Virus record (IMG/VR): IMGVR_UViG_3300021197_001243
Location: 19,757-83,756 of that record
Length of the DNA stretch: 64,000 bases
Origin: a virus
Reading direction: 5' to 3' (one strand)
Below the pieces are notes generated by a model that was given only the letters and a program-made list of their open reading frames with translations, did no database searches and had not been told where the DNA came from. Within the stretch, counting starts at the first letter, position 1. Each line of letters begins with the position of its first letter. This document shows, piece by piece, positions 1 to 64,000 of the stretch. The position numbers and the translations under genes were made by a program.

Positions 1-402
1 AATACAAGTAAGATAGAGGATAGACTACTAGCAGTAGAAAGATTTATACATGCAGGGTACGATGTACATCTTAACTTCTCACCCGTAGTATATTACGATG
101 GGTGGGAAAAAGATTATACAGAGTTGTTTCATCTTGTAGATGATATTGTAACATACAAAGACAAGGTTAAAGCAGAGGTTATATTTCTAACTCACAATGC
201 TAAGAAGCACTGGCATAATCTCGAGAACAATGTACCGGGGGAGGAGTTATTGTGGACCCCAGATGTACAAGAAGTTAAAAAATCTCAGTACGGTGGTGAT
301 AATGTACGTTATAAGTTAGGTCTTAAGTCAGATCTTATAGCGCAGTTTAAGGATATACACGGATCCATAATACCGTGGAATACTATTAGATACATTTTTT
401 AA
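1..402 (+). CDS. Spore photoproduct lyase-like (SplB family, radical SAM) protein, C-terminal part; 5' end lies outside the window
   Basis: Frame 1 is open from base 1: NTSKIEDRLLAVERFIHAGYDVHLNFSPVVYYDGWEKDYTELF...EVIFLTHN...YGGDNVRYK...IPWNTIRYIF. This resembles the SplB C-terminal half. The CxxxCxxC motif is not in the window. The track's start at 124 is only an internal TTG. Confidence 0.7.
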   Translation, partial: NTSKIEDRLLAVERFIHAGYDVHLNFSPVVYYDGWEKDYTELFHLVDDIVTYKDKVKAEVIFLTHNAKKHWHNLENNVPGEELLWTPDVQEVKKSQYGGDNVRYKLGLKSDLIAQFKDIHGSIIPWNTIRYIF

Positions 403-536
403 TGAAAAGATTCCAAACTCGTAGAATAACACTTAGAAATACTCTTATACTAAAAAAGTATGGGTTTCCACTTTTCTTTATGATGAATATACTAAGTACA
501 ATACTTGTAGTGACAATGGTAAAGTACTGGTGGTAA
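402..536 (+). CDS. Small hypothetical membrane peptide (44 aa)
   Basis: ATG overlaps the upstream TAA (TAATG coupling). Product MKRFQTRRITLRNTLILKKYGFPLFFMMNILSTILVVTMVKYWW has a hydrophobic C-terminus and ends just before the terminator. Confidence 0.45.
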   Translation: MKRFQTRRITLRNTLILKKYGFPLFFMMNILSTILVVTMVKYWW

Positions 537-540
537 ACTA

Positions 541-573
541 AATTTCAGGGTCTCTTTAAGGGGCCCTGGAATT
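541..573. terminator. Hairpin terminator between convergent transcription units
   Basis: AATTTCAGGGTCTCT-TTA-AGGGGCCCTGGAATT is an inverted repeat (with G-T pairs) located exactly between the + and - strand blocks. Confidence 0.7.
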
Positions 574-3500
574 ATTCTATTTGTCCTACAAATTTTATAA
601 ATTGGTTATAGCCTGGTACAAAAGTTTCTGCTACTTCTCTTGGAAAACCTTTTGTCCTTGCATCTAACTCTTCACCTTTAAATGTTGCAGAGGTACTTCT
701 ATATCCTGCTTTTACTAGAGCAAATGCATCATCTACTAGACCTAAAGTAGGGATTGCAGATTGATTTAATTTTTGCAATTCTAAAGGATTCATTGCAAAA
801 GTAGTTTCAAGTATAACTTTTGCTAGTATGTCAGATAATAATCGTGTACCATAGTTGGTATTTTTTAAAGGCTCATCATCATCATTAAATCCTCTTGCTC
901 CGAACAGCATTCCTATAAGAGATAGTGTAAGAACTATTCGTGCCTCTGCAAGAAATGACCTTGTAGATGCCTCTCTCATTTCAATATATGATTCAAGATC
1001 TACTTGAAGCATATCAGGATCAGTAGTATTTGCTTTTACAAAATCTAATTCTAATTGTATTGCAGCTCTTTGCCTTTTATATCTTTCTTCTTTTGCCTCA
1101 CTCCATTTATTTTTAGATTCAAGTCTTGCTTTTCTTTCGGCACTTACAGTATAAGATCGTAAAAAGGCAAGATGTGAAAATGCATTATAAACTCTTTCTA
1201 AAGCTGCTGCTGTTGATGCTAAGTATCCGTTAGTTTCATCTGTAGACTGCTTACCAAGAATAGCTCGCATTCCCCCAATAAATCTACCTTCTACAGGAGC
1301 ATCTTCGATATAATCATATCGTCTTCCCCCATATCTTTTAAGTACAAATGCAGGTGCCCACCATTTGAATGTACCTAGTAATCTAAAAGCTAATTCTGTG
1401 TGAGCTGCCACTATATTATCCTCTCCTTGCTCACCTTTTATTCCTCCTACTACCTTTTTTACTACCTGTCTAAACTGTGTAAATGCTTCATCAGGTAAAG
1501 CATCTAAATCTACTACAACCTCTCCGGTTTTCTTATCCACTGTAGATTTCTCTGAAACTATCTCTAGTATTGATTTTGATCCTTCAGGTAATTGATTTAG
1601 CCTTTTTACAAGACCATCTTTACCTAATCCATAGTTTTGCATCATAGCTACAGCAACAGTTCTATCTATAGATCTATCTGTCATACCTAAAGGTTCATAC
1701 ATAAATGATGTATCAAGATTTCTTGTTAGCACAGTAGCATGCATTCTTCTTCCTCTATGATACTCTCTACCTTGTGTATGCAAGTTAAAATAGTCTGTTA
1801 TACCATAGTAAAAATCTCTATCCTTAGCAAACATTAGTAGAGAGTCTGATAGTTCTTTTGTTCCGTAATGAACTCCTCCCATACCTTCTACATATGTAAA
1901 TAAACTACCTGCTATTTTAGTAGATATTGCAAGTTTTACAGGTACAGATATCTTCATATAACTAAAAAGAGCGTTAAGCTTACTTACAAGCTTTTGCATA
2001 CTTACATTACCTATAATCTTATCCTTACTACTATAAGAATGTCCGTACATATAGTAGTTAAAGAATTGGTCAAATAATTTAAGAGTATCTGGATCTAGAC
2101 CTTCTTCATCTAATACAGGTTTACCTGATTCTCGTATTATTTCTGTTCCTCTTTTTGTAGATTTTGTTTTTAATTGCTGCCCTGCTAAATGTTTAGTATG
2201 TAATTGATGTCTTAAGAACAGCATTTCAGATTCTATCTTAGACTTTTCGATATAATTATAAATGCTTGCTCCCATCATATACATAGACCTAGACAAATCT
2301 CTTGATACAAGCTGAGAAGATTTATCTCCTTTTCTATTTTTAAGTGCATTTATAAAAGGTAACGGTACTTTTTGTATAGGATTACCCCCGCTTGTATCAT
2401 CTTCATCTACTTTGACAGCAAATCCTCTTGACCACCAATCTTGTATAAAATCTTTACTGAATATATCTTTTCCTCTTGTAAAATTTTCAATAAGAGTTTT
2501 TCTAACTGTAGGAATAGTATTGCCAGATAGATATACTCCATCCATTTCTTCATTATACTCTCTAAGCTGCTCTTTCCAAGCATTAAAGTATGTTAAAAGA
2601 GCCTCATTCCCAGGCTGATTAAGTTTTTCAAAACTTTCACTCCATACTTCTTTGGCATATTCAGGTTTTACTTCTAAGTACATCCAGTATTTAGGTGATG
2701 CCCAAGCAGAAGGGTTTCCTCCAAACACATTATAATTATCCTTAAAAGATTTTAGATACGCATTATAGGCTTTTCCTTTGTTAGGATATTCTCTTTTTAA
2801 GTACTCTATTCTTTTTTTAAGAGCTTTATTATAAGACTCTTTAGCCCCTTCTTTTATCTGGAATCTTTCTTTCATCCAGGCTACAGATTCTTTTTTTACT
2901 TCATCAGGTACACCTACTTTTTCTAGTACCTCTTCCCAAAACTCTTTTTTAAACATTGGGATAAGTTTTAACTCTTCTCCCGTATCCTCTATAAACATTT
3001 CATATACATCTACAAGAGACATATTTTTGCTTTCAGCATACAGTTGTAAAGACTCATCTAGGTTAAACCACTTTCTTCTAAGCTCTTCAACTCTACGAGC
3101 TATGATATCATGAGTAATATTTATTCTTCTTTTGCCTTCTTGGAATATAGGATTCTCAATTTGATCCATAACTATAAACTTGTCCAAGAATCCAAGTCCT
3201 GCATAAGGTATTGTAGTATCTAATCTAGAGTTTACTAAACTTCTCCTAAGAAGTTCTTCCTCTATAATTTCAACTGCATCTTCTACAGACCTACTTAATT
3301 CTGCTATGTCATCGTAAACAGCAGTTTTTTCTTTTTTAGTTTTTAAAGATTTAGCCTTACGAACCATCACAGCGTTTATATCAGAAAACATTTGTAACAG
3401 ATCTAAAGAATGCTGTAATTCATCAAAAGACATATAGTTCTCTGAATCTTCATCTGAAATAGATGCATAATCAGTAGCTTTATTTATAGTCTCATTTAGA

Positions 3501-5491
3501 GTTTCAAGCAGCTCTCCAAGATTTGATTCTACTACTAATGATTGTACAGCTCTGTACAGTACATCTTTTTCTCTACGGATTTTTGCCGAAGGCTTCATTT
3601 TGTTTAGCTCTGTAAGCCTATTGTATATTTCTGACAACTTTGCATTTATTCTTTTGTCGTCAGTGTATTCTTTAGCTACAGATATATGCTGTAAGAACTT
3701 ATTTTTAGATTTACCTATATTAAAGGTGTTTATACCTGTAGGTATACCTGCCTTACTCCACGAAAAATCCATATGCCCAGGTATAATTCTAGACATCCTA
3801 ATTTTACCTATACTATAGTTATCAGATAAAGTAGTAGCATAGATTCCTAACTGTGAATCATAAGACTCTCTTTTACCTCCTCTAAAAGGATCAATAACTA
3901 TTTTTTTTGAAGCTCCTGCACCTTCAGTAAACTTTTGCTTAGGAGCTATAAACTTAAAGTCATAAATTGCTACGGATCCATCAGAAAACAAAAACAATAT
4001 ATCTATAGTACCTGCAGTATCAGTTGCTTTATCATAAACTTGTACCTCTGTAAATACTTCAAAGTCTTTATCTTTTGCTATAGTATCTTGAGTTTTACGT
4101 ACCTGTGTTAAAAGCCGTTTCATTTCTCCACGAAACTCTTTAAACATATTATCAGTAAGATCTGCTTTATACTTTACATCAGATTCAGTTAATTTAACTC
4201 TGCTATCTTCTAAATCTACAACAGAAGCTCCTTTCATTTTTGATGCCTCATCCTCTACAAGAAATTGTCCTACATTATGAAGATTTGTACCTGCGTCTCT
4301 AGCAAAAGCTGATTTAGGATTTTTTTGCATACCTTTTACAGCTTCAAGACCCCCCATATTTCTCATAAAGCTTATAGTAGAATCGTCTGTAGCTCTTCGA
4401 GTAACCATTTTAGTTGTACCATCCTCTTGCTCAAGCATATATCTCGCTATAACTCCTTGATCGTCTTCAAATAACTCAAAGTTTTTTATTTTACCTTCAG
4501 CTAACTCTTTTGTAATATCTGTTTTTATAGAAAGCTTATTATGTGTACTTATAAGTTCTCCTTTAATAAGTTCTGCTGGTGTAGCTGTACCTAATGACCT
4601 GAATAAAGTATTGTTGCTAGTGTTATCTATAGCATCTTGGTATTTTGTAAGATCGTTATTGAACATTTTGTATGCAGCTTTGACATACGGATCCTCTAAA
4701 TTGAACATGTTCTTTATAGCTTGCCATGCTCTTTTCCACCAACGACTCTCTCTATCATTGATATTTTCATCAGTGGCTCTATTAACCATTACCTTTGCAA
4801 TAGCTTCATCTATAATATCTTCTTCTGTATACTCTGATATAGCTGCTCTATATTTTGTAGATACCTCTGCATATTCAGGAGTAGTAAATATTCTAGAACG
4901 CATAGAATTATATAATGCACTCCCTGTATCTTTTAAAGCATTGACATAAAAATGAGTTATTTCCTCTGTAAGCTCTGACTCATTACCTAAAGTAGCCACT
5001 ATAGATTTATTTATAAGATCTGCTACAGCTACTCCTGCAATAAGATTACCTTCATTGTCAGTTAAAGTCTTTGCAACTTTAAAAGATATTCCAAGCTGAT
5101 TCATAATAAGCTTAAGACTGGCTTGTATGTTCCTTTCTGCTTCAGCTATTCTTTCTTGTACTATCTTTTCTTCTTTTTCCGGGGAAATATCTGCAAGCTC
5201 TTGAAACCTTTCTATTTGAGCCCCCCTAAATCTTACAAGTGTATTTCGTACAGTGGTATCTCTAAAATAAGAGTTTCCTCGTATAGCTTTAACCTGAGAA
5301 TCTTGTAAGTATACTACAGGCTCGGTCTGCATATCGTACGTAGTTTCTAATACGTCTTGAACACGGGCAGCTTCTTGATTAAACTTATATGCAGGCGCAG
5401 ATAGTTGGTATAACCTCCTACTCTCGTTGTACTCCATAAGGCCTTTTTCGACCATATTATTTATTATGTTGGATTCTATACTACAACTCAT
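572..5491 (-). CDS. Large virion cargo protein (1639 aa) with a degenerate zincin-like domain and a PD-(D/E)xK nuclease domain
   Basis: Lies directly downstream of the vRNAP gene, as in crAss-like phages. LTEEITHFYV...IIDEAIAK is an EExxH zincin variant. AGTNLH...EVQVYD...AGTIDILFLFSDGSVAIYDFK is a PD-(D/E)xK signature. The C-terminal region is helical. Confidence 0.75.
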   Translation of the reverse strand: MSCSIESNIINNMVEKGLMEYNESRRLYQLSAPAYKFNQEAARVQDVLETTYDMQTEPVVYLQDSQVKAIRGNSYFRDTTVRNTLVRFRGAQIERFQELADISPEKEEKIVQERIAEAERNIQASLKLIMNQLGISFKVAKTLTDNEGNLIAGVAVADLINKSIVATLGNESELTEEITHFYVNALKDTGSALYNSMRSRIFTTPEYAEVSTKYRAAISEYTEEDIIDEAIAKVMVNRATDENINDRESRWWKRAWQAIKNMFNLEDPYVKAAYKMFNNDLTKYQDAIDNTSNNTLFRSLGTATPAELIKGELISTHNKLSIKTDITKELAEGKIKNFELFEDDQGVIARYMLEQEDGTTKMVTRRATDDSTISFMRNMGGLEAVKGMQKNPKSAFARDAGTNLHNVGQFLVEDEASKMKGASVVDLEDSRVKLTESDVKYKADLTDNMFKEFRGEMKRLLTQVRKTQDTIAKDKDFEVFTEVQVYDKATDTAGTIDILFLFSDGSVAIYDFKFIAPKQKFTEGAGASKKIVIDPFRGGKRESYDSQLGIYATTLSDNYSIGKIRMSRIIPGHMDFSWSKAGIPTGINTFNIGKSKNKFLQHISVAKEYTDDKRINAKLSEIYNRLTELNKMKPSAKIRREKDVLYRAVQSLVVESNLGELLETLNETINKATDYASISDEDSENYMSFDELQHSLDLLQMFSDINAVMVRKAKSLKTKKEKTAVYDDIAELSRSVEDAVEIIEEELLRRSLVNSRLDTTIPYAGLGFLDKFIVMDQIENPIFQEGKRRINITHDIIARRVEELRRKWFNLDESLQLYAESKNMSLVDVYEMFIEDTGEELKLIPMFKKEFWEEVLEKVGVPDEVKKESVAWMKERFQIKEGAKESYNKALKKRIEYLKREYPNKGKAYNAYLKSFKDNYNVFGGNPSAWASPKYWMYLEVKPEYAKEVWSESFEKLNQPGNEALLTYFNAWKEQLREYNEEMDGVYLSGNTIPTVRKTLIENFTRGKDIFSKDFIQDWWSRGFAVKVDEDDTSGGNPIQKVPLPFINALKNRKGDKSSQLVSRDLSRSMYMMGASIYNYIEKSKIESEMLFLRHQLHTKHLAGQQLKTKSTKRGTEIIRESGKPVLDEEGLDPDTLKLFDQFFNYYMYGHSYSSKDKIIGNVSMQKLVSKLNALFSYMKISVPVKLAISTKIAGSLFTYVEGMGGVHYGTKELSDSLLMFAKDRDFYYGITDYFNLHTQGREYHRGRRMHATVLTRNLDTSFMYEPLGMTDRSIDRTVAVAMMQNYGLGKDGLVKRLNQLPEGSKSILEIVSEKSTVDKKTGEVVVDLDALPDEAFTQFRQVVKKVVGGIKGEQGEDNIVAAHTELAFRLLGTFKWWAPAFVLKRYGGRRYDYIEDAPVEGRFIGGMRAILGKQSTDETNGYLASTAAALERVYNAFSHLAFLRSYTVSAERKARLESKNKWSEAKEERYKRQRAAIQLELDFVKANTTDPDMLQVDLESYIEMREASTRSFLAEARIVLTLSLIGMLFGARGFNDDDEPLKNTNYGTRLLSDILAKVILETTFAMNPLELQKLNQSAIPTLGLVDDAFALVKAGYRSTSATFKGEELDARTKGFPREVAETFVPGYNQFIKFVGQIE

Positions 5492-8400
5492 TATTTTTTA
5501 CAAGTTAAAGGGTCTTTTTTACCTTTTTTAGGTTTACTCTGGGCTTTATTTTTATTTGCAATAGTGTAATTAGAATCTAAAAATATGGTATTTGTCATAT
5601 TTACAAGATTGGTGCTTCCTCTTACATCTATTGGTACAGAAACTCCTTCTTCGCCCTCTACAGGATTTCTAAAGTAAACTACTTCAGCTTTAGGTCTAGC
5701 TGCACCCTGTGCTATAGCTTGTTTAAAAGCTTTTTTAGACTTAGAAGTTAACTGATATGTAATAGGGTGAGTCTTTTTACTATACGTATTATTTTTAACT
5801 GCAATAGTCCTATCATTACGGTTATTCTCTAAAAAGTATTCAAAGTAATCTTCTATCCTACCGTTAAATACCATACCTGCATTTCCAGTTGCATACCTAT
5901 CTAAAGGATCTTCCATTAATCTCATAATTGAGTCTCCAGGTATTGTATTTAAGAATGAATTTCTTGCAGTTTCAATTCCGGTTTGAAGTAATGCTGTTTT
6001 AATAATATTTCTTGCTATATCAGGATATGTAGCTTCAACTTCTCTAAATCCATCATAGATACTATTCATTTCAAATGGAGTCATAGTTCTATTCAAAGGC
6101 TGAAGATAATCATTTGTCATGTCTTTACCCTCTCTAACAGGAGATATAACAGGTATGAGGTTCTGTATGAATGGATTATCTTTTAAAGGATGCTTTACTT
6201 TAGGATTTTGAATCGTTTCTATCTGCATTGCCATAGAGTCTTCTCCAAGCATAAGAGATTCTATATTATCTCCTAAATCTATTTCTTGATTTGAATCTTC
6301 TCTATATACAGGAATATTCTGCATTATAAATGATATAAATCCATTTTCATACTTATTCAAAATTTTTGCTCTTTCATCTACAGAAAGACCTCTAATATTA
6401 GGATTTGTATATATTTTTTGTATCCGTTTAAAGTCCACCATAAATGCAGCCTGCTGATCTTCTGTCAAAAATAGATCATTAAAAATAGTCTGCATGTCAT
6501 AGTTGTACATAGACAATGATCTCATAAATGTATCAGGTGTTCCTTTTTTAGCTATAAAATCTTCAAATCCTATTATATCTTGTTTAGAACCTAGTATATG
6601 TATTTGATCTGGCTCAAATGCTATAATTTCACCTAAGCCTTCTGTATCTATTATACCATCGTTACCTAAGTCTGAAAATCTTTTAGTATCACCAGGTTTA
6701 TTTATGGTCTCACTTAATCCAGGAGCATCGGTAATAGGATTTTTTAAATTTAAAACAACAGCCATTTTCACTTCCCCTACATGTGCATAGGCTGCCTTAT
6801 CGGAAGTGAAATAAAAACCATCACTTATTAATTTAGTTTTATCAAATTCTTCAAATTTTTCTTTTGTGTTATGATAAACAATATCTTTTACTTTACTCTC
6901 AGGGAATATAGTGTTTAGATAAGCATTGTACTGTTCTTCTGTACCTATCTCTGCTAGCTCAGGATTGGATTCAAATACTTCAGAGACACCTTCAGTAACC
7001 TCAGTTGCAGGTTGAGTAGTATTTATACTTGTTATTTTCTCAGCATTTTTAAACAGCCCTGTACTTAATGCACTTTTATACATATCTAAGATAACTCTAA
7101 GATGATTTCTGCTCTTAGGTATCTTAGTATCAAATGCTTGAGCCGTAACTATATTACCAAGAGTTTCACCTAGTTTGCTGTACATAAACATATCAGATAG
7201 TACTTGAAGCTGTACATACTTTTCTTCTTCAGTCATATCCTCTACATCTTTTGCCACCATAGGTTTAAGCATATCTGCACTTAAAAGGTACGTATCAGAT
7301 TCTGTAGGAGAAGTTTTAAAGTTTGTAGCATATAGCGTTCTAAGATCTTTAGATATTTCTTCATCATATATACTTTCTTCCATTACCTTACTTGTTCTAC
7401 TCCTACCTATTTCAAGCATTTGTAGGTAGTCTTTAACAATAGGCTGGTTAGCAAACATTGCTTGTGTACGTATATCTACTCCTACTCGAGTAAGGAACAT
7501 CCACATATTTGCATTGTCCGGAGTAATATTCAAAATGTGAAGTATAGGATTGTTCACAACATCTACAGAAGCGTTTGTAAACTGACTTATAGCATCAGAT
7601 ATACGCATAGTCCCTTCAACATTAGTCACTCTCCCTAAAGAATGTTCCATAGCTAATGGATCAAACCCTGTAAAGTTTATAGCTATCTCTTTAATAGCTC
7701 CTGTAGGAAGTTTAAGCTCATTATCAGTATCTAAAGTAAGTCCTGCTATTTGCCCTTTAATATGGTGCGTAGAACCAAGTGCTGCTATACCTACAAGTAC
7801 TTTACCTTTATTAAATGCTTCAGCTACCTCTATAAGATTAGGTATGCTAGTATCTGTATGGTAATCTGTAATAGTTGCTAAATCAGGTAGTCTTTTATCA
7901 CCTTTATAAATACCTTCTACAAGTTCATTAGTATTAGGATCTACACCTCCATTTAGCTCTAAAGCAATTGCCTCTAAGTCATTTGTATGCACAGGTTGTA
8001 GCCAGGTATCATATCTTTCCTCATTATTTATTTGCAATAACGTAATCATATCTTCCATTACAGCATTCTGCATAGCCCCCTTACTCTGTGAGTTGTACTT
8101 AGTGGCTTTTGGATTTTCAGCTTGCCATTCTTCAAAAGATTTAGAGAATACTTCTTGTTTAGCTATAATTTTTTTAATTCTAGCATATGATTTACGTATC
8201 TCTTTAGGATTAGAGTCAAAATACTGTGCTAGCTTATCCGCCTGTTCATTAGATATATCTTCTGCAGATTCTTTAAATAGCTCATCTGCTGTTTTTTCTC
8301 CAAAAATCTTACTTACAAAAGAGTCTGTAAGCATTTTTACAAGCTGATCTCTTTCTGCTACAGAATCCATTATGTCTTCCATCTCTTCAAGAGCCTTCAT

Positions 8401-11400
8401 ATTTCTATTCAGGATACGTTGCTCTGCATTATACCACTCTTCTAAAGAATCATAAAACTTTTCTTTTACAAGTTTACCTCCACGCATTCTATATGCTGGG
8501 AAATACAATACAAGTTTATCTATATCAAAGTCAGATCCTGACTTAGTAACCATTTCAGATGGAATTACCACTGTAGGACCTGCAGTTCTAGGTAAAAATC
8601 CTTTCACTTTAATAGCTTCAATAGAGTGAATACCGTCTGTAGGTATACGTATACCTATAAGTTCAAGTAGGTCAAGTTCTCCTACTTTAGTGTCTCCATC
8701 ATATATACCATCTTTTTTAATTATCATATCCTTACCCACCATCTCTTTAAAGTGATGTGGTAGATATACTTGCATATATTTATCTCCTTCAGTGTAAGCT
8801 TCAAGCTCATCAAGTCTCACTCCAGGTATACCATCTATTTTTGATGTTTCAAATCCTAGCGAAGACTGTTGTACATACATGTCCCCTTTAAATCTTTGAC
8901 GGATAACTCTCTTACCCGCAAGACTCCATAGTACTCCTTCAAGCCTTCCTTTATTAGACACTGCATCAAAGTACACAGGTTTTTTCTCTTCATTACGCTC
9001 TTCAAGATAATCTAAAGACGCAAGGAGTTGTTTAGGCATTTGACGTCTTAAACTCTCATTTTTAATAGCAGCTATAAACTTGCTGAAGTCATTGTTTATC
9101 ACTTCATAGTTCATAGTATTATCCTCATTCCTACCTTTTTCTTTTATACCAAACTCATCTAAAAGTTTAGTGTAAGCTTGCTCTGTAAGGCTGTTAAGAA
9201 CAGAATTATATCGTTCAATAGTAGGACTAAGAGCTTCAAATTCTGGACGAATAGCTCCGTTTTGAAATAAATCAGATAGTACTTGTACTCTTGCTTGTGT
9301 AGCAATCGGAGATGTACCTTTAAATTTAGAAGGCACTTCTAACTGTGTCCCCATAAATCTGTAGTCTATATTAACCACGTTAGAAGAATCTAAATTATTC
9401 TTTAACATGTCAGAGTTAAGTATAACTCCATCCTCCATAAGTTCTAACTGACTATCTTCTCCAGGTACACCAATCTTAAATGCAGATGGAAGTATAAGTC
9501 CCCCTAAAGTTTCTGAAGTAAGAAATTTGTACATATTTTCTATACCTGTAAATGTCTTATTCCCCATTTTTCCTAAACCAGGATATATAGGTGCAGCAGA
9601 CATTTTAAAGAAACCTGGTACTTGAGTATTTATATTGTCATTAGCGAGATATCCAAAATACTGGAATTTAAGAGGTGGGAATTTACCCATAACTTCATCA
9701 GTTATAGTATCTCCTCTATACATTACATTTTCATAGACTTTTTCTTGTGCAGGGCTCCAAGTATTTCCTCTTATAGCCATTTCTCTGTATGCAGGAAGAG
9801 TAAGTAAAAGTGTACCATCCGCTTTTTCAGCTGCTTTAGCATAAGCTGCAGCTACTTTTGGAGATAAAGAATCTATATACTCCTGTAAAAATGGAGTTAT
9901 ACGTGAAGGTTCTTTTACTACAACTAATTGTTCAAATCCATCTGCTACTTTTCCGTCAAATAGTGTAAATTCTGCATCTGTTTTATTGTTTTTTACTCTA
10001 GAGTTTTCAGAAGCGTTAAGCCATTCATTTAAGCCTTCATCTACATTAAATATGTCTTTTACACCTACAGCACCTTTTACTCTTTTAAATAAAGCTTTAT
10101 AAAATGCTGGATCTCCAAAAAACATTTTGAACATCTCATTTTTATAAATAGTCTGACGTACAACAACTGTTTCTACAAACTCTTGAAGTTTTTCTTTTGA
10201 TACATTATCAGGGAGTGTTTCTCCAAATCTAGCTCTATTTAGCCCATATAATTGATAGCTGTCATCTTCATTCTTAGAAACCACTTTAAGTTTATCCATA
10301 AACTCTATAAGTTCTTCTACATCTTCTTTTAAAACTTTTTCAATAGACTCAAAAAATGCATTGCTGTTAAGAGTTATAAATTCTTGTATATCATCTCTAG
10401 TGGCCTCTGCATTATTCATCATATTATTGAGGTGAGATGTCATGTCAGGATTAAGTTTTGACATAAGCTTTTTAAACATCCTCAACTTATTGATACGATC
10501 AGTGTAATCTTTTACATTAATTTGCTCTTCAGTCGCAGTGTTAGTAGCCACTATTTCATCTACTAAATATCCAAGTAGTGCATCTTTTGCTGACCGGATA
10601 TCCTTAAATTCCTTTATAGGGAATCTTATAGAGAAATCTGTAGCTATATCTGCCGCTTTAAGTACAGGCATTACACCTTCCATTATAGACTCTATATAGC
10701 TTGTAAGATTATCTGTAGGGCGCAGCTTAGAAGTTTTTACTCCTACTTGACCTGCACCCTCTATTGCAAGACCCTCACGTATCATTACATCCATTTTAAC
10801 ATTTGGATCGTCTCTAAGTGCTTTTAGAGTGAGGGAATTAAATGCATAAGGGTTTTTGTTAGGATTCTCTTTTGTAGGGAAATAATCTTTAAGCTCATCT
10901 ATAGGGGTATTTGCTATAGTGCTCATTTCATTGTTCATAGAAATGCTATAAACAAGTTTTCCTTCAGGATTTTGATGCTGGAACTCATACTCTATATTAG
11001 TAGTATCAAGTTCAAGCTTTGCAAGATGATTCATCCTTGTAACACTAAGAGATTCACTCCTGTCAAATAGTGCTGTAAGAGATGTAGTACCTGCTATTAT
11101 ATCTCCAAATACAAAGTCAATACCATTATCTATAGCATTTCTATATGTAGTGTCCGTACCAGGTAACATCATTTCATTTCTAGAATCTATCTGTAAGATT
11201 CCTTCTAACTTTTCTCTATTAGAGAATACTATTCCTAAATGTTCAAGGGCATCAAGTTTGTACCCATAATCTCTTGAGTTTTCTACAGCATTAAGTACTC
11301 CTTTTATAGTAAGTTTTCTATTTCCAAATTTGGATTTTACATCTTTATCAAATACAATATTGCCTCTCTCATCAAATTGCACATGTTTAGATGTCCGTGT

Positions 11401-14400
11401 CTTACCTCGTAGCGATGCATTCCATCTTGCACGTATACCTCTAAGATTTCTTTCTAGGTTAGGGTCTATGTTATAAATTTTACCTGTCTCTTGCAGTATA
11501 GTATACTGTGTGTCATACATTGTTTTTGCAAACTGATTTCTAAACGCTGTTTGCAATAATGCTTCTTGAAAAGACGTAGGCATTACATAAGGATCCTCCC
11601 CTAATCTCTCTAGTACATCTTTAGCCCAAGGATACTCTTCTTCAAGGTCTATTAATGTATCTAACTGGTCTTGAAAATTTAGTTTACCCTGCAGTTTTGT
11701 TTGTAGAGTTTTTAGTACAGATTTAAGCTCGTATGCACCTCTTAGTCCTGTTGAATTACGTTCTCCGGTTCTGTTAGGAATTGTTCCAAGTATAATTTTA
11801 ATAACTCCTTTTGCAGTGTCTGTAGGAGACATTTCTAATTGATCTGCAATATCTTGGAACATTTTACTGCTTACTTCATCTTCATCTCTAGTATCTTCTA
11901 ACTCTAAGTCAAGTCCTAGCTGTTTCATAAACTGCTGATGAATCATAGTAGCATCATATCTGTTTTCTGTTCCCAGATCCCAAATTCTACCTTGTATTTC
12001 TTTTGAACCTAAAGCACTACTATAAAGAGCTTGATTAGCCTTAAGTACTTGATTATATGCAGCAGTACCTTCTTTCAACTCACTAAGTCTCTCTGCGTAA
12101 TCGTCATACATTAATGCCCATGCATCTCTGTATGCTTGTGCTAATGCTGAACTTTTTACAGGTGTCATATCTAGAAAATCTGCAAATTCTAAATTTACCT
12201 CTCTACCTTCTTCTACTTCGTAAGTTACATTTTGTATAGCCTCTGCTAAATATGAGGTAAGAGTGGAGTTAAGATCTGCAGTAAATACAGCACTTTGACC
12301 ATTTAAAATCTGTGTAGCTGCCATCATAGGGCTACCTACATTCTTATTTTCAAGGTTTCTTTGTGCATTTTTAAACCCTCCTTCTTCAATCTTAGCAAAA
12401 AGCCCCTCTATACCTTTTATAGTGGGATCTATTTCAAAAGCTTTATCAAGTTTAAATACAGTTCTAAACGTATCTCTGATAAAATCAAATAGTTTTTGGA
12501 AAATAGTTCTTTGCTCTGGAGTTACAGTGTCTTGTCCTATTACATATTTACCTTTTGACAATACATATCTCCTGAACTCTTCTGCTAACCATTCTTCTGC
12601 CTCTTTATCTGTAAACTCTGAAAGGAGTTTTGATACAGGCTTATAAGAACGATCTTGTTCTCCTTTAGCTAGCTCTTGGTATGGTACTGCTTTACCTTTT
12701 GTACGTCGTACAATATTGTAAAGTTTTTGTCTATCTCTTGGAGACAACATGTGCAGAGATACATTATGAAATCCTTCATGGTATAGTGCTCCTCCTGGTG
12801 CAAGATCCGATACAAGTATTTTACCAAAATCTTTAAGTTGAGCATATCCTTCTCCACTCATACCAGAAATCATTCCTAATACAGGAATAACCTCTGTAAT
12901 AAGCATACCCTGTAATCTTGCAAGTTCTTCCCCAAATGTTTCCTGTATATACTTATCAGATGGTAATGTGTAAGAGCTTGCTAAGAATGGTAAATCTTCT
13001 TGATCAGTAGATGGACGCTTTGTAGTAGTTGGTGTTGTTGTAGTATCTGGCTCAGTATCATCTTCTTTGTATTTCTCTTCAAAAACTTGCGATTGCTCTT
13101 TAGAAAGATCCCCATCCATATATCTATCTTGGATTCTTTCTTTTAAAGCTTGCGGTTCATCTGGATCTTCAAGTATCTCTATAAGCTCTTCTCCAGACAT
13201 CCGGTTTATAGCCATATCTACATACTTTAAATCAGCTGGGGGCTCGTATGTAGGCTTTTCTTCAGGCTTTTTATTAGGATCAAGATCAGTTAGTTCAGTG
13301 ATAGGTGCTCCAGTAGGAGAAAGTTCAGGAGACTCATTAGGATTTGTAGAAGGACGCGTTACTCCTGCTTTTTCTAAAGTTTCATTTACAGTATCTCTAA
13401 TAACTCTACCTGTTCTTGTAGCTCTTTGTACAGCTTTACCTCTAAAACTCCTTACATATTTAAGAGATTTTCTTTGCTTTTTACTATTGTTGAACATTGC
13501 ATACCCACCATGCCATCTTGGAGCATCGAGTATTTCAGAATCAGAATTTGAAGATATTGGAGTTGCTCTTGTTAATAATGGAGATTGTCCTTCATCTCTA
13601 TCTTTTAAAAGATATTCATTATAATTCTTCCATGTTTTACTGTTATCTTCATCTAGAGTAAGGTCATCGTTTAGAATTACCTGTAGGTATCCTTCCTTTT
13701 TACCATTTGTAATACTACTCTTACTTATATTGTGGTATTTAGTAGTTAAAAACTTTTTGAAAGAATTATATACTTCATCTTCTACACCGGCTTCAAAGTT
13801 TTCTAACCCAATTTCTTGACTTTGATCTCCGAATATAAATGTTCCTTTACGGTGAATTAATTGAAATCTAGGGTCATCTTTTTTAGACTTTTTACCCCGC
13901 ATATAGATTATATCATCTAAAGCTTTTTTAAGAGATATCTTTTCACCTTCAAATTCAAATTCAAATTCTTTTGCAGCTTCATATGCTTTTTCCCAACTTT
14001 TAGTCCCTTCTTGAGCATCATAACTTTCCTTACGTACAGTTATAAGTTTTTGAAGTAATCGGAGTACATTTTCTACTTCATTAGCTTCAAACTCTCTCCC
14101 TATCATAGGTATAGCTAGTTGACGTTTCTTGTCAAACGCCCATACAAGACCTGATCTTGTACGCACAGGCATAGGTATATCTTTAAGAGTTATAGTTTCA
14201 TCTATAGTTTTAGAGGTACCTATATATAACCCTACGTCAGAGTATTGATTTTTACTATGTAGTTTCCCAGAATTTTGTGTGGCCTCATCTTCAAGGACTA
14301 TTTTCCCATTAGATTTACCTGTAATATTATATAAGTATACTTCGTCAGATTCTAAAGTTTCTTTTCTCCAGGTTTCATGAGCTTCACTAATGTCATCTTT

Positions 14401-17400
14401 TTCAGACTGTTTTAAATCTTTATCACTTCTAAACCTTTCGTCTCCGTTAGCCCTCTTTAATTTAGAGGTCATAGCAGATGTAAATACAGGGTTATTTTCG
14501 TCGTCTGTTACAAATTTATGGACATTCTCATATCTTTTTTTCTTAGCGTTCCAGGCTTGGATTTTAACTGCTACAAGTTTTATATCATTCTCGTCAAAGA
14601 ACATATCTTTTGTAAGCCCCAACTTTTGCAGGTCTTCAGGGATATTATCTCTAGTTACTGCTGCAAGTGAATAGTTATAATAAGTTTTTCCTTTGCTTAG
14701 AGTAGGACCTACATCAGTAGTATGCAGCCAATTAAACCATCTTAACTGAGATTCTGCTATAAGGAACTTTTCTTGCTCTTCGTCTGTTCTATCATCTTCA
14801 TCTATAACTACAAGATTTCTATAAGTTTGAAGTGCACCGTCGTACACATCTTTATTTTCATCAGTTACATGGCGACCAGTAGTTCTATTAAATCCTGGAT
14901 ACGATATATCCGACTTAGCTAATGGTGCAGTATCAAGCTCAAGATTATAGGCATCTTCTACAGGGAATGTATAGTTTGCAGAAGGCCTGTTAGGATCCGC
15001 ATCTGTACCTTTTTTGATTTTAGTATTCTGAATTAAGGTAAATGCAACTAAGTTTGTAGATGCATCCTGAAATTGTTTTAAAGTCTCTACAAAGGGTGCT
15101 ATTCCATCTAAGGAATTTATATCTACAGGTAGTAATTCTTTTAATCTATTTATACTCTGCTCTGTAAGAATAATTTCTGATGCAAGAAACTCTACATTAT
15201 CTTGTTCTTCAAGAGTAAGTTTATTTTTCTTTTTAAAATTAGCTCTATGCTGATTTAAAAGATCTTCAAGTATACTTTTGTAGTCATTTAATTGTACAAG
15301 TTCATCTGTAATTTCTTGTATACTCTTTTCAATAATGCCTACTTGAGATTGCTTTTCTTCTTTTAGCTTAACCATATCTCTTAAAAATCTTAGAGTAAGA
15401 TCGTTTGAAATGGATTTTTTAGAATCTATTTCTTTTAAGAGTCCTTCTGTTTTACCGTACATTTCAAGACTGTACGTATTAAGGTTAGGTTGATTTACTT
15501 CAAACTCATCTATAACAGATAAGATATTGTATAGATTATCTCTATCTACATTAAGATCTTTTAAAAGGCTTTCTCCTATACGGATAGTTTCCTCTATGTC
15601 TGCTATCTTTTTATTTGCATCTTTTACTGTTAGGAATCTGCCATTTTTTCCTCTGATACGCTTACCAGCTTCAAGTTTCTCTACATCTTGTACAAGATCT
15701 GCAAGAAGATCCTTTATTTCTTGTTTAAGATCAAGTATTCTTTTTTCAAGATTTACAACTTCACGTTCAGATGTTTTACGTGCTTCTTGAAGTTTATCTT
15801 TAAACTCTTGTACTTTTCTAGCGTCCTCTTCATCTTTTCTTTTACGAGCTTTCTTTTCTTCCTCTGTAACCTCTGTATCAAGAGCATTTATTTTATCGAT
15901 AATATTCTGCGTTACTTGTGGATTGTAATAAGGATCCATAAGCTTTTTATACATCTCCCCGGCAGACTGTCTCCTTGCTCTTAATTTTCTAAGATCTGCA
16001 AGTAATCCATATACCTCTTTTTCATTCTTCGCAAAACCTTCAGGATCAGACTTTTTCCAAGGCTCTATAATTTTTTCATACTCCTCTTGTGATAGTATAT
16101 TTTCATCACCTACCTCTTTAATTATAGCGTTTAGCTCTACTTTAGCATCGTATAAAGTACGAAGAGTTGCGGCTTGTGCTGGAGATCTATCTGTTATTTT
16201 TTCTAGTGCGTCAATAGTATTTAAAACAGTTACAAGTTGACCTCTAACGTCTGCCTCCCCTGTAAAAGCCGCTATATCTATTTGACGAATATTACCTTCT
16301 GCATCTTGGTACTCTATTACAGGCATTGTTTCAATATCAGTAAGATCTTCAGTTGTAGTCTTACCTTCTTTGTCACTTATCCTGTATCCTGGAGCTTTTG
16401 CTAGTGTACCTCCTATAAGTGGAGCTAATTTTTCTATTATACTTCCCTCTCGCTCTTCTGTGTTATTCATTGTAGATAAAGCATGAATAAGCATTTTTCT
16501 ATTAAAAGCTTTTGTACCAGGCCTATCGTATCCTACATATTTTTCTTGCTCTGTATATCTAAGATTAGAATCTACTTTATTTACATTTTCATAAACTTGT
16601 TTAGCTCTTTCTTTTACAGCATTTACTACATGAGATTTTCTTTTAGTAACTTCTTCACTTGTAAGATTTTCAGCTGTGTATCCTCCCCACTCTATAAACT
16701 CTTCTTCAGACATATTGAGAATCTCATCGGTTTGATTTTCAATATCTTGATACTGACCTGTATGTATTTTAGCCATTACATAGTCAAAGAAGTTATCATA
16801 CTCTAGATCTTTAGCTAAAGCCATGTCTCCAGCCTCCATAGCTTGATCCATAAGTTTACTTCTCTTGGCTACATTCATAAAAAATGCAGCATTAGTAGAA
16901 AGAGTTTTTAGAAGTCCTGGGTTCTCCTCTATAGCTTTGTCTAAATAGTCAAGAGCCTCTCTTCTAACCTTTGTATTTTTATAAGCTTGTATTGCAGTAG
17001 TATTTACACCTGGAAGTCCTAAACTTCCCATTATAGCTCCAAGAACTACCTCTGTAAGACCTTCATCTGTAAAATAAGACTCTGCTCCTGCCTCTTTAAA
17101 TGAGCTTACACTAGCACCTACAAGCTCTCTAAGACTGTTATCATCTCTTATCCCAGAAAGAAGTGCATAATCTGCAGCAGCTCTTTGCATTACACCCTGT
17201 CCACCTTCTTCTATTACACCTTCATAAAAACCTCTTCCTGCTACATATCCCACTCCTTTAGCAACATCTGTTGCTGTTTTACCTATTTTTCCCTCTACAA
17301 GTTTTCTTGCTCTAGTACCTACTCTTGCAATTCCATTATCTAAAGATTGTACTCCAGGTATATTACGAATAAGGTTGTGTTTACCTAGACCATAAAGTTT

Positions 17401-18465
17401 AGGGACCATAAGTATGTTACTCATACCTACTAAAGCTACGTTACCTGCAAAGACACCATTAGATAAAGAAGTGGCTTCGTCTTCAATATCTTGCCTTTCT
17501 TTTACACTAAGAGCTTCAAATTTTTGCTCTTTAGTCATATTATAAGGGTCAAGACCTTTTTCTTGTAAAGCAGCAATTATAAGATTATCTTTTATTCTAT
17601 CATATGCATGTCTAGATTCTACACCGGCTTCATACATAGCACCCGTACCAAGCTGTCTTACAAGTTTACCAGTATCTAAAAGTTGCTGTCTTGAAACAAA
17701 CTGTGATGCTGCTTTTGCTACATCTGTGGTTTTCCTCCCTAATGTTGTAGCTTTAAATAACCTTGTACCTCTTGCTAAAAGAGATGCAGTTCCTGCTGCT
17801 TGTACTCCTGCAGCACCTCCAAGTGTAGCAGCTGTTAAAGCTGATAATCCTAATTCTGTAATTACAGCTCCAGCTAAGAAACTCATACCGTTTAAGAATT
17901 TGTCAGACCAAAAGTTTGCTGTACCCATTTGATCCCACAAACCTTTTTCTCTTTCAAATTGAGTATAATGGTTAGGTAGGGTTTCATCCATAGCAGAGTT
18001 TAGATCATCTAAACCTCTTGCAAATTCATTATTGTAAAATGAGCTCCATTTTTCATCTCTAACACCTGAATATAGACCATATCCCAATCCAATAATACTA
18101 CCTATAACATTAACTCCTGTTTTACCTGCAAATTTTACAGAGCCATTAGCGTATTTATCAATATCAGTTTGAGTGGCACCTCTATAATCTGAAAGATCAT
18201 CTAACTGCCCAGGTAAAGTAATGTTGTAATCTTGCTTATACTTTGCAAAATCTTCTGGTACATACTGCCCTACATTTTGTACTGGAGCAGGTGTAAACAT
18301 ACCTATAGCATCTGCCTCTTGTACAAGCATAGAGTTAAATGCTGTATCTTCAGGTAAATTAGAAGGATCATCTTCGTCTCCTAACTCTGCCGGTGCAGTT
18401 TCAAGAGGAGATGCTGCAAGTGCTGTGTCTTCAGGGAGGTTTAATAGCTCGTCTTCTTCTTCCAT
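5491..18465 (-). CDS. Giant virion-encapsidated RNA polymerase (crAss-like vRNAP, 4324 aa) with zincin and ART-like accessory domains
   Basis: Catalytic loop LIGIRIPT...VVIPSEMVTKSGSDFDIDKL, with DFDID at 8518-8532, is typical of crAss-like vRNAPs. HEGFH...EEWLAEEF zincin motif at 12766-12780. N-terminus is Gly/Ala-rich and hydrophobic, followed by a long coiled coil. Confidence 0.92.
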   Translation of the reverse strand: MEEEDELLNLPEDTALAASPLETAPAELGDEDDPSNLPEDTAFNSMLVQEADAIGMFTPAPVQNVGQYVPEDFAKYKQDYNITLPGQLDDLSDYRGATQTDIDKYANGSVKFAGKTGVNVIGSIIGLGYGLYSGVRDEKWSSFYNNEFARGLDDLNSAMDETLPNHYTQFEREKGLWDQMGTANFWSDKFLNGMSFLAGAVITELGLSALTAATLGGAAGVQAAGTASLLARGTRLFKATTLGRKTTDVAKAASQFVSRQQLLDTGKLVRQLGTGAMYEAGVESRHAYDRIKDNLIIAALQEKGLDPYNMTKEQKFEALSVKERQDIEDEATSLSNGVFAGNVALVGMSNILMVPKLYGLGKHNLIRNIPGVQSLDNGIARVGTRARKLVEGKIGKTATDVAKGVGYVAGRGFYEGVIEEGGQGVMQRAAADYALLSGIRDDNSLRELVGASVSSFKEAGAESYFTDEGLTEVVLGAIMGSLGLPGVNTTAIQAYKNTKVRREALDYLDKAIEENPGLLKTLSTNAAFFMNVAKRSKLMDQAMEAGDMALAKDLEYDNFFDYVMAKIHTGQYQDIENQTDEILNMSEEEFIEWGGYTAENLTSEEVTKRKSHVVNAVKERAKQVYENVNKVDSNLRYTEQEKYVGYDRPGTKAFNRKMLIHALSTMNNTEEREGSIIEKLAPLIGGTLAKAPGYRISDKEGKTTTEDLTDIETMPVIEYQDAEGNIRQIDIAAFTGEADVRGQLVTVLNTIDALEKITDRSPAQAATLRTLYDAKVELNAIIKEVGDENILSQEEYEKIIEPWKKSDPEGFAKNEKEVYGLLADLRKLRARRQSAGEMYKKLMDPYYNPQVTQNIIDKINALDTEVTEEEKKARKRKDEEDARKVQEFKDKLQEARKTSEREVVNLEKRILDLKQEIKDLLADLVQDVEKLEAGKRIRGKNGRFLTVKDANKKIADIEETIRIGESLLKDLNVDRDNLYNILSVIDEFEVNQPNLNTYSLEMYGKTEGLLKEIDSKKSISNDLTLRFLRDMVKLKEEKQSQVGIIEKSIQEITDELVQLNDYKSILEDLLNQHRANFKKKNKLTLEEQDNVEFLASEIILTEQSINRLKELLPVDINSLDGIAPFVETLKQFQDASTNLVAFTLIQNTKIKKGTDADPNRPSANYTFPVEDAYNLELDTAPLAKSDISYPGFNRTTGRHVTDENKDVYDGALQTYRNLVVIDEDDRTDEEQEKFLIAESQLRWFNWLHTTDVGPTLSKGKTYYNYSLAAVTRDNIPEDLQKLGLTKDMFFDENDIKLVAVKIQAWNAKKKRYENVHKFVTDDENNPVFTSAMTSKLKRANGDERFRSDKDLKQSEKDDISEAHETWRKETLESDEVYLYNITGKSNGKIVLEDEATQNSGKLHSKNQYSDVGLYIGTSKTIDETITLKDIPMPVRTRSGLVWAFDKKRQLAIPMIGREFEANEVENVLRLLQKLITVRKESYDAQEGTKSWEKAYEAAKEFEFEFEGEKISLKKALDDIIYMRGKKSKKDDPRFQLIHRKGTFIFGDQSQEIGLENFEAGVEDEVYNSFKKFLTTKYHNISKSSITNGKKEGYLQVILNDDLTLDEDNSKTWKNYNEYLLKDRDEGQSPLLTRATPISSNSDSEILDAPRWHGGYAMFNNSKKQRKSLKYVRSFRGKAVQRATRTGRVIRDTVNETLEKAGVTRPSTNPNESPELSPTGAPITELTDLDPNKKPEEKPTYEPPADLKYVDMAINRMSGEELIEILEDPDEPQALKERIQDRYMDGDLSKEQSQVFEEKYKEDDTEPDTTTTPTTTKRPSTDQEDLPFLASSYTLPSDKYIQETFGEELARLQGMLITEVIPVLGMISGMSGEGYAQLKDFGKILVSDLAPGGALYHEGFHNVSLHMLSPRDRQKLYNIVRRTKGKAVPYQELAKGEQDRSYKPVSKLLSEFTDKEAEEWLAEEFRRYVLSKGKYVIGQDTVTPEQRTIFQKLFDFIRDTFRTVFKLDKAFEIDPTIKGIEGLFAKIEEGGFKNAQRNLENKNVGSPMMAATQILNGQSAVFTADLNSTLTSYLAEAIQNVTYEVEEGREVNLEFADFLDMTPVKSSALAQAYRDAWALMYDDYAERLSELKEGTAAYNQVLKANQALYSSALGSKEIQGRIWDLGTENRYDATMIHQQFMKQLGLDLELEDTRDEDEVSSKMFQDIADQLEMSPTDTAKGVIKIILGTIPNRTGERNSTGLRGAYELKSVLKTLQTKLQGKLNFQDQLDTLIDLEEEYPWAKDVLERLGEDPYVMPTSFQEALLQTAFRNQFAKTMYDTQYTILQETGKIYNIDPNLERNLRGIRARWNASLRGKTRTSKHVQFDERGNIVFDKDVKSKFGNRKLTIKGVLNAVENSRDYGYKLDALEHLGIVFSNREKLEGILQIDSRNEMMLPGTDTTYRNAIDNGIDFVFGDIIAGTTSLTALFDRSESLSVTRMNHLAKLELDTTNIEYEFQHQNPEGKLVYSISMNNEMSTIANTPIDELKDYFPTKENPNKNPYAFNSLTLKALRDDPNVKMDVMIREGLAIEGAGQVGVKTSKLRPTDNLTSYIESIMEGVMPVLKAADIATDFSIRFPIKEFKDIRSAKDALLGYLVDEIVATNTATEEQINVKDYTDRINKLRMFKKLMSKLNPDMTSHLNNMMNNAEATRDDIQEFITLNSNAFFESIEKVLKEDVEELIEFMDKLKVVSKNEDDSYQLYGLNRARFGETLPDNVSKEKLQEFVETVVVRQTIYKNEMFKMFFGDPAFYKALFKRVKGAVGVKDIFNVDEGLNEWLNASENSRVKNNKTDAEFTLFDGKVADGFEQLVVVKEPSRITPFLQEYIDSLSPKVAAAYAKAAEKADGTLLLTLPAYREMAIRGNTWSPAQEKVYENVMYRGDTITDEVMGKFPPLKFQYFGYLANDNINTQVPGFFKMSAAPIYPGLGKMGNKTFTGIENMYKFLTSETLGGLILPSAFKIGVPGEDSQLELMEDGVILNSDMLKNNLDSSNVVNIDYRFMGTQLEVPSKFKGTSPIATQARVQVLSDLFQNGAIRPEFEALSPTIERYNSVLNSLTEQAYTKLLDEFGIKEKGRNEDNTMNYEVINNDFSKFIAAIKNESLRRQMPKQLLASLDYLEERNEEKKPVYFDAVSNKGRLEGVLWSLAGKRVIRQRFKGDMYVQQSSLGFETSKIDGIPGVRLDELEAYTEGDKYMQVYLPHHFKEMVGKDMIIKKDGIYDGDTKVGELDLLELIGIRIPTDGIHSIEAIKVKGFLPRTAGPTVVIPSEMVTKSGSDFDIDKLVLYFPAYRMRGGKLVKEKFYDSLEEWYNAEQRILNRNMKALEEMEDIMDSVAERDQLVKMLTDSFVSKIFGEKTADELFKESAEDISNEQADKLAQYFDSNPKEIRKSYARIKKIIAKQEVFSKSFEEWQAENPKATKYNSQSKGAMQNAVMEDMITLLQINNEERYDTWLQPVHTNDLEAIALELNGGVDPNTNELVEGIYKGDKRLPDLATITDYHTDTSIPNLIEVAEAFNKGKVLVGIAALGSTHHIKGQIAGLTLDTDNELKLPTGAIKEIAINFTGFDPLAMEHSLGRVTNVEGTMRISDAISQFTNASVDVVNNPILHILNITPDNANMWMFLTRVGVDIRTQAMFANQPIVKDYLQMLEIGRSRTSKVMEESIYDEEISKDLRTLYATNFKTSPTESDTYLLSADMLKPMVAKDVEDMTEEEKYVQLQVLSDMFMYSKLGETLGNIVTAQAFDTKIPKSRNHLRVILDMYKSALSTGLFKNAEKITSINTTQPATEVTEGVSEVFESNPELAEIGTEEQYNAYLNTIFPESKVKDIVYHNTKEKFEEFDKTKLISDGFYFTSDKAAYAHVGEVKMAVVLNLKNPITDAPGLSETINKPGDTKRFSDLGNDGIIDTEGLGEIIAFEPDQIHILGSKQDIIGFEDFIAKKGTPDTFMRSLSMYNYDMQTIFNDLFLTEDQQAAFMVDFKRIQKIYTNPNIRGLSVDERAKILNKYENGFISFIMQNIPVYREDSNQEIDLGDNIESLMLGEDSMAMQIETIQNPKVKHPLKDNPFIQNLIPVISPVREGKDMTNDYLQPLNRTMTPFEMNSIYDGFREVEATYPDIARNIIKTALLQTGIETARNSFLNTIPGDSIMRLMEDPLDRYATGNAGMVFNGRIEDYFEYFLENNRNDRTIAVKNNTYSKKTHPITYQLTSKSKKAFKQAIAQGAARPKAEVVYFRNPVEGEEGVSVPIDVRGSTNLVNMTNTIFLDSNYTIANKNKAQSKPKKGKKDPLTCKK

Positions 18466-18486
18466 CTATGTACTTAATTATCTTTA

Positions 18487-20514
18487 TTAAAAGGTCGTGG
18501 TTCCTTTCGGTTTTGTACCACCAAATAAAAGTCCTAATTCTTCTCCTCTGGCTGCAGAGTTATCTAAAATACCTTGAACTACTGCTCCAAGAGTTTCAGG
18601 TCGCTGTACAGCCTTATATACTTGGTTTGTCCTAGAATTTTTATACTCTATACGAACATAAGATTCAATATTTCCATGAGAAGGATTTCTTCTTACTTTA
18701 TATGTGTAATCTATATGTGTAACACCATTAGGCATTTTTCCATCAGTAATAGGATCTCCTGTTTTTGTAGGTTTAGGATAATTTATAGTTTTTGAAGCAT
18801 TAGGTTTACCTTGTGCAATAAGATCGGATACAGCCCCTAGTCTTTTAAACTCTGCTAGAGGTTTAGATTTGTCTCCTACAATAAGATTAAATACGTCCCC
18901 ATCACCAGACGTATATGTAATCTCCATTCCTCCTGCTAAAGGACCTCTTGCAGTTAATCCATTTATTTGAACTGTAGCCTCTGTATCTCCTCCTTGAAGG
19001 GCGGTTATAATTTCCTTCTGCCAATCCTCATCTAAATCCCAAAATTTACCATTAAATGGATTCCAAGTATCGTTTCTTTCGTCAGCAATTTGATCTCCCC
19101 ATTCATTTAATGTTAATGGAGTATTAGTGGGATTATCTATATCTATAACTTGTAAACTAGGAGAGTTACCTAATACTTTTTTCATAGACTCTATTCCTTC
19201 TATTCTAGGAGCATATACAGTACCTATTTGTACTGCAGGATTTTGTACAATTCCTTCCCAAAGTTCTTCAGAGTACTCTCTATCTGTTTGACCAGGTAGT
19301 CTAGGTACTACATTTGCATACTCCTCTCTAAGATATTGAAGTTTACCTTCTGTATTTCCTCTAATATTTAAAAGGTCCTTTCCTTCTGCAATTTGCTTTC
19401 TTACTCGTTTTGTAGATTCTTCAAGAGTAGATGGTCGAGTCTTACCTCCCCAAGGATCTTTTTGTTGGCCTGGTATAATAGAAATTTTACTGCCATCAGG
19501 ATTAAAATGCTCATCAAAATCAAGATTTTCTGTCTCTGGATCTATATCAACAGTTTGTCTAGATTCTACTGGAGTACTTGTTGGAGTTTCTTGATCTGCT
19601 AAAGCTTTCATATAAGGGCTTTGCATATATTGAAGCTTAGATCCTCTTTGAGGTGCAGCTGCTGAGATTAAATCTTGAAATAGTACTTGCTGTGCTTCTT
19701 GTGCATCATACAAGGTTCCTGTAGCATCATTAACTGAAAGTTGTTGTAATGCTCTCATTTTTTGTAGACCTTCTGCACTATCCATATACAAAGGTAATAC
19801 AGCCTCTGCAACTTTTCTTATTTTATTTCCTGATACTGCAGATCCACTTTGCAACATGAACATTGCTTGTTCTACAGGTAAGTTAAGATTAGCTGCTACT
19901 TGCTGTAAAAGAATAGGATCATCTGCAATACCTTGCATTAGTTGCCGGGCTTTTTCTTCTGCAGGGAGTTTATTTTCAGATAAAGGTTGATATACACCTT
20001 GAGTTTCAGTGACATGTGTATCAGTTACATGCTCAGTTATAACTTCTCCTGTTTTAGGATCTCTCATAGCAAGTCCTGTTACTGGATCTATAACAGGTTT
20101 TTCTCCAAAATCGTAAGATTGTAGCCCATTAGCTCTACGCTGCGATATAACTTCTAATTCTTTTTGTCGATTTTGCCAAGACTCTACAGCGTTAAGTACC
20201 TTTTTATCTGTCATAAAATCTGTTACAGAATCAGATACAGCCATAGATCCAAACTCGTATGCTCCAGAATCTACAACATTTGACATAGTATTTCCTACTC
20301 TCCCTCCAAGATCTTGTACAGTATAGCCATCTTTTTTTAAAGTTTGGACAGACCCCATAGCTCTTTGTAGATTATCATACTCTGCTTTATTAGTAGTATA
20401 TCTATTTGCTAAGGTTTCAGCAGTTTCTTTACGACCAAGATCTACAAACATAGATTCATACTCAGGAAATTGTATTCCTCCGTATTGATATTTCAGCTTC
20501 TCTTTGTAATCCAT
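18487..20514 (-). CDS. Putative virion cargo (ejection) protein, 675 aa
   Basis: Long ORF between the muzzle/LysM genes and the vRNAP gene, the usual cargo-gene position. N-terminus is helical and starts KYQYGG...YESMFVDL. Confidence 0.6.
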   Translation of the reverse strand: MDYKEKLKYQYGGIQFPEYESMFVDLGRKETAETLANRYTTNKAEYDNLQRAMGSVQTLKKDGYTVQDLGGRVGNTMSNVVDSGAYEFGSMAVSDSVTDFMTDKKVLNAVESWQNRQKELEVISQRRANGLQSYDFGEKPVIDPVTGLAMRDPKTGEVITEHVTDTHVTETQGVYQPLSENKLPAEEKARQLMQGIADDPILLQQVAANLNLPVEQAMFMLQSGSAVSGNKIRKVAEAVLPLYMDSAEGLQKMRALQQLSVNDATGTLYDAQEAQQVLFQDLISAAAPQRGSKLQYMQSPYMKALADQETPTSTPVESRQTVDIDPETENLDFDEHFNPDGSKISIIPGQQKDPWGGKTRPSTLEESTKRVRKQIAEGKDLLNIRGNTEGKLQYLREEYANVVPRLPGQTDREYSEELWEGIVQNPAVQIGTVYAPRIEGIESMKKVLGNSPSLQVIDIDNPTNTPLTLNEWGDQIADERNDTWNPFNGKFWDLDEDWQKEIITALQGGDTEATVQINGLTARGPLAGGMEITYTSGDGDVFNLIVGDKSKPLAEFKRLGAVSDLIAQGKPNASKTINYPKPTKTGDPITDGKMPNGVTHIDYTYKVRRNPSHGNIESYVRIEYKNSRTNQVYKAVQRPETLGAVVQGILDNSAARGEELGLLFGGTKPKGTTTF

Positions 20515-20518
20515 TATG

Positions 20519-30466: not shown

Positions 30467-31220
30467 CTGTACCTATGTATTTAAGTTTACCTGCTACGTG
30501 TGCTATTATATCTCCGCCACTATTTAGATTAGATACCTGCATTGTAAACATTTTTCCACCTCTAAAAAGTAAAGGGTATTTAAATTCTGTCTCTACATGT
30601 CTAGCATCTCTGTACATTGCATTATGTCTTAAGACTCTTTTTTGCTGTACAGGAGTTCTTGTATAGAAAGGTGCATTTGTTTGCTCTTCTATTCCCCAGG
30701 TAAAAGATGTTGTAGCTACAGTTTTAGGTATAATAGTAACATGCTCTACTTCAAATTCATAAGATGCAGGAACTGTAAAAGAAAGTGTTTCTGCTGATCC
30801 TGTAGATGCTCTCATTGCACAATAAGGAGTTGCAGGTACACCTGTAGTTACTGTTCCTGAACCTACATATATTACACCATCATTTGAGCCTAAACTGCCC
30901 GTCTCTATAACTTCTATACTTAAAATATTTGTGTAAGCATTAACTGTAGTAACTCCTGTTCTACCATTCATATCTACAATCTCTGCAAACAATCTTCCTC
31001 CAGAGATCCCTGTAATATTTACTATTCTTGCTCCTGTACCGGCTATAGTATCATTAGTACTACCGCTTGATACAGTCATAAGTCGTAAAGACTCAGGTAT
31101 ATTTATACGTGCAGTAGTTGCAGATATAGGCCATATATCTCTAACGTTAGAAGTATGCCCAGTTACATACCCACTTAAAAGAACTGAGCTTTCAGTGCTA
31201 TTTAAGGGGGTAATTATCAT
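30456..31220 (-). CDS. Putative virion structural protein (beta-rich)
   Basis: VSSGSTNDTIAGTGARIVNITG motif, as seen in phage structural proteins; located in the tail module. Confidence 0.55.
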   Translation of the reverse strand: MIITPLNSTESSVLLSGYVTGHTSNVRDIWPISATTARINIPESLRLMTVSSGSTNDTIAGTGARIVNITGISGGRLFAEIVDMNGRTGVTTVNAYTNILSIEVIETGSLGSNDGVIYVGSGTVTTGVPATPYCAMRASTGSAETLSFTVPASYEFEVEHVTIIPKTVATTSFTWGIEEQTNAPFYTRTPVQQKRVLRHNAMYRDARHVETEFKYPLLFRGGKMFTMQVSNLNSGGDIIAHVAGKLKYIGTDDT

Positions 31221-31576
31221 GCTACTGCCCAGTGACCGTATTCACATATACAAACTCCTGTATCAGCTCTTAGTTCTAGTCCTGCAGATGCTGCTATAGG
31301 AAACAATGCAAATTCTCCAGCTCTAATTATAGCTAAAGTGTTATCTGCATTATTCTTTATAGTTACAAAGTTTGTAGCATCTGTATTACGTATGTATACG
31401 TAAGACTGTACATTACCTGTTCCAAGTATTACAGTGTCTGCACCTGTAGCTACAGAAACCTTTGCCATATTAAGGAAAGGTTCTGTTATAGATACAGATT
31501 TCTCAACAGTAAAGTCCAGACGATCTGGACCTACTGTAGAGCTTGTTGTATTGAGTCTAAATTTTACTGTTGCCAT
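31217..31576 (-). CDS. Small beta-rich virion protein (paralog of 59913-60275)
   Basis: Shares NTDATNFV, GEFxxFP and RADTxxCxxEYxxW with the 120-aa ORF at 59913. Confidence 0.65.
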   Translation of the reverse strand: MATVKFRLNTTSSTVGPDRLDFTVEKSVSITEPFLNMAKVSVATGADTVILGTGNVQSYVYIRNTDATNFVTIKNNADNTLAIIRAGEFALFPIAASAGLELRADTGVCICEYGHWAVA

Positions 31577-31579
31577 CTT

Positions 31580-31990
31580 TTATGAGATTAATCGTTGTAG
31601 TCCTTTTAACTGTTTTGCATTAAGAGTTTTAGGTAAGATATCTTCTTCTATGTAAGTTAAATCGATAGTTATTTCTTCTTTTAACATGTCTTCAACTGAC
31701 TCTATCTGCTTTTTACGCTCCTCTACAAGAGCTGCATTTTTTTCTTCAAGCTCTTTTATTACGGTTTCATCACCTTGAGCTTCGTTTACAAGTTTTGCAA
31801 GCTCTTCAAATTCTCTTGAAGGTCTCATTGTATCGTCTAAAGGCTTCAATACCTTTTCAATACTTGTAGTAGTTGCTGTGACCCTTTTAGCAAACTCTAA
31901 ATCTCCAACTTCTTGGACACTATAAAGAGCTTGTAGCATATCTACTGCATCTTGTACTTTTACCGATTCTGTTATTTTTTCTACTTTCAT
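31580..31990 (-). CDS. Hypothetical helical protein, possible fibre-assembly chaperone
   Basis: Charged, coiled-coil-like 136 aa immediately downstream of the fibre gene. Confidence 0.5.
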   Translation of the reverse strand: MKVEKITESVKVQDAVDMLQALYSVQEVGDLEFAKRVTATTTSIEKVLKPLDDTMRPSREFEELAKLVNEAQGDETVIKELEEKNAALVEERKKQIESVEDMLKEEITIDLTYIEEDILPKTLNAKQLKGLQRLIS

Positions 31991-32021
31991 TTTTATATAT
32001 ATAATTGATTAAACTTCCCTA

Positions 32022-33410
32022 CTAAGCAATTGTGGCTCCTGATATTCCGATAACATGCCAGTCACCATTTGTAAATAATAAATGTACATTTTCTCCTACA
32101 GCATTGAAGGTTATGTTCGTACCTCCTGCTAGGCTTGTTGGAGTAAGAGTACCTGCGCCCCCAGCTGTAGCTATTTGACAGATAAATTTTGTTTGACCTT
32201 CAGCACCATCTGCAAGTGAAAGTGCATTTGTACCTGTATCTGTAAAATGAGTTATTTGACTTGTTATGTCTACTGCTCCAGCTCCTACTAAATTTTGCGG
32301 TCCCTGTGTAAATTGTAGATATCCATTAGGTAACTGTACATTTTGTGCATTTGAAATAGATAGTCCTTTTAAACCTGAACCTGATCCAGACCCAGAGTAT
32401 GTTGAAAGATTAAGATGCCCTCCTACTCCTGAAGCACCGCCTGCACCTGCAGTTATATACATATGCCCTCCAGTACCAGATCCAGAACCTGTTCCTGAGC
32501 CTATATTCATATTTCCGCCTGCAGTATTACCTGAACCTCCATTAGCACCATTTAGAGTAAGTTCGGCACCAGCTATACTAGATGCTGCATTTTTAACCTT
32601 TATTTCATAGTTTTTATAAGTATTAGTATTACCTATTTCTAAAACTCTTGCTGTAGTACCTACTAAAGACAGCTGTGCTGCTAGAGAAGGTACTGTTGGA
32701 GTGGTATCTCCTATTCCTACATATCCTGAAGCATCTACTGTGATACCTTCATCTGTACCGTCGCCACTTATAAAGCTGTTTCCAGCTGCAGCATCCATAT
32801 TAATATTATAAGTATTAAGATCAATATCTGCTCCTGCAGAACTCATACTTGCGGCAAGAGTAATACTTCCTGCTCCATTAGTAATAGTCATTCCTGTACC
32901 GGCAGTAAGTGTAGCTACAGAAGGATATCCATTAGCAGTGTGCCCTATAAGTAACTGTCCATTGGTAGCCATAGGACTTGATGCAGCTAAAGTACTTGCA
33001 GCTGATGCATAAAGTATAGATCCTTTAGTAACACTACTTAGACCTGTACCTCCATTTACAACAGATAAAATTCCAGATACATCTGAAGCTAAAGCTACAG
33101 TAGTTATAAAGTTAGAGGTGCTATTATCACATTTACTTAAGTCTATACCTGCTTCTAAAGCTGTAAGAACAATATTATCTGCTACTGTAGCAACAGTAAG
33201 AAGGCCTGTATCTCCAGACTTAATACCTTTAAAGTTTAGCTGATTTTTATTACTAATACTTGAAAACAAACTTTCTGACCCTGCACCTGCAGTAGCTAGT
33301 GAAGGAAATAAAGATTGTAATTGAAATTTTAATCTGCTTGTTACAGGTATGTAATGGGAAGAGGTTACACTCGTTTTAGCTAACGTTCCCCAATTAATTA
33401 CTTCTGACAT
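32022..33410 (-). CDS. Tail/head fibre protein
   Basis: Gly/Ala/Thr-rich shaft (VVNGGTGL, AGTGMTITNGAGSITL, GGNMNIGSGTG) and a C-terminal knob (LSLADGAEGQTK...FTNGDWHVIG). Confidence 0.7.
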   Translation of the reverse strand: MSEVINWGTLAKTSVTSSHYIPVTSRLKFQLQSLFPSLATAGAGSESLFSSISNKNQLNFKGIKSGDTGLLTVATVADNIVLTALEAGIDLSKCDNSTSNFITTVALASDVSGILSVVNGGTGLSSVTKGSILYASAASTLAASSPMATNGQLLIGHTANGYPSVATLTAGTGMTITNGAGSITLAASMSSAGADIDLNTYNINMDAAAGNSFISGDGTDEGITVDASGYVGIGDTTPTVPSLAAQLSLVGTTARVLEIGNTNTYKNYEIKVKNAASSIAGAELTLNGANGGSGNTAGGNMNIGSGTGSGSGTGGHMYITAGAGGASGVGGHLNLSTYSGSGSGSGLKGLSISNAQNVQLPNGYLQFTQGPQNLVGAGAVDITSQITHFTDTGTNALSLADGAEGQTKFICQIATAGGAGTLTPTSLAGGTNITFNAVGENVHLLFTNGDWHVIGISGATIA

Positions 33411-33428
33411 TTTTCTCTATTTAAGATT

Positions 33429-36400
33429 TTATAATTCTATGTTGTCTCCATCGATAGTCATCCTTGCTCCTCCTTCTGTGGTAGGATCAGATATATCAGG
33501 ATCTGTTTGAATATGTGGAGGTATTGGAGTAGAACCTGGAATACCACAATCTTTACACTCATCTTTAACAAATGCAAGATACGAATCTAACCTGTTTGTT
33601 GTATCAATGAACTGTAAAGGCTCTCTACAATATTCCCAAAATGGCTCTCCTGCTTCAGTTTCCGGATCAGATCCTATAGCATATATACCCAGAATCATTG
33701 TGTAAATATCATTACTCACTGGATGTTTTACTACGTCTCCCCATTGATAAGCTGCTGTAGCTGACCATATAAGAGATTCTCCTGCAGGCCCTCCTTCTGA
33801 CCATTTTGTACTACAGCTTTCACCTTGTACAGTTTCACTGTAAGTAGGGGATAAAGAATCTGCACAGTTAAATACACAATCTAATCCTTTTCTCCCTAGT
33901 AAGTATTTAAGTAATACTAAGACCTCAGCTACTTTTGTTTTACAAAGGCTAAGTCTTCCTGCCTTCATAAGATTAAAGTAAGTATTAAGTTTATCACTCA
34001 AACATGCATCAAGTCCCGTAAGAACTCCATCTATTTCAGGAGGATTACATGGGGAGGGTACAAAGCTATATTCACAATCTCCATCAGATGCATTAGCTGC
34101 AGGACTATAATTGTCTGCATTAGTATCCATACATCCGTATACTATAGTAGTATTAACTCCTAATATATCTACTTCTGTACATCCGTTACCATTAGTTACA
34201 GTTACCGTATATACCCCATCTGCAAGAGTAGGGCCTATAGCAGTATCCTCTGTAGTTATAGATGCTCCTGTTTCATTATTTACCCATGTTACAGTGTAAG
34301 ATGTAGTTATGTTTATAAAAGTTATCGTAGGAACATTACTTGCAACAGCTATACTTCCTATAATAGGTTCTGTACAAGCATATACACACCCTGTAGGTAT
34401 AGTTGCATTAGGATCATAGTTTGTAGCCTCTGGCTCCATACATCCTGATATACCGTATACACAAGATCCGTCATCTATAGACGCAGTAGGATCAAAGTTA
34501 GATGCACTAGGATCTGTACACCCTAAAGTTTCATAAGAACATGAACCATCATCAACAGTAGCAATAGGATTATAATTAATTGATAGAGGATCCGTACACC
34601 CTTCAATAACTGGAGGTGGAGGGGTGTTTTCACAATTAAAATAGCTAGGACCAAAAGTTTCAGTTTCAATCCATGTAGAACATCCTGATTCTGCTGTAAA
34701 TACTATATTAACTGTCATTGAATCACCTTGTGACACAGTTATAGGGGAGTTTTCAGGATATTCAGTTCCACTACTATCGTAAATTAAAACTGTTTCTATA
34801 TTTTCAGTAGGACCATAACGAAATGAAAACGCCCCTGTACAAGGATCTACACGCCAATCTATATTTACGTCACATGTAATTTCACTTTCTTCATATCCTA
34901 TATATCTCCAAATAACAGCTTGACACGAGGAGTTTCCAGTATGTTCTACTACTATAGCATACCATCCAGTTGGAAGATTTGAAAATGTAGTGGTGGGTGA
35001 GGATAGATTATTTGCACCTTGTACAGGCATACCATAATATCCTTGTCCATTTCCTACTGAGTTATAGATATTTATAGTATATGTAGAAGGAGTAAGTAAA
35101 GGTTCTACTGCAGAATTTACAGATCCTACATACTGTAGAGTTCCATCTGCTGTACTTTCAGAGCTTGCATTTGTAACAATTGTATTAGATCCATCTATAA
35201 AATCTCCTTGATTCTGACCATTAATTATAAGTCCTGTACCTCCGGCACCTTTACCACAGTATATACAGCTACCATCATCAATAACTGCAGCAGGATCATA
35301 GTTTAATGCATATGATTGAGTACATCCTTCGATAGGAGTTACGGGTCCACTTCCTACTCCTGCAGGCATTCTAACTTTAAATTCTCTAAAGCATCCTGTA
35401 GAGTCGGTAACCTTTACAGTATATATTCCAAATTCAGTTGTATATGGAACATCTGTAAAAGTGTGTGTAGTCGAAGATGTAGGTAATGGATTTGCAGTAC
35501 CTAAGTATGTTATACCTGAAGGCACTATAAGTTCATAGGTGTAATTTGCTGTACCGCCTACTGCAGTTATAGCAAAAGACCCCGTAGTATACATCGTAGT
35601 TGCAGGGGTTATAGTAAGTTGCGCATCTACCTCTGTACAGTTTACTGCACATGCACAACAGTCTACAAATATTGCAGGATTAAATCCATTTAAAAAATTA
35701 GAGGGAATTGCATTTCCATCACAGTCTTGTTCCGTTACTTCAAAGTATGATGGAGATCCAGGATCAGTACACACGTCATATGTGTATTGAGAAGGAACTC
35801 TACAACTTTGAAGATTTACAGCCCAGTCAAATACTGCTACAGCTGCATAAGAACTTGTACCATATAAAGCATCTACAAATAATGATAAAGATTCAGCTTC
35901 TTCAGCAAAATCATTTACAGACATATTAAGTGCAGCTATAAACCTTACATGTTGTAATCCAGAGTTTTCAGGATCTGCTGTTCCTCCTGCGTATCCATTT
36001 GCACTCCAAACTTGAGTTATATAGTCAGATTCTACTGAAAATAAGTCTGTAGTAGTAGCTCTCTCCCATAAATTGGAATATCCAAATACTCCTGCAGGAT
36101 CTGCAGTAGGATAAGCTGCATAAACATTTGTTTGATTAAATGCAGTTCTTCCACTAGCAGTTTGTAAGTACCCAATGTTTTCAGAGCAATCTTTAGCGTA
36201 TCCTAAATGAGAATCTCCTAAAGATGGAACTTCTCTGTTTACACCGAAAATATCTACATCTATAGCTGTAGTATACCCGGATCCAAAAGTTATTTGATAC
36301 TTTTTAAAACCTCCAGATGCTTCAGTATAGTTTGCATACTCTATCTGTACTTTTTCAAAACTATAAACTATAGATGTAGGGTCTGCACCATTTGCAGTAA

Positions 36401-36518
36401 TATCATCTACGTTTCCTAAGACGTCGTACCCAAAAGCTGTACAATAATTTATTATTACATACAGCTTCCCTTGGTATACAGCTGAAAATCCACTTATATG
36501 TTTAGGTGCTCCTATCAT
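33429..36518 (-). CDS. Large Cys-rich virion surface/adhesin-like protein with SprB-like and GCTD repeats
   Basis: Five GC[TM]xxxAxN[YF]xPxAxxDDGSC-type repeats. SprB-like segments (ITPAT...GSFAITAVGGTANYTY...YTVKVTDSTGC). C-terminal WSATAAYQWGDVV is CBM5/12-like. Confidence 0.65.
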   Translation of the reverse strand: MIGAPKHISGFSAVYQGKLYVIINYCTAFGYDVLGNVDDITANGADPTSIVYSFEKVQIEYANYTEASGGFKKYQITFGSGYTTAIDVDIFGVNREVPSLGDSHLGYAKDCSENIGYLQTASGRTAFNQTNVYAAYPTADPAGVFGYSNLWERATTTDLFSVESDYITQVWSANGYAGGTADPENSGLQHVRFIAALNMSVNDFAEEAESLSLFVDALYGTSSYAAVAVFDWAVNLQSCRVPSQYTYDVCTDPGSPSYFEVTEQDCDGNAIPSNFLNGFNPAIFVDCCACAVNCTEVDAQLTITPATTMYTTGSFAITAVGGTANYTYELIVPSGITYLGTANPLPTSSTTHTFTDVPYTTEFGIYTVKVTDSTGCFREFKVRMPAGVGSGPVTPIEGCTQSYALNYDPAAVIDDGSCIYCGKGAGGTGLIINGQNQGDFIDGSNTIVTNASSESTADGTLQYVGSVNSAVEPLLTPSTYTINIYNSVGNGQGYYGMPVQGANNLSSPTTTFSNLPTGWYAIVVEHTGNSSCQAVIWRYIGYEESEITCDVNIDWRVDPCTGAFSFRYGPTENIETVLIYDSSGTEYPENSPITVSQGDSMTVNIVFTAESGCSTWIETETFGPSYFNCENTPPPPVIEGCTDPLSINYNPIATVDDGSCSYETLGCTDPSASNFDPTASIDDGSCVYGISGCMEPEATNYDPNATIPTGCVYACTEPIIGSIAVASNVPTITFINITTSYTVTWVNNETGASITTEDTAIGPTLADGVYTVTVTNGNGCTEVDILGVNTTIVYGCMDTNADNYSPAANASDGDCEYSFVPSPCNPPEIDGVLTGLDACLSDKLNTYFNLMKAGRLSLCKTKVAEVLVLLKYLLGRKGLDCVFNCADSLSPTYSETVQGESCSTKWSEGGPAGESLIWSATAAYQWGDVVKHPVSNDIYTMILGIYAIGSDPETEAGEPFWEYCREPLQFIDTTNRLDSYLAFVKDECKDCGIPGSTPIPPHIQTDPDISDPTTEGGARMTIDGDNIEL

Positions 36519-37012
36519 TAGCAGCTACATCCACAGCTATCAGAACAAAGTTCGAGAGCTTTATTATACTTAGCGTTAGCATTAGTGTAGATAGCAGTAT
36601 TATTAGCTACATCTCCACTTATTTGAGAGAGGTCTGTTTCTATTGCATGAATAAGAAGCATAACTCTATTTGCAGTTTCCAGTGTTCCACTGCATCTTGT
36701 GCATTCACAGTCACAACCTAAAAGAGAGTCTACTTTCTTAGCTATACAGCAGTCTAGTTCACATTTTCCTAGTTCTCCAGAGTATACGGAAGCTCCCGTA
36801 ACATTATCTGTAATTGTAACTTGGAAAATTCCTGCTTGTGTACCTACGGTAGATGCTAAAAGTCTTGCAGTACTGTAAGTTCCACTTGCTGTAGCTGTTG
36901 CAGAAAAACTATCATCATTTACACTTATAGTAAGAGGTCCTTGTGCTGTAGCACCTGAAACACCTATACTTATAAACCTGCAATCACCTGTAATACTGGT
37001 TGTAATGTTCAT
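36518..37012 (-). CDS. Cys-rich structural protein, possibly tail hub/collar
   Basis: Beta-rich N-terminus; helical C-terminus with CELDCC, CDCECTRC and terminal CSDSCGCSC. Translationally coupled to the next gene. Confidence 0.5.
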   Translation of the reverse strand: MNITTSITGDCRFISIGVSGATAQGPLTISVNDDSFSATATASGTYSTARLLASTVGTQAGIFQVTITDNVTGASVYSGELGKCELDCCIAKKVDSLLGCDCECTRCSGTLETANRVMLLIHAIETDLSQISGDVANNTAIYTNANAKYNKALELCSDSCGCSC

Positions 37013-37023
37013 TGCGAATATTT

Positions 37024-37072
37024 TAAAAAAATAAAAACCGAGAAAGAGGTCAATTCCTCCCTCCCGGTTTTA
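37024..37072 (-). terminator. Intrinsic terminator after the capsid-accessory genes
   Basis: Minus strand AAAACCGGGAGGGAGG-AATTGA-CCTCTTTCTCGGTTTT followed by TATTTTTTT. Confidence 0.7.
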
Positions 37073-37092
37073 AAAAATCTCCAAACCTAAAT

Positions 37093-37479
37093 TTAGGCTG
37101 GGATATAGTCTATATAGATATCAAACTTACCTGCAGTCAATGCTGCTGTAGCAACGGTAATACCGATTGCTGCACTTGAGGTAGCTTGAGCTCCAAGATC
37201 ACTATTCAACAATCCAGTATGATCAGTTACTTGAGTAGCTGTGTCATAAGCATTGTTTGAAAATGCAGTTGCTGGAGAAAGAGTTACTCCTCCTGCAGTG
37301 ATTGCGATAGTTGCAGATCCGCCTGATGTACATGCTGTTTTACAGTGAGTATAGCATGCAACAATAACAGCGTCATTAGGAACAACTTCGCTGATAGCGA
37401 GTGTTCGTGCTCCTGCTCCACCTGCATCTGTACTGAAGTCGTACGTAGCTTTTGCGGTTACTTTTTTAGCTTGTGGCAT
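37093..37479 (-). CDS. Putative capsid decoration protein
   Basis: Ala/Thr-rich beta protein (ATYDFSTDAG...VPNDAVIV...ALTAGKFDIYIDY) in the capsid operon, before a terminator. Confidence 0.55.
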   Translation of the reverse strand: MPQAKKVTAKATYDFSTDAGGAGARTLAISEVVPNDAVIVACYTHCKTACTSGGSATIAITAGGVTLSPATAFSNNAYDTATQVTDHTGLLNSDLGAQATSSAAIGITVATAALTAGKFDIYIDYIPA

Positions 37480-37506
37480 AATTTCTAAAAATTATAAGGT
37501 TAATAA

Positions 37507-38424
37507 TTAAAGGTTAACAGGTGCAAATGCTCCTGGGCAAGATGCCAACCAAGGGTTAATTTTACTTTCAAAGTCCGCTTGACCTGCTCCTGCAGCTGCA
37601 TAAGCAATAACGATGTCTCTGTAGTTATCTACACCTCGGATAGATCCTGGTGCAGCATTGCCAAATCCCAACTTATACAAATCATAAGTAGTAGCAGCAA
37701 CTGCGTAAGCAGGAGGTGCAACTGGAAGTTGAACTCTATCATAGTATCCTCGACCCATACCTTGTAGGCTAGCTTCAAGTTCTACAATCAAGTTTCCATC
37801 ACCACCGTTTCCTAAATCAGGAGTGTTTCCTGCAGCAATAGTAGCAGTAGTAGTAAAAGTACCATCAATGTCTTCTTGAGTTTCAAAAGAAGAAAGTACT
37901 CTGTAAGGATCACTATCAAAAGTTTGTCCTGTAAGAGTAATAACGTTTCCAACTACAGCTGAACTAGCTAAGAAAGCAGGAAGATTAGCATTGATTGCAG
38001 TATTAATAGCTGCAGCAATAGTGTTTTGAACATCTCCTAATGCAACGGCTACAGTAAAACTTCTACGCTCAAATTGTGCTTGACCGATTGCTCGACTTGT
38101 AACTTTTACAGTTGCATTAAATGCGGCACTTGCAGTACCAGCAATAGTGATAGTACTTGTTTGCGCCTGCTGTGCATCGTAAGATTGTCCTGTCCATCGT
38201 GATACACTTGAACCGTCGATCCAAGGGGATACAACGTTAGCACGACCAGCGGCAGTACCTTGAATTAATCGAATTGCAGAATAGTCTGCGATTGTTTCAC
38301 CTCCTACAAGAGGGGTGTGTCCATCTGCGGAAAGTCCTACTACATCGACTGCTCCTGGGCCTAATAGCCCTGCAGTATATGCACCTGCAGCAGTAGTTCC
38401 GTCTGAAATTAATAGCTGTCTCAT
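37507..38424 (-). CDS. Auxiliary capsid/structural protein of the conserved crAss capsid module
   Basis: Ala/Thr-rich 305 aa; third gene after the MCP, matching crAss capsid-module gene order. Confidence 0.6.
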   Translation of the reverse strand: MRQLLISDGTTAAGAYTAGLLGPGAVDVVGLSADGHTPLVGGETIADYSAIRLIQGTAAGRANVVSPWIDGSSVSRWTGQSYDAQQAQTSTITIAGTASAAFNATVKVTSRAIGQAQFERRSFTVAVALGDVQNTIAAAINTAINANLPAFLASSAVVGNVITLTGQTFDSDPYRVLSSFETQEDIDGTFTTTATIAAGNTPDLGNGGDGNLIVELEASLQGMGRGYYDRVQLPVAPPAYAVAATTYDLYKLGFGNAAPGSIRGVDNYRDIVIAYAAAGAGQADFESKINPWLASCPGAFAPVNL

Positions 38425-38453
38425 AGCTTATTATTTTAAAATTTATAAAAAAA

Positions 38454-39599
38454 TTATTCTCTGTTTATCGCTTCTCCCATCTGTGTCTTATATCTTGGAT
38501 CAGAGGATTCTTCTAAAATTGAAGAAGCTGCCATTGCTATTACCTCTTCATGTGTATGATCAGGTAGTTCACAATTATAGCCCAAAGATAAGTTTATAGG
38601 TTGAGGTTTCCTTAGATATGTGATTTTTACACTTGACGTTATAAATATAGCATTAGTATAGATATCTATGAAGCCTCCTCGTATAGTTGTAAGTGGAGAA
38701 GTGTGGGTGGTACTATTAAAAGGATCATCTAAAAGTCTGAATATATCGTCCTGTTGAGAAAATTTATTCAAAACTGTATCCTCAGTAAAATTATCTCTAG
38801 GTACTCTTACAAGATTGTTACTTCTATCCTCAAACCTAGGAGGTACAGAAGTTACAGGATTGTTTAGAGTATCTATAGATACAAGAGGAGTTACATTACC
38901 ATTTGATGCGTCCCAGTTAAAAACCCCACCGGTACCATCAATGTCGACAATTACAATAAAAGTATTAGGTATGCTTAATGGACCATAAGATTCCCAATAT
39001 ATTTCAAATCCAGGCTGAGGATTATTAAGTAAGTCAGCTCTGACCTCATTTATATATTGCGGATATGCACTTGGAGAATAACCAGAATCTATAAGCTCTG
39101 GACTTGCAAACCAAACTGGAATAATAGAAGGTGTGACAGTACCGTCTTCCATTCCTATAGAATCTACAAATTCATTACCATTCACCATAAAATCATCAAA
39201 AGTGAAGGTAAAATAATTTATATCTTGATTAGCTATAAGATTGTAATCTATTGTTCTACAGTTATCTACAAATATCTTAGACCTTTGGTTTACCAGGTAC
39301 ATATAATTTGCGGGTAATTGAAATTGATCGACAAAGATGCTATCCGGCTTTAGGATTTCTTTAAAGGTTACACCACTTTCATACTCTACAAGTAAAGTAC
39401 GAAGTTCGTCTATACGCTTTTGTGATTCCTCAAAACCTTCCTGATATACATTATTCTTCCCGTACCTTTGGTTTATAAACCTTTGCATTGCACGGTTTAA
39501 TTCAAGATCTATCTCTTCAGAGAGCAATTGATCTGCTCTTTGAGAGTTTATCCTGTCTACCGTTTGGCGCAGGGAGATATGCATTTCAGTTACGTTCAC
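38454..39599 (-). CDS. Head-tail adaptor/ring protein of the conserved crAss capsid module
   Basis: MNVTEMH...DRINS...EEIDLELNRA...GFEESQKRIDELRTL...ITYLRKP...CELPDHTHEEVIAMA matches the crAss ring-protein pattern. Confidence 0.75.
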   Translation of the reverse strand: MNVTEMHISLRQTVDRINSQRADQLLSEEIDLELNRAMQRFINQRYGKNNVYQEGFEESQKRIDELRTLLVEYESGVTFKEILKPDSIFVDQFQLPANYMYLVNQRSKIFVDNCRTIDYNLIANQDINYFTFTFDDFMVNGNEFVDSIGMEDGTVTPSIIPVWFASPELIDSGYSPSAYPQYINEVRADLLNNPQPGFEIYWESYGPLSIPNTFIVIVDIDGTGGVFNWDASNGNVTPLVSIDTLNNPVTSVPPRFEDRSNNLVRVPRDNFTEDTVLNKFSQQDDIFRLLDDPFNSTTHTSPLTTIRGGFIDIYTNAIFITSSVKITYLRKPQPINLSLGYNCELPDHTHEEVIAMAASSILEESSDPRYKTQMGEAINRE

Positions 39600-39605
39600 G
39601 CTTTC

Positions 39606-40526
39606 TTAGTTTGAAAGTTCTTTATGTCGAAGTCTAAGAGTATTCAATACCCCCGATCTTTTTGGACTCTTAAGCACTCTAATAGCATCGTCCATGTCCT
39701 CCCCTAAAGTCTCATCTACATTTACAATAGCGTTACCTACTTTATGAAGTACGCCTGATTCTATAAACGAGCTTATCTCGGCTCTTATGTCCAGATTTTC
39801 ATCTGTGGCAAATTTAAGGAATTTTGCTGGACTTTTTTGCTTAAGATCAAAAAGCATATTCTCTACTTGCTCAGAATCTAAAGTATCCACTTTAACATTA
39901 CTTAAAACTCGTAGAATGTTTTTCATTCTAACTACATCGTCCGATGCTTTTATAAATTCTCTATCTGCACGTTTTGCAACTTGTACAGAATTGTTTTTCT
40001 TCTTATCATCCTTGTTAGGATCTTGGATATAAAATCTCATAAGAGAACTTTTTTGCATTTCCTCAAGGCTATCTGCTACAAGAGGATGTCTTTTTGCAAA
40101 ATTATATTTTATAAAATCCATTAGATTAAGAGGTTCTCCATCTTGATCTTTTCCCACTTCAAGCTCCATACCTGCAAATCCTACAGGGATTCTAAGTTCA
40201 GCCCAAAACCTTCTTACATATCTAGACCATTCTCTGTCTTCTGGACCTACATCCAAAAGAGTTGCAAGATATTTAGTCTCAATTTCTGTATCCGTGAAAC
40301 CTCTTAAAGGTTGACGGTTTACAAATACACTTGAAAGTTTAACTACAGCTTCTGCTCTGATCTCTTTAGGGAGATGACTAGCCACTTCTTTTCTTCGGAC
40401 ATATATTTTTTTAGTCCCAAAGTCTACAGATGCTTTTATAGTGGTGGATTTTTTTGAAGTTGTTGTTTCGACGTCCTTCTCAGCCGCTGCTTTAGGCGCA
40501 GTTTCCTTTTTTGTTTTTGTTGTCAT
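39606..40526 (-). CDS. Conserved crAss capsid-module protein downstream of MCP; probable start is the ATG at 40526
   Basis: Position directly after the MCP. PLNLMDFIKYNFAKRHPLVA...RFYIQD. The ATG at 40526 has an A-rich leader, whereas the track's GTG start lies right beside the terminator. Confidence 0.7.
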   Translation of the reverse strand: MTTKTKKETAPKAAAEKDVETTTSKKSTTIKASVDFGTKKIYVRRKEVASHLPKEIRAEAVVKLSSVFVNRQPLRGFTDTEIETKYLATLLDVGPEDREWSRYVRRFWAELRIPVGFAGMELEVGKDQDGEPLNLMDFIKYNFAKRHPLVADSLEEMQKSSLMRFYIQDPNKDDKKKNNSVQVAKRADREFIKASDDVVRMKNILRVLSNVKVDTLDSEQVENMLFDLKQKSPAKFLKFATDENLDIRAEISSFIESGVLHKVGNAIVNVDETLGEDMDDAIRVLKSPKRSGVLNTLRLRHKELSN

Positions 40527-40580
40527 AATTCTTTCTAGTTTAGGTTTTCTGAGGTGTAAAGAATAACTCACTCAGAATGT

Positions 40581-40615
40581 AAATAAAGGGGAGAAGAAAT
40601 ATACTCTCCTCCCCC
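40581..40615 (-). terminator. Intrinsic terminator after the major capsid gene
   Basis: Minus strand GGGGAGGAG-AGTATATTT-CTTCTCCCC followed by TTTATTT. Confidence 0.75.
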
Positions 40616-40631
40616 AATATCTACAGTTTAC

Positions 40632-42086
40632 TTACGATGCTACGCACTCGATGTCAAGGCTAGTATCAAATCTGCTCAAGCAGACAGCACCAGTCTTCAA
40701 CATGTGTACAGAAGCACCATCTACGTCAGATGCACGAGAAGTGTTTGCATCGAATCCTCGAGGCACAACAGATCCAGGTACACACCATCGTAGGTGTTCG
40801 CGTCCTTTCTTAGAGATCATCTTAAGGTTTGCTTTTCCGTCATAATTAGACTGGTCAACAAATACCATACGATAAGACTCTAAAGAATATCCAGTTACTG
40901 GATGAAGAGCTCGAGCACGAGCAACAGGACCGTGATCAAACAACGGCATTTTCACAACATTAACAGCATGACCGTCAATGTGCTCATAACGCTTGAAGTA
41001 TCCTGTAAGTCCAAGATTTCTTCCTGATCCGTTGATGAACTCAGTAGTTGCACTTGCTTGCCACTGATTTGCATTGAAGTAAGCCTTCATTGCAGCATCA
41101 AATTCTCTCATACCACCAGTACCAGTGTAAAGAGTAACCTGCTTTTGGTTAGCATCAGTCATTCCGTAGAATAGGTCACCAATGATGTTCAAAAGTTGGT
41201 TTTCAGTCAAAGTAGCATAAGTCTCACGGTTGATGATTTGCTCAAGAAGACCTGGGCCAACAACAACTGGCTGTCCATTCTCATCTCGCATATTTACAAC
41301 ACCGTCATCGCCATACGTACGCTGACCGTACCAGTACATCATCTCGCATTCTTCTTTGAACTCAAGCATGTGCTGGTATTCTTCGTAATCCATCCAAAGT
41401 TTTGTAGTACCTCCGCCTTTCTTAGGAAGTGCGAACTCAGCTACAAAATCTTTAGCGTTACCTGACATATGGTAAGACTTACGTACTGTGGTAAGCTTGT
41501 TACGTACAAGCCCTGGAGCTTGCCAGTTAGAAGCATTTCCACGAGAGAAGTCTACTCCAACAGGTGCAAACAACTGAGCCCATAGGTCTCCCGCTGTAAA
41601 TCCTGTAGTTAGAACTGTAGCTGCTGCTGGGTTTACAAGTTGAAGAGTATATACCCATCCTTGTCCAGTGCTTGAAGCTACAGGCTCTCTCATAATACGA
41701 GCTTGCTCTCCTGCTCCGTTCACAAGAACGTAAGGAAATACAAACCACTTATCAGGGAATGTTAGTTCAAAAGTAGATCCTCCCTGTCCTAGGTTAGTTC
41801 CACCGTTAGTGACTGCCACAGGGCGAGTCATAAGTTTTCGAGTTGCTACACGATATTCATACTCCAATCGGTCAATAGATTCAACATTACCTACACCTTC
41901 TGACATAAAAGAAAGTGGGAAACGCATATCATCTCGTCCTGCGAGGTGTGTGATTATCGGAGACAATTCAGTCGGCTTTGACAACATTGCGTTAGCCAGA
42001 CTGTTCATGTCTGTCATCTGCGCATCGTTGAAAGTCGTGCGTACGACGGAAATATTCTCTCCGCCATTTCTTGGTCCATTAATCAT
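40632..42086 (-). CDS. Major capsid protein (crAss-like, HK97 fold)
   Basis: MTDMNSLAN...FPLSFMSEG...RNKLTTVRKS...KLWMDYEE...MYWYG...GPGLLEQI...LYTGTGGMREFD...PLFDHG...HPVTGYSLESYRMVFVD is the crAss MCP signature. Followed by a terminator. Confidence 0.92.
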   Translation of the reverse strand: MINGPRNGGENISVVRTTFNDAQMTDMNSLANAMLSKPTELSPIITHLAGRDDMRFPLSFMSEGVGNVESIDRLEYEYRVATRKLMTRPVAVTNGGTNLGQGGSTFELTFPDKWFVFPYVLVNGAGEQARIMREPVASSTGQGWVYTLQLVNPAAATVLTTGFTAGDLWAQLFAPVGVDFSRGNASNWQAPGLVRNKLTTVRKSYHMSGNAKDFVAEFALPKKGGGTTKLWMDYEEYQHMLEFKEECEMMYWYGQRTYGDDGVVNMRDENGQPVVVGPGLLEQIINRETYATLTENQLLNIIGDLFYGMTDANQKQVTLYTGTGGMREFDAAMKAYFNANQWQASATTEFINGSGRNLGLTGYFKRYEHIDGHAVNVVKMPLFDHGPVARARALHPVTGYSLESYRMVFVDQSNYDGKANLKMISKKGREHLRWCVPGSVVPRGFDANTSRASDVDGASVHMLKTGAVCLSRFDTSLDIECVAS

Positions 42087-42111
42087 TTGTTTTCAATTTA
42101 AAATTCGGAGA

Positions 42112-43215
42112 TCAGCCTCCTAGGTTGTTAATATCAAAGTCTAAAGACTCAAATCCACTGTTAGAGCTATTTGATTTAGATCTAACACTCTTAGCCTTTT
42201 TACTATGACTTTCCAACTTTGTCTTTAGGGATTTAGCAGCTTTAGTAGTTGCTCTCTTCCCAATATATTTATCAATATCAAATCCTTTAAACATCAAGAA
42301 GTCTACAGCCAATTTCTGGTCCATACCTGCTTGATGAAAATCTATATCTCTTTGAGTTGCCCCAGTAGAGTCTATAGGTTTTGATATATAGTCGAAGAAT
42401 TTACCCTTATCTCTTTGTGAGATAGGAATCCCCGATAAGTTATCTGCTTCTGAGATTGTGGTACTTACATTCTCCCACATCTGCGCAGTTTGAGCATGTC
42501 TTTCTGCATTTACTCTTCTTTGATCTTCCAAAGTAGCTTCTCTTTGAAGAGCTTGTGCATCAGAAAGTGCTTTTTTAGCAGCCTCAGCTTTATCTTTTAG
42601 AGTTCCTTTATCTTCGTATGATTCTAACATATCTCCAATAAAATCCTTCTCTGTACCTCTTGCTATAAAGTAATCCGTAAGAACTCTTTTTTGCGAATTG
42701 GTATCATCTTCTTTAATTTCTATTCTAGAGTAATCTGTTTCAGGAGTAAAGGCCCTCATAAACTCATTAGGGTCTCCACCTTGTTGCACATACTCTAAAT
42801 GCTTTTGCACTGTAGGAAATCTTTCAAAAAGACTATCTAAAGTTTCGACAGCAAGTTTTTCAGAAATAGTTTGAGTGAGCTTAGTAAGCCCTTCAGTCGT
42901 GTCTTCAAATTCATCATCAATTTCATATCCAAATTTTTCTAAAATTTCACCAACCACTGTAGATTCTTCTTCAGTGTCTGTATCTTCATCTTTAGGTTCG
43001 ACTCTTAAAGGAGATTCTTCAACCTCATCTATAGTCTCATCTACATCCTCTGTTTCAGTCTCTGCTACAGGTTCTTCAATATCTGCAGGTTTTATTTCTG
43101 CAGCGGGTTCTACTTCTTTTGTAGGCTCTTCCTTAGCAGGTTCTTCCCTTACCGGCTGAGGAGTCAGTATATCATCAAATTCGATATCTAACGGCTCTAT
43201 TTGATTATCTTTCAT
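42112..43215 (-). CDS. Acidic scaffold-like protein upstream of MCP (conserved crAss capsid-module gene)
   Basis: Highly acidic low-complexity N-terminus and helical core; sits immediately upstream of the MCP. Confidence 0.7.
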   Translation of the reverse strand: MKDNQIEPLDIEFDDILTPQPVREEPAKEEPTKEVEPAAEIKPADIEEPVAETETEDVDETIDEVEESPLRVEPKDEDTDTEEESTVVGEILEKFGYEIDDEFEDTTEGLTKLTQTISEKLAVETLDSLFERFPTVQKHLEYVQQGGDPNEFMRAFTPETDYSRIEIKEDDTNSQKRVLTDYFIARGTEKDFIGDMLESYEDKGTLKDKAEAAKKALSDAQALQREATLEDQRRVNAERHAQTAQMWENVSTTISEADNLSGIPISQRDKGKFFDYISKPIDSTGATQRDIDFHQAGMDQKLAVDFLMFKGFDIDKYIGKRATTKAAKSLKTKLESHSKKAKSVRSKSNSSNSGFESLDFDINNLGG

Positions 43216-43220
43216 TATTA

Positions 43221-43291
43221 CAAAATTAAATGGAATGTTTTATTACACCCAATAATATTCTTTTTTATAAGTGTAGTTATAATATAGCATT
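43221..43291 (-). promoter_or_regulatory. Late promoter: TAATTTTG -7 element plus upstream AATGCTATATTATAA box
   Basis: TAnnTTTG at 43221-43228, 5 nt before the ATG. The upstream box at 43277-43291 is shared with the portal promoter. Confidence 0.65.
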
Positions 43292-43294
43292 TTA

Positions 43295-46200
43295 CTATTG
43301 ATATCTATGTAAACCTCCATCTCTAAATTCTTTTCTACCAGTATTATCCCCATAATTTACATATCCTTCAGGAATAGTTTCCCATTTTTTAGTTTTTCTA
43401 TTATATCTAGGAAGTCCTTTAGCATCATAAGTTTCTGCTGTACCAAAGGTTATAGCATTAGTAGGTGCTACAGTTGGCTCAATTATATCTTCATTGCCTA
43501 CTTCTGTAGGTAATAAATTCGGGTGTTTAACTGGCATCTGTTTAATTGGATCAATCTTATTCCACCAATTTCCTGGTGGAGGAAATCGTGTTGAAGTAGT
43601 AGGAGTAGGAGATGTTTGATTTTTAATGTAGCTGTCTGGAACTCCTTTTGAGCCATATTTCTCTACCCGCATCTTTTTTTGCTCTGGAGTAAGCATATCA
43701 AAAGGTGTAATAGCCAAATCATCATATGTATATATATGCACTTTTCTTGAATTTACTTCATGAGAGCCGTCTCTTGGAAGAGCAGTTAATTCAGCTTCTC
43801 CTTGCGGATCGATAAACCTATGTCTATACGTTGTAGGAAAGTCATCATCATCTCCACCACCCTGCCACCAATCTTTAGCTCCAACAAGATTTCCTTTTCT
43901 AGTTGGGGGAGATGAATTTGGGTCTAAATTCTTTTTTTCATAGTTTAAAGCGTCTACCAGTCCTTGAGAATCTTCAGACCATCCCTCTCTGGTCAGGAGT
44001 TGTGAATTATACATATCATCTGCTTGAGATGAGCTGCTTGTTTCTAAAAATTTAACATCTTTAGTTCCTTTGGCTATTAAGTCCGCAAGTATTTTATTGT
44101 TCTGCAATAAATTTATAGAGTCCAACCTTGTTGGAACTCCAGCATTTTGATATTTAGGTAAACCTCCGTTTTGATAATTTGTTACAACTTTACGTTCTCC
44201 AGTATTATCTCCAGGGTTATAGGTTCTTGTTGCTTTCCCTTCCTTTGCCAAATTTCTATGAGCAGTAAACAGTCTACCAGAAGGTTTTGACGGTTTAGCG
44301 TATTGTTGCATCCGTCTTATTTGTCGGTTTTGCTCTACCCATTCAGGAGGTTTTTCATATTCCATTCTAGAAGTTGCCATTACTGGTGAAGGTTTAGGAT
44401 ATATTGGATTTATAGAGTCTGTACTATCTAGATAAACCCCAGTAGATTTTATAGTGGGATGTATATAATCCATACTTTCAGATACATCCAGGTATCCTTT
44501 TTGATCTAATTGATCGTGCATTTTTCTATATGCCTCAAGAATAGCTTCTCTAGGCCCACCTACAGGATTACTAAAAAACTCACTTTTATCGTCATTGAAT
44601 GCGTTATACATTACGCCATCAAGTTCTGTAGGGGATTTAGTATCTAGATGATGTTTTTTAAAAACTTCTGGGTGAAAATGATCACCTAACTTCCCTTCAT
44701 CCATTTCCCTTTGAAGCCTCTCTCTCTTCGACTCTACAGGAGAAGCTTTAAATGCTGCTTCCATTGCCGCACGATCTTTTATTTCTTTTTCTCTTTCTTC
44801 TGGAGACAAAGAGTTTAAATGTTCTTGCAGTTTTACTTCAAATTCTTTACCTTCTTTTCTTTCAATAGCTTTCTCTTCTTGCGCTGCAACAATATCAAGT
44901 TCTTTCTGTAGATTCATCATATCCCACAAAAGAATACTATCGTTTCTTGAAGGTGCTATAGGATTTGTAGGAGTAGTTGCCACTCCAGCCATCTGATATT
45001 TAGGTATAGGGCCTCCGGTTTGATGATTACGTATTTGTCTATCAAATCTTCTTACCGATCTATCAGCTCTATTGGATGTCATTCCTTGATCCATTAAAGA
45101 CTCTTTATACGATTCATCATGAACTGCATCTATAGGGGGTAAATCGTATCCCTTTTTCTTAAGTTTATGAAAATCAGAGTTTACTACAGGATTGATTTCT
45201 TGCCTTATAAATTTATTAGTTTTTTTCCATGCTTCTTTTCTAGATAAATTCTTATCAGCTAGGTGATACTTGTAAATATCCTCTCTAAGATTATTTCGAT
45301 TCTCTCTATCACTATCTCCAACATTGAGCATATTTTGCCCAGTAATATCTGGGTAAGACCCTGATTCATTTGGAACTCCTGTATTGTAACCATATTGGGC
45401 TCCCATTCCAGTTCCAAAGAAAGGGCTGTATCCAAATCTCTTAGCATTCCAATGTTTATCTCCCTCGTATTCTACCTCTGGGTAATCTGCACTAATATCT
45501 GGATATAATCTACCAGTTCCTTTTTGGGCTTTTATATTATATCCTTGCCTTCCTTTAGACACATAATCTTCTACCCATTCTGTTTCCCACCCTTTTTTCT
45601 CTGGTTTTTTATCAGGGTCACTCCATAAATTCAAAGACTCCTGATATCCTACCCCCGGCTTATTTCTTGTACTCAGCCATCCAGAGCGAGTCACTGGGTC
45701 TGTAGTATGGTTTTTACCTTTTCCAACAGAATACAATCTATAAAACTCTGATTCAGCACGAGTTTCTGGTCTTTCAGTATTTCGTCTAATACTTCTTTTT
45801 GTAAGTGGATCTGTTTCTCCTCCGTCTTCATACTTAGGTATTGGCCCTCCGTATTTAAACTTATTTTTAGCTCTTAATCTACTTTTCTCTACTGCGTCCC
45901 AACCAGCCTGTCCATATCTTTCAATATATTTTTCTTTAGACCATATACTCCCGTCAGGCATTTTAATATTATATCCAGGCCTTTCTTCATGTTCCATTCT
46001 AGAAGTTGCCATTGTCTTCTTTATGGGTTCTACAACTTCTTCTACAACAGGCTCTGCAGTAGGAGTGTCTTTAGATTTAATTGGAGCAGTTGTTTTCAAT
46101 GTCCAAGGTATAGGTTTAATAGGTGCTACAGCTTTTGGATCGTTTAGATTTAGGCTTTTAACCTTAACAGCATTGTCAACCCCTTTTTTACGGCTTATAA

Positions 46201-48907
46201 CATCTTTTAGAGCGTCATACCCTAATGTATCTGCAACATTATTGTTTCGGGGATAAGATCGCATAAAAGGTAAATCTGTATGTATCCACGTTTTTGCATT
46301 GTTCGTCCACGATGATAAATAATATTCTGCATCATTTATCCATTCGGAATCATAGTCAGATACTTCGTTTTCACCCTTTAGTATTGCTTGAAGTAAATTA
46401 TTATCTACAGTTGGTGTATCACTAACAAACTTAGGTGTCCACTTACTTGCTCTCGGATCATGTTTATCAACACGCGCATTTTCTACGGAATCAAGTAAGC
46501 CTAGATGCTTATCAAACATAGTTTTAAACTCGGAGCTATCCGCATATGCTTCTGTTCGTCGTTTATTTAAATGCTTAAATCTTGCATTTAATAGGCGTAA
46601 ATTGTAATTATCTAAATTTTTGTCTCCTGTCATTTGATAATTAAGCTCTTCTCCTGGTCCACGAAGAGTTGATGCATCTAGTAATTCTTTAAGATTAGAT
46701 TTTGATCTCGTGCTATCTTTTTCTTTTTTATTAGGATCTGTAGGATCAACTTCTCCTCCGTTTTTGTACGTATGTAGACTTCTCATTCTACTAGATAGTT
46801 TTGGAGTTTTATCCGAAGCAAGCTCAGTTGTATATCTTTTCCCTTCAAAAGTGAACTCTTTTTCTCCAGCAGCTCTTGCCTGTCTAAATGCTTCTCCACG
46901 AGTCATAGTTTTTTCTACAGGTCTCTGTTCAAATCCCATGACTGATTCAGCCATAGTAGTTCTTGATTTAGGTTCAGGAGTAGTATCTAAGTTCCAGTTT
47001 CTTACAATAGTAGAATCAGGATATCCTAATTCTCTTAATTGATTGTAAGAGTATTTTTTACCATCAGTATGCATAAGATTTACAGCCTCTCTATCTCCTT
47101 GCCATTCTTTTTCAGGACCTCCCGTTTGATATCTATGTATGCCTCCGTTTTGATAACCCATATAACCTTTCATACTCCTATTTCTATCAGGATCTGTTAT
47201 AGAGTCCATAAGTTCTTTATCTAAAGCTCTGTATTCTCCTTTTCCTCCAAAATTCTTCTCTTCGTGTTCAAAAATTTGATCTTCAGTGACTCCATGCTTT
47301 TCCATATAAGCTTTATTATAACGAGTACTTCTACTTTTCAGTTTCTTTTCCCATTCTGCAGCACCACGATCAGCTAAATCTTTTTGTCTCCAAGGAAATG
47401 CTCCATACTGAGACGCACTTTGATCTTCGTCTTCTCCTGAAAACATTCCTCCTGTAGGTTGTCCTTTTTGATGCAAAGCTCCTTCAAGGATATTTACTCC
47501 TTCCATCATTGTAAGAGCAGGTCCAAGTATTTTAGTAAAGTGAGAAAGAACATTTCCATAAGGTATTTTAAACTTTCTTATATATTCAGCAGCAGTTTTT
47601 CCAAATTTATCATACCCTGCTTTACTTCCTGTACCATAAAGTTTTTCTCCTAAGTAATCCATTGCTTTAGGTAGACCTGTCTTGTCGACCATTTTTCCTA
47701 CATCAAATTTTCCTAAATATTCTTTTCTAGCTCTCGCAAGACCTTCTTTACCTACCCATCCTTTTTCTGCTGCAATTGCTGCAGCTTCTTCTGCTACAGA
47801 AGCATTTCCCCCAGCAAGACTTAAATATTTATAATCAGGTATAATATTACCCCCTTTTAATCCTTCTACTCCTCCTAATCCTATTCTAGAACCACTTAAA
47901 GGATTATGAACTCCTTTAGGAAATAAATAAGAGTCTTTAAAAAGTCTACCAGGGCTATCCCAAGCTGCTAAAAAAGGTCCCATACCCTTTTCAACTCCTT
48001 CTGCAACACTTTTATAAGCTGAATTTTCAGGTTTTTCTGTCCATTCTTCTAATTTATCAATATCGTGTAAAGAAGTAGTTAGTCCTAAGAATGGAGTAGG
48101 AAGACTCCCAGCCATTTCAACTCCCCCATATAAAAATCCAGGCATAACTTCTGAAGTATCTTCCTCCATTCCTAGATTTTTTAATACATAGTTTTTTGCT
48201 TGTCTTAGTTTATGATTAGAAAGTAAAACACCTCCTCCTGGACCTGTAGGGTCTATGTCTGTTTCTATACCAACTCCTAGTGGATCAGAATAAGGAAAAT
48301 AACTTCTTACTCCTACACCAGGACCCCCTGCAGAAGTAAATGTTCCAGTACCTTCAAATCCTATTCTTGAAAATTCTTCTCTTGGAGAGGTTAAGTAAGG
48401 TTTTCCCTCTACTTCATATTCTTGAGGTGTACCCCACCATTCTTGTAATTTATTATCTGCTCCTCTAAGAACACCTTTATTACTATTACTTTCTCTAGAT
48501 TCTAAGTCTTTTAAAAATTTTAATTGCTCTTTTAATTTTTTAGAATCTGTTTCTTTTTTTACAGCCTGTTCAGATGCGTACACATTATCTGCTGCTAAAG
48601 GCTTTTTTACACCAGCTATCTGGTATTTAGGTAAACCTCCGTTTTGATACTCAGGATTTTGAGTTCTGTAAGTCGGGCCAAAAGGACGTCGATTTCTTCC
48701 TTGTTGTGGACCGTTAGCATAAACTCCAAAAGAAGGATTTGTATTTGTAAACTTACTTTGGTCCGTGTAAGGAGTTTCAGATACAGGAAGAGTATTGTAA
48801 TTAGAAATTACAGGTGTATCTAAAGCATTTTTAGGGACAAACCTTTTTATATCATCAAGACTAGATGACTGCAGTTTAGGAGAAAACTTTATTTTCTTTC
48901 TTTTCAT
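43295..48907 (-). CDS. 1870-aa modular protein punctuated by YQxGG-type repeats; putative internal virion (poly)protein
   Basis: Long ORF between portal and scaffold. Seven motif clusters (e.g. YQNGGLPKYQIAG, YQNGGIHRYQTGG, FKYGGPIPKYEDGG). Contains a small GEAFRQARAAGEKEFTFEGKRYTT domain. Confidence 0.75.
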   Translation of the reverse strand: MKRKKIKFSPKLQSSSLDDIKRFVPKNALDTPVISNYNTLPVSETPYTDQSKFTNTNPSFGVYANGPQQGRNRRPFGPTYRTQNPEYQNGGLPKYQIAGVKKPLAADNVYASEQAVKKETDSKKLKEQLKFLKDLESRESNSNKGVLRGADNKLQEWWGTPQEYEVEGKPYLTSPREEFSRIGFEGTGTFTSAGGPGVGVRSYFPYSDPLGVGIETDIDPTGPGGGVLLSNHKLRQAKNYVLKNLGMEEDTSEVMPGFLYGGVEMAGSLPTPFLGLTTSLHDIDKLEEWTEKPENSAYKSVAEGVEKGMGPFLAAWDSPGRLFKDSYLFPKGVHNPLSGSRIGLGGVEGLKGGNIIPDYKYLSLAGGNASVAEEAAAIAAEKGWVGKEGLARARKEYLGKFDVGKMVDKTGLPKAMDYLGEKLYGTGSKAGYDKFGKTAAEYIRKFKIPYGNVLSHFTKILGPALTMMEGVNILEGALHQKGQPTGGMFSGEDEDQSASQYGAFPWRQKDLADRGAAEWEKKLKSRSTRYNKAYMEKHGVTEDQIFEHEEKNFGGKGEYRALDKELMDSITDPDRNRSMKGYMGYQNGGIHRYQTGGPEKEWQGDREAVNLMHTDGKKYSYNQLRELGYPDSTIVRNWNLDTTPEPKSRTTMAESVMGFEQRPVEKTMTRGEAFRQARAAGEKEFTFEGKRYTTELASDKTPKLSSRMRSLHTYKNGGEVDPTDPNKKEKDSTRSKSNLKELLDASTLRGPGEELNYQMTGDKNLDNYNLRLLNARFKHLNKRRTEAYADSSEFKTMFDKHLGLLDSVENARVDKHDPRASKWTPKFVSDTPTVDNNLLQAILKGENEVSDYDSEWINDAEYYLSSWTNNAKTWIHTDLPFMRSYPRNNNVADTLGYDALKDVISRKKGVDNAVKVKSLNLNDPKAVAPIKPIPWTLKTTAPIKSKDTPTAEPVVEEVVEPIKKTMATSRMEHEERPGYNIKMPDGSIWSKEKYIERYGQAGWDAVEKSRLRAKNKFKYGGPIPKYEDGGETDPLTKRSIRRNTERPETRAESEFYRLYSVGKGKNHTTDPVTRSGWLSTRNKPGVGYQESLNLWSDPDKKPEKKGWETEWVEDYVSKGRQGYNIKAQKGTGRLYPDISADYPEVEYEGDKHWNAKRFGYSPFFGTGMGAQYGYNTGVPNESGSYPDITGQNMLNVGDSDRENRNNLREDIYKYHLADKNLSRKEAWKKTNKFIRQEINPVVNSDFHKLKKKGYDLPPIDAVHDESYKESLMDQGMTSNRADRSVRRFDRQIRNHQTGGPIPKYQMAGVATTPTNPIAPSRNDSILLWDMMNLQKELDIVAAQEEKAIERKEGKEFEVKLQEHLNSLSPEEREKEIKDRAAMEAAFKASPVESKRERLQREMDEGKLGDHFHPEVFKKHHLDTKSPTELDGVMYNAFNDDKSEFFSNPVGGPREAILEAYRKMHDQLDQKGYLDVSESMDYIHPTIKSTGVYLDSTDSINPIYPKPSPVMATSRMEYEKPPEWVEQNRQIRRMQQYAKPSKPSGRLFTAHRNLAKEGKATRTYNPGDNTGERKVVTNYQNGGLPKYQNAGVPTRLDSINLLQNNKILADLIAKGTKDVKFLETSSSSQADDMYNSQLLTREGWSEDSQGLVDALNYEKKNLDPNSSPPTRKGNLVGAKDWWQGGGDDDDFPTTYRHRFIDPQGEAELTALPRDGSHEVNSRKVHIYTYDDLAITPFDMLTPEQKKMRVEKYGSKGVPDSYIKNQTSPTPTTSTRFPPPGNWWNKIDPIKQMPVKHPNLLPTEVGNEDIIEPTVAPTNAITFGTAETYDAKGLPRYNRKTKKWETIPEGYVNYGDNTGRKEFRDGGLHRYQ
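44151..44176. repeat. 26-bp exact direct repeat, copy 1 (copy 2 at 48624-48649)
   Basis: TATTTAGGTAAACCTCCGTTTTGATA at both sites; encodes YQNGGLPKY on the minus strand. Confidence 0.9.
44360..44381. repeat. 22-bp exact direct repeat, copy 1 (copy 2 at 45992-46013)
   Basis: TTCCATTCTAGAAGTTGCCATT at both sites; encodes MATSRME. Confidence 0.9.
45992..46013. repeat. 22-bp exact direct repeat, copy 2
   Basis: Identical to 44360-44381. Confidence 0.9.
48624..48649. repeat. 26-bp exact direct repeat, copy 2
   Basis: Identical to 44151-44176. Confidence 0.9.
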
Positions 48908-49350
48908 TTCCTTTTGCTTTTCCGGTATTTTTCAATCTTTTCGGAAAAGGAAAGGTCTTTAAGTGGTCTTTCAACAACTCCGCCTGCTCGGTATTGTGTA
49001 GGGTTTTCTATAACTGTATCTACCTTTGGACCCATAGGAACATTGTCTATTCCAGGAGGAACAGCTTCGTAAGATCTTACAAGTCCTCCTTGAGAGTCAA
49101 ATCCTTGCATATCTACAGGATAGTCCATACCCATTGTATTAAAATCTTGTCCTCCAGTGTTAGGAAAAGCCATAGATCTTGGTGGGCCCTCAGTTAATCC
49201 TATTTGTTGTTCTTGAGGAGTAGATGCTATATCCATACCTTGTTGCTCTTGCATATTTAAGGCTTCTTGCTGGTCTATAAGCTCAGTTATACTTCCAAAA
49301 TAAGCAGGATCAGACTCCCAAGCACTTCGCATTATATCTAAAGCATCCAT
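48904..49350 (-). CDS. Hypothetical protein downstream of portal (148 aa)
   Basis: Coupled to both neighbours (TAATG and ATGA overlaps). FNTMGMDYPVDMQG...VIENP core followed by QYRAGG. Confidence 0.7.
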   Translation of the reverse strand: MDALDIMRSAWESDPAYFGSITELIDQQEALNMQEQQGMDIASTPQEQQIGLTEGPPRSMAFPNTGGQDFNTMGMDYPVDMQGFDSQGGLVRSYEAVPPGIDNVPMGPKVDTVIENPTQYRAGGVVERPLKDLSFSEKIEKYRKSKRK

Positions 49351-51563
49351 TATTTTTTATCTTTTTTATTTGCTGCTTTACGAGAGATATCTTCTTTAGC
49401 CCTATTAGATCTTTCTTTTTCACTTAACTCTCTTTCTTTTATAGCGTTAGCTTTATCTTGATAGCTATTATCTACGGGAGGTGGAGGCATTTCTTCTTTA
49501 TTTGCAATCTCCGCAACTTCAATTTTTGTATCTCTGTCAAGCTGCATATTCATATTGTGATCTTTTCTCTCTTGCTCTTTAAGTGCAACTTCTGCTTGAC
49601 GTAATTCTTGTTCAGCCTGACTTTGAGCCGCTTCAAGTTCTTGCATTTCTGCTTCAGCTTCTTTGATCTTATCTTTCATCATAATGAAGCTTTCAGAATC
49701 AACTATGTCTGCCACTGTACTTGCAGCTATACCGTTTTGTAGCATACCCATACCTAACTCTTTCATTAGATTAAGTTTTTCAAGCTCTTTAGTAGCATCT
49801 GATACAAAAATTCCTAAGTCCGCCTCTAAGTAAGGTAAAGGGTCTATACTTAAAAACTCTACAGCTCCGTCAGGCATTACATACTGTGCTTTTTTACCAG
49901 TTATCCATGCTTCTTTAGAGTAATCTAATAAAGCTTGTAAATCTCTTTGTTCCACTCCAGCAAATTTCCTGTAAAGATCCTCAGTGGTATGTGCACTCTG
50001 TACGATAGCCTGCTGACTTGTAGCTTTACCATCATATTCAGACATCCCACCCATTCTTTGACGGTTAACACCTGAAACTCTCTCCCATTCTACTTGAATA
50101 GAATTAAGTAGTTCAACATAAGTACCCATTGTCTTCATAGAAAGGTCAAGCACAGACTGATGTTGTGGACTCAGTTTTACTCCTTCTTTGTTGTAGTCTA
50201 TCCAGGCAATACCTGTACCTTCTACGTAGTACATGAATTTATCCATGTCCCATTTCTTAGGGATAAGGTTAATATCAAGTTGGGCAATAATATCTTTAGA
50301 TCTAGCTATAGCTAATTCAAGTCGATACTTATAAGTATTATAATTCAATTGGTAAGGTACCCCTAACATAACTAGAGATACATTCCTTGAATTTATATCT
50401 GAGTATTTTCTACCGTTTATAGGTAGTTTATTTTTTGAAGGGTTATCTATCGACATTCTTTGGTTGTCGAAAGGTCTCATATTAATATAAAGATCATCCC
50501 CAATACATATTCCTTGATAAACAAGGTTATGCCACTCCCATTCTATTTTAGCACCAAATTCTTTCAGTTCTGGTGGGATTCTAAATCCGTCTTCCACTTC
50601 CATTGTCTCCATACCTCCTGTTTCAGGATCGAAGAAGGTCATAAACCCTGTTCTTTGCATGGATTGCCAGTAAAGTATCCTTACCCGTACAAGTCGGTCT
50701 CTTAACTCTTCTTGTCTATTGACATAATTAGAGTCATAGAAAAACCCTGCATCACCTGCACTCTGAAACACCTGATCAATTTGTTCAGGGGTAAGGTCTC
50801 TCCCCCATTTTTCTACTACAGAAGATGGATGCATGTATTTGGTTACCATTGCCCAATCACCATCCTCTACATAGTCTAAATCCGGATCTAGATCATAGTC
50901 TACATCTAAGGGGTTAAGAATATCATAAAATACTTCGTCATTTCTTACACCTCGCTCCGTGTAGCATTCTCCTGCTACTAAAAAGTGAAACCAGGCTTTT
51001 TGAATTTTTTCATGTACCTGACAATGTTGGAGAATGTAATTCATTCCCTTTTGTCCTAAGATAGCTCTTGTGTCAGTGTAACTCCTGTCGAACATTTTTG
51101 CTAGTTCTTCAGGTAGTTGAGGCTGTTCTTGAGTTGGAACTCCTGTTTCCATACCCATAACATTTAATTCATTTACAAAAGCTTGTTTCATAGATTCTAA
51201 AACAACTGCTTTCTTCTCCTCTTCCATACGGGAAACGGAGTCCGAATTCTGCACGGTCACTGTATAGCTGAACGGACGCTTTGCCTTTTCCCCGAGAAGT
51301 AGGTCAATAATCGGTTTAATAAGGGGATAGTTGCGCATTTTTGAAGGGAAGTTCTTACGGGCTTTGCCGTAAGGCTGCACAACATACTGATAGTCGTCAT
51401 CGTGTATAACACCATTGTAGTAATCGTACAGCTTTCGGAGCTCCTCTTTCCTGTAAGTTCTTCCGTCTTCGGCAATAGAAAAATAGGACTCCATCGTATC
51501 GATGGCCCATTGTTTAGTTTTTCTTGCCTGTGGTATTCTTTGATTTGGTATCTCGCTATACAT
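49350..51563 (-). CDS. Portal protein (crAss-like)
   Basis: IPNQRIP...YDYYNG...RNYPLIKPIIDLLLGE...KLPING...YQLNYN...VSGVNRQRMG; directly downstream of TerL. Confidence 0.92.
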   Translation of the reverse strand: MYSEIPNQRIPQARKTKQWAIDTMESYFSIAEDGRTYRKEELRKLYDYYNGVIHDDDYQYVVQPYGKARKNFPSKMRNYPLIKPIIDLLLGEKAKRPFSYTVTVQNSDSVSRMEEEKKAVVLESMKQAFVNELNVMGMETGVPTQEQPQLPEELAKMFDRSYTDTRAILGQKGMNYILQHCQVHEKIQKAWFHFLVAGECYTERGVRNDEVFYDILNPLDVDYDLDPDLDYVEDGDWAMVTKYMHPSSVVEKWGRDLTPEQIDQVFQSAGDAGFFYDSNYVNRQEELRDRLVRVRILYWQSMQRTGFMTFFDPETGGMETMEVEDGFRIPPELKEFGAKIEWEWHNLVYQGICIGDDLYINMRPFDNQRMSIDNPSKNKLPINGRKYSDINSRNVSLVMLGVPYQLNYNTYKYRLELAIARSKDIIAQLDINLIPKKWDMDKFMYYVEGTGIAWIDYNKEGVKLSPQHQSVLDLSMKTMGTYVELLNSIQVEWERVSGVNRQRMGGMSEYDGKATSQQAIVQSAHTTEDLYRKFAGVEQRDLQALLDYSKEAWITGKKAQYVMPDGAVEFLSIDPLPYLEADLGIFVSDATKELEKLNLMKELGMGMLQNGIAASTVADIVDSESFIMMKDKIKEAEAEMQELEAAQSQAEQELRQAEVALKEQERKDHNMNMQLDRDTKIEVAEIANKEEMPPPPVDNSYQDKANAIKERELSEKERSNRAKEDISRKAANKKDKK

Positions 51564-51568
51564 TCTTA

Positions 51569-51640
51569 CAAAGTTACTTTATACTTATGATGACTCTTAG
51601 TACCTACAGATTTTTAAAATACCTTTTATAATAAGGCATT
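51569..51640 (-). promoter_or_regulatory. Late promoter: TAACTTTG -7 element plus upstream AATGCCTTATTATAA box
   Basis: TAnnTTTG at 51569-51576, 5 nt before the portal ATG; upstream box at 51626-51640. Confidence 0.65.
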
Positions 51641-53615
51641 ATTTATACTGTTGGTCAAACCAGTCGTCAACAGATCTGTCCCCTAATACTTCAGAAACTT
51701 CTGCGTTATAAAGTTCTTGGGTATGATACATACCTATCATAAGCGCCATAACTCGGTCAAAGTTGCCTTTATGATTGAACTTTATTAGTTCCTGCAATAG
51801 CGCAAGATCGTAAATTTTATGGACATTATAAAGTTGTTTCCCATCTACATCTTTTCCTCGAGGTGTTTGTAGCCAATCTCGTATGTAAAGTTCCCCTTGT
51901 TTTTTACGAGCCTCAGTCATATGCATACCATAGTTTCTCTTTACTGTCCGGGATTGAAGTTCTTTTTTATTAAGCATTTCAAACTCCTCTTGTAAAAAGT
52001 GCAGCTTCCTAAATCTTTTAGCAAAACTTATAACATCACCACGGTCATTTTCAAAACCTATCTTCGCGTTATAATACTGTGATAAGAGAAACATAATATT
52101 GTTAAATTCATCCTGGGACTTAGGTCTCCCAACGTAAGACGCTACGATCATATCATCAGGCTTTGAAACATTATTAACCCTCTTTATAACATAGGCCGCA
52201 CCTAATGATCTAGAGTCACTAGATTGATTTTGTCCATAAGGGTCATGACATAAGAAGTAGAGGAGGTTAGGGGCTTTACCTTCTACTTTATGGGGTGTTT
52301 CATATACTACTACAGCTCCGTTTATATCGTCTCCTTTCCTATGTGGGTATTTAGTTATCTGCTTTCTATCTCCGTTAGGTTTAAATATAACTTCCCCTTT
52401 AGCGCTAGTAGTAAGATCTCCAGCTGTACCTAAAGCATGTAAAGCCTTCGCCCTAACTCTATTGTATTGTTCCTGGATAAGTGCAAGATCAAATAAATTA
52501 GATGAGACTTGTAGAGTTGCTTCTGCAGGTGAGAAAGGATGCTCTGCTAAATACTGATCATAAGCACTTGCGTCGTTCCCACCTCTTTTCTTCTCTCTTT
52601 CTCCTGCCTCAAATTCTTTAGCTTCTGCTATAAGTGAGTTTCCTTCATCATCTATAAAGCCATCTAAGATCTCATAGATAGGTACAAAGTACCCGCACCG
52701 GGTCCCTGACATTCCTTCATCCCATACATTTTCAAATGCCATGCAGTCATAAGTATCAGGATGATAGAATAATTCTTCAAGGGCTTCAAAGCCATCCCCC
52801 TCTGTACCACCTGTACCGAAGGCTATCATTGTACCTAGGGTTTTGTTACCCTGTCTCATAGTTGGCATAGCCATACCCCACGCTTCTAAAAGACCAGGGA
52901 AAGCACCGGCCTCTTCAAAGAATATAAGTTCGCCTGCTTTACCCCTTACTTTATCAGGGTCATCTTTTAGTGATACTCCTGCTATAGAGGCTTGCATACC
53001 TGCATCTACAAACTGCCCACTAACTTTCTTTTTATACCCTGAAGTTTTAGCCATTGCTGTATCTAGTAGTCTAGGCTGTGTCCAGGCTGTATTAGAGTCA
53101 ATAAAGTTTACAATCTCCCATGCTTTTGTAAGGATTGCATCTACCCCGGTCAAGTACTCCTTCATACCTGCAAACACAAAGTTCTTAGAGTTCTTTATAA
53201 GGAAATAGTTTCTTGCAAGCATAGAAGCTGCTTTATAAGAGTATCCTTTACGACGTGCTTTAAGAACCACCATATGCTTGTCCTCATCCCTACATTTTTC
53301 TAAGTGAGAGAAGTATTTGTGGTCATTATCATAGAACCTAGGCCAGTACTGCTTTCTCATAGGTCTAGTGGATCCATCAGGAAGTATTTCATCTTTTACC
53401 ACCTTGATTCTACAGTAGTTAAGATAGAAATAGTGGAAACCTGAAACTGTTATATCTCCTTCAGGTGTGGTATATCCGTATAGGCATCTTTTCTTTTCTT
53501 CATCCCAGAAGTCGTAATAAGCTTTAGTTCCTTTTGGTGCGGGAGTATAAAAACCGTGCTCATCAAAGTAATTAGCCGCAGGAGAAAGTCTATGTGTATC
53601 CTTAAATTTATTCAC
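51639..53615 (-). CDS. terL: Terminase large subunit
   Basis: HYFYLNY; Walker A VLKARRKGYSY; Walker B IFFEEAG; FGTGG; nuclease domain DPY...FENDRG...GNFDRV. Confidence 0.95.
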   Translation of the reverse strand: MNKFKDTHRLSPAANYFDEHGFYTPAPKGTKAYYDFWDEEKKRCLYGYTTPEGDITVSGFHYFYLNYCRIKVVKDEILPDGSTRPMRKQYWPRFYDNDHKYFSHLEKCRDEDKHMVVLKARRKGYSYKAASMLARNYFLIKNSKNFVFAGMKEYLTGVDAILTKAWEIVNFIDSNTAWTQPRLLDTAMAKTSGYKKKVSGQFVDAGMQASIAGVSLKDDPDKVRGKAGELIFFEEAGAFPGLLEAWGMAMPTMRQGNKTLGTMIAFGTGGTEGDGFEALEELFYHPDTYDCMAFENVWDEGMSGTRCGYFVPIYEILDGFIDDEGNSLIAEAKEFEAGEREKKRGGNDASAYDQYLAEHPFSPAEATLQVSSNLFDLALIQEQYNRVRAKALHALGTAGDLTTSAKGEVIFKPNGDRKQITKYPHRKGDDINGAVVVYETPHKVEGKAPNLLYFLCHDPYGQNQSSDSRSLGAAYVIKRVNNVSKPDDMIVASYVGRPKSQDEFNNIMFLLSQYYNAKIGFENDRGDVISFAKRFRKLHFLQEEFEMLNKKELQSRTVKRNYGMHMTEARKKQGELYIRDWLQTPRGKDVDGKQLYNVHKIYDLALLQELIKFNHKGNFDRVMALMIGMYHTQELYNAEVSEVLGDRSVDDWFDQQYK

Positions 53616-54126
53616 TGTACTTATCTACTTGTACTCCTCCCCAGGTATCACTAAGTTCACTTTCTTTTCTAACTGCATCTTCAAGTTCTTTAAGGCCGTT
53701 AGTAGTTTTCCCCATAGTCTCTAATATTCTTACATGTTTTACAGGGTCGTAGTCTTCATCTGTAATATCAATACTATCTAACCAATCTGCTAAGTATGAT
53801 ACAGACTTCCTTGACTTTTTTAGTAAAATCATAATAGAAGAGTCATGTCTATTATACTCCTCCATACCAGCTTTGGTATACTTATCCACTTTAAAAGTTT
53901 TGTTGAATACTGCTGCTTGTACCTCTTTATGTTTTTGAACATCATCGTATGCATTGTAAATTGAATGCAAATCACACATGAAATAGATATAAGAAAGTCT
54001 TTTTATAGCTTCTTCTGAGCTGAAATTGTCTACAATATCTTTAAAAGCTTTTACCGTAAGGCAGTATGGGGTTGGCTCAATCTTTAGATTGTCCGTTGTT
54101 TTTAATAGACTTTCTCTTAGCATCAT
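53608..54126 (-). CDS. Conserved protein upstream of TerL, possibly terminase small subunit
   Basis: Helical 172 aa (LSYIYFMCD...LKELEDAVRKE...WGG) overlapping the terL start. Confidence 0.55.
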   Translation of the reverse strand: MMLRESLLKTTDNLKIEPTPYCLTVKAFKDIVDNFSSEEAIKRLSYIYFMCDLHSIYNAYDDVQKHKEVQAAVFNKTFKVDKYTKAGMEEYNRHDSSIMILLKKSRKSVSYLADWLDSIDITDEDYDPVKHVRILETMGKTTNGLKELEDAVRKESELSDTWGGVQVDKYSE

Positions 54127-54322
54127 TTAAATATTTTAGTCGTCCAGGTTTAACTTTGAACACCCCAAATGATGGACAACGTATAGCCTCGAACTTACCC
54201 TCAGACATTGTTTTGGCTGCGAGTTTAAATTGAGAATTTACTATTTTCTCTACCTCTTTAAGTGGGAGATTGTACTTAGTCGCTAGGATCTGTATCAGTT
54301 CCTTCTTTCCCTTTGCTGCCAT
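54077..54322 (-). CDS. HU/IHF-like DNA-binding protein
   Basis: KKELIQILATKYNLPLKEVEKIVNSQF...IRCPSFGVFKVK is a DNABII signature. Confidence 0.75.
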   Translation of the reverse strand: MAAKGKKELIQILATKYNLPLKEVEKIVNSQFKLAAKTMSEGKFEAIRCPSFGVFKVKPGRLKYLNDAKRKSIKNNGQSKD

Positions 54323-54557
54323 TCGTTGCTAACCATTTAGGTGGATTATCTGCACACTGTGAAGTTCTCCAACGTGCTTTTACAGGCATATGGCACCCAC
54401 ATAACCCGCAAGATCTAGAAGGGGTAAAATGCTCACAATCCACACAAGTCTTCATTCTTGTAGTGTACTCTGTAACAGTTACATGTTTAAACCCATCATT
54501 ACCGTGTTTCTTAAGAGCTTCTGCAAACTCCCATATCATTTTTGCAAATCCTTTCAT
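54276..54557 (-). CDS. Small Cys-rich (zinc-binding) protein
   Basis: RMKTCVDCEHF...CGLCGCHMPVKA...QC...KW. Confidence 0.7.
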   Translation of the reverse strand: MKGFAKMIWEFAEALKKHGNDGFKHVTVTEYTTRMKTCVDCEHFTPSRSCGLCGCHMPVKARWRTSQCADNPPKWLATNGSKGKEGTDTDPSD

Positions 54558-54700
54558 TACCAGTTTAACATAGTTTGAATAAATATACTTAGAGGGACAC
54601 CTTTAGAGCTGTAGTTTATAGTTATAACTTTGAAGTCGTTTGTGTACACTTCTGCTACCAGGCTATCACCCGGAGTTCCTATGTAAAGAGATCTCCACAT
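54557..54700 (-). CDS. Small hypothetical protein (47 aa), absent from the ORF track
   Basis: MWRSLYIGTPGDSLVAEVYTNDFKVITINYSSKGVPLSIFIQTMLNW fills the gap and is TAATG-coupled to the next gene. Confidence 0.5.
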   Translation of the reverse strand: MWRSLYIGTPGDSLVAEVYTNDFKVITINYSSKGVPLSIFIQTMLNW

Positions 54701-54998
54701 TGTCTAGTTCTTTAAAAAGTTTAGAGTATTCATAAACATTATCCTTAATAACTACAGCTTTTTTGTCTTTAAGCCTTTTTATATAAGTACTTATAACTCC
54801 TAGGGTTATCCCTGCAACCTCTGCAGTTTTAACTCTATGATCTTTACTGCAAAATTCTTTATGCTCAGTATCTATAAGTTTAGCAAGGATTGAGATTTCT
54901 TTATCCGTCAAATTGTAGATACCGTTCCAAAGTTTAATACTCTGGAAGGTATCCGCAATAGGTATCTTTAATTTTATTTTTTTGCTATCAGTCGACAT
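54666..54998 (-). CDS. Winged helix-turn-helix protein
   Basis: NLTDKEISILAKL...TAEVAGITLGVISTYIKRLKDKKAVV. Confidence 0.65.
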   Translation of the reverse strand: MSTDSKKIKLKIPIADTFQSIKLWNGIYNLTDKEISILAKLIDTEHKEFCSKDHRVKTAEVAGITLGVISTYIKRLKDKKAVVIKDNVYEYSKLFKELDNVEISLHRNSG

Positions 54999-55213
54999 CC
55001 TTCGGGTGTTATTTCCAGTTTAGAAAATCCTTGTGGTATCCTATTATAACTATCAGCTATCAACTTCATATCCGTTGTTTTAGCCATGTGATTTAATAAG
55101 TTTGAAACTTCTCGATCAAGATCTTTAGCAATCCGTTTAGCTTTTTCACCTATTTCCGAATTACTCTTTAAAGTTTCAAAATCCTCTAAGGATATTGTAA
55201 CTGTTCCTTTCAT
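54974..55213 (-). CDS. Hypothetical protein
   Basis: 79-aa ORF coupled to both neighbours; begins TVTISLEDFETLK. Confidence 0.6.
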   Translation of the reverse strand: MKGTVTISLEDFETLKSNSEIGEKAKRIAKDLDREVSNLLNHMAKTTDMKLIADSYNRIPQGFSKLEITPEGCRLIAKK

Positions 55214-55506
55214 TACTCTACCATCATTACCTGATTCTCTTGGATCATCAAGTATGCTTTTTCATCTGTATCGTGAACAACAGCAAAAGGAATACGTGGG
55301 TCTACAATGACCATACTCTCTTTTACAATACTCTTATCTAGTACTCTTTCTCCAACGGAGTGTACTTCAAGAATATTAGTTTTTATTTCATCCATCTGGT
55401 CTTCCTCCATAGCAGCTTTCGCTTCTTTTGATAGATGGATAACAGGTTTGTCTTTCTTTGGTGTTCTTGGATCTAGTAAGGCGATCCATGTTCCTGTAGC
55501 TTTCAT
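55213..55506 (-). CDS. GroES-like co-chaperonin
   Basis: 97 aa: MKATGTWIAL...IHL...LEVHSVG...V...YLMIQENQVMMV follows the GroES pattern (PLxDRVLV...GIIL...EVVAVG...YLILRExDILAV). Confidence 0.6.
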   Translation of the reverse strand: MKATGTWIALLDPRTPKKDKPVIHLSKEAKAAMEEDQMDEIKTNILEVHSVGERVLDKSIVKESMVIVDPRIPFAVVHDTDEKAYLMIQENQVMMVE

Positions 55507-55532
55507 TATAAAATATGTTATTAGTTCAATTA

Positions 55533-55540
55533 CAAATTTA
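55533..55540 (-). promoter_or_regulatory. Bacteroidota-type -7 promoter element (TAAATTTG)
   Basis: Intergenic TAnnTTTG followed by TAA, like the other late promoters; upstream of the GroES-like gene. Confidence 0.55.
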
Positions 55541-55547
55541 GTAATAT

Positions 55548-56366
55548 TTATTTGTTATTGAGATTAGACTGTTTCTTTGTCCAGTCATCCTCTAGTTTAT
55601 TTTGCCATACTTTATTTGAAATAGTGAAATACCTCCTGCACTTCTTAGCCTTACATTGTAACTGATGTTTAGGGATACCGGAGGCGCTATAACGTGTCTT
55701 ACGAAGTATTGTTTCTTCAGATCCACACGACGGACATGAAAATCTACCGTATCCTGTATGCGCACCTGCATGTGTATTATGATTTACATAAGGTTGTAAC
55801 TTATGGAATACATCCTCCAGGAGAATTACATCCTTCTTACAATACTCCACCATTTTATCCATAGCATCTTTATCGTTATGTAGAGTAATTTGTACCCAGT
55901 CATCAAATCCCACTGGACTTTTACCTTCATCAAAGAATAGCTTACCTAGATAGTCTAGTCTGTTAGAGTTGAATCTAAAATGTGTACGGGCTTTTTTAAG
56001 GGTGTCAAAACTGTTAAGTTTAGGTGGGCAATCAATACCATGTATAAGACATCGTGTACGGATCCACTTTTCGTCGAACCTATCACCATTATGTGCTACA
56101 AGTTCATCTGCAGTTTTAGCTACCGTCATAAAATGCGAAAGGAGCGCTTTGTCGCACCCCTCTTTCCATTCTAAACTATGTACTGTGTCTTGTCCCTCCC
56201 ATTTATAACATATACAGATTATAGCCCTCTCTTTAATTATGTTATTGTGGGATATGTTCAGTTTATACCCAGCTCCCCAAAAGAACCCGATATTTGGAGA
56301 CGTCTCTATATCATAGAACAATCTCTTAAAGCCCTCTGGGGGCATCTCGAAGTTTAATAGTTTCAT
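55548..56366 (-). CDS. RNase H-fold 3'-5' exonuclease (DnaQ/YprB-like) with C-terminal zinc ribbon; probable start is the ATG at 56366
   Basis: ExoI LFYDIETSP, ExoII AHNGDRFD, ExoIII YCKKDV; CPSCGS...QCKAKKC. ATGA overlap with the upstream gene. Confidence 0.85.
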   Translation of the reverse strand: MKLLNFEMPPEGFKRLFYDIETSPNIGFFWGAGYKLNISHNNIIKERAIICICYKWEGQDTVHSLEWKEGCDKALLSHFMTVAKTADELVAHNGDRFDEKWIRTRCLIHGIDCPPKLNSFDTLKKARTHFRFNSNRLDYLGKLFFDEGKSPVGFDDWVQITLHNDKDAMDKMVEYCKKDVILLEDVFHKLQPYVNHNTHAGAHTGYGRFSCPSCGSEETILRKTRYSASGIPKHQLQCKAKKCRRYFTISNKVWQNKLEDDWTKKQSNLNNK

Positions 56367-56572
56367 GTGTTTTGTGGCATTATCCTTTCCCTGTAGAATT
56401 TTATATCCAGGGTTTTTATTTTTGCCGCTATAACCCTCCACTTATCATCGGCTTCTTTTCTCTCTGCATCTGTACTTTCTGTTCCAAGATTGCATTGAAT
56501 AGCTGCATTTTTTTCTAATAGGATATCAATTTCTTTTCTGATATCTTCTTCAGTGTGATAGTAATATGTCAT
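56363..56572 (-). CDS. Hypothetical protein
   Basis: 69-aa helical ORF with ATGA overlaps on both sides. Confidence 0.6.
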   Translation of the reverse strand: MTYYYHTEEDIRKEIDILLEKNAAIQCNLGTESTDAERKEADDKWRVIAAKIKTLDIKFYRERIMPQNT

Positions 56573-57186
56573 CTAGTAATTAAGTCGCGTCCTACTCCTA
56601 CAGATATAAAATGTTCCCCATTATATCCGTAACCAGCACTAATATAAGTCTTTTTAATTGAACTATGTATACCTACTCCAAAGAGTGGCTTATAAGATTG
56701 CTTAAAATCGCTTTGTAATCCTATAATACCGTGTATTCCTAAAGCCCAATTCAAAGGGACCTTTTTAGGGGTGTATGTCACCATCAAGTTTTCGGATCTG
56801 TTCTGATAGTTCTGCCAGTTCAAAGAAATACTAGCATTCTCTTGATCTATAGTTGTATCGTATTTAGCTATCTCTGTAAGCCAGGCTTCTACAATTTTAA
56901 CCGTGTCTACTAGAAAAAATGTATCTAATCGGTTAACTATAAGCTCTGATGTAATTGTATCTCTAACTGTAACTACCTCTCTTGTTACAAATCGAACTGT
57001 ATCAGTCCTCCACCTATCTACATATTCTATAGTGGGGATAGGTTTCTCTATAATAGTAATTATAGGTTTACCACTTGTACTACTGCAACCTTTCCAAGCT
57101 ACTATCACTCCCAGGAGGAATGCTATCAGGTAAGGTAAGTACTCTTTCAGTAGGTTTTTCGTTATGCTGTTTAACATCCAAATCAT
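56569..57186 (-). CDS. Lysis-cassette lipoprotein-like protein (candidate outer-membrane spanin component)
   Basis: Hydrophobic YLPYLIAFLLGVIVAWKG-C, TDTV/RDTI/VDTV repeats and C-terminal amphipathic beta strands; downstream of the endolysin. Confidence 0.55.
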   Translation of the reverse strand: MIWMLNSITKNLLKEYLPYLIAFLLGVIVAWKGCSSTSGKPIITIIEKPIPTIEYVDRWRTDTVRFVTREVVTVRDTITSELIVNRLDTFFLVDTVKIVEAWLTEIAKYDTTIDQENASISLNWQNYQNRSENLMVTYTPKKVPLNWALGIHGIIGLQSDFKQSYKPLFGVGIHSSIKKTYISAGYGYNGEHFISVGVGRDLITR

Positions 57187-57280
57187 TTTTAAGTGCTTCT
57201 ACTTTGACTCCTAATACTATTGTGAGTATTAAAAATACAAAGGTTAAAAGATAAAATAACTTTATTTCAAGATCTTTCAT
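57080..57280 (-). CDS. Small single-TM protein (candidate inner-membrane spanin component)
   Basis: N-terminal TM helix LFYLLTFVFLILTIVLGV; ATGA-coupled to the endolysin; overlaps the lipoprotein gene out of frame. Confidence 0.45.
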   Translation of the reverse strand: MKDLEIKLFYLLTFVFLILTIVLGVKVEALKNDLDVKQHNEKPTERVLTLPDSIPPGSDSSLERLQ

Positions 57281-57687
57281 ATGTTATTGTATTCCGCTTT
57301 TGCATCAAACGATGGACATGCTTTAGAGCTTACGTCTCTGTGACCTATAATCTCAGCATTAGGATATCTATCTTTTAGATCCTCTAATAAACACTTAAGA
57401 GTTTCTCTCTGGCCTTCAGTTCTAGTGTCTTTAGGTTCTAGGCTTTCATCTACACCTCCTACGTAACATACCCCTACAGAGTTTTTATTAAATCCTTTTG
57501 CATGTGCCCCGGATCTTGACTCTGGTCTACCTTTTTCTATAGATCCACTTAAAGGTATAACCCAATGATAACCTATATCACTCCAGCCGTTATCTTCAAC
57601 GTGCCACTTCCTAATAGTGTCAACAGATACGTCCCTACCTTCAGGTGTAGCACTACAGTGCACTATAATCTTATTTATATTTCTCAT
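57277..57687 (-). CDS. Endolysin: N-acetylmuramoyl-L-alanine amidase (T7 lysozyme-like, Amidase_2)
   Basis: IIVHCSAT...WHV...GWSDIGYH...GRP...GAHAKG.N..SVGVCYVGG...GHRD...KACPSFD. Confidence 0.95.
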   Translation of the reverse strand: MRNINKIIVHCSATPEGRDVSVDTIRKWHVEDNGWSDIGYHWVIPLSGSIEKGRPESRSGAHAKGFNKNSVGVCYVGGVDESLEPKDTRTEGQRETLKCLLEDLKDRYPNAEIIGHRDVSSKACPSFDAKAEYNNI

Positions 57688-57773
57688 TTTTATTTGTACT
57701 TCCCTTTTTAGAGCAGACCCTTGTCATTAAACATTTATTGTCGCATTCAGTGGGAGCTATTTTACACCATTTC

Positions 57774-58169
57774 TTAGGCTCTCTTTGACCAACCCTCAAT
57801 CTTTTTCATAAGATGTTTCCAGACATCTACGCCTGTAATGCTTGCAATATTTTCCATATTACTTTTAAACTCAACAATAGCAATGTAGCCTGCGGTCATT
57901 TGTGCTAAAGGTATAAAATCTATAAATGCAACTTCCATTAGTCTGCTTAAAATAATAGCAATAGAGTAGAAGATAATCTTGCTTACTGTACGAGCCATCC
58001 TATTGGAACGAATTTCTTCCCCTCTTACCTTTGCAGCCTTACAGCCGGTTATAACATCAGCAAATATTAAAACCCCTAGCCCTATAAGACCAGCAGTTAT
58101 AGGTGCAAAAAAGAATACTATATAAGGCACTCCTAGTTTTAATAGTGTGCTAAGTTCAAAAGCTCTCAT
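57774..58169 (-). CDS. Holin (phage holin 4 family-like)
   Basis: Two to three TM segments; ADVITG..AAK..GEEIRSNRMARTVSK...EFKSNMEN; adjacent to the endolysin. Confidence 0.8.
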   Translation of the reverse strand: MRAFELSTLLKLGVPYIVFFFAPITAGLIGLGVLIFADVITGCKAAKVRGEEIRSNRMARTVSKIIFYSIAIILSRLMEVAFIDFIPLAQMTAGYIAIVEFKSNMENIASITGVDVWKHLMKKIEGWSKRA

Positions 58170-58193
58170 TGTTATTTGTATTTCTTAGTAGGC

Positions 58194-58409
58194 TCATAAT
58201 ATCAAGTTACCATCTTCATCAATATCGGGTATAATTCCCCACTCCGCTAACTCTTCTATCCATTGTGCCTCATCTGTAAATTCGTCAAATATCCAAATGG
58301 TGTCAAAGACTTGATTAGGATCAACCCAACCATAAGTTTTTACCTCTGTCCTTTCATTGTCGAAACAGATGTAATAAGTAGTAACTGAAGGATACTTAAT
58401 TTCGTTCAT
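58194..58409 (-). CDS. Small acidic hypothetical protein; probable start is the ATG at 58409
   Basis: MNEIKYPSVTTYYICF...EAQWIEELAEWGI. A-rich leader directly after the DUF285 gene stop. Confidence 0.6.
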   Translation of the reverse strand: MNEIKYPSVTTYYICFDNERTEVKTYGWVDPNQVFDTIWIFDEFTDEAQWIEELAEWGIIPDIDEDGNLIL

Positions 58410-58419
58410 TGTCTTTGTT

Positions 58420-59574
58420 TTAAGCGATTCCACCATCTGTAATAGCACCAAACTTTGTAACCAAAGATGCTCTTGCTGCTGCTGCTGCACCACCGCCTGT
58501 GTATTTAGACCCTCCGAAGTTTACAGTTCCTGAATAACCAGGAGATCCTTGAGCATCCCAAGCAATAAGAGTGGCATCATAATTAGCAGTAGACATTCCT
58601 GTAATTCCATTCATAAACGTATTCATATTTGTCATAGATGCTGTAATATCCCACCCTGCAAGACTGCCTCTAAAAGCATCGCACTGGTTTAGCATATATT
58701 GAATATCTGTAAAATTACTTGTGTTCCAATTGCTAATATCACCGTTAAAACTGTCGGCACTATTAAATAATCTGTTTGTATTGCTAAGATTACTTGTGTT
58801 CCAAGAATCCACTCCTATACCTGTGAAACCTTCAGCATTTTGAAAAGCTGCGTATACACTAACACCTGACTTAAATGTCCATCCAGCTACACTTGAATTA
58901 AACCCATCAGCGTCTTTAAATGCCTCATACATACTGTCTAGCCCAGAAACATCCCAAGTTGAAAGTGGTTGGTTAAACGCAACCGCAGACATAAACATTC
59001 CCCTAATAGTAGTGGTGTTAGATGTTACCCATCCTGCTAAACTACCGTTAAATCGAAGTGAGTTTCTAAACACTTCTTGCATATTAGTAACCGTACTTGT
59101 ATCCCAATCACTAAAATCTGGGGTAGTTATTAAATCGCAATTGTAAAACATTCGATAGAATGTAGTTGCTGATATTTTTGGATAATCTGTTGCTGTTATT
59201 GTTAGGTTAGCACAGTCTTTAAAGGCGTTACTTCCCGAAGTAATATCTAATATTCCCCATTGAGAAATCTCTGTTATTTTAAGATAATCTCCTGCACCTG
59301 CAAAATTAAATCCCTTTAATACAGTACCTGTAATAGTAATGGTATAAATTCCACCTGATGCGTATGTGTGCGCTCGATTAGCATAAGACAAATCAGATGT
59401 TGAACTATCTCCCCAATCAATCGTGCCGTCTTGTGCAGGGTCGTTATCAATAGGGAGAGAAAAACCATCTCCTGCTGATTTAGATGTGTCAACAACTATA
59501 GAAAATGGAAGTACTGCCGCGGCACCTCCACCTTTACGAAATGGTACTCCTATGCCGTTTCCTAAGATTTGCAT
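58420..59574 (-). CDS. DUF285/BspA-like repeat protein with a PKD-like N-terminal domain
   Basis: IDWGDSST...HTYASGGIYTITITG, then ~25-aa repeats WDTSTVTNMQEVF, FNQPLSTWDVSGLDSMYEAF and FNGDISNWNTSNFTDIQYML. Confidence 0.8.
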   Translation of the reverse strand: MQILGNGIGVPFRKGGGAAAVLPFSIVVDTSKSAGDGFSLPIDNDPAQDGTIDWGDSSTSDLSYANRAHTYASGGIYTITITGTVLKGFNFAGAGDYLKITEISQWGILDITSGSNAFKDCANLTITATDYPKISATTFYRMFYNCDLITTPDFSDWDTSTVTNMQEVFRNSLRFNGSLAGWVTSNTTTIRGMFMSAVAFNQPLSTWDVSGLDSMYEAFKDADGFNSSVAGWTFKSGVSVYAAFQNAEGFTGIGVDSWNTSNLSNTNRLFNSADSFNGDISNWNTSNFTDIQYMLNQCDAFRGSLAGWDITASMTNMNTFMNGITGMSTANYDATLIAWDAQGSPGYSGTVNFGGSKYTGGGAAAAARASLVTKFGAITDGGIA

Positions 59575-59578
59575 TTTC

Positions 59579-59893
59579 CTACAGCATATAGATTACACAA
59601 CTACCACTACTCATTGTAATGGCTGTAATCTGTGATCCTTTAGGTACTGGAAAGTATGCCCCCGCTTTAACAGTTACACCATTCAATCCGTAGTTAGTTA
59701 GTTGAACCACTCCATCTACAGTGAATACTGTAAACACTGTATCCTCTTGTACTACCACTGAATATCCTGTCAATGCTGTGTGAGCTCCTGTACCTGTAAG
59801 ATTCTTAAACCCACCTGTAGCTATAATATTATTAAGGTCTGTAGAGTTTTGCGCAGATATCTTTGCAAAGCTTTCTCCTGTTGTTAATCCCAT
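59579..59893 (-). CDS. Hypothetical beta-rich (probably virion) protein
   Basis: 104 aa ending ITAITMSSGSCVIY; part of the late operon. Confidence 0.6.
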   Translation of the reverse strand: MGLTTGESFAKISAQNSTDLNNIIATGGFKNLTGTGAHTALTGYSVVVQEDTVFTVFTVDGVVQLTNYGLNGVTVKAGAYFPVPKGSQITAITMSSGSCVIYML

Positions 59894-59912
59894 GATTTTA
59901 AAATTTTAAAAA

Positions 59913-60275
59913 TTATGCTTTCTTCCAATATGCATACTCTAGTACGCAGCTAGCTGTATCAGCTCTTGCTTCTACACCTGCACTATCATTCACTGGAAAG
60001 AAACAGAACTCTCCTGGACTAAGCCTAGCATATTGTACACTAGCTGTAGTTTGAAGAATTACAAAGTTAGTTGCATCTGTGTTCTTTGCATAAAAGTAAT
60101 ACACTCCACTTACTGCCTCATCTACAATCTCTTGATTGTCTGCAGTAGTAATAGTCAACCTTGACATACCTACAATAGGAGCTCCAATTGTTAAAGCGTC
60201 TGTTACAGTTAAGGCTAAAGACTCTGATGTTGCATCGGTACTCGTCAGTGCCAATGTTGCTGTTAATGTTGCCAT
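59913..60275 (-). CDS. Small beta-rich virion protein (paralog of 31217-31576)
   Basis: First protein-coding gene of the minus-strand block; shares NTDATNFV, GEF and RADT motifs. Confidence 0.7.
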   Translation of the reverse strand: MATLTATLALTSTDATSESLALTVTDALTIGAPIVGMSRLTITTADNQEIVDEAVSGVYYFYAKNTDATNFVILQTTASVQYARLSPGEFCFFPVNDSAGVEARADTASCVLEYAYWKKA

Positions 60276-60329
60276 TTTATAAGTTATTTATCGCGTTAAA
60301 TATTCTTTTTTTCTTTCCCTCTAAGATAT

Positions 60330-60350
60330 AAAAAATCCCTTGAGGGAATT
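60330..60350 (-). terminator. Intrinsic terminator closing the putative ncRNA
   Basis: Minus strand AATTCCC-TCAA-GGGATT followed by a T-run. Confidence 0.55.
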
Positions 60351-60616
60351 TATTTCAGTTCCTTCTACTCTTTCAATCAGGATTTAGACTCCGCCAGTGC
60401 TTCCTTCAGATACCTAGGGTTGACCTTCTTGGTGTTAATTCACCTACACTTACCTATGTGTCGCCTTACGGCAGTCAACCCAAACTGAGTCCTATGTTCC
60501 ATCTCTTCTGTATCCTATCGGAGAAAACTCCACCTCTATTTAAGGCTACAATCCGACTTCTGACCCCTTACTGCACCATTACGGTTCCTCGTGGGTGATC
60601 ACTTTCGTGGGATACG
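60330..60616 (-). ncRNA. Putative ~285-nt structured non-coding RNA of unrecognised family
   Basis: No ORF in the track and GC-richer than its flanks. Helices GTATCC/GGATAC, GGGTTGAC/GTCAACCC and GACTC/GAGTC; hairpins CAC-GAAA-GTG, GCC-GTAA-GGC, GGAG-TTTT-CTCC and GGTG-AATTAA-CACC. Bounded by a promoter and a terminator. Confidence 0.65.
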
Positions 60617-60620
60617 GTTA

Positions 60621-60628
60621 CAAAATTA
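60621..60628 (-). promoter_or_regulatory. Bacteroidota-type -7 promoter element (TAATTTTG) for the putative ncRNA / late region
   Basis: ACTAATTTTGTAA, the same form as the promoters at 43221, 51569 and 55533. Confidence 0.65.
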
Positions 60629-60760
60629 GTATAAAAAATTCTTAATCCACCAAAAAAATTTTTGAAGAGGGAAAATTTTTGAATGCGGGTACCTACTTAG
60701 AGAACACCCCGTATCATAATTGAGTTTTTAAAATCAATTATTTAATCAAAATTATCAAAA

Positions 60761-61021
60761 ATGGACGAATTAACATTCTATTTTATCAAATTTATCGCTG
60801 AATATCGTATGATAGTCATCGAAACTGAGATTGACGAGGAACCTGAAGAGCTTCCTATCAAACTCACGCGCAAAAAGTTCGCTAAGGCTCAAGCGCTAAA
60901 CCTTAAACTTGACGACATTGTTACCAATGCCGCCAAAACTAAGTTTCTACATGAGAGTATAGTGAAGAATTTCACTAAATCTCAAGGAGCTTCTAACTGG
61001 GGTGAGAAGCGTAAGAAATAA
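60761..61021 (+). CDS. Hypothetical early protein
   Basis: 86-aa ORF with an A-rich leader, followed by a terminator. Confidence 0.7.
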   Translation: MDELTFYFIKFIAEYRMIVIETEIDEEPEELPIKLTRKKFAKAQALNLKLDDIVTNAAKTKFLHESIVKNFTKSQGASNWGEKRKK

Positions 61022-61026
61022 AATTC

Positions 61027-61051
61027 GGGGACTTAGGTCCCCTTATTTTTT
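61027..61051 (+). terminator. Intrinsic terminator
   Basis: GGGGAC-TTAG-GTCCCC followed by TTATTTTTT. Confidence 0.8.
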
Positions 61052-61226
61052 CCTATTGTGTGTGCTTATAACAACTACTGTAACGGTAGTTATAACAGCA
61101 TTACACAAATGTGTGTGGATGTGGTAACTACATCGCATTCACCACTTTTTATCCCTTTTCCTTATGTGTTATCAATAACATATATTGTAACAGTATAACA
61201 TAAACCGACTATAAAAACATAAAGTC

Positions 61227-61472
61227 ATGACAGTATCATCACACAAATTAGGAGCAATCGTAATACTTTTACTTAAATCAGATGACACAGGCACTAAGCT
61301 TGAGGGTTATACAATCCTTGAGATGTTATGTGCTGCTTACCTTGAAGGTGAAGACACTGAAGCAGGTGAGTCATTTAATAGAGTTTGGGGAGTTCTTTCA
61401 ACACCTAAGAAGGAGTATTTCGTGAAGAATGTAACGGCTTTTAAAAGCTGCTTTAAAGCGCAGAACGCATAA
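61227..61472 (+). CDS. Hypothetical early protein
   Basis: 81-aa ORF with an A-rich leader. Confidence 0.6.
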   Translation: MTVSSHKLGAIVILLLKSDDTGTKLEGYTILEMLCAAYLEGEDTEAGESFNRVWGVLSTPKKEYFVKNVTAFKSCFKAQNA

Positions 61473-61561
61473 CAATACTTTAGTCGGTGGCCTTGCTTAA
61501 TAGCGGGTCACTGACTTAACTGATAAGGTTCAAAAAGTGATTAAATCACCTTTGAATCTTT

Positions 61562-61669
61562 GGAAAGGATGCGCAATGGGGAGCTAAGTATTAACTTGAA
61601 AGGACCCTACTACAATAACTTAGCAAATCGACAATGTAGAGTCTGTCGACCATGCCTTTCCTAAACGCA
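61562..61669 (+). ncRNA. Putative multi-stem, pseudoknotted RNA element
   Basis: Stems GGAAAGG/CCTTTCC, ATGG/CCAT, GCTAAGT/ACTTAGC and TCGACA/TGTCGA; possible loop-loop pairing CTACA/TGTAG. Confidence 0.45.
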
Positions 61670-61705
61670 CACTATGTAATTACAAATCAAATCATATAAA
61701 ATCAA

Positions 61706-62074
61706 ATGAAAGTATTAGCTTATTTCAGACCAGATAAAACTGATAGAAACTGGTTCAACCTTTTAGTACATTATGCAGTTAACAATGCTTATGGTGGTTA
61801 CTATAAAATTGTAGCTGTTGAGAATATTGGTGGATTGTCTGACATTCTATTAGGTGGTAATTCAGTTAAATGTGTTCAAACTAAGGATGAATTGGTAGCT
61901 ATGACAGCTAGACTTGAAGAACGTGCTAAACGTAATAGTACTACTATTGAAGATGGTAAGGGTAATTCAGTCTATCAGAATAGTATGATAGATTCATATG
62001 TTGACAGACAAATGGATGAACAGTATGATCCATATGATGATCCAACTGATAATATCAATTTGCAACAGTTATAG
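61706..62074 (+). CDS. Hypothetical early protein
   Basis: 122-aa ORF with an AAATCA-rich leader. Confidence 0.7.
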   Translation: MKVLAYFRPDKTDRNWFNLLVHYAVNNAYGGYYKIVAVENIGGLSDILLGGNSVKCVQTKDELVAMTARLEERAKRNSTTIEDGKGNSVYQNSMIDSYVDRQMDEQYDPYDDPTDNINLQQL

Positions 62075-62079
62075 AAACT

Positions 62080-62425
62080 AACGCCTGATGCAATCAACTG
62101 AAGAGTTGACAGGTATGATGATAAGCACTTACGTGTTTGGTTTATTATCATTGGGTTAGAGGACCCAAGACACCTCATGAAAGTGAACACGAGTCGTCAA
62201 CCGGGGAAACGGTACAGGGAGGGTAAGCAGTCCTCCTATATTTTATTGTGTGCAGATAAAATATATAACCTAACTAATCCTGAAGAAAACAGGTCGCACA
62301 TAAGAAAAGGTCAAGGTAGCATTAGACAATCTTATAACATTGACATGAATGAAGAGATCGCTTGCACTTAAACTAGGCGACGGATGATGGTAGTGAAGGC
62401 TAATAGCTACCATCATCTAGTGCAT
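62080..62425 (+). ncRNA. Putative structured non-coding region (dense hairpin array)
   Basis: About ten consecutive stems, including ATGATGATAAGC/GTTTATTATCAT and a perfect 11-bp GATGATGGTAG/CTACCATCATC. Confidence 0.45.
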
Positions 62426-62456
62426 TTTTATACAATCATTTAAAATCATAATAATC

Positions 62457-62714
62457 ATGAAATATTATTCAATAGAGAATGTCATATTAGTAGCGCATTG
62501 CAAAGAATGCAATTACATAGCTACGTTAATACCTGCAACAGGTAAATTAACAGGTGGACCAGCAGATGGAAACACTCTTTTACGAGAGTTGACTAAAAAT
62601 TGCACTGAAACAGATCCGAAAACATTTCAGGAGTTTATTGCAAAGCCTGCAAACAGCATGGATGCTGAAGAAATAGTAGTTTATTACAAAACCCTTGAAA
62701 ATACTAAATCATGA
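62457..62714 (+). CDS. Hypothetical early protein with a CxxC motif
   Basis: 85-aa ORF with HCKEC; preceded by the repeated AATCATTTAAAATCATAA leader. Confidence 0.65.
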   Translation: MKYYSIENVILVAHCKECNYIATLIPATGKLTGGPADGNTLLRELTKNCTETDPKTFQEFIAKPANSMDAEEIVVYYKTLENTKS

Positions 62715-63424
62715 AAAGCACTATAGCAAAAGTAGTTTACCTTGGAATACTACCTGCAATGGGTACGTATATGCTCTTATTCTCAATGTTTCACATAGAA
62801 TTGGGCCATTTATATGATACAGTTATGCTGAGTTCTGAATCGGACACTGCATTAAAACTTGTAGGCATTATAATGTGTGCAATGACATGGTTTGCAGCAT
62901 TTCAGTACTGGAACTTCTTTATAAGGGAGTTTTCAGTACAAATGACTGAGGCTGAAGTTGATGAGTATAAAGAGTATGAAGAAAGTTATGATGAAGGTTA
63001 TAATGAAGATTATGATGAAAGTTATAATGAACCTGAAAAGGTTGAACTTGATTCACCTGTTAAAAGAGTATGTAAACCTTTTACAATTGAACATCCTGAA
63101 AAATGGATGAAAGATGCTCAGGGTTCTTGGGGTAATGGGTATGTACTCATATCATCTGATCATCCTTGGTCAGGAAGAGATGCTGATTATATTGAGCATT
63201 CTTCTTTACAAGAGTTAACTTTCTCTGGCACATTTGGTCATGACACACTTAAATATGCAGGTTTTGAGAAAGAAATCTATGAAAATGCTGATCAATATTG
63301 GGTGTTTGGATTTGATACTTTGCATACATACAATAGTCCAATTAATAATGAAGATTGGGTTAGAAGAGAAGCTATTGAATTAGCTGATTTGTTTAGAAAA
63401 GAATTTATAGAGGGGGTCGATTGA
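62711..63424 (+). CDS. Two-TM membrane protein fused to a conserved phage domain
   Basis: Two hydrophobic helices, an acidic Tyr-repeat linker, then WGNGYVLISSDHPW...LTFSG...WVFGFDTLH (resembles the phage GYVxxPxxHP...GLTF...WxxGFD family). Confidence 0.7.
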   Translation: MKSTIAKVVYLGILPAMGTYMLLFSMFHIELGHLYDTVMLSSESDTALKLVGIIMCAMTWFAAFQYWNFFIREFSVQMTEAEVDEYKEYEESYDEGYNEDYDESYNEPEKVELDSPVKRVCKPFTIEHPEKWMKDAQGSWGNGYVLISSDHPWSGRDADYIEHSSLQELTFSGTFGHDTLKYAGFEKEIYENADQYWVFGFDTLHTYNSPINNEDWVRREAIELADLFRKEFIEGVD

Positions 63425-63434
63425 CCTCCTCTAT
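63407..63434 (+). repeat. Conserved 12-bp hairpin over a stop codon, copy 1
   Basis: ATAGAGGGGGTC-GATT-GACCTCCTCTAT; near-identical copy at 63768-63795. Confidence 0.85.
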
Positions 63435-63458
63435 TCAAATCATTTAAAATCATAAGAT

Positions 63459-63785
63459 ATGACTGAACTAGAAAGAATTTCGCATCTTTTAGACAACGTA
63501 AAAGCTGCTAAAATTGATCATGTTATTGACCTTGATCCTGAAGATTTTAAAAGAAGCTCTTTTATTTTGCATGAAGATCATACAGAGGAAGAGTTTAAAT
63601 CCTTTAAAGAGTTTATGGGTCATTTAGAAATAAATGATGCAAGCGAATTATGGGGTACTATTTGGCTAAAAGATGATGATGCAGCTTGGCTAGAAACAGT
63701 ATTTGACAGCGATGGTTATGGAGGAACATGGTACATGAGAGCCATACCTCCAACGCCTAAAAGAACTGTAGAGGAGGTCGATTGA
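63459..63785 (+). CDS. Hypothetical acidic phage protein
   Basis: 108 aa; ELWGTIWLKD...WL...DGYGGTW resembles a common small phage protein family. Confidence 0.7.
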   Translation: MTELERISHLLDNVKAAKIDHVIDLDPEDFKRSSFILHEDHTEEEFKSFKEFMGHLEINDASELWGTIWLKDDDAAWLETVFDSDGYGGTWYMRAIPPTPKRTVEEVD

Positions 63786-63795
63786 CCTTCTCTAT
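63768..63795 (+). repeat. Conserved 12-bp hairpin over a stop codon, copy 2
   Basis: GTAGAGGAGGTC-GATT-GACCTTCTCTAT. Confidence 0.85.
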
Positions 63796-64000
63796 TTAAG
63801 ATAAAGTATGAGGCATTATGGTAAACTCTTGACAGCCATAATGTAAACTCCAAGCATATGTGAAATCGGACATGTGTGGGTTAACAAGCCGTGATGAGAT
63901 AGACCTTCATCAAAACAAAAAGTAAGAACTTGGTAAGTCAAGCTAGTTCTGAATCATAGTAGTACGTAATGCTATGAACGGGCACATATGGTAGGCTATT

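What the first reader, a model, noticed from the sequence alone, without database searches (positions are those of the whole stretch)
43295..48907. Polyprotein-like 1870-aa gene: modules separated by a repeated double YQxGG motif
Seen: seven motif clusters punctuate the ORF: EYQNGGLPKYQIAG (~48630), GYQNGGIHRYQTGG (~47140), TYKNGG (~46765), KFKYGGPIPKYEDGG (~45840), NHQTGGPIPKYQMAG (~45005), NYQNGGLPKYQNAG (~44160) and terminal EFRDGGLHRYQ-stop. Most are tandem pairs eight or nine residues apart. The last three modules are each ~280 aa. The final two look paralogous (SRNDSILLW/TRLDSINLL, YIHPTI/YRHRFI, PGDNTGERK/YGDNTGRKE), while the others look unrelated. The gene interrupts the otherwise conserved portal-scaffold-MCP order. 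Inference: an expandable array of effector cassettes, each flanked by a signal for capsid loading and/or Gly-Gly-directed proteolysis (compare adenain and ubiquitin-like GG sites). This would deliver several anti-host or anti-defence proteins from one gene. I know of no characterised description of such a system.
Basis: partly seen in the sequence, partly recalled or inferred. Interest (0 to 1): 0.85.

Follow-up and report, generated by a model that had tools for sequence, protein, structure and literature searches.

The report
Swappable cargo modules joined by Gly-Gly seams
A marine crAss-like phage has, next to its portal gene, a 1870-residue protein made of exchangeable modules joined by one short conserved peptide; related phages swap modules exactly at these joints, but nothing yet shows the joints are cut.

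Summary
The ORF (43295-48907, minus strand, 1870 aa) and its seven motif clusters are real. The motif occurs 12 times against 0.57 expected.

The phage is an uncultured seawater member of Crassvirales. The gene lies in a hypervariable slot between the portal and a scaffold-like gene. In 41 related loci this slot is 89 bp to 5.9 kb long, against 6.1 kb here.

Homologues share single modules in different orders, and the breakpoints fall on the motif. Contigs from another study join modules exactly inside the motif-coding repeats.

Four features point to a virion-carried, injected cargo protein of the "polyvalent protein" kind:
- it has no cysteine, like crAss001 cargo;
- it has a basic N-terminal leader;
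- it shares the motif with the C1-like cargo protein;
- relatives carry cell-wall enzyme modules.

Cleavage at Gly-Gly is untested. No protease family was detected. The RNA-polymerase cargo lacks the motif. The claimed paralogy of the last two modules reduces to a roughly 22-residue junction element.

This scan has already noted the same Gly-Gly seam on other DNA: 44 notes in at least 42 genomes. I found no published description of the motif.

The parts
43295..48907 (-). 1870-aa multi-module protein (P0001). Modules: A 1-86, B 100-584, C 598-713, D 719-1016, E 1031-1294, F 1309-1577, G 1591-1860.
   Evidence: It has 0 Cys and no Pfam, PHROG or PDB match.
48788..48907 (-). Conserved basic N-terminal leader (aa 1-40, MKRKKIKFSPKLQSSSLDDIKRF...).
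   Evidence: The leader is shared with P0003, P0005, P0023 and P0033, whose modules differ. An X7 joint lies at aa 41.
48611..48649 (-). Junction A|B: YQNGGLPKYQIAG.
   Evidence: repeat D1. It is a breakpoint with P0002. X7 joints lie at 48642/48644, and an X6 contig bridges it.
47117..47155 (-). Junction B|C: YQNGGIHRYQTGG.
   Evidence: repeat D1. It is a breakpoint with P0002 and P0004. An X7 joint lies at 47142.
46754..46768 (-). Junction C|D: single YKNGG followed by EVDPTDP.
   Evidence: An X5 contig bridges it.
45818..45859 (-). Junction D|E: FKYGGPIPKYEDGG followed by ETDP.
   Evidence: repeat D7. An X7 joint lies at 45825, and an X5 contig bridges it.
44984..45025 (-). Junction E|F: HQTGGPIPKYQMAG.
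   Evidence: repeat D1. An X7 joint lies at 45019.
44138..44176 (-). Junction F|G: YQNGGLPKYQNAG.
   Evidence: repeat D1. It is a breakpoint with P0003. An X7 joint lies at 44161, and an X6 contig bridges it.
43298..43327 (-). C-terminal truncated junction FRDGGLHRYQ-stop.
   Evidence: The same ending occurs in P0005, P0006, P0009 and the 1400-aa protein of L002.
48904..49350 (-). 148-aa DUF192-like head protein, ending in PTQYRAGG plus a basic tail. Its stop overlaps the start of P0001.
   Evidence: The window's own copy matches PF02643 only at E = 0.0027, below the curated cut-off. Nine of 48 slot-region proteins match, best 4.9e-8. In relatives the domain stands alone or forms the N-terminal domain of the array. 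The GG is invariant in 19 sequences.
42112..43215 (-). 367-aa acidic, Cys-free scaffold-like protein; the downstream border of the slot.
   Evidence: No family or PDB match. The nearest named Atlas cluster is 'scaffolding protein' at 0.83, which is only a lead.
49350..51563 (-). Portal protein; the upstream border of the slot.
   Evidence: phrog_6547, E = 1e-107.
40632..42086 (-). Crassvirus major capsid protein.
   Evidence: PF23898, E = 1e-81.
20519..22867 (-). 782-aa C1-like cargo protein. It has a basic leader, KKYQTAG at aa 24, FGNGGLPKYQSG directly before a LysM domain, and 0 Cys.
   Evidence: Its relative in L082 diverges at a GG motif.
18487..20514 (-). 675-aa C2-like protein that starts MDYKEKLKYQYGG and has 0 Cys.
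   Evidence: The motif is absent from the L082 homologue.
44348..44380 (-). Second recurrent element, (T)MATSRME-x-E-x-(R/P)P (aa 1510-1520). It also occurs at 45980-46012 (aa 966-976) and 46922-46954 (aa 652-662).
   Evidence: (repeat D5). Breakpoints lie at aa 980 and 1509.

Best explanation
The gene encodes a hypervariable, multi-cassette cargo protein of a marine crAss-like phage. It works like the 'polyvalent proteins' of phages.

Proposed life cycle (inferred):
- It is made together with the head genes.
- It is loaded into the procapsid near the portal, probably through its conserved basic N-terminal leader and/or the neighbouring DUF192-like head protein.
- At infection it is threaded out through the tail as a cysteine-free string of independently folding modules.
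- The modules then act on the host, at least partly on the cell envelope.

The conserved junction peptide has an aromatic residue, then Q/K, any residue and Gly-Gly. It is usually followed by L-P-K-Y-Q-x-A/G-G. This peptide and its roughly 40-nt coding repeat form the seam between modules. Recombination at these seams adds, deletes and reorders cassettes in frame, so the slot between the portal and the scaffold-like gene serves as an exchangeable payload bay.

Shown: the motif enrichment; seams that coincide with breakpoints; the variability of the slot; natural joints inside the repeats; purifying selection on the GG; and signatures shared with verified crAss001 cargo.

Inferred: packaging, ejection, the functions of the modules, and whether the seam is cut, used as a docking handle, or left as an uncut hinge.
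For: 1. Motif statistics. 12 hits against 0.57 expected, and 5 pairs against 0.0008.

2. Mosaic homologues. Each of 10 relatives (P0002-P0011) shares 5-26% of the protein at 68-98% identity. The BLAST borders fall at the junctions. Over 48 slot-region proteins, 127 of 276 internal breakpoints lie within 15 aa of a motif, against 27.8 +/- 4.9 and a maximum of 42 in 1000. Module orders differ: A-B-C-D-E-F-G here, A-D-C.. in P0005, A-D-G-C in P0006.

3. Slot variability. In 41 loci that hold both borders, the gap runs from 89 bp (6 loci) to 5922 bp; it is 6135 bp here. This holds even among phages whose MCP is 94-97% identical.

4. Split forms break at the motif. The second ORF of L008 and L010 starts MYRGLHRYQKAG. 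In L018 the first ORF ends FKHGGAARRYMRY and the second starts MKRHRYQTKG.

5. Joints in an independent run (X7).
- 44161->47142: net loss 2976 nt = 992 codons.
- 45825->48785: net loss 2697 nt = 899 codons.
- 48642->45019.
- All endpoints lie in junction codons or at the end of the leader: aa 1583, 589, 1028, 41, 89 and 1297 (with the repeats).

6. Selection on the peptide.
- The GG is invariant in 19 DUF192-head sequences that are 25-81% identical.
- The motif stands directly after Met plus 3-8 residues in stand-alone relatives. 8 of 58 have it within 35 aa, against 0.68 by shuffling.

7. Cargo signatures.
- 0 Cys in 1870 aa.
- The cargo-like set has 2 Cys in 9438 aa; the other late proteins have 112 in 8257 aa.
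- The same contrast holds in crAss001, where cargo was shown by mass spectrometry and cryo-EM (PMC10172136). gp45, gp46, gp47 and gp49 have 2, 0, 1 and 1 Cys; gp22, gp25, gp26 and gp44 have 10 each.
- crAss001 gp45 also starts with a basic leader plus FDTGG, and has MFAYGG at 559, 7 aa after its resolved portal-bound domain 425-552.

8. Module content in relatives. SLT begins 6 aa after a motif in P0004. YkuD, PG_binding_1 and DUF192 occur in slot proteins. LysM follows a motif directly in the C1-like protein.
Against: - There is no direct evidence that the protein is in virions or is ejected.
- No module of this protein has a recognisable family.
- The gene does not lie in the cargo gene cluster. 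The crAss001 C1 portal-binding domain PF25725 is not detectable in this genome.
- In crAss001 the portal-to-MCP interval holds head-fibre, tailspike and lysis genes rather than cargo.
- The motif is absent from the RNA-polymerase cargo (4324 aa) and the 1639-aa protein, and from the C2 homologue of L082. It is therefore not a general cargo mark.
- Among distant module homologues (30-47% identity), a strict motif lies within 40 aa of only 11 of 50 projected internal borders, against 6.7 by chance. The exact NGGLPKYQ coding pattern occurs in only 2 IMG/VR contigs. The strict seam is thus a feature of a narrow subclade.
- The motif is not enriched in the cultured relative FpV4.
- The X7 joints come from Logan contigs of low depth (2-2.8). 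I did not check them for chimeras, and reads were not available.
- Breakpoint counts come from related sequences and are not independent events.
Confidence: 0.62

Rival explanations
1. It is a true polyprotein. A protease, either host-encoded or a phage enzyme too divergent to recognise, cuts at or beside the Gly-Gly seams, in the capsid or after ejection. Cutting releases about 7 separate proteins and trims the short basic leaders and tails, as the T4 prohead protease trims capsid-targeting sequences.
For: - The motif brackets modules even at protein ends. At N-termini there is a short basic leader plus the motif, in 8 of 58 proteins. At C-termini there is the motif plus a short basic tail.
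- The same modules exist as separate ORFs that are split at the motif.
- The natural C-terminus ...GGLHRYQ(Q)-stop recurs in 5 proteins.
- Candidate zincin motifs (HExxH) occur in the 4324-aa cargo protein (HEGFH at aa 1896) and in modules of relatives P0004, L017, L069 and L076.
- The literature proposes cleavage of fused crAss virion proteins by a zincin-like protease (passages).
- From memory, not from a call: Gly-Gly or Ala-Gly is the site type of adenain, ASFV pS273R, poxvirus I7L and Ulp1.
Against: - None of the following families has a match in six frames of a 97%-complete genome: Peptidase_C48, C5, S77, S78 and MPTase-PolyVal.
- No peptidase family appears among the Pfam matches of the late ORFs or of 44 further ORFs, where the 25 families most matched are listed.
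- The crAss001 structure paper does not use the words cleav-, proteoly- or protease.
- The residue between Q and GG is variable, and tandem sites 8-9 aa apart would release useless octapeptides.
- Earlier follow-ups in this scan leaned towards uncut joints (AI notes, not evidence).
Confidence: 0.28
2. The seam peptide is a docking or sorting handle that is not cut. Each copy would bind a virion component (portal, scaffold-like protein or tail barrel) or a host envelope component. That would load or order the envelope-acting class of cargo.
For: - The motif is confined to the slot array, the DUF192 head, and the C1-like and C2-like proteins. These are the proteins that carry cell-wall domains.
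- The motif is kept at N-termini, where there is nothing to link.
- The GG is invariant.
- In crAss001, C1 binds both the portal and the tail barrel through short segments.
Against: - No partner is known.
- One handle per polypeptide should be enough.
- The motif is absent from the other cargo proteins.
- It is not conserved at the N-terminus of C2 in L082.
Confidence: 0.22
3. The protein is not internal cargo. It is an external, hypervariable appendage such as a head fibre, tail fibre or depolymerase string, or else a lysis accessory. In crAss001 such genes occupy the portal-to-MCP interval.
For: - In crAss001, gp21-gp30 between the portal and gp31/MCP are head fibre, tailspike, hydrolases, lysis proteins and an L,D-carboxypeptidase.
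- Hypervariability is typical of receptor-binding proteins.
- Modules in relatives are cell-wall enzymes.
Against: - It has 0 Cys, whereas the external proteins of this phage and of crAss001 hold 0.3-7% Cys.
- There are no fibre, beta-helix, Ig or lectin family matches.
- It shares its leader and seam with the C1-like protein.
- The phage has its own amidase and holin elsewhere.
Confidence: 0.1

Closest known systems
Polyvalent proteins of phages and conjugative elements (Iyer et al. 2017, PMC5512222; passages read)
   Same: - One polypeptide holds many unrelated modules.
- The gene lies beside portal and head genes.
- The protein is predicted to be packaged and injected.
- Mosaicism is extensive and is ascribed to an arms race.
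- Processing is predicted but mostly unproven.
- A remote relative of a module B sub-domain (P0045) carries InPase, acylphosphatase and HD_4 domains. An ART-PolyVal domain occurs in 1 of 60 remote hits.
   Different: - None of the signature domains (MuF, MPTase, ART and others) is detectable in this protein.
- The paper describes no conserved inter-domain peptide; the word 'linker' occurs 0 times in it.
- Here the modules are delimited by a repeated seam peptide whose coding repeats are the recombination points.
Cargo proteins C1/C2 (gp45, gp46) of Bacteroides phage crAss001 (Bayfield et al. 2023, PMC10172136; passages read)
   Same: - Same virus order.
- Cys-poor.
- A basic N-terminal leader followed by an aromatic-x-x-GG peptide.
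- A GG peptide lies at the edge of the resolved portal-binding domain of gp45.
- The window's own C1-like protein shares the seam.
   Different: - The gene lies in the portal/scaffold slot, not in the cargo cluster.
- PF25725 is not found.
- No TM-like segment: the maximum Kyte-Doolittle mean over 19 aa is 1.15.
- It has seven modules and six internal seams in place of one protein body.
Fused virion RNAP 'polyprotein' of crAss-like phages with a zincin-like protease (Drobysheva et al., bioRxiv 10.1101/2020.03.07.982082; passages read)
   Same: - A giant virion protein proposed to be cleaved into components.
- This window has such a fusion: 4324 aa with DFDID and HEGFH.
   Different: - That polyprotein has no GG seam here: 0 motifs in 4324 aa.
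- Its parts are collinear orthologues, not shuffled cassettes.
Junction motifs of bacterial polymorphic toxins (CdiA VENN, Rhs PxxxxDPxGL); recalled, not read here
   Same: A short conserved peptide marks the border at which variable cassettes are exchanged by recombination.
   Different: - Those systems have one C-terminal cassette per protein and are bacterial secretion substrates.
- Here there is a tandem multi-cassette array in a phage head-gene module.
T4 internal proteins with a capsid-targeting sequence, and GG/AG-cleaved polyproteins of adenovirus, ASFV and poxviruses; recalled
   Same: - A short leader and/or a Gly-Gly site is associated with proteins loaded into a capsid.
   Different: - The cognate protease families were sought here and not found.
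- Cleavage has not been shown.

Membership tests
Phage polyvalent proteins (Iyer et al. 2017) | Several unrelated effector-type domains in one polypeptide, with mosaic architectures among relatives | tested here: met
   There are seven modules with no mutual similarity. Relatives show shuffled orders and named domains: SLT, YkuD and PG_binding_1.
Phage polyvalent proteins (Iyer et al. 2017) | Gene lies among portal/head (virion) genes | tested here: met
   It lies between the portal and the scaffold-like gene/MCP.
Phage polyvalent proteins (Iyer et al. 2017) | Signature domains (MuF, MPTase-PolyVal, ART-PolyVal and others) in the protein | tested here: not met
   There is no Pfam match in P0001 apart from one chance-level hit (EF-hand_STIM1, E = 0.12). 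PF18818 is absent from the genome. A weak ART-PolyVal match lies in the 4324-aa protein, not here.
Phage polyvalent proteins (Iyer et al. 2017) | Packaged in the virion and delivered to the host | not testable with these tools
   Only indirect signs exist: Cys depletion, the leader, and the motif shared with the C1-like protein.
Crassvirales cargo protein C1 (crAss001 gp45, Pfam PF25725) | Portal-binding domain crAss_CARG1 | tested here: not met
   There is no match at E <= 10 in six frames of the genome.
Crassvirales cargo protein C1 (crAss001 gp45, Pfam PF25725) | Basic N-terminal leader, Cys-poor, GG peptides at domain edges | tested here: met
Crassvirales cargo protein C1 (crAss001 gp45, Pfam PF25725) | Position in the cargo cluster downstream of the tail genes | tested here: not met
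   The gene lies between the portal and the scaffold-like gene. The C1-like gene of this phage is at 20519-22867.
Viral polyprotein cut at GG/AG by a clan-CE cysteine protease (adenain, ASFV pS273R, I7L, Ulp1-like) | A cognate protease encoded by the virus | tested here: not met
   PF00770 and PF02902 have no match at E <= 1. PF03290 was not searched on its own. No peptidase appears among the Pfam matches of the ORFs.
Viral polyprotein cut at GG/AG by a clan-CE cysteine protease (adenain, ASFV pS273R, I7L, Ulp1-like) | Mature products with termini at the sites | not testable with these tools
   This needs virion proteomics of a cultured member.
Head proteins processed by a prohead protease (T4 gp21 / HK97 gp4 type) | Prohead protease gene in the head module | tested here: not met
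   PF03420 and PF04586 have no match. The 148-aa gene in the usual protease position is DUF192-like. The 367-aa gene has no protease match.
DUF192 (PF02643), for the 148-aa head protein | Match to the family profile above the curated cut-off | tested here: inconclusive
   The window's copy scores E = 0.0027 and 18.2 bits, against a cut-off of 27. Nine of 48 relatives match at E <= 0.001, best 4.9e-8. A profile of the family finds no DUF192 structure in the PDB.

The most novel reading that the evidence does not exclude
The aromatic-Q-x-Gly-Gly seam would be the recognition code of an undescribed cargo-handling system in marine Crassvirales. Any module flanked by the seam would be accepted into a payload bay next to the portal, loaded into the capsid, and released as a separate protein. 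Release would depend on a protease that is host-encoded or belongs to no known family. One slot could then deliver an arbitrary, rapidly exchangeable set of envelope-breaching and host-modifying proteins.
Probability: 0.25. Interest if true: 0.85.

Novelty: new variant of a known kind. Interest (0 to 1): 0.62.

Why it matters
Crassvirales are among the most abundant phages, yet how they choose and deliver their injected proteins is largely unknown.

This locus shows a defined seam peptide and coding repeat at which whole protein modules are exchanged in frame. It also shows a single genomic slot whose content runs from nothing to 6 kb among near-identical phages. That makes three questions directly testable:
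- Is the seam a cutting site, a docking handle or only a hinge?
- What do the unknown modules do to marine Bacteroidota?
- Can the seam be used to load foreign proteins into a capsid?

The cysteine-free signature, shared with the verified cargo of crAss001, may also be a simple predictor of ejected proteins.

Tried and rejected
FUNCTION OF THE MODULES
- Pfam, PHROGs, PDB-sequence and ESM-Atlas searches of the protein or of module E gave nothing usable.
- tblastn of the whole protein against 50,697 phage records found no match.
- The phmmer search of aa 100-1294 against 1.84 billion representatives gave 66 hits. Pfam scans named domains in only a few of them. Of the 16 hits scanned one by one, 14 had no family. 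I did not locate which hit holds the ART-PolyVal domain.

PROTEASE HUNT
- This was negative, as listed under the rivals.
- The scaffold-like 367-aa protein gave only chance-level PDB matches (Piwi, E = 0.59) and low Atlas leads.
- PHROGs did not name the HEGFH region.

PARALOGY OF MODULES F AND G
- Rejected.
- An earlier weak alignment of P0001 1299-1590 to module G of P0003 (20% identity, E = 5e-5) was made without composition correction in a 4-sequence database. I do not rely on it.

HOW FAR THE MOTIF REACHES
- Exact coding patterns found only 1 and 2 IMG/VR contigs.
- FpV4 is not enriched.
- Distant homologues show only weak enrichment at projected borders.

LITERATURE
- Searches for the motif strings, for crAss-like + cargo + proteolytic (0 papers) and for polyvalent proteins + crAss (3 papers, listing only) gave no description of the seam.
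- The DUF192 search (listing only) gave no function.
The mass-spectrometry table of PMC10172136 could bear on whether gp45 is intact, and I did not see it.

EARLIER SCAN NOTE
I could not verify this.
- From the paper's text and the gp45 sequence, the nearest loose motif (aa 559) lies just outside the resolved 425-552.

SEQUENCING RUNS
- The X1 joint 44860->47720 has a side of only 21 letters, and I disregard it.
- Parts of the stretch without cover in X5, X6 and X7 are not used as evidence.

CLOSED OR UNAVAILABLE TOOLS


Full report
WHAT IS THERE

The window is the late region of an uncultured crAss-like phage.
- Large terminase: phrog_6681, E = 1e-128.
- Portal: phrog_6547, E = 1e-107.
- Crassvirus major capsid protein: PF23898, E = 1e-81.
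- Tail ring proteins 1 and 2.
- A 4324-aa protein with the DFDxD motif of virion RNA polymerases.

The contig is 83,756 bp, and CheckV rates it 97% complete. It comes from seawater. Its capsid protein is at most about 35% identical to that of any phage in the GenBank collection searched (33% for matches over most of its length).

The ORF at 43295-48907 (minus strand) is open for 1870 codons. Its start overlaps the stop of a 148-aa gene that follows the portal. Downstream lie a 367-aa acidic scaffold-like gene and then the capsid gene.

THE OBSERVATION

- The pattern [YFH][QKRE]x[GA]G occurs 12 times. Residue shuffles give 0.57 +/- 0.74, with a maximum of 5 in 5000.
- Five tandem pairs lie 8-9 residues apart, against 0.0008 expected.
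- The other 32 ORFs of the window hold 8 hits together. Among these are the N-termini of the 782-aa and 675-aa proteins and the C-terminal part of the 148-aa protein.
- The seam coding sequences form a 41-nt direct-repeat family that is 63-88% identical to its reference copy.

One sub-claim fails. Modules F and G are not detectably paralogous: BLAST gives E = 3.6. hhalign aligns only 22 junction-proximal columns, GDNTG...GGLxxYQ.

THE MODULES ARE CASSETTES AND THE MOTIF IS THE SEAM

Ten relatives from the 5.8-billion-protein collection each share only 5-26% of the protein, at 68-98% identity. The alignments begin and end at the junctions:
- aa 88-589 matches P0002 518-1025;
- aa 577-715 matches P0004 8-140;
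- aa 1575-1870 matches P0003 347-647;
- aa 714-1033 and 554-723 match P0005 in the reverse order.

Over 48 slot-region proteins, 127 of 276 internal breakpoints lie within 15 aa of a motif. Chance gives 27.8 +/- 4.9, with a maximum of 42 in 1000. These sequences are related, so the counts are not independent events.

Architecture strings differ between proteins:
- this protein: A-B-C-D-E-F-G;
- P0005: A-D-C-..;
- P0006: A-D-G-C;
- L002 and P0007: A'-c-E-b.

Module F has no relative in this set.

A second recurrent element, (T)MATSRME-x-E-x-(R/P)P, lies 51-68 aa upstream of three seams. It is also a breakpoint, at aa 980 and 1509.

A HYPERVARIABLE SLOT

Eighty IMG/VR loci have capsid proteins 73-98% identical to this one. 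In the 41 that hold both the end of the portal gene and the start of the scaffold-like gene, the interval varies widely:
- 89 bp with no gene in 6 loci;
- about 0.5 kb with only the DUF192-like gene in 6 loci;
- up to 5922 bp in L016;
- 6135 bp in this window.

Even phages with 94-97% identical capsid proteins differ. L002 has one protein of 1400 aa, L008 has 592 + 610 aa, L009 has 807 aa and L010 has 541 + 640 aa.

The cultured Flavobacterium phage FpV4 has portal, a 381-aa gene and the capsid gene with nothing between.

The 148-aa protein is DUF192-like. The window's own copy is below the curated cut-off. Nine of 48 relatives match, best 4.9e-8. The domain either stands alone or forms the N-terminal domain of the array, and it is always followed by P-x-x-Y-[KQR]-x-G-G. 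That GG is invariant in 19 sequences that are 25-81% identical.

Where arrays are split into two genes, the split lies in the motif.

A contig of a different crAss-like lineage (L083, capsid protein 27% identical) has the same arrangement and shares modules.

INDEPENDENT DNA EVIDENCE

The stretch is held whole by four seawater runs of one study. These may be its source and are not independent.

Two other studies (X5, X6) give short contigs with 0 differences that bridge the seams A|B, C|D, D|E and F|G. The module order here is therefore not a chimera.

A fourth study (X7) has contigs of a relative in which module B is joined directly to G:
- joint 44161->47142, with 4 letters between, a net loss of 2976 nt = 992 codons.

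In the same run the head region is joined to E:
- joint 45825->48785, with 262 letters between, a net loss of 2697 nt = 899 codons.

E is in turn joined back to the A|B seam (48642->45019).

Every endpoint lies in seam codons or at the end of the conserved leader: aa 1583, 589, 1028, 41, 89 and 1297. These are low-depth Logan contigs, so reads or long reads should confirm them.

WHY I READ IT AS CARGO

1. Cysteine.
- This protein has 0 Cys in 1870 aa.
- With the 148-aa, C1-like, C2-like, 4324-aa and 1639-aa proteins, the set has 2 Cys in 9438 aa. The other late proteins have 112 in 8257 aa.
- Slot proteins of relatives are likewise nearly Cys-free. A 278-aa exonuclease gene inserted in the slot of three loci has 10 Cys.
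- In crAss001, cargo was identified by mass spectrometry and cryo-EM (PMC10172136, passages). There gp45, gp46, gp47 and gp49 have 2, 0, 1 and 1 Cys, while gp22, gp25, gp26 and gp44 have 10 each.

2. A basic N-terminal leader, as in crAss001 gp45 and the window's C1-like protein.

3. The seam is shared with the C1-like protein. It occurs at aa 24, and again directly before the LysM domain. The relative in L082 diverges at a GG motif.

4. The modules that can be named in relatives are cell-wall enzymes or binders: SLT, YkuD, PG_binding_1 and LysM. These fit proteins that act during entry.

All of this is indirect.

WHAT THE SEAM DOES

A pure hinge is unlikely, for three reasons:
- the GG is invariant;
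- the motif persists at 27-36% module identity;
- it stands at N-termini with nothing upstream. 8 of 58 Met-started remote hits have it within 35 aa. Shuffling gives 0.68, and these proteins' own motif density gives about 4.

Cleavage remains possible but is unsupported.
- Six-frame searches for Peptidase_C48, C5, S77, S78 and MPTase-PolyVal found nothing.
- No peptidase appears among the Pfam matches of the ORFs.
- HExxH motifs exist in the 4324-aa protein and in some modules of relatives.
- The literature has proposed a zincin-like protease for fused crAss virion proteins.

A general loading signal is unlikely, because the RNA polymerase and the 1639-aa protein have no such motif.

The strict seam is also narrow.
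- The exact coding pattern occurs in 2 IMG/VR contigs.
- Enrichment at the projected borders of distant homologues is weak: 11 of 50 against 6.7.

COMPARISON WITH WHAT IS KNOWN

The closest concept is the polyvalent protein (PMC5512222). This protein meets the architectural and contextual features of that class. It lacks the signature domains, so I say it works like one rather than that it is a member.

It resembles crAss001 C1 in leader, composition and GG peptides. It lacks the portal-binding domain PF25725 and sits elsewhere in the genome.

I did not find the seam peptide itself in the literature library. This scan has, however, noted the same kind of Gly-Gly seam in crAss cargo on other DNA: 44 notes in at least 42 genomes (AI notes). 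This report adds four things:
- the portal-side slot with a DUF192-like head and occupancy from zero to 6 kb;
- natural joints inside the seam repeats;
- the cysteine signature, checked against crAss001;
- the negative protease searches.

LIMITS

- No cultured member of this clade is known to me.

Noticed in passing
window 572-22867 and 43295-49350; L086 (crAss001): The predicted ejected proteins are almost free of cysteine (2 in 9438 aa), while the other late proteins have 1.36%. The verified cargo of crAss001 shows the same contrast. This may be a general and simple predictor of ejected proteins.
   Followed up: partly
window 44348-44380, 45980-46012, 46922-46954: A second conserved element, (T)MATSRME-x-E-x-(R/P)P, lies 51-68 aa before three seams, and modules also recombine there. 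It resembles the N-terminus (MATS...) of widespread small stand-alone proteins that share the mini-domain of module C: P0064, P0066, P0068 and P0073.
   Followed up: partly
window 42060-42086 (MCP N-terminus) and the MCPs of L001-L080: The variable first 5-9 residues of the capsid protein end in G or GG, directly before the conserved block xNISV. Examples are MINGPRNGG-ENISV, MITSPIGG-QNISV and MSLTG-TNISV. This could be a trimmed leader or simply chance.
   Followed up: no
window 5491-18465: The 4324-aa protein combines DFDID at aa 3312 (the catalytic motif of virion RNA polymerases), HEGFH at aa 1896 (a zincin-like motif) and a weak ART-PolyVal match at aa 3862-3929. It has only 1 Cys and no GG seam.
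   Followed up: partly
L003 538-1374, L007 1841-2677, L018 1798-2634: In three close relatives, a separate 278-aa gene lies in the slot before the scaffold-like gene. It matches RNase_H_2 and DNA_pol_B_exo2 and has 10 Cys.
   Followed up: no
L083 5468-9733: A crAss-like lineage whose capsid protein is only 27% identical has the same arrangement: a seam-punctuated array upstream of an acidic scaffold-like gene. It shares modules G and 'b', which suggests exchange of cassettes between lineages.
   Followed up: partly
P0004 aa 1388; L017; L069; L076: Some slot modules of relatives carry HExxH motifs. In P0004 the module also has a long hydrophobic Ala/Gly-rich stretch. These may be metallopeptidase or membrane-active modules, and Pfam does not recognise them.
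   Followed up: no
P0045, P0062 (remote hits): A sub-domain of module B of about 100 aa (P0001 aa 185-292) also occurs in many small proteins. It further occurs at the N-terminus of an 883-aa protein with InPase, acylphosphatase and HD_4 domains, and in a 593-aa protein with a GDSL lipase domain. Neither of these two has GG seams.
   Followed up: partly
control genomes: Peptidase_C48 (Ulp1-like, a Gly-Gly-specific clan) matched above its cut-off in the Bacteroides thetaiotaomicron control genome. A host-side Gly-Gly protease in Bacteroidota is therefore conceivable.
   Followed up: no

Follow-up and report, generated by a model that had tools for sequence, protein, structure and literature searches.

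The minus strand of the 64,000-nucleotide stretch of viral DNA analysed here (the window) carries, at about 60615-60324, a two-domain structured RNA from a large, apparently uncatalogued family of Bacteroidota phages and other mobile elements. The whole RNA reaches from the 5' strand of helix P1 to the 3' strand of helix P7 (60324-60615, about 292 nt), as delimited by structure, conservation and metatranscriptome contigs over 60293-60601. It stands at the head of a long leftward gene block, as an initial annotation of the DNA had already stated, and the ORF-free segment described there is real, as no minus-strand ORF of 30 or more amino acids is found within 60276-60769. The GC content at the locus rises locally to 0.465. 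The RNA is under selection, its sequence being conserved far beyond its flanks: it is 89% identical to the RNA of another viral locus (L027), with the neighbouring proteins 48% identical, and metatranscriptome contigs show 0 differences from the window over 60293-60601, and the records that run from 59522 to 60313-60601 have 28-31, of which all those listed lie at or below 60194.

Promoter and four-way junction

The structured RNA begins a few bases past a host-type promoter. Promoters of the Bacteroidota housekeeping sigma factor follow the consensus TTTG ... TAnnTTTG with a -33/-7 spacing of about 19-21 nt, and the promoter predicted at 60654-60621 of the minus strand consists of a -33-like TTTG element (60644-60654, the TTTG itself at 60654-60651) and a -7 box of the TAnnTTTG type, TAATTTTG (60621-60628), its 22-nt spacer being one longer than the consensus range. 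The initial annotation had noticed the -7 box, and the TTTG 22 nt upstream completes it: TTTG-N22-TAATTTTG (60621-60654) is the sole intergenic one of the four full matches to TTTG-N17-23-TAnnTTTG in the window, and the same arrangement is present in close relatives. The -7 motif alone is uninformative, since it matches 62 times in the window against 73 expected. Of 106 distinct copies across the family, 50 have an exact TAnnTTTG immediately upstream, which in 45 cases ends 4-8 nt ahead of the first base of P1.

Domain 1 (60510-60615, minus strand), identified by its match to a covariance model and by covariation, is a four-way junction of about 110 nt with about 35 near-invariant bases. It is closed by P1 (60615-60610/60515-60510, GTATCC/GGATAC) and continues with the P2 hairpin (60609-60600, CAC-GAAA-GTG), the joining segment J2/3 (AUCA, 60599-60596), helix P3 (60596-60593/60566-60563), which encloses the P4 hairpin (60585-60575, ACC-GTAAT-GGT), the joining segment J3/5 (CAGAA, 60562-60558), and helix P5 (60557-60552/60522-60517), which encloses the P6 hairpin (60545-60533, CCT/AGG). 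The junction segments are AUCACC, UCAGAAG and UUUUCUCC. The family model R1 describes the P1-closed four-way junction with AUCACC, GGUCAGAAGUYGGAU and UUUCUCCRAU, and over its full length it matches the window at 60505-60616 of the minus strand with 70.3 bits (E 5e-15). This core is conserved universally across the family.

Covariation among the homologs is strong in two sets of distinct sequences. In the first, with 58 sequences, 96.2% of the cells are paired, 19 of 26 pairs have changed on both sides and 350 cells are compensatory, with a covariation score of 0.539 against 0.132 after shuffling (reached in 0 of 500 shuffles) and at most 0.089 when slid; in an independent metagenome set of 67, 94.4% are paired, with 393 compensatory cells and a score of 0.487 against 0.130, and these numbers are to be read with regard to alignments A5 and A6 having been fitted to the model structure, so that pair counts on both lean towards it. 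At full length, a MAFFT alignment is 92.6% paired, and 23 of 53 pairs have changed on both sides. Invariant G-U pairs in the domain 1 sets fix the RNA strand as minus, and the functional RNA proposed for this strand is thus borne out. The helices P1, P2, P4 and P6 had all been read correctly from the single sequence and are maintained by compensatory changes in relatives, except that the hairpin GGAG-TTTT-CTCC suggested along with them is replaced by P5, GUCGGA/UCCGAU, which is what the relatives keep, with C-G changed to U-A in 20 of the 58 distinct sequences of the first set and in 18 of the 67 of the second. Folding energy was discarded as evidence, as the minus strand is no more stable than expected by chance (z = -0.71, 40 of 200 shuffles equally stable; plus strand z = -1.85). 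The case for the RNA therefore rests on covariation and conservation.

Domain 2 and the long-range helices

Domain 1 is followed by the linker AGAAGAGAU (60509-60501) and the 5' strand of P7, GGAACAUAG (60492-60500), the latter predicted by RNAalifold on alignment A7. The core of domain 2 (60387-60491, minus strand) comprises helices 8-12 of the full-length alignment and is recognised by compensatory changes among six close relatives. Its helices are Pa (60491-60487/60391-60387, GACTC/GAGTC), Pb (60481-60474/60424-60417, GGGTTGAC/GTCAACCC), a subfamily hairpin (60472-60463), Pc (60461-60446, ACAC/GTGT) and Pd (60444-60431, GGTG/CACC), followed by the Pe region with a conserved AGCACUG (60416-60394). 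Pa to Pd and the hairpin GCC-GTAA-GGC were all part of the initial fold, and they hold, maintained by compensatory changes in relatives. Further downstream RNAalifold predicts P8 (region 60336-60382), in which UCCU (60382-60379) pairs with GGGA (60339-60336) around a conserved GAUUGAAAG (60378-60368) and a local hairpin (60362-60345), and finally the 3' strand of P7, UUAUAUCU (60324-60331), which ends about 48 nt ahead of the first gene. P7 (helix 7 of the full-length alignment) has eight pairs, of which five have changed on both sides, and is 86.5% paired with one C-A mismatch in the window; P8 (helix 13) is 93.5% paired with mostly one-sided changes, so that its covariation support is weak, and as both helices were derived by RNAalifold from the same alignment that was used for counting, the slid controls partly favour both for that reason.

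The alignment shows what had been taken for a terminator and a second promoter as the 3' strands of P8 and P7, the predicted long-range helices that would close domain 2. The supposed terminator-like hairpin with a T-run does not conform to a simple terminator consensus: its stem, UCCC-UCAA-GGGA at the RNA 3' end, has four pairs only, its GGGA arm is the one predicted to pair in P8, and the U-run is missing there in most relatives. A search for intrinsic terminators, defined as a G+C-rich hairpin of at least five pairs directly followed by a U-run, gave no minus-strand site in 60000-61000. The supposed promoter TATCTTAG (60321-60328) differs from TAnnTTTG at one position and lacks a TTTG 17-23 nt upstream, overlaps and covaries as the 3' strand of P7, and is kept as YURUAUC even in relatives where the segment is not promoter-like. 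A motif AGGG(G)-N5-7-YRUAUC is found at the equivalent relative place in most family members. It was also considered as a repeated late promoter and rejected, as it occurs only once exactly in the window and its near-matches are at chance level (20 with up to two mismatches against 15.8 expected).

With its two domains and a 3' strand that ends 20-60 nt ahead of the first ORF, the RNA may also be read as a riboswitch-like sensor, in which the domain 1 junction would bind a small molecule or ion, and P7/P8 in competition with the local UCCC/GGGA hairpin and U-run would set read-through or translation of the first gene. The junction has many unpaired nucleotides that are invariant, as would suit such a sensor, and the window's GGGA can indeed pair either locally, then followed by U6, or with UCCU. 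Such a sensor is nevertheless unlikely, as the U-run and the alternative hairpin are missing in most subfamilies, the local hairpin fails the terminator consensus, stand-alone copies in a rumen genome (G003, see below) have no expression platform, and the downstream genes share no common pathway, the 68 first downstream proteins falling into many unrelated families.

Distribution, class and expression of the family

No RNA class of Rfam 15 accounts for the element. With the models of Rfam 15, including those of pRNA, 6S, SRP, RNase P, tmRNA, riboswitches, self-cleaving ribozymes, GOLLD, ROOL and HEARO, the whole window has no match at the gathering threshold, and a relaxed search (E up to 10) gives chance-level matches only (E 0.56-6.5), every one of which lies at the edge of the core or beyond it. 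Nothing is matched at the RNA sites of 17 genome loci, or at those of eight diverse family members at E up to 1, and ARAGORN finds no tRNA or tmRNA gene in the window. The earlier statement that the RNA is no tRNA, tmRNA, RNase P or intron is in accordance with these searches. Group I and group II introns, IS-derived guide RNAs, retron RNAs and tRNA mimics were considered as well and rejected, there being no interruption of an ORF, no recurring adjacent reverse transcriptase, transposase or nuclease, and no Rfam match.

The initial annotation saw a novel phage RNA, and the RNA has turned out to be one member of a large family that extends to integrated elements and to a rumen Bacteroidota genome with about 20 copies. 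The domain 1 covariance model matches at least 145 places in viral, genome and metagenome contigs, at least 110 of them distinct, and as these distinct cores were counted among the loci collected, their number is a lower bound for the family. An order-level genome search with stricter filters gave matches in two of 151 genomes, one of them G003 itself. Among 50,697 GenBank phage records, blastn with the window RNA and two other subfamily members found no match, and a permissive search with the core found only two short chance matches; an exact 24-mer from domain 2 is absent in viral contigs. Loci in a Methanobacteriaceae MAG (L136) and in Oceanobacillus (L139), which were not among the model matches, look by eye like chance inverted repeats without the AUCACC and P3 parts and were left out of every count.

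The genomic context is regular. Phage copies lie at the head of a co-directional gene block and beside divergent genes, whichever gene comes first; a same-strand ORF begins within 700 nt downstream in 71 of the 75 copies outside G003, and in most phage loci inspected by eye the upstream neighbours are divergently transcribed. The first downstream proteins include Cpn10 (10 of 68), small terminases (3), NikA-like proteins (3) and single methylases, helicases and HNH nucleases. One phage subgroup has a small ORF ahead of the RNA, and many phage relatives have a second canonical promoter after the RNA and before the operon. Other copies lie in chromosomal islands, with restriction-modification, helicase and mobilisation genes as neighbours. 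In G003, a rumen Bacteroidota MAG, the same junction module has been amplified to about 20 copies, all of the short form, which follow a co-oriented gene in 15 of 17 cases and precede a convergent gene in 13 of 16, each with its own promoter about 100 nt upstream.

In the window, the RNA lies near structural and packaging genes, and in three to four relatives small terminase genes follow it, which would suit the packaging or assembly RNA that had been put forward as one of three possible functions. A phi29-like packaging RNA or other virion-assembly RNA is nonetheless extremely improbable, given the copies in non-phage contexts such as the chromosomal islands and the rumen genome, the many phages in which the RNA precedes non-structural operons beginning with GroES-like genes, and the failure of the Rfam pRNA model to match even at E up to 10.

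The RNA is expressed in the sea. Twenty of the 24 listed runs that hold part of the stretch are RNA libraries (runs with shares below 0.2 were not counted as evidence of habitat), and marine metatranscriptome contigs cover the RNA and continue into the downstream genes, a single contig spanning 59522-60601 and thereby bridging the RNA and the downstream ORFs. With this contig, with no canonical terminator and with the second promoter recognised as a strand of P7, the stand-alone unit that had been described is not supported in the window. The contigs from RNA libraries begin 19-20 nt downstream of the -7 box with nothing upstream; in three of the four runs compared they end at 60601/60602, in one case with Illumina adapter letters, and 60603-61500 has no cover in the four runs, which fits a transcript start, even if such holes prove nothing. 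In run X4 the RNA is on a contig (60362-60602) separate from the downstream genes. Contig depth does not allow a ranking by abundance (X4: 10.2 on the RNA contig, 4-6.3 downstream of it; X2: 5.6 against 6.4), nor does it tell whether the RNA accumulates separately.

The sharp 5' end, 13-14 nt inside the predicted transcript, may be taken as a cleavage site of a new self-cleaving or self-processing ribozyme with its active site in the conserved junction, all the more so as the core is compact with clustered invariant junction bases and small ribozymes are similarly distributed, occurring in phages and mobile elements and with many copies in a single genome. The end lies, however, within the variable P2 hairpin and misses the conserved junction bases, RNA-seq libraries of this type commonly lack 10-20 nt at true 5' ends, and no Rfam ribozyme family matches, so that a ribozyme is very unlikely.

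A possible leader for long operons

Among the three functions considered at the outset, i.e. packaging RNA, antitermination leader and protein decoy, the antitermination leader would fit the positional evidence best, with a protein decoy also conceivable. We tentatively favour a cis-acting leader at the operon head that modifies transcription in an antitermination-like manner, at a likelihood clearly below even, and a trans-acting protein-binding RNA is nearly as likely. In cis, the RNA would form the 5' leader for the leftward block of roughly 60 kb in this phage, and its conserved junction would act as a binding module for the host RNA polymerase during transcription, or for an elongation or termination factor, so that transcription from this promoter could then pass internal terminators, similar to processive antitermination by HK022 put or by the conAn2 RNA of Gram-positive conjugative plasmids.

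Several features of the gene block bear on such a read-through. Its first gene (59913-60275, minus strand, 120 aa, no family match) has its ATG 48 nt after the end of P7, and its homologs are found at 34 viral loci, where the RNA adjoins in two only. Within the block, a strong terminator-like hairpin (37034-37071, minus strand) has a 16-bp stem followed by a T-run, and the next gene (37012) starts 22 nt after it without a promoter between them; a second hairpin (40587-40615, minus strand) with a 12-bp stem directly follows the major head protein gene. The two hairpins serve as context for the antitermination reading only. As there is no canonical terminator after the RNA, as two strong terminator-like hairpins are internal to the block, as no promoter precedes the gene at 37012, and as the full host promoter pattern is intergenic only at the RNA, read-through would be needed in the window. 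Against a leader in cis, the -7 motif alone sits 5-6 nt before some internal start codons (43221-43228, 51569-51576), and internal promoters are therefore possible in the block; P8 also shows little covariation and P7 has its mismatch in the window, and the known antitermination RNAs are smaller and simpler.

Possible as well, if rather doubtful taken on its own, is an autonomous trans-acting RNA, the four-way junction of which would be the scaffold on which a conserved Bacteroidota protein is bound and so titrated or hijacked, for instance RNA polymerase, a ribonuclease, an RNA chaperone or a defence protein. Such an RNA would be set free from the operon transcript at its 5' end, or be weakly terminating. 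A single model of this kind would suit phages, integrated elements and the promoter-bearing stand-alone copies of G003 alike. As those copies lie between co-oriented and convergent genes with promoters of their own, the core cannot be an operon leader there, which favours an autonomous module, and the second canonical promoter in many phage relatives makes the operon independent of transcription through the RNA. The conservation far beyond the flanks points in the same direction, and the separate RNA contig in X4 gives a hint of it. A gene acting in trans would, however, not need the very regular placement at the head of co-directional blocks, with the same orientation in 71 of 75 copies; the window has no canonical terminator, one contig joins the RNA and the ORFs, and the partner protein is only hypothetical.

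Known systems offer parallels for the leader in cis. For the bipartite conAn system of Gram-positive conjugative plasmids, antitermination in cis by conAn2 RNA has been reported (PMC8191782). The likeness is that both are large RNA elements which start a very long mobile-element operon, that a further promoter is near the element in both, and that the small ORF before the RNA in one phage subgroup is placed as conAn1 is before conAn2. The hosts differ, being Firmicutes in that case and Bacteroidota here, no ConAn1-like protein has been identified in the window, and the two are likened by description and not by sequence or structure. The put RNA of phage HK022 is reported to act alone on the elongating host RNA polymerase and to suppress pausing and termination, and like the RNA described here it is a phage-encoded nascent RNA element just past a host-type promoter (PMC9378689). 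The RNA of the window differs in having about 290 nt, a four-way junction and a second multi-helix domain, and binding of the polymerase is hypothetical in its case. The put element consists of two stem-loops with about 70 nt.

Large orphan structured RNAs that are often found in phages, such as GOLLD and ROOL, are likewise ornate, strongly covarying and associated with phages and mobile elements with no function assigned, according to a recent account (10.1101/2024.12.08.627333). They differ from the present RNA, which is much smaller, does not match their Rfam models, has a fixed position at the operon head and gives no sign of multimeric cages. IMG/VR, the data source in common with the present work, has also been searched for candidate structured RNAs by Fremin, Bhatt and Kyrpides (2023), who obtained 10,006 candidates, 879 of them within 25 bp upstream of known-domain genes; the main text of that study contains no description of this RNA, and its candidate tables may list the family (PMC10690425). 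No description of this RNA, or of RNA-based elongation control in Bacteroidota, was found in the literature searched.

It is conceivable, though at present we would call it doubtful, that the family constitutes an undescribed class of mobile-element RNA regulators of Bacteroidota, in which a junction module of about 110 nt is transcribed first, from a strong host promoter, loads onto the transcription machinery of the host or onto some other conserved host factor and licenses whole phage or mobile-element operons. If true, this would give Bacteroidota their first RNA-only device for antitermination or takeover. The phages of these bacteria are abundant in oceans and guts, and to our knowledge little is known about how they arrange for the host polymerase to transcribe very long operons. 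The family is large, strongly constrained, expressed in the sea and missing from Rfam 15, and its 110-nt junction is a compact, defined target for structural work and reporter assays. Should the RNA act on RNA polymerase, a new handle on gene control in these bacteria and their phages would be gained; should it titrate a host protein, it would point to a new route of host takeover or counter-defence. In either case it may be a new RNA device by which Bacteroidota phages and mobile elements control their own genes.

Relatives and the fold of domain 1

By folding energy alone the RNA is not beyond chance (minus strand, z = -0.71, with 40 of 200 shuffles equally stable), Rfam 15 returned no match in the whole window at gathering thresholds and chance-level matches only at E up to 10, and ARAGORN reported neither tRNA nor tmRNA. 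The evidence for the RNA lies in its relatives. No Rfam 15 model matches the family, be it the window's copy, those at 17 genome loci or 8 diverse members, in line with the initial annotation, which had recognised no tRNA, tmRNA, RNase P or intron. The literature searches found no description of the family, which may be listed among the 10,006 candidates of PMC10690425.

Homologues of the downstream 120-aa protein occur in 34 viral loci, and the RNA adjoins them only in L003 and L027; in L027 the RNA is 89% identical to that of the window, whereas the downstream protein reaches just 48%. A conserved 16-mer, GGTCAGAAGTYGGATT, retrieved 87 viral stretches, most of which are true homologues according to a profile from six close copies. 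In prokaryotic genomes, a two-anchor pattern matched 19 places, 17 of which, mostly in Bacteroidota MAGs, were taken to belong to the family; the other two, L136 and L139, resemble chance hairpins and were left out. Metagenome contigs, largely marine, gave at least 119 matches to the same pattern, and no family member was found in 50,697 GenBank phage records. The members L288 (G157:C1:24876-27971) and L286/L287 have altered hallmark bases (GGGAUUAGACAUCGGAUU; GUCAGACGUUGGAUU) and were seen by the covariance model only, so that pattern scans under-count the family.

The covariance model of domain 1 (R1) was built from 17 sequences with a structure checked by hand; its 26 pairs form helices P1-P6 within 114 positions. 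In the window it has a single match (60505-60616, minus; 70.3 bits). A search of 95 viral and genome loci with R1 gave 65 matches, and 80 of 80 metagenome loci matched as well, which makes 145 matches with 110 distinct sequences. In the viral and genome set (58 distinct sequences), 96.2% of the cells are paired, 19 of the 26 pairs changed on both sides and 350 cells are compensatory, and the covariation score is 0.539, as compared to 0.132 when shuffled (0 of 500 reach 0.539) and at most 0.089 when slid. The independent metagenome set (67 distinct sequences) gave 94.4% paired cells, 393 compensatory cells and a score of 0.487 (shuffled 0.130, slid at most 0.090), with 18 of 26 pairs changed on both sides, a number that 320 of 500 shuffles also reach. 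The pair counts of domain 1 are flattered, as the alignments were fitted to R1; the covariation of P1 is obvious also when the raw sequences are simply parsed, with variants such as GTATCC/GGATAC, GAGAC/GTCTC, GAAGC/GCTTC, GGCAA/TTGCC and GACGC/GCGTC. The first of these is the helix that had been proposed to close domain 1, while the GGAG-UUUU-CUCC hairpin proposed alongside it is replaced by P5 (GUCGGA/UCCGAU), the third pair of which alternates between C-G and U-A among relatives. One never-varying G-U pair fixes the strand of the RNA, and the junction strands AUCA, UCAGAAG, GAGUUUUCU and AUAG are near-invariant.

Domain 2 and the 3' end

A MAFFT alignment of 50 long-form sequences, folded with RNAalifold, recovered four helices of domain 2 from the initial annotation, GACTC/GAGTC (Pa), GGGTTGAC/GTCAACCC (Pb), ACAC/GTGT (Pc) and GGTG/CACC (Pd), and added two long-range helices on the minus strand. 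In P7, GG..AUAUAG just after domain 1 pairs with YURUAUCU (60500-60492 with 60331-60324), and in P8, UCCU at 60382-60379 pairs with GGGA at 60339-60336. In this alignment 92.6% of the cells are paired, and both sides have changed in 23 of 53 pairs; as the fold itself comes from that alignment, the controls are lenient. Two-sided changes affect 5 of 8 pairs in P7, in which one C-A mismatch remains in the window, and the changes in P8 are mostly one-sided. The long-form fold thereby reassigns two elements of the initial annotation: the second promoter TATCTTAG is the 3' strand of P7, and the supposed terminator's GGGA arm forms the 3' strand of P8. A simple terminator scan found no site there on the minus strand. 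Most subfamilies have the motif AGGG(G)-N5-7-YRUAUC at an equivalent position, as a rule with no U-run.

Promoter, gene context and transcription

Bacteroidota promoters follow a two-part consensus. This pattern has four matches in the window, and the only intergenic one is TTTG-N22-TAATTTTG at 60654-60621 (minus), just upstream of the RNA. There is no minus-strand ORF of at least 30 aa between 60276 and 60769, the GC content is 0.465 at 60400-60599 against about 0.36 in the surroundings, and rightward small ORFs begin at 60761. The window is the final 64 kb of an IMG/VR virus record of 83,756 bp. Among the products of the leftward block that follows the RNA are a holin, an amidase, the terminase, the portal, the major head protein and several giant proteins. 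A 4324-aa ORF (5491-18465, minus) has a single match, weak and sub-threshold, of residues 3862-3929 to ART-PolyVal (ADP-ribosyltransferase of polyvalent proteins); three more window ORFs of 1639-1870 aa had no Pfam match. Upstream of the -33 element, the stretch 60655-60700 (minus), with repeated A5T5-like words (CAAAAATTTT), is kept at the same place in the close relatives L046, L084, L102 and L027 and may serve as an UP element or bind a regulator. Two genes, a 367-aa ORF and the portal gene, each have an exact TAnnTTTG box (43221-43228 and 51569-51576, minus) that ends 5-6 nt ahead of the start codon; these boxes could be internal promoters of near-leaderless mRNAs or merely AT-rich start contexts.

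Across the family, an exact TAnnTTTG stands just upstream of 50 of 106 distinct copies, ending 4-8 nt before P1 in 45 of those, and near-matches precede many further copies. The upstream neighbour is usually divergent in the phage loci inspected, which makes the RNA the first element of a gene block, and, leaving aside those in the rumen Bacteroidota MAG G003, 71 of 75 copies have the start of a same-strand ORF within 700 nt downstream. The 68 distinct first proteins are mutually unrelated: Cpn10/GroES-like proteins (10-11), small terminases (3-4) and NikA-like proteins (3) recur, and methylases, helicases, HNH nucleases and others are seen singly. In three of five larger relatives of the source phage, the RNA lies at another genome site, again heading a leftward block with a GroES-like first gene, and a second canonical promoter follows it. 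In one phage subgroup, promoter and RNA are separated by an acidic, Cys-rich ORF of 61 aa that ends in CENCGS (L055, 8808-8993, minus; same ORF end in L057, L058, L075, L042, L079 and L087), with a stop codon that abuts P1 in some copies.

Of the 24 listed runs, 20 are marine RNA libraries that contain part of 59500-61500. In four runs examined, contigs cover 59522-60601, with no cover of 60603-61500, and one contig extends from the RNA into the downstream ORFs. Within the RNA part (60293-60601) the contigs do not differ from the window, and records spanning 59522 to 60313-60601 have 28-31 differences, with no listed one above 60194. In three of the four runs the contigs stop at 60601/60602, and the contig of run X1 continues there into Illumina adapter letters. 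Relative to the start predicted from the -7 box, this point is 13-14 nt into the transcript and falls within the 3' arm of P2. RNA-seq libraries of this type usually lose extreme 5' ends, to which the stop is attributed, but it could also reflect processing or a reverse-transcription stop.

A possible leader or autonomous RNA

The RNA is a promoter-proximal, strongly constrained, expressed two-domain element with a regular position at operon heads and irregular genes behind it. This combination argues against a classical metabolite riboswitch, which is less likely, as are a ribozyme and a packaging RNA, and points to something tied to operon transcription as such. The favoured reading, which we infer, is a cis-acting leader: a polymerase that transcribes it would become resistant to termination and pass the terminator-like hairpins inside the block. 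Added support in the window is that there is no canonical terminator between RNA and genes, that a contig joins the two, and that two strong terminator-like hairpins lie inside the block (both minus). One, at 40615-40587, directly follows the major head protein gene, and the other, at 37071-37034, has a 16-bp stem and a T-run and is followed at 22 nt by the next start codon, with no promoter in between. Analogues are HK022 put (PMC9378689) and the large conAn2 RNA that heads conjugation operons (PMC8191782).

An autonomous, trans-acting RNA is rated almost as high as the cis-acting leader, as it better fits the second promoters after the RNA in many phages and the copies in G003. This 1.8-Mb genome has about 20 short-form copies (loci L125-L134, L137, L141, L142, L147 and L149-L166), consisting of domain 1 and two hairpins without the P7 motif, each preceded by a variable leader and, at about 100 nt, by a TAACTTTG promoter. 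A co-oriented gene precedes them in 15 of 17 cases and a convergent gene follows in 13 of 16, and within the bacterial order of G003, 2 of 151 genomes searched have matches, G003 included. Two P5/P6 variants in G003 differ by a compensatory change (GGAUU...UCUCC versus GGGUU...UCCCC). Shared flanks suggest that the short form may be a miniature mobile element. There is a fair chance that this RNA of mobile elements, be it a structured leader or a non-coding RNA, acts by a mechanism that is new for the phylum Bacteroidota.
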